Positions 1 through 24,000 of a DNA stretch of 24,000 nucleotides are shown one piece after another. Source of the stretch: an uncultured Clostridia bacterium (GTDB lineage: Bacteria; Bacillota; Clostridia; Oscillospirales; Oscillospiraceae); contig CANSAE010000001.1 in assembly GCA_947644595.1 (NCBI GenBank), positions 233,605 to 257,604 of the forward strand, read 5' to 3'. Both the position numbers and the translations under genes were made by a program. The notes beneath the pieces were generated by a model. That model was not told the origin of the DNA and did no database searches. It saw only the letters and a program-made list of their open reading frames with translations. How positions within the stretch are numbered: the stretch's first letter is position 1; each line of letters opens with the position of its first letter.

Positions 1-199
1 TAGAAAGCACCATCAATTCATAGTCCGTCACAAATCGTGTGCCGATCTCCATTCTGGAAACGCTGTCCCGCTCCATAATTACGCCTTCGATCTGCAACTT
101 TGCCGCAAGGCCTTCTTGTGTAAGCCTCCGTTTTAGACGCGCTTCCCGTATTCTGTCGCCGGAAACATTTTTCTTCCCGTGAAAGTCATATATTTTCAC
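1..199 (-). CDS. XRE/Cro-C1 family helix-turn-helix regulator, N-terminal part only (gene runs off the left edge)
   Basis: Not in the ORF track because it has no stop in the window. Read on the minus strand from GTG at 199 it gives MKIYDFHGKKNVSGDRIREARLKRRLTQEGLAAKLQIEGVIMERDSVSRMEIGTRFVTDYELMVLS. The RIRE-R-x4-LTQE-LA-KL ... SR-E-G pattern is typical of XRE HTH domains. AAAGGGG lies 11 nt upstream. The start codon is uncertain. Confidence 0.6.
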   Translation of the reverse strand, partial: MKIYDFHGKKNVSGDRIREARLKRRLTQEGLAAKLQIEGVIMERDSVSRMEIGTRFVTDYELMVLS

Positions 200-241
200 G
201 CATACCGCCGCCCCTTTCTGTGTTAAAAATCAGCACTATTC

Positions 242-270
242 TTTACTTTAACGCATTTTTGATGTATAAT
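242..270 (+). promoter_or_regulatory. Sigma-70-like promoter of the HIRAN-like cassette: -35 TTTACT (242..247), 17-nt spacer, -10 TATAAT (265..270)
   Basis: Both hexamers and the 17-nt spacing are conserved in the paralogous block at 15820..15848 (minus strand), while the spacer sequence differs. That pattern is expected for a functional promoter. Confidence 0.55.
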
Positions 271-338
271 CGTGTTAAAGGTCAGAATGCAAACGCGTTT
301 CGGCCCGTTGCCAAAACATGAAAGGAGCTATTCAAACA

Positions 339-980
339 ATGAAAAAGTCAACAATCATCCTATGGGGCGTTGCCGCGCTCTTCCTGCTGTGTTCCCTGCC
401 GTTCTTCGGAAAAGGTGAAATAGCGGAAGGCGTGTGCGGGATCGGAATTGCCGCGGTACTCTTCTTTGTGGGCCTGCGGAAAAAGAAAGCCGCGCCGAAG
501 TCCTCAATGCCAAATGTGCCGCCGATTACTAACGCGCCGCCCATCCCAAAACAACCGGAAGCCCAGCCCGCGGCGGCCCCCGCCGCTATTCCCAGCGCAC
601 CGCCTATCGTAACAGATAAGAAGCCCCCGCAATATACCCAAAACGGTTTTGATTTCCTGCGGGTAAAGGTTGCGGGCGTAACCTTTAAGAATGGGCGCAA
701 AAGCCGTCAAACAATCCTTCGCAAGATCCACTTCAAAGACGAACCCTTTGACAAGGGCAATATGGAATTGACATTGCAAAGGGAAGAATGGGAAGGCGCA
801 CCCGCCTTCGGCGTTTATGTCAACGGCGAACAAATAGGGAACATTCCCGCCGAATATGTTTCCTATGTGCAAGAAAACTTTTCCCGTTGTGAAGGGATCA
901 CAAACATAGAAGTATACGGCGGCGGTGAAGGCCGCAACTACGGCGCGGAAATTATTTTGCGTTTCCGGAAGGAAGGTTGA
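339..980 (+). CDS. Membrane-anchored (2-TM hairpin) protein with Pro-rich linker and C-terminal HIRAN-like domain
   Basis: Track ORF 318..980. I prefer ATG 339, because AAAGGAG (321..327) lies 11 nt upstream and the equivalent of ATG 318 is ACG in the paralogue. The N-terminus has two hydrophobic helices, KKSTIILWGVAALFLLCSLPFF and GVCGIGIAAVLFFVGL, followed by RKKK. The C-terminal stretch VAGVTFKNGRKSRQTILRKI...LTLQREEWEGAPAFGVYVNGEQIGNIPAEYVSYV...EVYGG resembles bacterial HIRAN domains (from memory). Confidence 0.75.
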   Translation: MKKSTIILWGVAALFLLCSLPFFGKGEIAEGVCGIGIAAVLFFVGLRKKKAAPKSSMPNVPPITNAPPIPKQPEAQPAAAPAAIPSAPPIVTDKKPPQYTQNGFDFLRVKVAGVTFKNGRKSRQTILRKIHFKDEPFDKGNMELTLQREEWEGAPAFGVYVNGEQIGNIPAEYVSYVQENFSRCEGITNIEVYGGGEGRNYGAEIILRFRKEG

Positions 981-1045
981 CAAAAGCCGCCGAATTTTGA
1001 AAAATAGGCGCGCGTCCAGCAATCAACCCCACACAAACGAAAAAA

Positions 1046-1081
1046 GCCCCCATGCCAGCCGATAACGGCCAGCATGGGGGC
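1046..1081. terminator. Bidirectional intrinsic terminator between the convergent HIRAN-like gene and the lysis operon
   Basis: GCCCCCATGC (1046..1055) pairs with GCATGGGGGC (1072..1081), and an inner GCCG/CGGC stem closes an ATAA loop. On the minus strand the hairpin is followed by TTTTT. On the plus strand it is followed by TTCTCT. Confidence 0.65.
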
Positions 1082-1112
1082 TTCTCTATGCGTTTAGTGA
1101 ATGGGGCGGGCG

Positions 1113-1613
1113 TTACCCGTTCCACGTGCCGCCCAGCGCGGCCACGGTGAAGCGTCCGGCCTTACCATCTACAATAAGACGGTTTGCGGCCTGAAAGCAC
1201 CGCACGGCATAAGCTGTGTTGCGCTCATATATGCCGCTTGCACCGGACGGCCCGCAATGATACCCGCGGGCGATCAAGGCGGCTTGCAGGGCCTTCACGT
1301 CTTCGCCTTTCATAAGCGGCTTTGTGATTTTTAAGACGCGGGCAACCGTCCAGCCTTCCGCGGCGGTCGCGTCCGGTTCCATCTGTGCCGGATCGCCGCC
1401 GCTTTCGCCAGCGTCCCCGCTGTTTCCGTTATCGGCTTCGGCGGTTTCGTTACTGCCGCCGCCTACGGGCGGGGAAGGCTCCGAAGCGTTGCCCGTTTCT
1501 GCAACTGCGGAGGGCGCGGCCTGCGGCTCTTCTGCCTTGTCCCGCTCGACGGGCGGGGCGGTCTTCGGCTTCCGGCCCGGTTTCTTCCGCGTGGTACTCT
1601 GCTTTTCGCTCAT
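1113..1613 (-). CDS. Peptidoglycan-binding-domain (PG_binding_1-like) protein with a long low-complexity N-terminus
   Basis: Track ORF 1113..1622 starts at TTG. ATG 1613 has GGAGG 9 nt upstream. The C-terminal stretch GEDVKALQAALIARGYHCGPSGASGIYERNTAYAVRCFQAANRLIVDGKAGRFTVAALG matches the PG_binding_1 repeat pattern. Confidence 0.8.
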   Translation of the reverse strand: MSEKQSTTRKKPGRKPKTAPPVERDKAEEPQAAPSAVAETGNASEPSPPVGGGSNETAEADNGNSGDAGESGGDPAQMEPDATAAEGWTVARVLKITKPLMKGEDVKALQAALIARGYHCGPSGASGIYERNTAYAVRCFQAANRLIVDGKAGRFTVAALGGTWNG

Positions 1614-1678
1614 GGTGTGCAACCTCCCTTAAAGAATATCCCCCGCCGCCGAAGCGAACGGCCAGCAGGGGCGGGGCT

Positions 1679-2113
1679 TTATGTATGCTGTTCCGTGTGC
1701 GTCTTCGGAAGGGCGAAAACGGCGGCTTCGATCGCGCCATCAACAATTTTCTTCATGTTGCTGTCAAGCTCCACCCCCGCCGCGGCGATAAACTCATACA
1801 CAAGCCGCGTCGCTTCGTCTTTCCGCTGTGCCTCTTCGATTTTGCTTGTTTTATAAAGCTGTTCCGCGGCCTCTGCCCCCTTCTGCGCCCAGCCGATCAC
1901 CTTGTCAATCAGGGCGAAGGCGGGAACATCGGGGAAGAACTCTTGCAGGGTATCAACCACCGTGTCCGCGGTTTCAAGCACCGTCCCTGTGCCAACCAGC
2001 ACGCCGGAAATGTCAATGCCCTTCTTTACCAGCCGCGGGATCACCACGGCCAGCCCGCCGAATACCGCCAGCACCGCGGCCAGCACTACCAGAAGAATAG
2101 TTGCGTTGTTCAT
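1679..2113 (-). CDS. Holin, LL-H-like family
   Basis: It has an N-terminal TM (ILLVVLAAVLAVFGGLAVVI) followed by a helical soluble part ending in IVDGAIEAAV. It lies directly downstream of the endolysin. The family assignment is from memory of the Holin_LLH architecture. Confidence 0.65.
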   Translation of the reverse strand: MNNATILLVVLAAVLAVFGGLAVVIPRLVKKGIDISGVLVGTGTVLETADTVVDTLQEFFPDVPAFALIDKVIGWAQKGAEAAEQLYKTSKIEEAQRKDEATRLVYEFIAAAGVELDSNMKKIVDGAIEAAVFALPKTHTEQHT

Positions 2114-2152
2114 GTTGTCAAATCCTCGCTTTCTTTATTTATCCGCATACGC

Positions 2153-3052
2153 TCATACAAGCGTAAGATCGGCCAGCTTGACTGCGGCCACCACCACGCC
2201 GCCGAAGGTGATAACGGCGCGATCGCCGGAAATTTCTTTCACGGTATGATCGCGGCCATAGACGAAAGAGGCAAGCCCCCCGCCTGTGTAGGTCTTCGCA
2301 CCTTCCTTCACGCGCACCGTGCTTCCCTCTGTGATCTGCGGGGCGGGGGCGGCGGCCTGCCCCTTGCTTTCCTCCACTATGAACGCGTCCGCGAAGCCCG
2401 CGGCCTTTGCCTTCTGCAAGCAGGCTTCGGCGTTGGCCTTGACGCTGTATGCGCCGATCTGGACACGGTAAAGCGTCTTCGGCTTCGGCACGGGGGCGGG
2501 CGTTTCCTGCGACGCGCCCAGCCGCTTGTTTACCTCTGCGGCAATCTGCCCGTGAAGGTTATACAGATAATCGCCGGGACACGCCTTCGCCGCAAACCAG
2601 CGGTGAACGGTCATGTTCTGCTTGTCCACCTGTCCGATCAAAGCCTTGTCACCCTTCCAAAGAAGCCGCTTGATCCCGTTTCGGCGGCAAATGTCCGTCA
2701 CAAGGTCAAGCAGGGCTTTATATGCCTTGTCGGACACGTGCCACCCCGTTTCTGCGCCGCCGTCGTTCGCAACCTCGATCGTAACGGCCCGGTTGTCATT
2801 GGACGCGGAAGAAGTACACCACGAACGATCTTTTTCCTCAACATACATTGCAATGCGCCCGTCGCTCCCGATCCCGTAGTTGCTGGAAGCCTCCCGCGAA
2901 GACGGCGCAAAGACGTTCCCGCACGTTTCAACGGAAAGATCGCCCGCCATGCAATGAATAGAAATGGTGTCGATCTTGTGATTTCGCGGGCTTGTCTTGT
3001 TCGGTGAAATTTTGGTGTAACAAATCAAATTGCTGTTGCTCATACTCTGCAC
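2153..3052 (-). CDS. Endolysin: N-acetylmuramoyl-L-alanine amidase (Amidase_2/PGRP type) with a SPOR-like and a C-terminal SH3-like binding domain
   Basis: The catalytic region reads IDTISIHCMAG...EASSNYGIGSDGRIAMYVEEKDRSWCTSS...AVTIEVAN...HRWFAAKACPG. The SPOR-like stretch is YRVQIGAYSVKANAEACLQKAKAAGFADAFIV. The start is either GTG 3052 or ATG 3043. Confidence 0.9.
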   Translation of the reverse strand: MQSMSNSNLICYTKISPNKTSPRNHKIDTISIHCMAGDLSVETCGNVFAPSSREASSNYGIGSDGRIAMYVEEKDRSWCTSSASNDNRAVTIEVANDGGAETGWHVSDKAYKALLDLVTDICRRNGIKRLLWKGDKALIGQVDKQNMTVHRWFAAKACPGDYLYNLHGQIAAEVNKRLGASQETPAPVPKPKTLYRVQIGAYSVKANAEACLQKAKAAGFADAFIVEESKGQAAAPAPQITEGSTVRVKEGAKTYTGGGLASFVYGRDHTVKEISGDRAVITFGGVVVAAVKLADLTLV

Positions 3053-3054
3053 CC

Positions 3055-3351
3055 CTATTCCTTGTTTACGTGGCCTTCCAGCGTGTCAAGCCGCTTGTGC
3101 GCCTGCTTCGCGGACGCTTCCACGGCAACCAGCCGTTCTATAAACTCCATGTTGTTTTTCCTCTGTTCCCTCTGTTCGGCTTTAATATCATCAATCCCGC
3201 CTTTGATATAGCCGATTTCGGTTAATACCGTCGCGTCGCTCTTCGCTTCGTCCGTCTGGTCTTTGTCGCGGTTACGGACAAATGCTATATATCCGAAGAC
3301 GATTGCGCAAACCGTACTAACTGCCGAAAGCACCGTTAAAACCTGTTCCAC
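3055..3351 (-). CDS. Small membrane protein with N-terminal TM and C-terminal coiled coil (XhlA-like, lysis-associated)
   Basis: The start is GTG with GGAAAGGGGGTG upstream. The TM is VLSAVSTVCAIVFGYIAFV, followed by the heptad-like IDDIKAEQREQRKNNMEFIERLVAVEASAKQAHKRLDTLE. It sits immediately upstream of the endolysin. Confidence 0.5.
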   Translation of the reverse strand: MEQVLTVLSAVSTVCAIVFGYIAFVRNRDKDQTDEAKSDATVLTEIGYIKGGIDDIKAEQREQRKNNMEFIERLVAVEASAKQAHKRLDTLEGHVNKE

Positions 3352-3355
3352 GGTT

Positions 3356-3895
3356 TCACCCCCTTTCCACCCGTTCCCATTGCCACATACCCGGCGTGTC
3401 AGGCGGGTATACGCAATTCGGCATATCGCCCGCCGCCTTGTAAACCGCGCCTTTGTAGCTGTAATATAGGCCGCTCTTCACGTCCACCACTACGCCCGCC
3501 GTTTCAGGGTATGGGATCGGATCATCTGCCGCCCCCGTGTGCGCCAGCTCCACAAGGCGGTAATATGCGAAGGTAGTTGCCACGGGAAAGGCTTCTGCAT
3601 TCGACGTGTGCGGGGCGACGATCTCATACAAGAGGCCGCCCGCCTTTATAATCTCGCCCACGGTGTTATAGGCGTGATTATCTATGAATTCCGGATAATC
3701 CACCACCGCCGCCGAAGCAAGGATCATTTCATCAGAAATGGCCCCCGTTCCTGCGGCGCGGTCTTGAACGATCTGCGCCTTGAAGGAAAGGGAAAGAAGG
3801 GCGGCGGTGCTGTCGCCCGCCGCCTTCACTTCCCGAAGCTCCTTCTTCAATTCTGCCGTGCCGTCCGGCTTGTCCGGCCTGTGTGTCACGCTCAT
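3356..3895 (-). CDS. Hypothetical protein, translationally coupled (ATGA overlap) to the DGR target gene
   Basis: 179-aa ORF with high GC3, like its neighbours. ATG 3895..3893 overlaps the target stop TGA 3894..3892. I recognise no family. Confidence 0.55.
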   Translation of the reverse strand: MSVTHRPDKPDGTAELKKELREVKAAGDSTAALLSLSFKAQIVQDRAAGTGAISDEMILASAAVVDYPEFIDNHAYNTVGEIIKAGGLLYEIVAPHTSNAEAFPVATTFAYYRLVELAHTGAADDPIPYPETAGVVVDVKSGLYYSYKGAVYKAAGDMPNCVYPPDTPGMWQWERVERG

Positions 3896-5628
3896 TCAAA
3901 ATTACCCCCAATCGAAGATACCCAGCATTCGGAAAGGGCTTCGCCGCGGCCCACGGTCACGCGGACGTTTAGGCCGTACTGCACCGCCGCGTTTTCCGTG
4001 TTCTCGAAGACGTGCGCCACGCCCTGCAAAACCGCGTTCGTGCAATCCTCCCACGCGGGGGAAGGATCGAAGGGATTGTTTGTCACTTCCACTTTGAACG
4101 TGCCGCCCGCGGGAATGTTCCGCGTAACAACCACATTCGCCCGCTTCGGCTGTTGCACCGCTTCCAGCGGCGCGGAAAGATAGATTACAAAGCCGTTGAT
4201 CGCCTTCGTGAAGGTCAGCGTGCGCACCGCCGAATTTCCCGCGCTGTCCGTGGCCGTGATCGTGATTGTGTGCGCCGCGTTCGTCAGCGACGTAAAATCA
4301 TTCCCGGCCAACGTCAGGTTTACAGACTGCCCAAGCGTTGGCGTGTGCGTCTTCAAGGTCTTTCCGTCCACCTTTTCAACTACGGTCACTATGTCGCCGT
4401 CCGGATCGTCCACGGTGTAGGCATAAGAAAAGCCCTCTCGCTTCACTCCAAGATCGGCGTTCTGCCCGGAAATTGTGGGCGGCTGATTGTGGATCACCGC
4501 GGACGGGCTGGAAGTGATATATGCGCTTTCGTTGCCCACGCTGTCCCGCGCCTTCACGCGGTATTTTACTGTGTTCCAGCTTGTCAGCACATTTTCTTCA
4601 AATGTGCGGGCGGCTGTCGCCGCCACCTGTGTATAACTTCCGTTGTTTGTGGCGCGCTCCAAAATATAGGTGATCGCGTCGCCCTCCGGATCGGTGGAAG
4701 CTCCCCACGATACCGCGATTTTCTGCCCGCTGTAACAATTCGCCGGAACGGAAATGCCGGACGGTGTAGACGGCGCGGCGTTCCATTGAAATTCATAATT
4801 CCCCTTTGCGTTGGTGCTGTCAGATACCAAGATTGAAGAATTAAGATTACAAAGCGGGCGCACGCCCCGGTAGCCGCTGTCCGCGTTGCTGCTGAGCAGC
4901 GCGCCCGAAGAATAGACATAGCGCACGTAGTACGAATTGCCGGAATACGGCGTGCGAAGCCAGTAATACCAAGCCGCCGAAGCATTCAAACTGCTGTTCG
5001 TGTACGTGCTGTTTTTCACGCATTCCGCTGTCGGGTATGCAAGGCGGCTTGTGTTGTCAGAAAACAAGGCCAGCTTCACGCCTTCGGCAATGTTGTTTTC
5101 GTTTGCAAGCCCTACTTCCGTAGTTGACGGAAGGTGCATTTTCGCCTTTACGGTTTCGTAGCTCCCGCCGTCCGTAACGGTGTTTTTTGCCACCGTTACC
5201 GTTGTTTCCAGCAGGGCGGCGACAAAGCGATCATCAAGCATTGCAAGGAAGCCCGCCTTGTCGGAATACGCATTGTGACTACTCCAAACATTGGCCGCCG
5301 TTGGCGGCGCGTCCGCGCTGTGCTTCGCGCTGTACCATGTCCCCGCCGTCGCTGTGCTGTTCAGCCATTGAAGAAGGTTTGCGTACAAATAGCGGTTATT
5401 GCCGTACTGCTTCCGGTTGCCGTCGCTGTTGCTTGCCTCGATCGCGTCAAACGCCAGCAAAAACGGGATTTTGTCAGTAATCAGCGTTACGGAATTTGCC
5501 GGATAGCCTGAATGATTTTTGTCCGCAACCTTGAAGACAACCTTTTGTCCTAAAAAGGATTGAAACGCCGCTTTCACGGGAACTTCGATCGTTGCGCCTA
5601 CGGCAAGCGAACTTAAAGCCTTTGACAT
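3892..5628 (-). CDS. DGR target protein: N-terminal lectin-fold-like variable domain (carries the VR), then FN3/Ig-like repeats and a C-terminal domain; probable tail fibre or receptor-binding protein
   Basis: Track ORF 3892..5667 starts at GTG. ATG 5628 has AAGGAGG (5644..5638) 9 nt upstream, inside the RT 3' end. The stretch WYYWLRTPYSGNSYYVRYVYSSGALLSSNADSGYRGVRPL is the ligand-binding end typical of C-type-lectin-fold DGR targets. An FN3-like stretch follows: SVPANCYSGQKIAVSWGASTDPEGDAITYILERATNNGSYTQV...VKYRVKARDSVGNES. Confidence 0.85.
   Translation of the reverse strand: MSKALSSLAVGATIEVPVKAAFQSFLGQKVVFKVADKNHSGYPANSVTLITDKIPFLLAFDAIEASNSDGNRKQYGNNRYLYANLLQWLNSTATAGTWYSAKHSADAPPTAANVWSSHNAYSDKAGFLAMLDDRFVAALLETTVTVAKNTVTDGGSYETVKAKMHLPSTTEVGLANENNIAEGVKLALFSDNTSRLAYPTAECVKNSTYTNSSLNASAAWYYWLRTPYSGNSYYVRYVYSSGALLSSNADSGYRGVRPLCNLNSSILVSDSTNAKGNYEFQWNAAPSTPSGISVPANCYSGQKIAVSWGASTDPEGDAITYILERATNNGSYTQVAATAARTFEENVLTSWNTVKYRVKARDSVGNESAYITSSPSAVIHNQPPTISGQNADLGVKREGFSYAYTVDDPDGDIVTVVEKVDGKTLKTHTPTLGQSVNLTLAGNDFTSLTNAAHTITITATDSAGNSAVRTLTFTKAINGFVIYLSAPLEAVQQPKRANVVVTRNIPAGGTFKVEVTNNPFDPSPAWEDCTNAVLQGVAHVFENTENAAVQYGLNVRVTVGRGEALSECWVSSIGGNFE
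4852..4952 (-). repeat. DGR variable region (VR)
   Basis: It aligns without gaps to 6887..6987 (offset 2035). There are 12 mismatches, and 11 are at positions where the TR coding strand has A. Confidence 0.9.
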
Positions 5629-5632
5629 TCCT

Positions 5633-6715
5633 TCATTCCTCCTTTTCTGAAATTGAACCGCCGTCACGCTCTTTCAGCGCGGCGGCGGCCTTGTTGAAGT
5701 ATTTGTTAAAATGCTGATCCATGTTCCGGATCAAGTGATAGCAATTCCCTTTTGCCGCGTGGCCGCGCCAACTCTGGTATGATTGCTTTACCGCGTCCGG
5801 CTCAATCTTCCCGGCCTCCATCAGCCCGCACAATTTCTTCACCTTGCGGCGGGCGTTGCTCTTTGACTTCCGGCGTACCTTGCGGATCACCCCGCCCGTT
5901 TCCGTCAAATATGTATGGAAGCCTAAAAAATCAATTCCGTTCTTCAACGGATATATAGCCGTTTTCTCATTCAGGGAAAGCCCCATTTCATTTACACGCC
6001 GTTCAATCTCCTTCCAGCAATAGCGCAAATATTCCCGGTCTTCATGGATCAAATAAAAATCGTCCATATAGCGGCCATAGAATTTCACGCCCAATTTTTC
6101 CTTGATGAAGTGATCCAGCGGCGAAAGATAAAGCAGGGCGAAAAGCTGTGAAGATTGATTGCCGATCGGAATTCCTACGTTGCCTTCCGTGCTGTCTATA
6201 ATCATGTCCAGCAACCACACGCATTCGGGATCGTCAACATATTTCCGCACAAGCTCCTTCAAAACGTCATGCCTGATCGAATAGAAGTATTTGCGAATGT
6301 CGCCTTTCAGCACCCAGCCGTCAACGCCCTTCTTCCGGTAAAACCGCCGCATGAACTCTTCCAGACGTTCAAGCCCGAAGTGTGTTCCTTTGCCTTCCTG
6401 CGACGCGTAATTATCCTTGATGAAGGACGGCAAAACCCGCGGCCCTAACACGTTGTCGCATAGGGCGTGTTGCACAACCTTGTCTTTGTAGCTGTTCGAC
6501 ATTACAATGCGTTCTTTCGGCTCATACACTTTGAACGTGTTATATGGTGAAAGGCGGTAAGTTTTCGCCCGTAACTGCGCGCTTAAAAGGTGCAAGGCTT
6601 CCAGCAAGTTTACTTCAAACTTCGCCGCCGCTCCCTTCCAGCGTTTGCCGCGCCGTGCCTTCCGGTATGCGCGGTATAGATTTTCAAAATTCCATACTTT
6701 TTCAAAGTCCGTCAT
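5633..6715 (-). CDS. DGR reverse transcriptase
   Basis: It has the RT motifs, including IPIGNQSSQLFALLYL (the [ILV]GxxxSQ motif diagnostic of DGR RTs) and YMDDF. It is about 360 aa with no intron maturase or endonuclease domains. It lies adjacent to the TR and an Avd-like gene. Confidence 0.93.
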   Translation of the reverse strand: MTDFEKVWNFENLYRAYRKARRGKRWKGAAAKFEVNLLEALHLLSAQLRAKTYRLSPYNTFKVYEPKERIVMSNSYKDKVVQHALCDNVLGPRVLPSFIKDNYASQEGKGTHFGLERLEEFMRRFYRKKGVDGWVLKGDIRKYFYSIRHDVLKELVRKYVDDPECVWLLDMIIDSTEGNVGIPIGNQSSQLFALLYLSPLDHFIKEKLGVKFYGRYMDDFYLIHEDREYLRYCWKEIERRVNEMGLSLNEKTAIYPLKNGIDFLGFHTYLTETGGVIRKVRRKSKSNARRKVKKLCGLMEAGKIEPDAVKQSYQSWRGHAAKGNCYHLIRNMDQHFNKYFNKAAAALKERDGGSISEKEE

Positions 6716-6886
6716 TTATAAAAAAGCTCCTTGCCGTGTGTAACCTCGGCCAAGCCCTGCGGCTATGCTCCGGTATCGGCAATCTTGTATTTATCCCTGC
6801 TGTGGATAGCAGGGAAGGGAAACACTTTCCTTTGATGGTGGTATTGTGTTTTCGGCCTGCGGCCTACTCTGTCGAATGATCCACCG

Positions 6887-6987
6887 AAGCGGGCGCACGC
6901 CCCTGTTGCCGTTGTACGCGTTGTTGTTGTTCAGCGCGCCCGAAGAATTGACATTGCGCACGTTGTACGAATTGCCGGAATTCGGCG
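6887..6987 (-). repeat. DGR template repeat (TR)
   Basis: This noncoding copy of the VR lies between avd and the RT. Its VR-equivalent frame reads PNSGNSYNVRNVNSSGALNNNNAYNGNRGVRPL, with 11 AAY Asn codons. It has 25 coding-strand adenines. Confidence 0.9.
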
Positions 6988-7041
6988 GCGGGGCGTGCAA
7001 AAGGAAAAGAAGAACCTACAAAGTGTTCCCCAAACGGTTTT

Positions 7042-7446
7042 CTAAGCTCTCGTTTTGTCCCGCTTCTTCCACGCGGCCACCATGTACTTTACATCAAGAA
7101 CCAGTTTCGACCAATAATCGCAACTTTTCATTGAAATAAAGCCCATTTCGTGCGAAAGCTCAATAAAAAATAGAAGCTCCTTGCAATAGGTCATTGCCCG
7201 CGCTTGAAGCCTCTGCCGTTGTCTGAATTCGTCCGCTTGCCGCAAATCTAATTCGTTCGCTTCAAGCGTCATTTCGTATATGTCAACCGCTTTATCCTGA
7301 ATGCGGTTCACCAGCGTAAAGCGGTATTTCTTCGGGTAACGCTCCGTGCTGTTGGTGATCGTGAAGGTGTGCTTTACAAGGTCTTTCGCCTTCACAATCA
7401 CGTTGAATTCGGAAGGCTCCTTGCGTTCCCGTTCCTGCCCCTGCAT
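7042..7446 (-). CDS. avd: Accessory variability determinant (Avd), four-helix-bundle protein
   Basis: 134 aa, helical and basic. The stretch KAKDLVKHTFTITNSTERYPKKYRFTLVNRIQDKAVDIYEMTLEAN is typical of Avd / 23S-rRNA-IVS-like four-helix-bundle proteins. It sits directly 5' of the TR. AAAGGA lies upstream of ATG 7446. Confidence 0.85.
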   Translation of the reverse strand: MQGQERERKEPSEFNVIVKAKDLVKHTFTITNSTERYPKKYRFTLVNRIQDKAVDIYEMTLEANELDLRQADEFRQRQRLQARAMTYCKELLFFIELSHEMGFISMKSCDYWSKLVLDVKYMVAAWKKRDKTRA

Positions 7447-7674
7447 TCAAGCACCGTCCTTTCCTGATCCGCTCTAAAAGCGCGGTATCTTCGGCGCACC
7501 CCTCAAAATCGAAGCCCGCCGCCGTGATTGTCAGCGTGGCCGCGTGGCCGGACGGCGTAACGCCGCATAGCACCACCGCCGCCGAACCGCCGCACATTTC
7601 GCACGGCGGGCGAAGCTCTGTGAAGATGTTGCCGATTATGCACGATAATTCCGCGCCCGTGCAAGCGCACCGCG

Positions 7675-8565
7675 TCAACATTCGATCCGGCGCAACGCCG
7701 CATTCCATACGCCCGTTGATACCACGCCGTCCAAATCATCAAAGAGGATCAAGAACGGGTTTGCCGTTATGTCATTGAAAAGCACGGCTTCGATCAACTC
7801 AATGCGCGCGGTGTTGCTCTGTATCATGTTCACTAAATGGCCTACGGTGTCTTCGTCAAGCACGTTCTTCACCGAAGCGAACCATGCGTTGAAGTCGTTT
7901 TCCGCTTCCAGCTTAAACGCGTTCATGTAGGCTTGCAGGGCGTTATACTGCTGATCCCCCAAAAGCTCCAAACTTTCCATATAGGACACAAGATCGTTGA
8001 ACTCTTCAAGGCTCTGTGCCTTGTAGTCCGTGAACCACGCTTGAAGCTGTGCATTAAACGCGGTGGTGTCTATCTGATCCACCACGCCCGCCACCACTCC
8101 ACAAAGGGAAGGATCAAGGCGGCGATCCGTTATGACAGCCTGCGATATGGCCGTAACGCCTGCGCCCGTTGTAATGTCCGCAAGGCACAATTCGTATGCG
8201 TCCGCGTCCCTCTGCAACGCGGGCGGCGTGGGCGACGCGGAAGGCGTGGAAGACTTCACCACAACGGAAATTAACCTTTCCGTCAAGTCCCAGCGCACAA
8301 CAATTCGATCAATCCGGTTCAAAACGCCATCCGCAACCGGAAGCGTAAGGGAAAGATCGCCCGTGTTGTAATAGAAATAGCCGTTGATCCATGCCTTGCC
8401 TGCCTTCACGGTCACAACCATTCCCGAACCCGCCACAACTTGAAGATTGTTTGACGGGACGGGGAACACGCCGTTGCCGATAAAAGAAGCGAAGTATTCG
8501 GCCCATTCCTCAGCACGGTATACGCGATCATGGGAAACGGAATTGAAAAAACTTGATTTTTCCAT
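7675..8565 (-). CDS. Tail fibre / baseplate-associated structural protein (family not identified)
   Basis: 296-aa ORF with AAAGGGGTG upstream. It sits downstream of the Dit and Gp37-like genes. The N-terminal stretch FFNSVSHDRVYRAEEWAEYFASFIGNGVF...VTVKAGKAWINGYFY recurs in fibre-like proteins of Firmicute phages (from memory). Confidence 0.55.
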   Translation of the reverse strand: MEKSSFFNSVSHDRVYRAEEWAEYFASFIGNGVFPVPSNNLQVVAGSGMVVTVKAGKAWINGYFYYNTGDLSLTLPVADGVLNRIDRIVVRWDLTERLISVVVKSSTPSASPTPPALQRDADAYELCLADITTGAGVTAISQAVITDRRLDPSLCGVVAGVVDQIDTTAFNAQLQAWFTDYKAQSLEEFNDLVSYMESLELLGDQQYNALQAYMNAFKLEAENDFNAWFASVKNVLDEDTVGHLVNMIQSNTARIELIEAVLFNDITANPFLILFDDLDGVVSTGVWNAALRRIEC

Positions 8566-8577
8566 GTTTTCACCCCT

Positions 8578-9693
8578 TTACTTTGCAATTTGCCGTATCT
8601 GTGTAAGCAGGGCGGGCAAGCTCTCACCAAAGGTAATGTCGATTTCCTCAATGTTCTGTTGGTATGTTTCGGACACTTCGGTAATACGAACGTTGATCTT
8701 GATACCCCACCGTTTATTTACGCACGTTACCCTGTCGCCTAAGTCGTAGTCTTCGCGGTATTTCAGGTTTGCGTGCGTGTTGATCTTGCTGGAAAAACTC
8801 AACGTTTCGGCGTATTGTTCCAGCTCCGACGCGCCCCGCTCCAAGAGGCAAGCCAAATATTCCGCGTCCGTGCGCGTAATCTCCGTTTGCGTGCTGTCCG
8901 TGTAAACCTTCGTAATATCCGTTGCGTTTACAAAGATTTCTTCACGGTCAAGGCCGGACGCGCCGCCGCCTACTTCGGCCACAACCCGCGGTTCTACCTC
9001 TTCGCCGCCCACGTATGCGGTTGTTTTCAGGTTTTCAACGCTGTTTGTGTATTCCTGCTCTGTGATATTGTCGAATTCCTGCGAAAAGATACAAGGCGGG
9101 TTTTCTGTCTGATCCGCGGTCAGGTTGCGGCCAGCGTAGACGCTGAAATAGTGCTTTCCCGCGCGCACATCCGAACGTGAACGGAAGCCCAGCTTTGCCG
9201 CCTTTGCCGCCGTTTCCACCGCCAGAAGCGCATTTATAAAGGCTTCGGACGTATAATTGATTTTCCCGCTTCCCGTGTCCACGTCCAGCGGATCAAGAAG
9301 GATATTCGGAATTTTGCGGGCGACCACCCGCGGGGAAATGATATTTTCGCGGACAATCCGGTATAGAATATCCTGTGTCCCGCTCGTTGCTGTGATCTGA
9401 TCGCGCACAATGCGCTTTCCGATCCATTGCGTGATAAATTTGCCCTGCACTTCGATTTCTTCAAGGCCCTGCGAATTCTTGCTTATGTTCACATAGCGGA
9501 TTTCCGCGGCCTCCGTGTCCCCACGCTTCAAAATCAGGCGGTTTTTAATCAGAAGGGCAACGTGCCTTTCTGTGAACGGCACAAGCAATTTGAATTCCCC
9601 TGCCGCCCAATACCGCCGCGTCCAGATAAGGGAAGAAATTTCGTCAATCACCCCTTGAAGGATCATGTTTCGGTCATATATGTAAAGCTCCAC
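8578..9693 (-). CDS. Siphovirus Gp37-like tail protein (ReqiPepy6 Gp37 family, Tal-position gene)
   Basis: The N-terminal stretch MELYIYDRNMILQGVIDEISSLIWTRRYWAAGEFKLLVP is the recognisable start of the Sipho_Gp37 family. It lies directly after Dit. The start is GTG, 3 nt after the Dit stop. Confidence 0.7.
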   Translation of the reverse strand: MELYIYDRNMILQGVIDEISSLIWTRRYWAAGEFKLLVPFTERHVALLIKNRLILKRGDTEAAEIRYVNISKNSQGLEEIEVQGKFITQWIGKRIVRDQITATSGTQDILYRIVRENIISPRVVARKIPNILLDPLDVDTGSGKINYTSEAFINALLAVETAAKAAKLGFRSRSDVRAGKHYFSVYAGRNLTADQTENPPCIFSQEFDNITEQEYTNSVENLKTTAYVGGEEVEPRVVAEVGGGASGLDREEIFVNATDITKVYTDSTQTEITRTDAEYLACLLERGASELEQYAETLSFSSKINTHANLKYREDYDLGDRVTCVNKRWGIKINVRITEVSETYQQNIEEIDITFGESLPALLTQIRQIAK

Positions 9694-9696
9694 GCC

Positions 9697-10569
9697 TCAC
9701 ACCCCCAAATATAGATCATCGTGGTATATGGACACTTCCAGATTTTCAAGGTTTCCTTCTGCGGAATATCTGAAAAGGTTATCCCCAACAGAAAGTTGCA
9801 AATATGAACTGTCCACGTCCAGATAGCGGAACGCGTCCGTTACAATGCCGCCGTGCTTCAAGGTTACTTCTTTTTCCCCGTAGCCCGTGGAAACGGTCAG
9901 CGTGTCGCCTGCTTCCATCGTGTAATTTAGCTTGATGAATTCTTGCGTGTCCACGTTCAAAAGGGCGGGGTTTGTCACCATGCCCAGCGCGCGGAACTCC
10001 ACGCGTATTCCGGCCTGCACGTCCCCGTCGTTATACACGTTCACGATCAAGGAAGGTTGCCTATACCCAATTTCCCACCCCGGCACGATCTCAACGGGGA
10101 ATTCCAGCCCGCCGATCCACGTTGCTATATCGTCCCGCGTCTTGCTCTCCTTCCTCCAAAACGGATTAAGGCAAAGAAGCTGTATTGTGAAGTCCTGAAA
10201 AATGGCCTTGCGCGTGAACACGGGCGCGTTGTCAACCTTGCAATCAATCACCCGCACAAAATCGCCGTACTGATATGTCAGCGTGGCGGCGTACTGCGGG
10301 TTTAGAACGCGGTTCAGCCTGCGGCGGTATTCCCGCATTTGATCCTTGTTCCGCTCCTTGATACTGCCCACAATCTCAATTTCGCGGCTTTCTATGCGGT
10401 TGCCTAAATAGGTGTCGCCGTCCTGCCCCATGCTGTTTATGCTGTAAATTGCGTTGCGAACGTCAGAAAGGCCGCTAACGCTGTTCGTGTGGTAAACGGA
10501 AGCGTGGGAAAAGGCTACGCTTTCCCCACGCTCATTCGTATATGTCAGTATTTCGATCTTCCTTGCCAT
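9697..10569 (-). CDS. Distal tail protein (Dit, phage tail family protein)
   Basis: Its position is immediately after the tape measure; the ATG overlaps the TMP TAA as TAATG. At 290 aa it is the usual Dit size. The N-terminal pattern is ILTYTNERGESVAFS...SGLSDVRN. Confidence 0.75.
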   Translation of the reverse strand: MARKIEILTYTNERGESVAFSHASVYHTNSVSGLSDVRNAIYSINSMGQDGDTYLGNRIESREIEIVGSIKERNKDQMREYRRRLNRVLNPQYAATLTYQYGDFVRVIDCKVDNAPVFTRKAIFQDFTIQLLCLNPFWRKESKTRDDIATWIGGLEFPVEIVPGWEIGYRQPSLIVNVYNDGDVQAGIRVEFRALGMVTNPALLNVDTQEFIKLNYTMEAGDTLTVSTGYGEKEVTLKHGGIVTDAFRYLDVDSSYLQLSVGDNLFRYSAEGNLENLEVSIYHDDLYLGV

Positions 10570-13500
10570 TACGCCATTACCTCCCGCGCGATCATGCGGA
10601 ATTGCTTTGCGGCCTCCCGCTGTTGCTGTGCATAGCTCGTTTCATTGGCATAGATGTTTTGCACCACCTGAACGCCGCCGCCCCGCTCATTGCGGTTCAC
10701 CCTGCCGGAAGGCTGTTTCACTTCCGGCACGCTGGAAGCCGTGGCCGTGCGGATCGTCTTTTCAACGTCCCGCATTTCGCGGGCAAATCCTTGCCCTAAA
10801 CCTTCGGCCATGTATGCGCCAATTCCTGCAAATACCTTCGACGGGGAATTGATCTGCATTTCTGCTTCCACGGCGGCAACAATACGCCTCATCATAGAAC
10901 GCACATTGCTTTCCAGCCAGCCGGACATATTTTGAAAGCCCTGCCAAATGCCGCGCACCATGTTTTCCCCCGCCGCCGTAAACTGCGACGTGAAGCCGTT
11001 TAATGTTGTGACAATGGATTGAACGATCTGCGACATTTTGCCCGTGATTTCCGGTATACCCTGCACCATGCCGGACGCTATGGCCTTGTCCATGTCCACG
11101 CCTTCCGTTGTTAGCTTGCTATGCTGTGCGGTAAAGGCGGTAATAATGGATTGAACCACCTGCGCGGCCTTGCCCGTGATCTGCGGTATACCCTGCACCA
11201 TGCCAGACGCTATGGCCTTGTCCATGTTCACGCCCTCGGTTGTCAGCTTTCCATGCTGTGCGGTGAAGGCGGTAATGATGGATTGAACGATCTGTGCGGC
11301 CTTGCCTGTGATCTGCGGAATGCCGTTCACCATGCCGGACGCTATGGCCTTGTCCATTTCTACGCCTTCCGTTGTCAGCCTTCCGTGCTGTGCGGTGAAG
11401 GCCGTAATAACGGATTGTATTACTTCGGCCATCTTGCCCGTTATACTGCCCAGCCCGTTTATTATGCCTTCGGAAATGCGGGCGGCCATATCTACGCCTA
11501 TTTGCCCGAATTGTCCAGCCTGCGCCGTCATTCCGGCTACTACCTGTTGCACAATGGCCGTTACCGCGCCGTCCAGCGCGGCCACGTTGGATATAATGCC
11601 GTCGTTCACCGAACGCACCGCTTCGGCGGCGGTCATTTCCCCCGCGCCACCCATTGCGGCGGTCATTTCAGAAGAAACGCCGCCCATGCTGTCACCAAAG
11701 CCCACGCCTACGCCTTCGCCCATATACGAACCGATTTCCGCAAATACGGTGGAAGGGGAGTGAATGCCAAAAAACCCCTTTATGTTCGATACAAGGTTAG
11801 AAGCCCAGCCGGACACCTGTTGCCACAACCAGCCCGCCGCCCCGCTGATACCTTCCCACAACCCGCGAAGCAGATTGCCGCCCGCGTTGATAAGCTCCCC
11901 GCGTAGGTTAGAAAATGCCTGCACAATGCCCGTTACAATCTGCGGCACGGCCTTCACGATTTCAACAATGATTGTCGGAAGATTTTTTATCAGCGAAACG
12001 AACAGTTGCACGCCTGCTTGTACGATCTGCGGTATACTTCCAACCAAAGCCGTTACAAGAGAAGTGATTATTTGCGGTATAGCCGCGACAACGGTTGTAA
12101 TGATTTCCGGCAATGCCTGAATCAGCGACACAAATAATTCAATGCCCGCTTGAATAATCTGCGGTATGCTGTTTGTTAGGGCTGTCACCAGCGAAGAAAC
12201 AATTTGCGGTATTGCGGTAACAACGGTTGTAATGATTTCCGGCAATGCCTGAATCAGCGACACAAACAATTCAATGCCCGCTTGAATGATCTGCGGTATA
12301 CTGTTTGTTAAGGCGGTCAGCAGTCCGGCCAAAATCTGCGGGATTGCCCCGACAATCGTTGCAATGATTTCCGGCAATGCCTGAATCAGCGACACAAATA
12401 ATTCAATGCCTGCTTGAATAATCTGCGGTATACTGCCAGTTAAGGCAGTTATAAGCCCCTCTATAATCTGCGGGATCGCCGCAACGATTGTTTCAATAAT
12501 CTGCGGCAAGGCTTGTACAAGAGAAGTGAAAAGGGAAATACCCGCTTGAATGATCTGCGGGATTGCCGAAAGAAGCCCGTCAATCAACTCCGTTATCAGA
12601 GAAGGAAGCGCGGCCACCAAAACGGGAACCGCGTTTATAATCCCTTGCGCAAGCCCTGTTATAAGCTGTAATGCCGCGTCGATCAACATAGGGATATTTT
12701 CAACCAGCGTTTGCACCATTGCAACCACGACTTCAACGATCTTCGGTAACAACTGCGGCAACGCTTCCCCGATCCCGTTTGCCAGCGCAAGAACAATCTG
12801 CACCGCCCCTTCCAGAAGAAGGGGAAGAACGCTTATAAGCCCGTCGATCAAAGAAAGGATAATTTGCGTTGCGGCTTCTGCAATCGCGGGCAAGGCCCCA
12901 ATCAGCCCTTGCACAATCGCGTTTATCATTTCTACCGCCGCTGTGCTGATTGTCGGAAGGCTTGTTACAAGCCCGTCAACCAGCCCTAACACAATTTCGG
13001 TTGCAAACTCTGTAATCTGTGGAAGGATCGTCGAAAAGTCTTCCACCAATCCGGCAAGGGCTGTCCCGAATGTGTCAGCCATTTTAGAAATATCGCCGTT
13101 TGCGGAAGTCGCGCCCGCCGAAAGCTCATTGACAAAATCTGAAAGGGCGGGTAATGCCTCTTGCCCTATGGGAAGGACAAAGTTTGTTTTCAGGACGCGC
13201 CCCAAACCGGACATTGCCGATCCAAAATCATCATACTTTACCGCATTTATCGCGGAAAGCGCGTCTGTTGTGGTGCTAATTTCGCCGTTCAGGTTTGTTA
13301 AAGCCTTCATGCCCTCAACGCCTAAATCTTCCCACATTGTCCCGAACAAGGCAACGCCCGCCGCGTTCTGTGCTAAAGGATCGTCCATAGCAAAAAGGGC
13401 GGCTGTCACGTCTTCAAACGCTTTCGCCGCCTGATCCCCGCCAGCGGCAAAGGCCGCCGCGGTTTCTTCTGCATTTACTCCAATGTCTGCGAACGCCTGC

Positions 13501-15227
13501 ATTGTGCCGTCCGAACCGTCTTTAACCCTGATCCCGAATTCCTTTACAGCGTCGCCCAGCTTGTCAACGGAAAACGTGCCAGCACTTGCGCCGTTTGCGA
13601 AGCTGTTAAACATATCTTCCGCGTCAAGTCCAAGCGTTTTGAAATGCACGGAATATTCGTTGATACTGTCCAGCAAGTCCCCGTTTTTATCAAGGCCGTT
13701 TTGCGCGCCCTGCGCAATCAGGTTAAACGCGTCTTCGCCGGACATTCCGAACTGATCCATAAGCATATTGACGGCGCGCATTTGCTCTTGTATGTCATAT
13801 CCGAAGGTATCACGCAACATAAGGGCGTTTTGCGTCATTGCTTCAATGTTCGCCGGATCAAGGTCTTTTGCGGTCTGCGCCACCGTGGACATTGCGGCGG
13901 CTATGTCCTCCATGTTTTCCCCGAAGTTGTTGTTGTAGATGTTCAACATGGCTTCGTCAAAACCTTTTGCCGCCGCTTCCGCAATGCCTGTTGACGCTTC
14001 AAAATCGTTCATTGCGCTTTTGACTTCATCAGCGAAGCCCACGGCATACCCGATCCCCGCAACCATAGCCGTTCCGATTGCGGCAACGCTTATGCCGATC
14101 GCTTTTAGCCCTGCTCCCATAGCGGAAAAAGCGCCGCTAAAATCCGCGCTGTTCTTTGTGCCTTCTTCAAGCTCCCGGTTCAGCGCGTCAAGCTGATTTT
14201 CGGTTTCGTACATACCCGTGCGGGCTTCGGTCAAAGCCCTTTGAAGCGTCTGCGCCTCTTCGGACATTGCCCCTTGCTGTTGAACCGCTGTTTTATAGGC
14301 GGCTTCTGCCTGTTCAACCTTCTTCTTTTGCTCTGCAAGAGCTTTGTTCAAAATCTCTTGTTTCGCGGTGATCCCGTCAATTTTGTTTTCGCTGTTGGCG
14401 TATTGCGCCGTTACCATTTTTAGTTCGGCGGCCAAATCTCCTAAAGTACCGTCAATCTCTTTTGCGGCAATCTGGTATTGCGTAAAGGCTTTTTCCGCTT
14501 CACTTACTTGCGCGGTTTCTTTTGCAAGCTCTGAATTCAATTCGTTTATTTGCTTTTGTGTCGAGTTGAATTCCTGCCGCGCCCCTTCAAGCTGTTGTTT
14601 CAAAGAAACAGTTTCCTCGGAAAACTCCCCCGTTTCATGTGCGGCGCGGTTATACGCATTTGTTAGTTGCTCAATTTTCTTCCCCTGTTGCTCCTGAATT
14701 TGCGAAAGAATTTTACCGTTTTTTGTCAATGCCTCTGTTTTGTTAGAAGTAATCCCCATTTCAGAAGCCGCGGTTTTCAATTCCGCTCCAAGCACGGACA
14801 AATGACGGTCAATTTCGTTCACGGAATCAGAATAACTATTTCCTGTTTTTTTAGCCGCTTCAAGCTGTACCGATGTTTTACTTAACTCGTTTTGGGTTCT
14901 AACCATTTCGGCCTTTGCATTATTTAGGTTTGTTTGCATTTTTAAGAGCGCAGGATCATTTTTCTCCAATGCGCCCTGCATTTTCCCTAACGCGGCTTCT
15001 GCGGCGGCCACGGCCTTCTTTTGTTCTTCAAGCTGCTTATTCAAAACGCCTTGTTTCGCGGTCAAACCCTCAATACTTTTTTCGTTTCCCTCGAATTCAG
15101 CAGAAACGAGTTTCATTTCCGAACCAATTTCCCGAAGGGAAGCATTTATCCCTTTGCAGGCATCCCTATACTCCTTTTCGCCATCAACGACAATTTTTGT
15201 TCTAATTGCATCTTCCTTGCCTGCCAT
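10569..15227 (-). CDS. Tail tape measure protein (1552 aa)
   Basis: It is the largest ORF. It has an N-terminal coiled coil (K/E/Q-rich), central hydrophobic Gly/Ala segments and internal 44-aa tandem repeats. It lies between the chaperone and Dit. GGAGGGAG lies upstream of ATG 15227. Confidence 0.95.
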   Translation of the reverse strand: MAGKEDAIRTKIVVDGEKEYRDACKGINASLREIGSEMKLVSAEFEGNEKSIEGLTAKQGVLNKQLEEQKKAVAAAEAALGKMQGALEKNDPALLKMQTNLNNAKAEMVRTQNELSKTSVQLEAAKKTGNSYSDSVNEIDRHLSVLGAELKTAASEMGITSNKTEALTKNGKILSQIQEQQGKKIEQLTNAYNRAAHETGEFSEETVSLKQQLEGARQEFNSTQKQINELNSELAKETAQVSEAEKAFTQYQIAAKEIDGTLGDLAAELKMVTAQYANSENKIDGITAKQEILNKALAEQKKKVEQAEAAYKTAVQQQGAMSEEAQTLQRALTEARTGMYETENQLDALNRELEEGTKNSADFSGAFSAMGAGLKAIGISVAAIGTAMVAGIGYAVGFADEVKSAMNDFEASTGIAEAAAKGFDEAMLNIYNNNFGENMEDIAAAMSTVAQTAKDLDPANIEAMTQNALMLRDTFGYDIQEQMRAVNMLMDQFGMSGEDAFNLIAQGAQNGLDKNGDLLDSINEYSVHFKTLGLDAEDMFNSFANGASAGTFSVDKLGDAVKEFGIRVKDGSDGTMQAFADIGVNAEETAAAFAAGGDQAAKAFEDVTAALFAMDDPLAQNAAGVALFGTMWEDLGVEGMKALTNLNGEISTTTDALSAINAVKYDDFGSAMSGLGRVLKTNFVLPIGQEALPALSDFVNELSAGATSANGDISKMADTFGTALAGLVEDFSTILPQITEFATEIVLGLVDGLVTSLPTISTAAVEMINAIVQGLIGALPAIAEAATQIILSLIDGLISVLPLLLEGAVQIVLALANGIGEALPQLLPKIVEVVVAMVQTLVENIPMLIDAALQLITGLAQGIINAVPVLVAALPSLITELIDGLLSAIPQIIQAGISLFTSLVQALPQIIETIVAAIPQIIEGLITALTGSIPQIIQAGIELFVSLIQALPEIIATIVGAIPQILAGLLTALTNSIPQIIQAGIELFVSLIQALPEIITTVVTAIPQIVSSLVTALTNSIPQIIQAGIELFVSLIQALPEIITTVVAAIPQIITSLVTALVGSIPQIVQAGVQLFVSLIKNLPTIIVEIVKAVPQIVTGIVQAFSNLRGELINAGGNLLRGLWEGISGAAGWLWQQVSGWASNLVSNIKGFFGIHSPSTVFAEIGSYMGEGVGVGFGDSMGGVSSEMTAAMGGAGEMTAAEAVRSVNDGIISNVAALDGAVTAIVQQVVAGMTAQAGQFGQIGVDMAARISEGIINGLGSITGKMAEVIQSVITAFTAQHGRLTTEGVEMDKAIASGMVNGIPQITGKAAQIVQSIITAFTAQHGKLTTEGVNMDKAIASGMVQGIPQITGKAAQVVQSIITAFTAQHSKLTTEGVDMDKAIASGMVQGIPEITGKMSQIVQSIVTTLNGFTSQFTAAGENMVRGIWQGFQNMSGWLESNVRSMMRRIVAAVEAEMQINSPSKVFAGIGAYMAEGLGQGFAREMRDVEKTIRTATASSVPEVKQPSGRVNRNERGGGVQVVQNIYANETSYAQQQREAAKQFRMIAREVMA
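11011..11443 (-). repeat. In-frame 132-bp (44-aa) tandem repeat family 2 within the tape measure, about 3.3 copies
   Basis: The unit is ITGKAAQIVQSIITAFTAQHGKLTTEGVNMDKAIASGMVQGIPQ. The marker CATGCC recurs at 11067, 11199 and 11331, a 132-bp period. Confidence 0.85.
11910..12570 (-). repeat. In-frame 132-bp (44-aa) tandem repeat family 1 within the tape measure, about 5 copies
   Basis: The unit is SIPQIIQAGIELFVSLIQALPEIITTVVAAIPQIITSLVTALTN. TTCCGGCAATGCCTGAATCAGCGACACAAA recurs at 12105, 12237 and 12369. More diverged copies lie near 11973 and 12501. Confidence 0.9.
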
Positions 15228-15268
15228 CGCCGCTCCCTCCTTCTTACAGTAAAATGGGCATAGAAAAA

Positions 15269-15301
15269 CCCCCGCACAACTGTTTCCAGTTAATGCGGGG
15301 G
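15269..15301 (-). terminator. Intrinsic terminator after the Zn-ribbon cassette gene, immediately upstream of the tape measure RBS
   Basis: On the minus strand CCCCCGCA pairs with TGCGGGGG, with additional inner pairing (AACTG/CAGTT), and is followed by TTTTTCT. Confidence 0.6.
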
Positions 15302-15318
15302 CTTCTGCCCTTCGGTTG

Positions 15319-15744
15319 TTATTTAATTCGTGAACATTTTTTGCATTCTGTATAGCCTTGCATTAGGGCGTATTCCAAAGTTACATATTTAGGATTTTTC
15401 ATGCCGGAACATTTTTCATCGCGGTGGTAACGCTTGCCGCCCTCTTCAATGTATACTTTATATGTTCCTGCAAAAGAAGTTTGTGCGGCTGTACTGTGCG
15501 GTAGACTGTGTGGAGTTTCGTGCTTTTCGGCTTGTGACGTAAAGTCTTTTTGGGGGCCAGAATATGAAATTCCGTTTTTTATCCCCGTCTTTTTTCTAAA
15601 CCCGAAAACTCCCAGCACCACGGCAAGCGCAAGGCCGCAAACGCCGGAAGCAATGTCGCCTTCTGCGAAAAGGCTTATTGCCGCAATCAGGCAACACGCC
15701 GAACATACCAGCAACGTAATTTTGATTAGCTTTGATCTGTCCAT
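15319..15744 (-). CDS. Membrane-anchored (2-TM hairpin) protein with C-terminal Zn-ribbon-like H/C-C-C motif; paralogue of the 339..980 N-terminus
   Basis: Track ORF 15319..15870. I prefer ATG 15744, with GAAAGGAG (15763..15756) 11 nt upstream. GDIASGVCGLALAVVLGVFGFRKK aligns with GEIAEGVCGIGIAAVLFFVGLRKK of the other gene. The C-terminal stretch GGKRYHRDEKCSGMKNPKYVTLEYALMQGYTECKKC resembles the small Ada-N-terminal-like Zn module seen on nucleases and DNA-binding proteins (from memory, unverified). Confidence 0.7.
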   Translation of the reverse strand: MDRSKLIKITLLVCSACCLIAAISLFAEGDIASGVCGLALAVVLGVFGFRKKTGIKNGISYSGPQKDFTSQAEKHETPHSLPHSTAAQTSFAGTYKVYIEEGGKRYHRDEKCSGMKNPKYVTLEYALMQGYTECKKCSRIK

Positions 15745-15819
15745 AGTTTGAATAGCTCCTTTCGTGTTTTGTCTTTGGCAACAAGGCCGGAATGCGCCTG
15801 AATTCCAGCCTTTAACACA

Positions 15820-15848
15820 ATTATAGCCGAAGCGCGTGTTAAAGTAAA
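15820..15848 (-). promoter_or_regulatory. Sigma-70-like promoter of the Zn-ribbon cassette: -35 TTTACT (15848..15843), 17-nt spacer, -10 TATAAT (15825..15820)
   Basis: The hexamers and spacing are identical to those at 242..270, but the spacer sequence differs. Confidence 0.55.
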
Positions 15849-15891
15849 GAACTATACTGATTTTTAACACAAAAGATTTTGCGCCTGCTAT

Positions 15892-16460
15892 TCATAGCCC
15901 CATGAACACATCGTCAATATCTGCTTCTTTCTGTTCCTGCTTGAACCGATCCGGATTGAATTCCTTGTGAATGCGAAACAGCGTCAGGATTTTATACGGT
16001 GTCATTTTCCAAACGTCGGCTTCCGGCCAGCGTAGAAGCGTAACCCCGATATAAAGCAGGCGGGCAAGGTCAATTAAGCCTTGCCCGCCGCCGCGTTTTT
16101 TTCCTCTTCGCCGTCTTCGTCTTCTTCGTCTTCCACGGCGGGCGGCTCTGCCGTGCCGCTGTTGCCCATAGCGAAGGCGCGGAAAATCGCCGTGCGCACT
16201 TCGTCGAAGTTGCCCGTGTGGATCATGTGGCCTACCTGTTTTTCGGTCAACGGATCTTCATCGTCCCCCGCGCCCTCATTCAGAAGCAGGGTAAGAAGCC
16301 ACCGAAGATTTTTAATGCTTTCCTTGCCGGAAAGCACTTCGGCCAGCGTGTCAAAGCCGCCGAAGCGGTCTTGCATTTCGTCAAGGACATTCAGGGAAAA
16401 AAGCAAATGCCGTTCTTTGTCAAGGACGATCGGCAAACGCCCGTCTTTAATCGCGCTCAT
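15892..16460 (-). CDS. Tail assembly chaperone GT (about 189 aa, made by a -1 programmed frameshift at 16101..16095)
   Basis: The -1 frame is open from the slippery heptamer to TGA 15894..15892. It reads KKRGGGQGLIDLARLLYIGVTLLRWPEADVWKMTPYKILTLFRIHKEFNPDRFKQEQKEADIDDVFMGL. This frame has no plausible start codon with an RBS of its own. Confidence 0.75.
16060..16101 (-). promoter_or_regulatory. -1 programmed ribosomal frameshift signal: slippery A_AAA_AAC plus a downstream stem-loop
   Basis: The zero frame reads GAG GAA AAA AAC. The heptamer is at 16101..16095, followed by the 6-nt spacer GCGGCG. A perfect 10-bp stem then forms between GCGGGCAAGG (16088..16079) and CCTTGCCCGC (16069..16060). 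Its 9-nt loop contains the G stop codon. Confidence 0.8.
16074..16460 (-). CDS. Tail assembly chaperone G (short product)
   Basis: It lies between the major tail protein and the tape measure. It is 128 aa with an acidic C-terminal tail (VEDEEDEDGEEEK). A slippery site lies 6 codons before its stop. Confidence 0.8.
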   Translation of the reverse strand: MSAIKDGRLPIVLDKERHLLFSLNVLDEMQDRFGGFDTLAEVLSGKESIKNLRWLLTLLLNEGAGDDEDPLTEKQVGHMIHTGNFDEVRTAIFRAFAMGNSGTAEPPAVEDEEDEDGEEEKNAAAGKA

Positions 16461-16469
16461 AACAAAATA

Positions 16470-16497
16470 GGGGAAGCCCCCACGAAGGGGCTTCCCC
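16470..16497 (-). terminator. Intrinsic terminator or attenuator between the major tail protein and chaperone genes
   Basis: A perfect 11-bp stem forms between GGGGAAGCCCC and GGGGCTTCCCC with a 6-nt loop. On the minus strand it is followed by TATTTTGTT, directly before ATG 16460. Confidence 0.6.
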
Positions 16498-16515
16498 GTT
16501 CCTCCTTTTCAGATT

Positions 16516-17076
16516 TTAGGCCGCGTCTTCTTTCGGCTCCCGAACCGCGCTGAACCAGCTTGCCGCCGCCGCTTCCGTGGGAACGGCCACGTGTTCAGCC
16601 TTCCACCGCCCATCCGGGCGTTTGATAAACTGCCCCGTGATCTCCGGTGTGGTGAATTCTATACTGTCGCCCTTCGTGTTATAGCTTTCAGAAGGAATAG
16701 CGAATTTCACCTTGTAAAGCCAAATGTATTTATACATTCCATTGGCCTTCTTTGCCCGGAAGCCGATCGCCATATAGGGCGGTTCGTCCTCTTCGCCCGC
16801 GTATACGACGCCGTCTTCGTCCTGCGTCTGGCCCAAAATGGCCGCAAGGTCAGCGGGCATAAGGTCGTTTACGTTCAACGTCAATTCGCCGGAAACAAAT
16901 TCCTTTACCACTTCGTCCGCGCCATCGTCGGCGTAAAGGATCGCTTCGGCTACCTCTACGGACATTTCCGCGCTAATGGCCTTCGCCATGCGCACGGGCG
17001 TTCCGTATGTTTCCTTGCCGCTTTCGTCAACCGTGATCGGCGCACGGTAAAGATCACGCAAACCAATAGTTGCCAT
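16516..17076 (-). CDS. Major tail protein (phi13-like family)
   Basis: MATIGLRDLYRAPI...YMAIGFRAKKANGMYKYIWLYKVKF is typical of this family. ATG 17076 has GGAGG 9 nt upstream. The track start at 17112 is probably too early. Confidence 0.85.
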   Translation of the reverse strand: MATIGLRDLYRAPITVDESGKETYGTPVRMAKAISAEMSVEVAEAILYADDGADEVVKEFVSGELTLNVNDLMPADLAAILGQTQDEDGVVYAGEEDEPPYMAIGFRAKKANGMYKYIWLYKVKFAIPSESYNTKGDSIEFTTPEITGQFIKRPDGRWKAEHVAVPTEAAAASWFSAVREPKEDAA

Positions 17077-17081
17077 AGTTT

Positions 17082-17426
17082 TTATACCTCCGTTTTTTCG
17101 TAGTATCTGCATTCAATGGGGACGTGATAAAAGCCCGTGTCCGTTTCGTAGGCTTCCGGATCAATCACGATCCCATAGAAGCCCGCGGCCTTCAACGCCC
17201 GCTTCGTCCGGCGCAACAAGGCTATATAATCCCGCTTTGAATAAAGGTCAACGCGGTATGTGTATTCCGTCCCCTGCATTTCGTCTTCTGCCGCGTCCCT
17301 ATCTTCCGAAGAAACAAGCTGATACGTGAAGAATGTGCCAGCCTTCCCGCGGTAAAGCAGGCGCGCCACATTCGGGCAAAGGGCGGCAAGCGTGGATTTT
17401 ACCAGCGCGTCCACGGTGTCAATCAT
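17082..17426 (-). CDS. Tail completion / tail terminator-like protein (DUF3168-like)
   Basis: It is called by size and by its position between the gp10-like gene and the major tail gene. ATG 17426 overlaps the upstream stop as ATGA and is preceded by GGAGGAGGAG. Confidence 0.6.
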   Translation of the reverse strand: MIDTVDALVKSTLAALCPNVARLLYRGKAGTFFTYQLVSSEDRDAAEDEMQGTEYTYRVDLYSKRDYIALLRRTKRALKAAGFYGIVIDPEAYETDTGFYHVPIECRYYEKTEV

Positions 17427-17830
17427 CCTTGCTCCTCCTCCCACGCTTTCCGCATTGCGTCTCGAACTTCCGGCGTTGCCTTTTGATTAGAACGGGTAAA
17501 CCACGGGCGCGCGGGCATATTGGATCGCCCGTATTGGTGGACAAATCCCACCGTGGCGTTACGCTCCCCGCGGCGGTTTGTCCCGTGTGGATATACCTCC
17601 ACGCATTGCGCGCTGTCCTTCTGCCTTATCCTTGTTTGTTTAATGGAATTTGCAAGATCACCCGTTGCCCTTTCGCCCCGGAAAGTGCTGCGGATTTCCT
17701 CTTGCTGTACCCTCACCAGCACCGCCGCGCCAGCTTTCAGCATTTTCGGAACAGCTCTTGCCGCCCGTTCACTCTGCCGCATAAGCGCGGCTTCTGCCGC
17801 CTCAATGCCGCTAACTTCAAACCGCGCCAC
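17423..17830 (-). CDS. HK97 gp10-family tail component
   Basis: MARFEVSGIEAAEAAL...VQQEEI...YGRSNMPARPWF matches the HK97 gp10 family pattern. The start is GTG with GGAGG 8 nt upstream. Confidence 0.75.
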   Translation of the reverse strand: MARFEVSGIEAAEAALMRQSERAARAVPKMLKAGAAVLVRVQQEEIRSTFRGERATGDLANSIKQTRIRQKDSAQCVEVYPHGTNRRGERNATVGFVHQYGRSNMPARPWFTRSNQKATPEVRDAMRKAWEEEQG

Positions 17831-18197
17831 CGTCCCCGCCTCCTTCCTGTTCGCCGCTATCCGGCTCTTCGTCTTCCTGCACTTCCGGAAGATCGGAAAG
17901 CGTCAATTCCGTTATGTCCGTATTCTTCGGATCGCGGTATGTCCGCAATATCCGGTATCGCACGCCGTCCACTTCGGCCAGCTTTTGCCCGCCGTACTCT
18001 TCCGTGTATACGTCAACCTTCAATTCCGCGGCGTAACCCGCAACCGCGGCTTTGTAGAACTCCGAAAAGCCCACGGATTTCTTGTTGCCGAAAAGCACCG
18101 TGCGCGTTTCCTTCGGTTCATTCGGGAAGCCGTTTGCGTTCACCCGCTCTTCGGGGGCTTCCAGGTTGATCAAGGTAATTTCATCAATCCACCGCAT
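17817..18197 (-). CDS. Head closure / head-tail adaptor protein (SPP1 gp16-like)
   Basis: RTVLFGNKKSVGFSEFYKAAVAGYAAELKVDVYTEEYGGQKLAEVDGVRYRILRTY matches the Phage_H_T_join pattern. The gene order also supports the call. Confidence 0.75.
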   Translation of the reverse strand: MRWIDEITLINLEAPEERVNANGFPNEPKETRTVLFGNKKSVGFSEFYKAAVAGYAAELKVDVYTEEYGGQKLAEVDGVRYRILRTYRDPKNTDITELTLSDLPEVQEDEEPDSGEQEGGGDGGAV

Positions 18198-18483
18198 GAT
18201 AACCCCCTGCCAAACTCAAAGAACACTTCAAGTAATCATAGGCGGCGCGGTATTTCTCGCTATCGTCGCTATACCCGAAGTTTGCCTTTGCGTATAGGAT
18301 AATCGCCCGCGTGATAAGAGGATCACCCGCCGAAGGTGAACCGCCTTCGGCGGGCGGCTGATCCTCCGGAACGTTCACACCGACAAGGCGCAAATCAGCC
18401 TTGCAAGCGTCAATCAGTCCTTGCACTTCATCGTCGAAGGCGGTTGTTTTCACACGCAAGGCGGCCTTTACCTTGTCCAGCAT
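18184..18483 (-). CDS. Head-tail connector protein (gp6-like)
   Basis: 99 aa, immediately after the capsid gene. The pattern is LDKVKAALRV...DDEVQGLIDACKADL. Confidence 0.7.
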   Translation of the reverse strand: MLDKVKAALRVKTTAFDDEVQGLIDACKADLRLVGVNVPEDQPPAEGGSPSAGDPLITRAIILYAKANFGYSDDSEKYRAAYDYLKCSLSLAGGYHAVD

Positions 18484-18507
18484 TTCCCGTTCACTCCTTC
18501 CGTGCTA

Positions 18508-19743
18508 TTACCCGTTGCCGCCTCCACCGCCGCCAGAAGACGGCGCGGCATAGGCGATCGTAACAAGGGAATTCTTGTCAACAACCTTGCCGTCAACAAG
18601 CATAATCGCCTTTGTCACCTGATCGTCGGTGTCGTTGTCCTCATACTTCTTCACGGTCATAGTGTAGTTGGTATTCAGCACATAGTCCTTGAAGTTGAAG
18701 AGGAACGCGAACACGGTTGCCGCGGTCATGCCGGAAGTGTAGGACGGCACATAATCGCAACATACCACGGGGCGGCCCAAAAGCATTCTTTCCGGCCTGC
18801 CCGCGATCCCGTAATTGGTCTTGCCGATCGGCTGTCCCACTTCGTCCACCATGCCCGCGTACTGCATGAAGGTTTTTTTGCTCATGCACCACACCGCGCC
18901 GTTTTCGTATGCCTGCGGCAACGCGCCTTCGGCGGCCACAAGGTCAGCATACGCGGGCGCGCTGGAAGTCAACGCCTGCCCTTCGGGGGCGGTTTCGGAA
19001 AGAATGCCCTTCGGCTTCCCGCTCCCATCGCCGGAAACAATGGCCTGTTCCGTGGCCTTCGTCATAGCCTCCACAACGTTATTGGTAAGCGTCGCTTCAA
19101 ACGCGGACAAGGCCATAACGTCCACTTCCAGCGACACGGCCACGGCGCACCGCAACTTGTGGTAAGCAAAGGTAATGCTTCCCGTGGCCTTCTTCTGCTT
19201 GTCGCTCCCCGCGCCCTCTGCAACCCACGTCGCAACAGGCTTCGCGCTGGAAGTCGGGATAGAAACGCCGCCCTTGTAGGCCGTGCGCGTCACCAGCGGA
19301 AGGATCATGCCCACGGCTTCCATTTTCTCAATGATCTTGTTCAAGGTCGTTGTGGGGATTGCCGCGCCGTTGTCCGCGGTTGTAGAAACGGCGTTTGCGC
19401 GGAACTCTGCCGGAATGGGCGTGCCGCGCAAAGCGTAGTCCATGAACGCGCGGCGGTATTCCATACTGTCCAGCGGGTCAGCTTCCCCGCGCTGTTCACC
19501 GCCAGCAGGGGCGGCGGGGGAAGGGAAGGAACGAACCACCGCGCCGCCGCTTGTGCCTTCCGCAATGGAAGCCAGAAGGGAAGAACGCTGTTCGGCGGCG
19601 GCCAGCAGACCCGCCCTCTCGGTTTTCAGATCGTCAACCTCCTTCGTGAGCGCGGCCAACTGCTCCGCGGTCAGCTCCGCGCCCCTCTCTTCGATCTCCT
19701 TCTTGATCGCCGCAAGGCGGGCTTCGATTTCCTGCAATCTCAT
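18508..19743 (-). CDS. Major capsid protein, HK97 family
   Basis: 411 aa with an N-terminal coiled-coil delta-like region (RLQEIEARLAAIKKEIEERGAELTAEQLAAL). It follows the prohead protease. GGAGG lies 9 nt upstream of ATG 19743. Confidence 0.92.
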   Translation of the reverse strand: MRLQEIEARLAAIKKEIEERGAELTAEQLAALTKEVDDLKTERAGLLAAAEQRSSLLASIAEGTSGGAVVRSFPSPAAPAGGEQRGEADPLDSMEYRRAFMDYALRGTPIPAEFRANAVSTTADNGAAIPTTTLNKIIEKMEAVGMILPLVTRTAYKGGVSIPTSSAKPVATWVAEGAGSDKQKKATGSITFAYHKLRCAVAVSLEVDVMALSAFEATLTNNVVEAMTKATEQAIVSGDGSGKPKGILSETAPEGQALTSSAPAYADLVAAEGALPQAYENGAVWCMSKKTFMQYAGMVDEVGQPIGKTNYGIAGRPERMLLGRPVVCCDYVPSYTSGMTAATVFAFLFNFKDYVLNTNYTMTVKKYEDNDTDDQVTKAIMLVDGKVVDKNSLVTIAYAAPSSGGGGGGNG

Positions 19744-19747
19744 GTTG

Positions 19748-20368
19748 TCATACCTCCAATAAAATTTTTAGTTTCAATAGCTGTGCCTGCCGCGCTAACG
19801 CCTCCCGCCTCTCTGCTTCGATCACTCCGTCGAAGTAGGAACGCGCGGCAATATCGGTATCGACGTTTGCGGGATAAGATACCGCGGAAACGTCGTAAAC
19901 CTTCTTGATCCGCAAGATTGTTCGCGTGTGCGTGTCTTTGTTGTATGCGTCTTCCGCAACCCTGAACGCCCACGACATTTTATAAATCAACCCCGCGTCG
20001 ATCGTGCTGTAAAGTTTCCGGGCCTCTTCGGTAAGGCCCAAATTTGCGGCAATAAAAAGGCCGCTTTCCTGCGGTTCAACCAGCAGGGAAGGCGGCTTGC
20101 TTTTTGCCATCTTGTTTCGTGCGTACACCATGCCCGCGTGATCGTACTGCATAATCACGTCGGACAAATCCGCGCCCGCAAGGGCGTTCCGGTCTACCAC
20201 TTCAAAGTATTGCACCCCGTCGTATTCATACAGCAAATACGGCGTGTCAAAGGTTGTTGCGAAGCCTTCAACGTAAAAATCCGTGTCAAACCTCTTCGCC
20301 GTCCCCGTCGCCGCCGTCGCCAGCGGTAACGCCATCTGTCGGTATTCCCGATCCTTCACTATCGGCAC
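19748..20368 (-). CDS. Prohead serine protease, HK97 family
   Basis: FYVEGFATTFDTPYLL...DVIMQYDHAGMVYARN fits the family, and the gene lies between portal and capsid. The track start at 20389 is TTG. GTG 20368 follows AAAGGAGGGGG and is preferred. The start is uncertain, and the gene overlaps the portal 3' end. Confidence 0.85.
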   Translation of the reverse strand: MPIVKDREYRQMALPLATAATGTAKRFDTDFYVEGFATTFDTPYLLYEYDGVQYFEVVDRNALAGADLSDVIMQYDHAGMVYARNKMAKSKPPSLLVEPQESGLFIAANLGLTEEARKLYSTIDAGLIYKMSWAFRVAEDAYNKDTHTRTILRIKKVYDVSAVSYPANVDTDIAARSYFDGVIEAERREALARQAQLLKLKILLEV

Positions 20369-21521
20369 TTGTGGCCCCCTCCTTTCCAAGCTGTGAAATT
20401 TCTGTGTACTCTTTGCGGATATAGTATTTTTCGCCGCCCTCTACGTGCGCCATGTTCCAAATGTCCATAACGCCGTTTCGGTTCAGCAACCCGCGGTCAA
20501 AAAGCTGTGTGGAAATATTCAGCTTCGTTTGATTGCTTGCGTATTGAAGCCTGTTCGCCGTGAACGTGATTGCGTTGCCGTGGGCGATCTCCCGCGGCGT
20601 AAAGGTCATATTCGACATAACAAGTGAAAGTTGCAGGGCGAACGGCTCAATTTTACCTTCATAGTACGCGTTCCATTGGTCTTCGGTATACCTGTTTTGC
20701 AGGATTTCAAGACAAGTCCCGAAGTAGTTAAACACGTTTTCGTTGATCTGTTGCATTTGAAGGGCGTTCACCGTGAAAGGCTTGCTATCAACCTGTTTCA
20801 CGTCTGCAAATTTCTGATCGTAGATAATCATGCCGCTTTGATTGTCTGCGGAAAGGTTGTCTTCGGTGAAGCGTTTGCGCTCCTTCGCTATGTCTTCCGG
20901 CGCAAGCATATTCGCAATTTTCGCCAGAAAGCGAATAGAAGCCGAATTCTTCACACCGTTTATGATCCCCTGATTTTGCGTGTGGATCAACTGCATTGTG
21001 GGGCGCAAGGCCGCGTTTGTTTCGCCGAAAAAATCATCTGAATACTGAAATTGTGTCAGCACGCCCACGCGGTCAAACTCGATCGCCGCCCGCTGTCCGT
21101 TTGAGAACGTATAGCGCAAGTATGGCACGCCGTCCACGTCTAACACTTCGCAATTCTGCGGCAATAGGGGATAATACCCCACAAGGCCGCCGAATTCGTC
21201 TTCTATTGGCACAATGAAGGCGGTATTGTTCACCGCAAGGATCGTCGCCACGCGGTAAATAAACTTCGTTGTGTCCTGAAACGGGTTAGGCTTAAACTGC
21301 AACGTGCGTTCAAGGTGCTTCTTCGCGCTCCCCGATATTTCCGGCTTCAATTTACTGCAAAAGGACGCGAACGAATGAATAGCCGCCCGCGTGATCTCCA
21401 TTTCGTAGACGCTTTCCGGCGCGTTTGTGAAAACGGGCGTGTACCCGTTCAGCATTTTGAAATAGCCTGTTGGCACAAGATCGCTCTTCGGCCTCCGGAA
21501 AATAGTTTCAAACACTCCCAT
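20286..21521 (-). CDS. Portal protein, HK97 family
   Basis: About 410 aa, directly after terL, with an acidic C-terminal tail. The track start at 21533 is GTG with no RBS. ATG 21521 (MGVFETIF...) is preferred. Confidence 0.9.
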   Translation of the reverse strand: MGVFETIFRRPKSDLVPTGYFKMLNGYTPVFTNAPESVYEMEITRAAIHSFASFCSKLKPEISGSAKKHLERTLQFKPNPFQDTTKFIYRVATILAVNNTAFIVPIEDEFGGLVGYYPLLPQNCEVLDVDGVPYLRYTFSNGQRAAIEFDRVGVLTQFQYSDDFFGETNAALRPTMQLIHTQNQGIINGVKNSASIRFLAKIANMLAPEDIAKERKRFTEDNLSADNQSGMIIYDQKFADVKQVDSKPFTVNALQMQQINENVFNYFGTCLEILQNRYTEDQWNAYYEGKIEPFALQLSLVMSNMTFTPREIAHGNAITFTANRLQYASNQTKLNISTQLFDRGLLNRNGVMDIWNMAHVEGGEKYYIRKEYTEISQLGKEGATSADSEGSGIPTDGVTAGDGGDGDGEEV

Positions 21522-21529
21522 TTGACAAA

Positions 21530-23182
21530 TCACCCCGCATTTTTTAGCATTACGCCGATTTCGTTATAGTATTTCTGCCGGACGGTCATTGCGTCGATCA
21601 CCGACACAAAGCCGTCAATGCGCGCCCGCTGTTCGATTTTAACCGGACGGAACTTCCGCGTTTCCATGTTGTGTTTTAAGGCCACGTTCAGGAAATGCGC
21701 CTTTAGCAAGCTGTTATCCGCGATCTTGAAATTGCCATCAAGCAAAATCCCTTCAAATTCACGGATCACGCCCGCCAGATTTTCCCCTTGAAAAACGTCG
21801 TCCATGTGGAAGCCATAGGCGCGCATATCGTCAACCAGGTATTGCGCGCTATAACGGTCATAGCCCACTTTAAGCACGTATATTTCGTATTTTTCTTTCA
21901 GCATGACGAACCAATTATACACGTCCTTATAGTCAACGTAATTTTCGCCGGAAAGCGTTATAATACCCTTCTGCACAAAAAGGGCATACGGCACGCCGTC
22001 GATTGCCGTTGCCCGCTCGACGCGGTTTGCGGGCATGAAGAACTGTGTAAACGCATACAGCTTCCCGCCCCGCTCCACGATCACCGTTGCCGCCGTCAAG
22101 TCCGTTGTTTGCGAAAGGTCAATGCCGCCCACGGCATAGGTTTTCCGGAAGTCTGCAAGTGTGATTTCTGCCGCCGAACCTTCTACAACGTGCGCGTCAA
22201 GCCATGCAATAGAAGAATTCTGCTTGATATTGCAATACTTCGTCAGGAATTCGGCCTTTTTGCTTGCGGACATTTCCGCAACCGCTATTTCCTCGCGGAA
22301 GAAGTCTTCCGACACGGAAACGCCCATATTCGGGTTTGCCTTTTTCAGCTCTTCAATATCGTTCCAGCGTTCCACATCGTCAATCATGTATAGGAACGGC
22401 AAAAGGCGGCGTTCCTTGCTGTTGCCCTTCAAGAAGGCCGTGGATCGCTTCGTCAATTCATCAAAAATCCCGTCGTTTTCATATCCCGCCGTGCTGATTG
22501 ATAGGATCAAGGGTTGCCGCCGCGCGCCAAGCGCGGATTTCATAACTTCGTACTGCTTCAACCCGCCGTCGCCGCGCCAGCTTGCCACTTCGTCATTGAC
22601 AACCAAATGCGGGTTAAAGCCGTCTGATTTCTTCGCGTTGAAGGCCAGCGGCTTTATAACCGTGTTTGCCTCTTCAATGTAAATATCGGAACGCCGCTTT
22701 TTGGATAGCTCCGAAAGCTCCGGTTCCTTCTTTATCATCTGAAAGAAGTTATCATAGACAATGTTTGCTTGTTCCAGCTTCGGCGCAAGGCAATATATTT
22801 TCGCTCCGTATTCGCCATCTAAATAGGCCATGTACGCAATCACCGCCGAAGCAAAAAGCGTCTTGCCGTTCTTCCGGCCTATGACAATGAAGACTTCGCG
22901 GAACACGCGCAAGCCGTCTGCGTCCACAATCCCGAAGATCACGGAAACACAAGCCTTTTGCCACACTTCCAGTTTCAAAAGATCGTCCCGGCCTTCGCAA
23001 TGGTGACAAAAATTCTCTATGAAGCGAATTGCCTTGTTTGCCTTCTTCGCGTTGAAGAAATATTCCCCGCGTTCAAGCCCTGCAATGACAATTTCATAAA
23101 TCAGCCGAACCCACTTGCCAACCGTATATTTTCCCGTCTGAATGCCCGAAAAATATTCGTAAATGTAGTTTGCAAACGGCAT
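21530..23182 (-). CDS. terL: Terminase large subunit
   Basis: 550 aa. The Walker A-like stretch is VIGRKNGKTLFASAV, and the nuclease half ends with ...DGFVSVIDA. The ATG directly abuts the terS TAA. Confidence 0.95.
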   Translation of the reverse strand: MPFANYIYEYFSGIQTGKYTVGKWVRLIYEIVIAGLERGEYFFNAKKANKAIRFIENFCHHCEGRDDLLKLEVWQKACVSVIFGIVDADGLRVFREVFIVIGRKNGKTLFASAVIAYMAYLDGEYGAKIYCLAPKLEQANIVYDNFFQMIKKEPELSELSKKRRSDIYIEEANTVIKPLAFNAKKSDGFNPHLVVNDEVASWRGDGGLKQYEVMKSALGARRQPLILSISTAGYENDGIFDELTKRSTAFLKGNSKERRLLPFLYMIDDVERWNDIEELKKANPNMGVSVSEDFFREEIAVAEMSASKKAEFLTKYCNIKQNSSIAWLDAHVVEGSAAEITLADFRKTYAVGGIDLSQTTDLTAATVIVERGGKLYAFTQFFMPANRVERATAIDGVPYALFVQKGIITLSGENYVDYKDVYNWFVMLKEKYEIYVLKVGYDRYSAQYLVDDMRAYGFHMDDVFQGENLAGVIREFEGILLDGNFKIADNSLLKAHFLNVALKHNMETRKFRPVKIEQRARIDGFVSVIDAMTVRQKYYNEIGVMLKNAG

Positions 23183-23536
23183 TTATTCGTCCCGTAACGC
23201 CTGCAAGCGGCTTTCCTTTTTCTTTTCAGGCGGCACAAGATCGGTTAACTGTTTTATAATCGAAGCATGATTTTTCGTCATTGCAATATGGGTTTTTACT
23301 GCGTCGCTCTGCTTCGTCCCCTTCTGATTTTCGCCGTTCTGGTATTCGACGGTGTAGCCTTCGGCGTTGATAATTTCTTGTAGCTCTTCCAGCGAAACGG
23401 CCATGAACGCGGCATTTTTTATCAGGCTTTCTACGGTCTGCAACTTGTTTTTGTCCAAGTCACGGAAAACCCTTTTAAGCCGCGCGATCTCCCGCTTGAT
23501 CCGCTGATCCTTCGTCAAGTCCTTCTTTGCCGCCAT
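23183..23536 (-). CDS. terS: Terminase small subunit (P27 family)
   Basis: MAAKKDLTKDQRIKREIARLKRVFRDL...AFMAVSLEELQEIINAEGYTVEYQNG is typical of P27-family terS. ATG 23536 has AAAGGGGG 8 nt upstream. The track start at 23587 is probably too early. Confidence 0.85.
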   Translation of the reverse strand: MAAKKDLTKDQRIKREIARLKRVFRDLDKNKLQTVESLIKNAAFMAVSLEELQEIINAEGYTVEYQNGENQKGTKQSDAVKTHIAMTKNHASIIKQLTDLVPPEKKKESRLQALRDE

Positions 23537-23646
23537 AAAAAACGCCCCCTTTCTTCCAGCCTCTACCACACCCCCCACCGCGTACACCCGTTATGCGCGC
23601 GCCTGCGGAGTTTTTTTATCCTCCCGCCCTCGGTGTTTCCCCCTCC

Positions 23647-23964
23647 CTAATTCTGCGGCGAATGGGGGGGATATACAAGATTGCCGTTTGCGTCGAAGGC
23701 GTACCGCTTCGGCCTGCCGCTTCTGTGGTGTTCCTTGTTGTGGCAATCTTGACAAAGGGCCTCCAAGTTATCCCACGAAAGCGCAACCCGCGGATCGTCG
23801 ATATTCTGCCGCGTTAAATATTTCTTGTGGTGTGCTATCTTTGCCACGATCGGATTGTCAGGCGTTGAACAACGTTCGCAAAGATAACCCTTTGACTGCA
23901 AGAACCCTTCCCGGCACGCGCGCCACGCGTCCGAATTATAAAACCTTTCTGCCCACGGTTTCAC
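23647..23964 (-). CDS. HNH endonuclease (packaging-associated)
   Basis: The motifs are CERC...HHKKYL...NLEALCQDCHNKEH. It lies immediately upstream of terS, as in HK97-like cos phages. The start is GTG with GGAGG 8 nt upstream. Confidence 0.9.
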   Translation of the reverse strand: MKPWAERFYNSDAWRACREGFLQSKGYLCERCSTPDNPIVAKIAHHKKYLTRQNIDDPRVALSWDNLEALCQDCHNKEHHRSGRPKRYAFDANGNLVYPPHSPQN

Positions 23965-24000
23965 GCCTGCCGCCTCCTTCCGGGCAAAAGAAAAAGCCCC

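What the first reader, a model, noticed from the sequence alone, without database searches (positions are those of the whole stretch)
220..1081. Two paralogous self-contained cassettes share promoter, 5' UTR, 2-TM anchor and terminator but carry different C-terminal domains
Plus strand 220..~480 and minus strand 15870..~15600 are clearly homologous. The shared blocks are GTGTTAAAAATCAG, TCTTTACTTTAAC (-35), TATAAT, GTGTTAAAGG, GTTGCCAAA and GAAAGGAGCTATTCAAAC, followed by the ATG. The encoded anchors also align: GEIAEGVCGIGIAAVLFFVGLRKK against GDIASGVCGLALAVVLGVFGFRKK. After the anchor the proteins are unrelated. One has a Pro-rich linker and a HIRAN-like domain (339..980). The other has a Zn-ribbon-like YH..C...C..C module (15319..15744). 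The 3' ends are similar too: AAGCCCCC...GGGGG hairpins followed by (C/T)TT(C/T)TCTATGC. The predicted topology is short basic N-terminus inside, hairpin, then RKK inside, which would place both C-terminal modules at the cytoplasmic face of the membrane. That suggests a modular, lysogen-expressed moron family, perhaps acting on incoming DNA ends as a superinfection-exclusion-like function. I know of no described system with this architecture. The function is speculative.
Basis: partly seen in the sequence, partly recalled or inferred. Interest (0 to 1): 0.7.

Follow-up and report, generated by a model that had tools for sequence, protein, structure and literature searches.

The report
Twin repressor-controlled prophage accessory-gene cassettes
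Two small add-on genes in a gut-Clostridia prophage share a portable promoter/operator unit, apparently governed by a neighbouring 82-residue repressor, and the same two-helix membrane anchor; one carries a HIRAN-like module and the other a zinc module, and related phages fuse these into one protein, so this is a clean variant of the known phage "moron" whose function is still untested.

Summary
Window 216-351 (+) and 15732-15874 (-) form the longest inverted repeat in the window. The two encoded N-terminal 2-TM hairpins are homologous (BLASTP E 5e-10).

The shared blocks are not one unit.
- The 18-nt ribosome-binding block is generic to this phage lineage and precedes at least 12 unrelated genes.
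- The promoter, its two flanking direct-repeat boxes and a 5' hairpin form a portable regulatory module. I found 85 instances in viral contigs. About 80 lie divergent from an ~82-aa XRE regulator whose recognition helix co-varies with the box sequence.
- Behind this promoter sits variable cargo: anchor+HIRAN-like, anchor+Zn, fused Zn+HIRAN-like, lipoproteins, small multi-TM proteins and a DEDDh exonuclease.

Cassette B is a ~660-nt insertion between the tail-chaperone and tape-measure genes. It is absent from related phage nd12, so it is a textbook moron. In distant phages, HIRAN-like genes lie directly downstream of CI/LexA-type repressors, which points to lysogenic expression. A pneumococcal "transmembrane HIRAN protein associated with lysogeny" (thaL) has already been named in print.

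Verdict: the modular moron family is supported, and the regulation is newly inferred. Superinfection exclusion at DNA ends remains speculation. This is a new variant of a known kind, of moderate interest.

The parts
2..199 (-). 5' part of the XRE82 regulator gene (GTG start at 199; cut off by the window edge). It is divergent from cassette A.
   Evidence: Pfam HTH_31 2.5e-5. Full-length 80-82-aa homologues sit next to about 80 of 85 copies of this promoter. PADLOC 'Control_protein' 4.5e-7.
220..233 (+). Box 1 of cassette A (GTGTTAAAAATCAG), upstream of -35. Inferred operator.
242..270 (+). Sigma-70-type promoter of A: TTTACT, 17 nt, TATAAT.
272..285 (+). Box 2 of cassette A (GTGTTAAAGGTCAG), over the predicted transcription start. 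Inferred operator.
280..305 (+). 5'-proximal leader hairpin. Its 5' arm is the right half of box 2.
320..337 (+). Lineage-generic RBS block GAAAGGAGCTATTCAAAC.
339..980 (+). Gene A, 213 aa. It comprises a 2-TM hairpin (aa 1-49, nt 339-485), a Pro/Ala-rich disordered linker (aa 50-~100) and a HIRAN-like domain (aa ~103-213, nt ~645-977).
1042..1085 (.). 20-bp-stem hairpin terminator shared by gene A (+) and the convergent lysis operon (-). The T-run is stronger on the minus strand.
15857..15870 (-). Box 1 of cassette B (GTGTTAAAAATCAG).
15820..15848 (-). Promoter of B: TTTACT, 17 nt, TATAAT.
15805..15818 (-). Box 2 of cassette B (GTGTTAAAGGCTGG).
15785..15810 (-). Leader hairpin of B (GGCTGGAAT...ATTCCGGCC), with changes on both arms relative to A.
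15746..15763 (-). RBS block GAAAGGAGCTATTCAAAC.
15319..15744 (-). Gene B, 141 aa. It comprises a homologous 2-TM hairpin (aa 1-52), a linker and a C-terminal Zn module (aa ~93-141; Y-H...C...C-x2-C invariant in the family).
15258..15302 (-). Intrinsic terminator of B (GCCCCCGCA...TGCGGGGGT plus TTTTTCTATGC), lying inside the late operon.
15228..15891 (-). The whole of cassette B as an insertion between the stop codon of the tail-chaperone frameshift product (15892-15894) and the tape-measure start (15227).
   Evidence: Phage nd12 has no insert here; its stop codon overlaps the TMP ATG.

Best explanation
A and B are two copies of a portable, repressor-controlled accessory-gene unit (a regulated 'moron') in a temperate, DGR-carrying siphovirus of gut Oscillospirales.

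The unit's home is the divergent promoter next to the small XRE gene (XRE82), at the junction between the lysis genes and the lysogeny/integration genes. That is cassette A. A second copy of promoter + gene + terminator has been inserted between the tail-chaperone and tape-measure genes. That is cassette B.

Shown directly:
- homology of the promoter/operator/leader and of the 2-TM anchor;
- the insertion nature of B;
- the modular domain combinations;
- the HIRAN-like fold;
- the tight link between this promoter and XRE82.

Inferred:
- XRE82 binds the two ~14-bp direct-repeat boxes, which sit 52 bp apart. One lies upstream of -35 and one over the transcription start. In this way it throttles a strong sigma-70-type promoter at both loci, as a C-protein or Aca does, so both genes are co-expressed at a limited level from the prophage.
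- The transcript starts with a stabilising hairpin and uses the lineage's standard RBS.
- Both products are N-in/C-in hairpin-anchored proteins that hold a cytoplasmic module on a flexible linker at the inner face of the membrane.
- Because the Zn and HIRAN-like modules are fused in one chain in relatives, A and B work together. They possibly pair through their homologous hairpins.

Most speculative step: the pair binds nucleic acid, with the HIRAN-like module binding DNA 3' ends, where foreign DNA enters the cell, and so protects the lysogen (exclusion-type function).
For: Homology and significance.

Moron anatomy:
- Promoter-like sites.
- Terminators.
- B is absent from phage nd12, where the chaperone stop overlaps the TMP start.
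- The same slot holds the soluble Zn gene P0127 and an anchor+HIRAN gene in L040.

Regulator link:
- 85 promoter copies carry box 1 exactly 52 nt upstream of box 2.
- About 80 of them have a divergent XRE82 gene. The exceptions are the B-position copies and one 495-nt fragment.
- All type-1 regulators keep the helix (M/I)ERDS.SR.E while the rest of the protein diverges.
- Phages with boxes CCAAAGATGG/CCAAAGGTGA (53 bp apart) have a regulator with ITQKQISRIE instead.
- In the window both loci carry the same box type.
- In the window and in the complete nd12 genome, the boxes occur only at these cargo promoters plus one coding hit.
- XRE82 resembles R-M 'Control_protein'.

Leader hairpin: present in 26 of 33 distinct leaders, with changes on both arms in window B and in L204.

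Variable cargo behind the same promoter.

Domain shuffling, including fused forms.

HIRAN-like assignment.

Topology.

Lysogeny context:
- A is the only opposite-strand gene. It lies beside XRE82, other small HTH genes and an IS30-like integrase at the prophage end.
- In 10 distant viral loci, the HIRAN-like gene lies 7-145 nt downstream of, and on the same strand as, a 103-230-aa XRE repressor. Two of these repressors carry Peptidase_S24.
- Literature precedent: thaL.
Against: - There are no expression data. A box over the transcription start implies repression, so the level in lysogens is unknown.
- I could not find a convincing promoter for XRE82 itself (and manual inspection).
- The boxes are direct repeats, not the palindromes usual for XRE dimers.
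- Operator/helix co-variation rests on only two specificity types.
- The HIRAN assignment is weak by sequence. The query itself gets no Pfam hit and no PDB sequence hit, and the TM-score is only 0.45. I did not check the canonical 3'-OH-binding residues.
- The Zn module has no family hit.
- Anchor-less Zn+HIRAN and Zn-only versions show membrane tethering is dispensable.
- PADLOC gives no hit for A or B.
- A and B are seen together on a single contig only in this window.
- The terminator similarity is weak.
Confidence: 0.55

Rival explanations
1. Anti-defence or early 'burst' genes under Aca-like control. With no XRE82 present, the strong promoter fires as soon as the phage DNA enters a new cell, and is then shut off. 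The HIRAN-like and Zn proteins would protect phage DNA ends or block a host sensor during the phage's own infection, rather than protecting the lysogen.
For: - A small HTH regulator sits beside variable small cargo, as at acr-aca loci.
- A box lies over the transcription start.
- XRE82 is similar to R-M control proteins and to capH.
- Soluble versions exist.
Against: - Much of the cargo behind this promoter is lipoprotein or multi-TM protein, which is typical of exclusion functions and not of anti-defence proteins.
- Distant HIRAN-like genes sit in cI operons.
- The gene faces away from the early genes, and B lies in the late operon.
Confidence: 0.15
2. Modulators of the prophage's own induction or lysis timing. 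They would sense intracellular single-stranded or broken DNA, in the way SzaL/SpaL of pneumococcal prophages link activation to competence and DprA.
For: - thaL, szaL and spaL occupy the same kind of slot in lysogeny modules, and SzaL alters prophage activation (PMC12637031).
- The HIRAN fold is associated with 3' ends of DNA (HLTF; established knowledge).
- A lies next to the lysis and lysogeny modules.
Against: - The proteins have no effector or signalling domain.
- The cargo at this slot is interchangeable with unrelated proteins, and nd12 lacks both modules, so no core regulatory role is needed.
- thaL itself was not tested in that paper.
Confidence: 0.15
3. Membrane tether for the phage's own DNA replication or segregation, like phi29 p16.7 (TM segment + linker + DNA-binding domain).
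For: The architecture is similar: an N-terminal membrane anchor, a linker and a putative nucleic-acid-binding C-terminal module.
Against: - Presence/absence polymorphism among close relatives.
- Anchor-less versions exist.
- The genes are not in the early/replication operon.
- They have their own promoter and terminator.
Confidence: 0.05
4. The similarity is only a recent duplication. The conserved blocks reflect recency and not function, and the 5' UTR or the boxes have no regulatory role.
For: - Two copies in one genome can arise by a single recombination event.
- The anchor DNA similarity is marginal.
Against: - Conservation is patterned. The hexamers, boxes and RBS are kept while the spacer and the coding DNA have diverged.
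- The same pattern holds over 43 distinct promoter variants with unrelated cargo.
- A second box type co-varies with the regulator.
Confidence: 0.05

Closest known systems
Phage morons (HK97/HK022 concept; review PMC3594210)
   Same: An independent promoter-gene-terminator unit inserted between two genes that are adjacent in related phages. B lies between the tail chaperone and the tape measure. Cargo is variable and non-essential.
   Different: The unit brings, or copies, an operator-bearing promoter that answers to a dedicated regulator encoded elsewhere in the same phage. The same promoter is used at two loci for two halves of what is one protein in relatives.
[quoted passage not shown]
   Same: A membrane anchor plus a HIRAN-type domain, encoded in or next to the lysogeny module of a Firmicute prophage. 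Function is untested.
   Different: Sequence relationship was not established: tblastn of A against GenBank phages gave no match. Here the gene is divergent from a small XRE regulator, and it has a partner Zn-module gene.
Prophage superinfection-exclusion proteins: Ltp lipoprotein of TP-J34 (PMC3952083), lactococcal Sie2009, P22 SieA inner-membrane protein (PMC10883804)
   Same: Small prophage-encoded membrane or lipoproteins, encoded beside the repressor/integrase or as morons. Lipoproteins and small multi-TM proteins occupy the very same promoter slot in relatives.
   Different: No sequence similarity. The known Sie proteins act at or outside the membrane on the injection machinery. A and B carry cytoplasmic nucleic-acid-type modules, and soluble versions exist.
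Controller (C) proteins of restriction-modification systems and Aca repressors of anti-CRISPR loci
   Same: An ~80-aa HTH protein beside the gene it controls. Two operator sites at a strong promoter. Best PADLOC hit is 'Control_protein'.
   Different: The operators here are direct repeats flanking the promoter, not adjacent palindromes. The regulator is divergently transcribed, and it also controls a distant second locus. Binding is inferred and has not been shown.
HIRAN domain (Pfam PF08797; HLTF structure 4XZG)
   Same: Best and only credible structural match (prob 0.94). Some family members hit PF08797.
   Different: A divergent subfamily with an invariant basic insert, GVTFKNGRxxRQxIL. The query gets no Pfam hit, the TM-score is only 0.45, and conservation of the 3'-end pocket was not checked.
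Phage phi29 p16.7
   Same: A membrane anchor, a spacer and a DNA-binding C-terminal domain at the inner face of the membrane.
   Different: p16.7 is an early replication-organising protein. A and B are dispensable, separately transcribed accessory genes.

Membership tests
Moron | Own promoter upstream of the gene | tested here: met
   TTTACT-17-TATAAT at both cassettes, 10/12 to consensus. The hexamers are conserved over 43 promoter variants. This is a consensus match, not a measured activity.
Moron | Own terminator downstream | tested here: met
   G/C-rich hairpins followed by T-runs at 1042-1085 and 15258-15302. A's terminator is shared with the convergent lysis operon.
Moron | Inserted between genes that are adjacent in related phages | tested here: met
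   For B: nd12 has the chaperone stop overlapping the TMP ATG, while the window has a ~660-nt insert. For A: the slot is constant but the cargo differs.
Moron | Expressed from the prophage independently of the late genes | not testable with these tools
   Needs lysogen RNA-seq or 5'-end mapping.
HIRAN domain (PF08797) | Significant match to the Pfam model | tested here: not met
   No hit for A at E<=1. Only 5 of 79 relatives hit weakly, best 1.6e-4.
HIRAN domain (PF08797) | HIRAN fold | tested here: inconclusive
HIRAN domain (PF08797) | Pocket residues that bind a free DNA 3'-OH, and actual DNA-end binding | not tested
   No residue-level structural alignment was available. Needs a binding assay.
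Ada-type zinc-binding domain (PF02805) | Match to the family model or to solved Ada structures | tested here: not met
   No Pfam hit. No PDB sequence hit with the family profile.
Ada-type zinc-binding domain (PF02805) | Four conserved metal ligands in an Ada-like arrangement | tested here: inconclusive
   H17, C22, C44 and C47 are invariant in 8 diverse modules.
Superinfection-exclusion protein | Membrane-located, prophage-encoded small protein | tested here: met
   Two hydrophobic segments, with a positive-inside charge pattern. Prophage context. This is prediction only.
Superinfection-exclusion protein | Blocks infection or DNA entry by other phages | not testable with these tools
   Needs phage challenge assays. 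No PADLOC family matches A or B.
C-protein / Aca-type local autoregulator (for XRE82) | Small stand-alone HTH protein next to the controlled gene | tested here: met
   80-82 aa, HTH_3/HTH_31. Adjacent in about 80 of 85 cases. PADLOC Control_protein 4.5e-7.
C-protein / Aca-type local autoregulator (for XRE82) | Specific operators in the controlled promoter | tested here: inconclusive
   Repeated boxes flank the promoter, are restricted to cargo promoters, and change together with the recognition helix. Only two types were seen. Binding was not shown.
ThaL (PMC12637031) | TM segment(s) + HIRAN domain, encoded in a prophage lysogeny module | tested here: met
   Architecture and context.
ThaL (PMC12637031) | Sequence homology to the pneumococcal protein | not tested
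tblastn of A against 50,697 GenBank phage records found nothing.

The most novel reading that the evidence does not exclude
The Zn module and the HIRAN-like module form a previously unrecognised two-part nucleic-acid-end trap, either fused or split onto two homologous membrane hairpins that pair. It would sit on the cytoplasmic face of the membrane and capture the leading 3' end of DNA entering the cell, whether superinfecting phage DNA or transforming single-stranded DNA. That would give the prophage exclusion and/or protection from curing by transformation. The whole trap would be dosed by a dedicated mini-repressor that controls two distant loci through portable operator-promoters.
Probability: 0.15. 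Interest if true: 0.75.

Novelty: new variant of a known kind. Interest (0 to 1): 0.45.

Why it matters
- It gives a concrete, testable handle on a large uncharacterised phage protein family. The HIRAN-like 'GVTFKNGR..RQ' domain has 469 clusters at 50% identity and is not in Pfam. It sits again and again in lysogeny operons of gut Clostridia prophages, alongside the only published mention (thaL), which is also untested.
- It defines a compact regulator-operator-promoter module (XRE82 plus two boxes) that marks an accessory-gene hotspot. That module could be used as a search key for new lysogen-expressed cargo in gut phages. The cargo already seen includes lipoproteins, small membrane proteins and a DEDDh-BRCT exonuclease.
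- The split-versus-fused Zn/HIRAN pair on a common anchor is a natural 'Rosetta-stone' case that predicts a physical partnership.

Tried and rejected
- Riboswitch or known cis-RNA in the shared 5' UTR: no Rfam hit at gathering score over the whole window. At E<=10 on 200-360 there is only a chance T-box fragment on the wrong strand. Folding z-scores are weak. Only a simple 5' hairpin is conserved.
- The idea that the 18-nt RBS block belongs to the cassette: rejected. It occurs 59 times in 35 viral loci, before unrelated genes and inside operons.
- XRE82 as the phage's master repressor: not supported. Its boxes are absent from the early and lysogeny promoters of L026, L002, L008 and the complete nd12 genome.
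- The leader palindrome as the operator: rejected. A and B in the same phage differ on both arms.
- Known defence families: PADLOC gives none for A, B or fused Zn+HIRAN. NCBIfam gives nothing meaningful.
- PDB by sequence with three profiles: no hits.
- tblastn of A, or of its domain, against GenBank phages: no match.
- The full-length AF2 model with a shallow alignment was poor (pLDDT 62). The domain-only model with 79 sequences was good.
- I could not locate a convincing promoter for XRE82, nor a third operator type in L060/L063.
- The profile search for further architectures of the Zn module returned only close relatives.
Full report
**Context**

The window is the late half of a temperate siphovirus-type prophage. 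On the minus strand it reads:
- small and large terminase (23183-23587, 21530-23182), portal, capsid, and major tail protein (16516-17112);
- tail chaperone (16074-16460), a 1552-aa tape-measure protein (10569-15227), Dit and other tail proteins;
- a diversity-generating retroelement, and then holin and endolysin genes.

Only one real gene, A (339-980), lies on the plus strand. To its left, again on the minus strand, the window cuts through a small XRE-family gene (2-199).

The nearest deposited genome is 'Phage nd12' (OR777946, 75% identity over half the window). Relatives of A are prophage genes of gut Oscillospirales and Lachnospiraceae.

**Check of the observation**

The two upstream regions are the longest inverted repeats in the window (216-305/15785-15874 and 312-351/15732-15771). 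They align with a score of 106, against 15.5 +/- 2.4 for shuffles.

The conservation is patterned. The -35 (TTTACT) and -10 (TATAAT) hexamers, two flanking boxes (GTGTTAAA..), GTTGCCA and the RBS block are kept, while the 17-nt spacer has drifted.

The N-terminal 2-TM hairpins are homologous (43% over 44 residues, E 5e-10), and nothing aligns after the RKK motif.

The 3' ends are both strong hairpins followed by GGGGG(C/T)TT(C/T)TCTATGC. This similarity is only modestly above chance (7 of 2000 shuffles). When other loci are compared, part of it looks like flank specific to each insertion site.

**The shared blocks are three different things**

*RBS block.* The 18-nt block GAAAGGAGCTATTCAAAC is not part of the cassette. 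It occurs 59 times in 35 viral contigs, in front of at least a dozen unrelated genes, usually inside operons. The same upstream gene end is followed, directly after this block, by six different downstream genes. So it marks mosaic junctions of this phage lineage.

*Promoter module.* The promoter with its boxes is a portable regulatory module. A scan for the -10/box 2 junction, filtered for a box 1 exactly 52 nt upstream, gave 85 instances and 43 distinct sequences.
- About 80 of the 85 lie divergent from an 80-82-aa XRE gene. phmmer found 68. The other 12 are the same gene picked in the wrong frame by my script. I checked this directly for L045/L048. For the rest it follows from the overlapping-frame peptide.
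- The exceptions are precisely the copies sitting in the tail-gene slot (window B, L023, L028, L040) and one 495-nt fragment.
- All these regulators keep the helix (M/I)ERDS.SR.E(I/R)GTR although the rest of the protein diverges.
- A second group of phages has a different repeated box (CCAAAGATGG ... CCAAAGGTGA, 53 bp apart) at the same positions around a different promoter. Their regulator has ITQKQISRIE in that helix.
- In the window both loci carry type-1 boxes. In the window and in the complete nd12 genome the boxes occur nowhere else of note.

I therefore infer that XRE82 is a local regulator of this promoter, acting in trans on the second copy. It is not the phage's master repressor. It scores best against the 'control proteins' of restriction-modification systems. 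One box covers the predicted transcription start, so repression or dosage limitation is the likely effect. That step is inference.

*Leader hairpin.* The right half of box 2 forms the 5' arm of a leader hairpin in 26 of 33 distinct leaders. Window B and the P0127 cassette change both arms together, while A and B must see the same regulator. So the hairpin is conserved as a structure, most simply a 5' mRNA stabiliser. No Rfam family matches.

**The two slots**

Cassette B (15228-15891) is an insertion. In nd12 the chaperone stop codon overlaps the tape-measure start. The same slot holds a soluble Zn-only gene in other phages (P0127), an anchor+Zn gene with type-2 boxes (L001), and an anchor+HIRAN gene in L040.

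Slot A is constant, but its cargo varies widely:
- anchor+HIRAN-like, fused Zn+HIRAN-like (211 aa), and anchor+Zn+HIRAN-like (P0108);
- one TM helix + coiled coil + HIRAN-like;
- a 101-aa multi-TM protein (nd12 and at least 14 loci);
- ~230-aa lipoproteins;
- a zinc-ribbon protein that carries the same hairpin at its C-terminus;
- a DEDDh exonuclease with a BRCT domain, and others.

This is the behaviour of an accessory-gene hotspot.

**The proteins**

Both have two hydrophobic segments. The charge distribution is +2 at the N-terminus, -1 or -2 in the loop, and +5 or +4 after the second helix. That predicts N-in/C-in. The anchor-less relatives have no signal peptide.

A's linker is disordered and very variable in length.

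A's C-terminal domain belongs to a family of 469 clusters at 50% identity. The query has no Pfam hit, but 5 of 79 relatives touch PF08797. With a 79-sequence alignment it models at pLDDT 90.5. Its only credible PDB match is the HLTF HIRAN domain (prob 0.94, TM 0.45). 'HIRAN-like' is fair, but membership of PF08797 is not shown, and I did not check the 3'-end pocket.

B's C-terminal module has invariant Y-H, C and C-x2-C and no family hit.

The two modules occur fused in one chain in many relatives. That argues they act together. Here they are split onto homologous hairpins and placed under the same operator-promoter.

**Evidence on when they are expressed**

I have no direct data. The context points to lysogeny.
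- A is the only opposite-strand gene. It sits between the lysis genes and a block made of XRE82, further small HTH genes and an IS30-like DDE integrase that forms the prophage end.
- In ten distant viral loci, the HIRAN-like gene lies 7-145 nt downstream of, and on the same strand as, a 103-230-aa XRE repressor. Two of these repressors have a Peptidase_S24 domain, and a small divergent Cro-like gene lies beyond. I computed no chance expectation for this adjacency.
- That is the position of rexAB-type and sie-type genes (established knowledge; PMC3952083, PMC10883804, PMC11436027).
[quoted passage not shown] It was not tested (PMC12637031).

**Mechanism and its limits**

My best reading is a dosage-limited, prophage-expressed pair of membrane-tethered cytoplasmic modules that bind nucleic acid and protect the lysogen.

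The first part (a regulated moron pair with modular products) I hold at about 0.8. The functional part (exclusion acting on DNA ends) I hold at about 0.3.

Against the functional part:
- soluble versions exist;
- there are no PADLOC hits;
- the HIRAN evidence is weak;
- a box over the transcription start could mean the genes are mostly off.

Rivals are an Aca-like early-burst anti-defence role, a role in sensing DNA for induction (as for SzaL), a p16.7-like replication tether, and meaningless recent duplication. The last is excluded by the pattern of conservation over 43 promoter variants.

**Novelty**

Morons, lysogeny-module membrane proteins and small HTH controllers are all known, and TM-HIRAN prophage proteins have been noticed in print.

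What is new here:
- the dedicated regulator with a portable operator-promoter used at two distant loci;
- the split/fused Zn and HIRAN-like pair on a shared anchor;
- the definition of an uncharacterised domain family and of a cargo hotspot.

I rate it a new variant of a known kind, with interest 0.45.

Noticed in passing
window 3892-7446 (-); TR 6887-6987, VR 4852-4952: Diversity-generating retroelement: Avd (7042-7446), reverse transcriptase (5633-6715) and a target gene (3892-5667) whose 3' end holds the variable repeat. 11 of the 12 TR/VR mismatches fall at template adenines on the coding strand.
   Followed up: partly
L036-L039 (about 7690-8814); L026 2749-3786; L086 25320-26357: The prophage ends at an IS30-family DDE protein (HTH_38 + rve, 345 aa). 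It is flanked by four different host contexts in four samples, so this transposase-type enzyme seems to serve as the integrase with low site specificity.
   Followed up: partly
window 320-337 and 15746-15763; 35 IMG/VR loci (L001-L035): The exact 18-mer GAAAGGAGCTATTCAAAC precedes at least 12 unrelated genes. One conserved upstream gene end is followed, right after the block, by six different genes. It looks like a lineage-wide translation-initiation block that doubles as a recombination junction.
   Followed up: partly
window 15258-15302 (-): A strong intrinsic terminator lies inside the late operon, just upstream of the tape-measure gene. Late transcription must read through it, so some antitermination or a second late promoter is implied.
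   Followed up: no
window 10997-12600: The tape-measure gene contains arrays of 132-nt (44-codon) tandem repeats, with 3-6 copies at 65-87% identity.
   Followed up: no
L093, L095, L114, L125, L135, L137, L186, L190 (cargo genes behind the same promoter): ~230-aa predicted lipoproteins (LAGC/LSAC lipobox) with no Pfam or PADLOC hit occupy slot A in related phages. They are candidates for Ltp-like exclusion proteins.
   Followed up: partly
L181 and L201 (cargo gene, 327 aa): A DEDDh (RNase_T) exonuclease fused to a BRCT domain sits behind the same XRE82-controlled promoter. It hits PADLOC DEDDh (1e-39) and the candidate defence family PDC-S48 (2e-26).
   Followed up: partly
L098, L153, L183, L188 (127-aa proteins): The same TM hairpin motif (..QGNISSFVCGLVIGGAL..) occurs at the C-terminus of proteins with an N-terminal CxxC...CxxC zinc ribbon. 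So the anchor is itself a mobile module, used at either end of a protein.
   Followed up: no
P0077, P0100, L041 (linker of A-type proteins): The linker expands through repeats of a ~25-residue Pro/Ala/Lys-rich unit (PKADTTAHVAPAADPRPxKAEAAAP). Proteins range from 179 to 262 aa with identical domains.
   Followed up: no
L086 24383-24420 (nd12) and 26390-26420: Two further strong sigma-70-like promoters lie in the lysogeny region. One has the palindrome ATACGC-N7-GCGTAT in its spacer. This is probably the true immunity switch, and it is distinct from the XRE82 boxes.
   Followed up: no
window 249-256 and 15834-15841: Just after the -35 hexamer lies TTTAAC(G/A)C, the reverse complement of the box core GTGTTAAA. 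This gives a third, inverted half-site between the two boxes. Its meaning for regulator binding is unknown.
   Followed up: no

Follow-up and report, generated by a model that had tools for sequence, protein, structure and literature searches.

The closest described relative of the element reported here is the diversity-generating retroelement (DGR) cassette of gut phage nd12 (OR777946), which was described together with the tentaclin family of target proteins by Baykov et al. 2023 (PMC10743442). The 24,000-nucleotide stretch of DNA analysed here, in the following called the window, contains a cassette with the same gene order. Both run from a structural protein through avd, TR, reverse transcriptase (RT), tentaclin, a gene of about 178 aa, holin and amidase, and they share about 75% nucleotide identity. 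In both, the VR is found near the 5' end of the target gene, in a DUF6273/C-lectin-like domain that is followed by Ig-like domains, and the TR is rich in AAC/AAT codons. Both also have a second, small DUF6273 target in the early region, remote from the cassette (nd12 VR2 is located at 31956-32025). The phage backbones are different, the match being confined to the DGR module at 75% identity, and the TR contains 25 adenines in the window versus 28-29 in nd12. Furthermore, the window copy belongs to an integrated prophage, whereas the nd12 paper reported no nd12-like prophage (PMC10743442), and the second target of the window lineage is without the extra N-terminal segment of nd12_tgt2.

The prototype DGR, that of Bordetella phage BPP-1 (Mtd/Avd/TR/bRT), has in common with the window the adenine-specific transfer from TR to VR, the AAY codon design, a bRT-like RT, an Avd homologue, a structured spacer RNA directly 3' of the TR, and homology that terminates in a GC-rich block. 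It differs in gene order, which is target-avd-TR-RT in BPP-1 and avd-TR-RT-target in the window, and in the location of the VR, which is at the C-terminus of the trimeric Mtd in BPP-1 but in the N-terminal lectin-like domain of a 578-aa Ig-rich protein here.

Related gut Clostridia are the hosts of the Faecalibacterium prophages Lelie, CP11, Roos and Pioen, whose DGRs (PMC11792537) also have DUF6273 targets in which this domain carries the VR at its C-terminal end. In some of them, one TR serves a large and a small target. These prophages represent other phage lineages, and are likened to the window by their published description. The 'Hoc-like' targets of the Faecalibacterium prophages Mushu and Brigit contain four Ig-like domains and share only about 7% identity overall with nd12-type tentaclins (PMC10743442). 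DGRs, DUF6273 targets, tentaclins and two-target cassettes have all been published, and the locus described here is a good example of a subtype published in 2023, not a discovery.

Organization of the locus

The element is located inside an integrated prophage with host flanks, on a 340-kb bacterial contig, and a 98%-identical RT is found in a cultured Neglectibacter isolate. On the minus strand, avd is followed by the TR, the structured spacer RNA, the RT and the target. The features annotated in this region are:

7042..7446, minus strand: avd, DGR accessory protein, 134 aa (PHROG 3206 'Avd protein of DGR', E = 3.5e-26).
6887..6987, minus strand: TR, non-coding copy of 101 nt with 25 adenines (repeat search, base-by-base comparison).
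6887..6903, minus strand: GC-rich 3' end of the TR, GGGGCGTGCGCCCGCTT, end point of the TR/VR homology (base-by-base comparison).
6716..6886, minus strand: structured spacer RNA between TR and RT, equivalent of the DGR 'Sp' (covariation, weak match to Rfam RT-2).
5633..6715, minus strand: DGR reverse transcriptase, 360 aa (Pfam RVT_1; PHROG 1423, E = 7e-132).
3892..5628, minus strand: target gene 1, tentaclin, 578 aa, in an ORF that is open from GTG 5667 (591 aa) (nd12_tgt1 homology; PHROG 10993).
4840..5496, minus strand: DUF6273/C-type-lectin-like domain of target 1, aa 58-276, with the VR at its C-terminal end (Pfam PF19789, E = 2e-33).
4852..4952, minus strand: VR1, aa 239-272 of the 591-aa ORF (repeat search, base-by-base comparison).
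3356..3895, minus strand: conserved neighbouring gene downstream of the target, 179 aa, overlapping the target stop by 4 nt (PHROG 27545, unknown function; weak match to CBM_5_12).

Homologues and gene calls indicate that the target probably starts at ATG 5628 and not at GTG 5667. Tail-tip genes are present near the target (Dit, 9697-10569; Sipho_Gp37, 8578-9693; and a 296-aa structural protein), with a holin and an endolysin on its other side. The 179-aa downstream gene is kept beside the tentaclin in nd12 and in all close contigs.

The TR/VR1 repeat pair

A repeat search returned a single 101-nt direct repeat (4852-4952/6887-6987, 88% identity). The sequence-only reading had aligned these copies without gaps over 101 nt and had reported a bias towards adenines; a base-by-base comparison of the minus strand, which is the coding strand, reproduced the alignment and every one of the counts. 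Eleven of the 12 mismatches are at TR adenines, visible as plus-strand T at 6904, 6907, 6912, 6924, 6927, 6930, 6931, 6949, 6955, 6964 and 6982. Recounting the TR thus gave 11 changed out of 25 adenines, versus 1 out of 76 non-A positions (one-sided Fisher p = 2.9e-7). The sole non-adenine mismatch, T>G at 6916/4881, turns a TAC codon into GAC (Y263D). The peptides read from the TR, PNSGNSYNVRNVNSSGALNNNNAYNGNRGVRPL, and from the VR, PYSGNSYYVRYVYSSGALLSSNADSGYRGVRPL, were both obtained again, and the recount agrees that nine of the 11 AAY codons are recoded in VR1. The proposed 15^11 variants from 11 AAY codons are arithmetically correct (8.65e12). No stop codon can arise, because all 25 TR adenines fall in AAY, TAC or AGG codons. 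An adenine-masked scan of both strands of the window for a further VR did not rise above background, its best site matching at 39 of 76 non-A positions.

Homology ends in a GC-rich block of 17 nt in the TR, in VR1 (4852-4868) and in VR2, which is located outside the window. This arrangement had been called IMH/IMH*-like. The homology does stop in the GC-rich run, after which the flanks diverge, but the block is identical in TR and VR, without any IMH/IMH* point differences inside it. In BPP-1, several point differences within the element distinguish IMH from IMH*. A further difference from BPP-1 is that no cruciform was detectable 3' of the VR: BPP-1-like cruciforms or hairpins 3' of VR1 and VR2 had non-significant z-scores of -0.7 and -1.3.

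Reverse transcriptase, Avd and spacer RNA

The motifs IGNQSSQ (6146-6166) and YMDD (6059-6070), which had been noted for the RT, are present in the 360-aa ORF. The best PDB match of this protein was 8ub7_A (328 aa) with E = 1.9e-43, compared with only 1.8e-13 for a group II intron RT. We have taken 8ub7_A as bRT, because its chain numbering (D138, I181, Q187, D215, D216) fits the published bRT residues (bioRxiv 10.1101/2023.10.23.563531). The RT aligns to bRT over residues 5-336, with IGNQSSQ, of the motif 4 form I/LGxxxSQ typical of DGR RTs, opposite IGSLTSQ of bRT and YMDD aligned; the catalytic aspartates and the base-contacting (base-selecting) I...Q residues of bRT are conserved. Matches to NCBIfam were all below cut-off. 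The best was to the group II RT model, far under its cut-off (110 bits, cut-off 300), and the others were to Drt3a (67, cut-off 200) and retron St85 (36, cut-off 235). Matches to DRT models in PADLOC represent generic RT similarity, and no Rfam match to intron RNA domains or to a retron msr/msd was found in the window. Judged by sequence, the RT is of the DGR type and kin to bRT.

The protein beside the TR had been described as Avd-like, and profile matches ranging from weak to good bear it out as an Avd homologue. In addition to the PHROG match, it matched NCBIfam DivGenRetAVD (42 bits) and Pfam bAvd (28.8 bits), under the respective cut-offs of 80 and 40, and gene calls on identical contigs give the same 134-aa avd with a weak bAvd match. 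A PDB sequence search with this protein returned no match, so that, in contrast to BPP-1, this Avd is too diverged for a PDB match by sequence.

The spacer has a weak match to Rfam RT-2 (RF03077) at 6711-6881 (24.6 bits versus a gathering score of 40), and no Rfam match at gathering level was obtained across 12 related loci. An RNAalifold consensus built from the spacers of 22 relatives has 31 pairs, 18 of them with compensatory changes. The covariation score was 0.384 versus 0.167 in shuffles (0 of 500 as high) and at most 0.17 in slid controls, in a scoring where one helix has its 3' side (columns 169-174 of alignment A5) one column off; the RNAalifold consensus has this helix right. From these alignments we conclude that a structured, covarying spacer RNA is present directly 3' of the TR. 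The sole candidate for a BPP-1-like priming duplex between the TR 3' end and the spacer, consisting of spacer UUGCCG and TR CGGCAA, is unconvincing, since this part of the spacer has a better pairing partner in the CGGCAA that directly precedes the RT ribosome-binding site.

Target proteins

Target 1 has 70% identity to nd12_tgt1 over its full length, and shows the domain order of the tentaclins, namely an N-terminal DUF6273 domain bearing the VR, followed by Ig/FN3-like domains. In the tentaclin family (Baykov et al. 2023), the Ig-like domains number 1-4, and the C-terminal Ig-like 'anchor' has a seven-residue consensus. Because the last ~100 residues align gap-free and with high identity to nd12_tgt1, the founding member, the membership of target 1 in the tentaclins is secure by homology. 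AF2 confidence is low in this part (40-60), and the C-terminal domain is a putative anchor. The DUF6273 domain has a sequence match to 9qa6, an IgA protease (E = 7.7e-9), which was also the sole match of the N-terminal-domain model in Foldseek (E = 1.2e-5, TMq 0.57). According to the authors of that structure, the N-terminal domain of 9qa6 has a C-type-lectin-like core (PMC12237041). The AF2 models contain beta-sandwich domains from about residue 260 to 470, mostly with pLDDT >85 and with FN3/Ig matches, and have a pLDDT <50 over the VR region. With the full-length model, Foldseek returned FN3/Ig tandem-domain proteins only, a result that does not inform on the lectin domain.

The target had been assigned to a tail-fibre module, and its VR to a receptor-binding surface. 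Both assignments are inferred from the position of the gene; the protein itself is a tentaclin. It is possible, though rather unlikely, that the DGR is real and its target a Hoc-like decoration protein or adhesin, anchored C-terminally to the capsid or elsewhere, with a lectin domain that binds environmental or mucosal ligands and not a bacterial receptor. The best PHROG of the full-length protein is 10993, 'Hoc-like head decoration' (E = 5e-197), although this label probably mirrors Ig-domain similarity only. The order of a variable N-terminal lectin domain, FN3/Ig domains and a conserved C-terminal domain gives the protein a polarity like that of Hoc and opposite to that of Mtd. T4 Hoc likewise has a chain of Ig-like domains that projects its distal N-terminal part, with the C-terminal domain as the proposed anchor. 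The tentaclin authors allow bacterial receptors as well as intestinal and immune cells (PMC10743442), which also favours a Hoc-like target. However, Hoc is not diversified by a DGR and lacks a lectin domain at its N-terminus. According to PMC10743442, the C-terminal anchor of Hoc is structurally unlike, and the published tentaclin models are unlike T4 Hoc in both terminal domains. Moreover, the gene in the window is located in the tail/lysis region and not in a head module. It lies between the tail tip genes and holin/endolysin, the usual slot of fibres and receptor-binding proteins.

The DGR had been described as complete. This is correct for the cassette inside the window, but a second, remote target containing VR2 is located outside, 4.3 kb past the window end on the 340-kb contig, which is 100% identical to the window. 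Unlike BPP-1, the window lineage has a pair of targets, and about 21 kb separates one of them from the cassette. VR2 (75 nt) has 8 changes relative to the TR, 8/8 at adenines, and lies in a small DUF6273 protein that is served by the same TR. This protein has 48% identity to nd12_tgt2, in an alignment that begins at nd12_tgt2 residue 99. The VR2 alleles of two further contigs, L167 and L168, differ from that of the window lineage only at adenine positions. The neighbours of the VR2 gene are early genes, encoding Lar, Dam, a replication initiator and VRR_NUC. By eye, the small target has no signal peptide.

A more far-reaching reading, which we regard as improbable, is that the two targets have different purposes and that neither is a classical host-range determinant. 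The tentaclin would then be an adhesin of the Hoc-like type, anchored by its C-terminus, with ligands that are mucosal or otherwise not from the host. The small target would be a non-structural protein that binds variable host factors, such as defence proteins, inside the cell and is diversified against them. If true, this would add a new use to those of phage DGRs.

Variation among related loci

The programmed hypervariation that had been proposed from the window was recovered in public sequences from independent samples, where the TR stays constant and the differences among VRs fall at TR-adenine positions, with one exception in L085. The TRs of the related sequences L082, L083, L084 and L085 are 101/101 identical to that of the window, while their VRs are all different. 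The VR differs from the TR at 13 positions in L082, 12 in L083, 9 in L084, 13 in L085 and 13 in L089, all at adenines except one (L085). Pooled over these five lineage sequences, 59 VR changes from the TR were found, 58 of them at adenines. L089 is Neglectibacter sp. X58, a cultured isolate.

The same pattern is visible at larger scale. In 41 target proteins with 90-98% identity, the columns with 8-13 residue types correspond exactly to the 11 AAY codons, and the mean column entropy is 1.0 in the VR versus 0.11 elsewhere. About 70 of 80 IMG/VR loci with related RTs have the same layout of TR, RT and VR, with mismatches almost all at TR adenines. In loci with identical TRs, VR columns vary at 233 of 359 TR-A positions versus 12 of 971 non-A positions. 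Loci L041 and L042, whose flanks are identical, have 12 differences in the VR. When IMG/VR was scanned for exact matches to the adenine-masked 3' half of the TR, only one contig was found, a deletion variant.

These observations make it very unlikely that the element is a fossil DGR, in which the components are recognisable but inactive and the VR differences are relics. Such a state could account for the recurrence of the exact VR1 allele of the window on 18 contigs, all from one study, from which we conclude that the allele is stable in the lysogen. It would also agree with the one non-adenine VR substitution that has accumulated, and with the existence of a deletion relative, L166, in which most of the RT, the target and the lysis genes are deleted. 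On the other hand, no ORF is disrupted and the RT retains its catalytic YMDD. Five different VR1 alleles are found in the five lineage sequences, with an identical TR in the four that include it, which requires that retrohoming has occurred repeatedly and recently. Near-identical contigs differ in their VR2 alleles as well. Judged on these lineage sequences, the DGR is real and recently active. That TR and VR are an ordinary diverged duplication or recombination remnant beside an RT from a group II intron, retron or defence system, as the sub-threshold RT matches to group II, Drt3a and retron (NCBIfam) and DRT (PADLOC) models might suggest, is effectively refuted by the adenine bias (11/12 differences, p = 3e-7, with the same bias in ~70 related loci), by the match to bRT, which leads those to all other solved relatives by 30 orders of magnitude, by NCBIfam matches far below cut-off with no intron or retron RNA in Rfam, and by the adjoining Avd homologue.

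Proposed mechanism

With a probability of roughly 0.93, we consider the element to be a functional DGR in a siphovirus-like prophage of a gut Oscillospiraceae-type Clostridia bacterium, operating as follows. An RNA spanning the 3' end of avd, the TR and the spacer would be bound by a complex of RT and Avd. The RT would make cDNA of the TR, misincorporating opposite adenines, and this cDNA would replace the VR, with the shared GC-rich 3' block as the anchor. Up to 11 Asn (AAY), 2 Tyr and 1 Arg codons could be recoded, which would give about 4e14 protein variants and never a stop. Within the tentaclin, the recoded residues are located at the C-terminal end of the N-terminal domain, which is C-type-lectin-like (DUF6273), and the same TR also feeds the remote VR2. 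By analogy with BPP-1, we infer that cDNA synthesis would be primed in cis from a spacer adenosine, that Avd would have the role it has there, and that homing would be directional. Again as in BPP-1, diversification may alter the ligand or host-receptor specificity.

Significance

The practical value of this locus is that of a well-documented natural example of a DGR in an integrated prophage with known host flanks. The many public VR alleles versus an invariant TR, together with the near-identical copy in Neglectibacter sp. X58, could make several questions about tentaclins tractable, namely their location on the virion, their ligand, and why one TR serves both a virion protein and an early-region protein.

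Identification of the diversity-generating retroelement

From our sequence comparisons, we conclude with high confidence that the sequence-only reading was correct in recognizing a diversity-generating retroelement (DGR). This interpretation is supported by the adenine bias between the template repeat (TR) and the variable repeat (VR), a reverse transcriptase (RT) resembling that of Bordetella phage BPP-1 (bRT), a match to Avd proteins, and the diversity of the VR among relatives.

Features of the DGR (window coordinates)
3892-5628, minus strand: target 1, the tentaclin gene, 578 aa; start ATG at 5628 set by homologues and gene calls
4852-4952, minus strand: VR1
5633-6715, minus strand: RT, 360 aa; Pfam RVT_1; PHROG 1423 (E = 7e-132)
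6716-6886, between TR and RT: spacer RNA, 171 nt; weak Rfam RT-2 match (24.6 bits, gathering score 40)
6887-6987, minus strand: TR
7042-7446, minus strand: Avd, 134 aa; PHROG 'Avd protein of DGR' (E = 3.5e-26)
about 28317-28391 (window-equivalent), minus strand: VR2, 75 nt; NODE_4 292116-292190 = L169 4792-4866 (public contigs)

A repeat search returned a single long direct repeat in the window, 4852-4952 and 6887-6987 (101 nt, 88% identity). The repeat is real and exactly as first described, with the coordinates, peptides and counts, including the recoding of nine of the 11 AAY codons, all reproduced by base-by-base comparison. On the minus strand, 11 of the 12 mismatches fall at TR adenines in a TR of 25 A and 76 non-A positions (one-sided Fisher test, p = 2.9e-7); the remaining one is T>G (6916/4881), which turns TAC into GAC (Y263D). 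All 25 TR adenines are located in AAY (22), TAC (2) or AGG (1) codons, and adenine mutagenesis can therefore never yield a stop codon; with these codons all counted, the variant space is approximately 4e14 proteins. Homology stops after GGGGCGTGCGCCCGCTT, beyond which the flanks diverge.

Reverse transcriptase, Avd and spacer RNA

Among solved structures, the best relative of the RT is 8ub7_A (328-aa chain; E = 1.9e-43); a group II intron RT gave E = 1.8e-13. In the alignment, 8ub7_A shows D138, I181, Q187, D215 and D216, the residues named for bRT (bioRxiv 10.1101/2023.10.23.563531), and this chain is therefore bRT. The motifs IGNQSSQ and YMDD of the window RT align with IGSLTSQ and YMDD of bRT. 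Group II, Drt and retron identities were rejected, as the NCBIfam matches were far under cut-offs and the PADLOC matches generic. The Avd ORF matched the NCBIfam and Pfam Avd models below cut-off only.

RT-2 belongs to the set of 'RT' motifs seen beside RT genes by Weinberg et al. (PMC5737381). More telling than this weak match is the covariation in the spacer: an alignment of 22 related loci gave a consensus fold with compensatory changes in 18 of 31 pairs and a score of 0.384, versus 0.167 in shuffles (0/500 reached 0.384), which collapsed with slid partners. The equivalent of this spacer RNA in BPP-1 is the 'Sp' RNA, from which the priming site comes (bioRxiv 10.1101/2023.10.23.563531); a priming nucleotide was sought in the window spacer RNA and none was identified.

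The spacer motif UUGCCG (within 6716-6886) pairs, with covariation, with CGGCAA just 5' of the RT ribosome-binding site AAGGAG (alignment A5, columns 169-174, 222-227 and 21-25). A second CGGCAA occurs inside the TR (6906-6912), some 20 nt short of its 3' end, and could allow an alternative TR:spacer pairing, with a possible link either to priming or to control of RT translation.

The tentaclin target

In target 1, a DUF6273 domain (Pfam, aa 58-276), which carries VR1 at its C-terminal end (aa 239-272), is followed by FN3/Ig-like domains and a C-terminal domain. The family name 'tentaclins' is from Baykov et al. 2023, who described an N-terminal C-type-lectin domain with the VR as a surface beta-hairpin, Ig-like domains behind it, and the last of these as putative virion anchor (PMC10743442). 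AF2 models of the target had pLDDT < 50 across the VR, making this structural test only partly informative. The DUF6273 domain (4840-5496) resembles the domain at the N terminus of the Thomasclavelia ramosa IgA protease 9qa6 in sequence (E = 7.7e-9) and in fold (Foldseek E = 1.2e-5); the latter domain has a C-type-lectin-like core according to the authors of the structure (PMC12237041).

Prophage context and a second target

The structural and lysis arm in the window is complete and of siphovirus type. Its genes run from small and large terminase through portal, protease, major capsid and major tail proteins to a tape measure of 1552 aa, followed by Dit, a Sipho_Gp37 tail-tip protein and a structural protein of 296 aa. 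Next come the DGR cassette and the 179-aa gene, and after these a holin-like gene and an amidase-SPOR endolysin. Because the cassette sits behind the tail-tip genes and ahead of the lysis genes, its earlier assignment to a tail-fibre module is fair as a positional description; the virion placement of the tentaclin is putative, and the PHROGs label is 'Hoc-like head decoration'.

Several neighbouring features were observed. The 179-aa ORF (3356-3895, minus strand) overlaps the target stop codon by 4 nt, adjoins the tentaclin in gut phage nd12 (OR777946) and all close relatives, and has a weak CBM_5_12 match and PHROGs only of unknown function; it may encode a partner, a chaperone or a second fibre component. 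Downstream of the main holin and amidase there is a second lysis-like pair (1113-2113, minus strand), made up of one holin-like ORF (144 aa) and one PG_binding_1 endolysin-like ORF (169 aa). The tape-measure gene (10569-15227) has internal repeats around 12070-12509 (~84% identity, 132-nt offset), and its product of 1552 aa compares with 1346 or 1316 aa in the near-identical phages L082, L167 and L168, which implies tail-length variation. The 229-nt gap between the 296-aa structural gene and avd (7447-7674) is covered solely by an overlapping, probably spurious ORF (7292-7708); nd12 has small ORFs at the matching place. Just past the window (L170 15430-17513) lie an HTH gene and the toxin-antitoxin pair HicA/HicB, together with an integrase of the rve family at the junction between prophage and host.

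The exact terminase and target proteins of the window both occur on NODE_4 (340 kb) of ENA ERZ14650957, which matches the window at 100% identity in both overlaps. The NODE_4 copy is a prophage, with HicAB and an rve-type integrase, as well as housekeeping genes of the host, beyond the left end of the window. A second VR was sought inside the window and none is there; VR2 lies 4.3 kb past its right end, ~21.3 kb from the TR, in a gene for a 269-aa DUF6273 protein (PHROG 9958; 48% identity to nd12_tgt2). Thus, the cassette in the window is complete, as had been claimed, whereas the whole element comprises two targets. VR2 differs from the TR at 8 of 18 TR adenines with no other mismatches, and the alleles of L167 and L168 differ from that of NODE_4 at adenine positions only. 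The neighbours of the VR2 gene are early genes (Lar, Dam, REP_ORF2-G2P, VRR_NUC), an odd setting for a presumed receptor-binding protein.

Variable repeat diversity

Of at least 597 IMG/VR stretches with a related RT gene, 80 loci were fetched. In about 70 of these 80, the RT has the TR upstream and the VR ~700 nt downstream; TR/VR mismatches are almost all at TR adenines, likewise in about 70. Among loci with identical TRs, VR columns were variable at 233 of 359 TR-A positions versus 12 of 971 others, and L041 and L042 have identical flanks and differ at 12 VR positions. Four loci (L082, L083, L084, L085) share the window TR at 101/101 positions; their VR1 alleles and that of L089 (cultured Neglectibacter sp. 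X58, which ends short, upstream of the VR) have 13, 12, 9, 13 and 13 differences from the TR, at adenines throughout bar one in L085. The 41 targets of 90-98% identity show 8-13 residue types in precisely those columns that belong to the 11 AAY codons, moderate variability at the TAC and AGG codons, and a mean column entropy of 1.0 in the VR versus 0.11 elsewhere. The check proposed from the sequence alone, whether population variation falls at TR-adenine positions, is borne out by public alleles at contig and protein level; these alleles provide a confirmation at population level, short of read pile-ups.

The exact VR1 allele of the window (exact protein 3892-5628) recurs on 18 contigs of one ENA study (L170-L173 and 14 more). 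As long as that host strain carries the phage as a prophage, the allele is therefore stable; between studies, by contrast, alleles are diverse. The 97% identical L166 (IMGVR_UViG_2889778758_000005) retains avd, the TR and some 250 nt at the start of the RT, beyond which it runs straight into the endolysin gene; relative to the window (junction 6463 and 2617), it lacks ~3.85 kb, a deletion that takes out the target, the 179-aa gene, the holin and most of the RT, although this could instead be a misassembly.

Relation to known systems

The published tentaclin DGR of nd12 has a cassette with ~75% nucleotide identity to the window and an identical gene order, a target 1 with 70% end-to-end identity, and an equivalent VR2 at 31956-32025 (PMC10743442). 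Related pairs of large and small DUF6273 targets are known from Faecalibacterium prophages (PMC11792537). The window lineage departs from BPP-1 in its gene order, in carrying the VR in an N-terminal instead of a C-terminal domain, and in having two targets. TR and VR share an identical GC-rich 3' block and hence lack internal IMH/IMH* differences; a hairpin was sought 3' of VR1 and of VR2, and none was significant, unlike in BPP-1.

The system in the window belongs to the nd12-like, tentaclin-targeting, two-target DGR subtype. As this subtype was already described, the system adds another member and is of modest interest only; the virion site and ligand of the tentaclin and the role of the early-region second target are questions common to the published family (PMC10743442). 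The similarity between DUF6273 and 9qa6 links phage DGR targets with a gut-bacterial surface protease.
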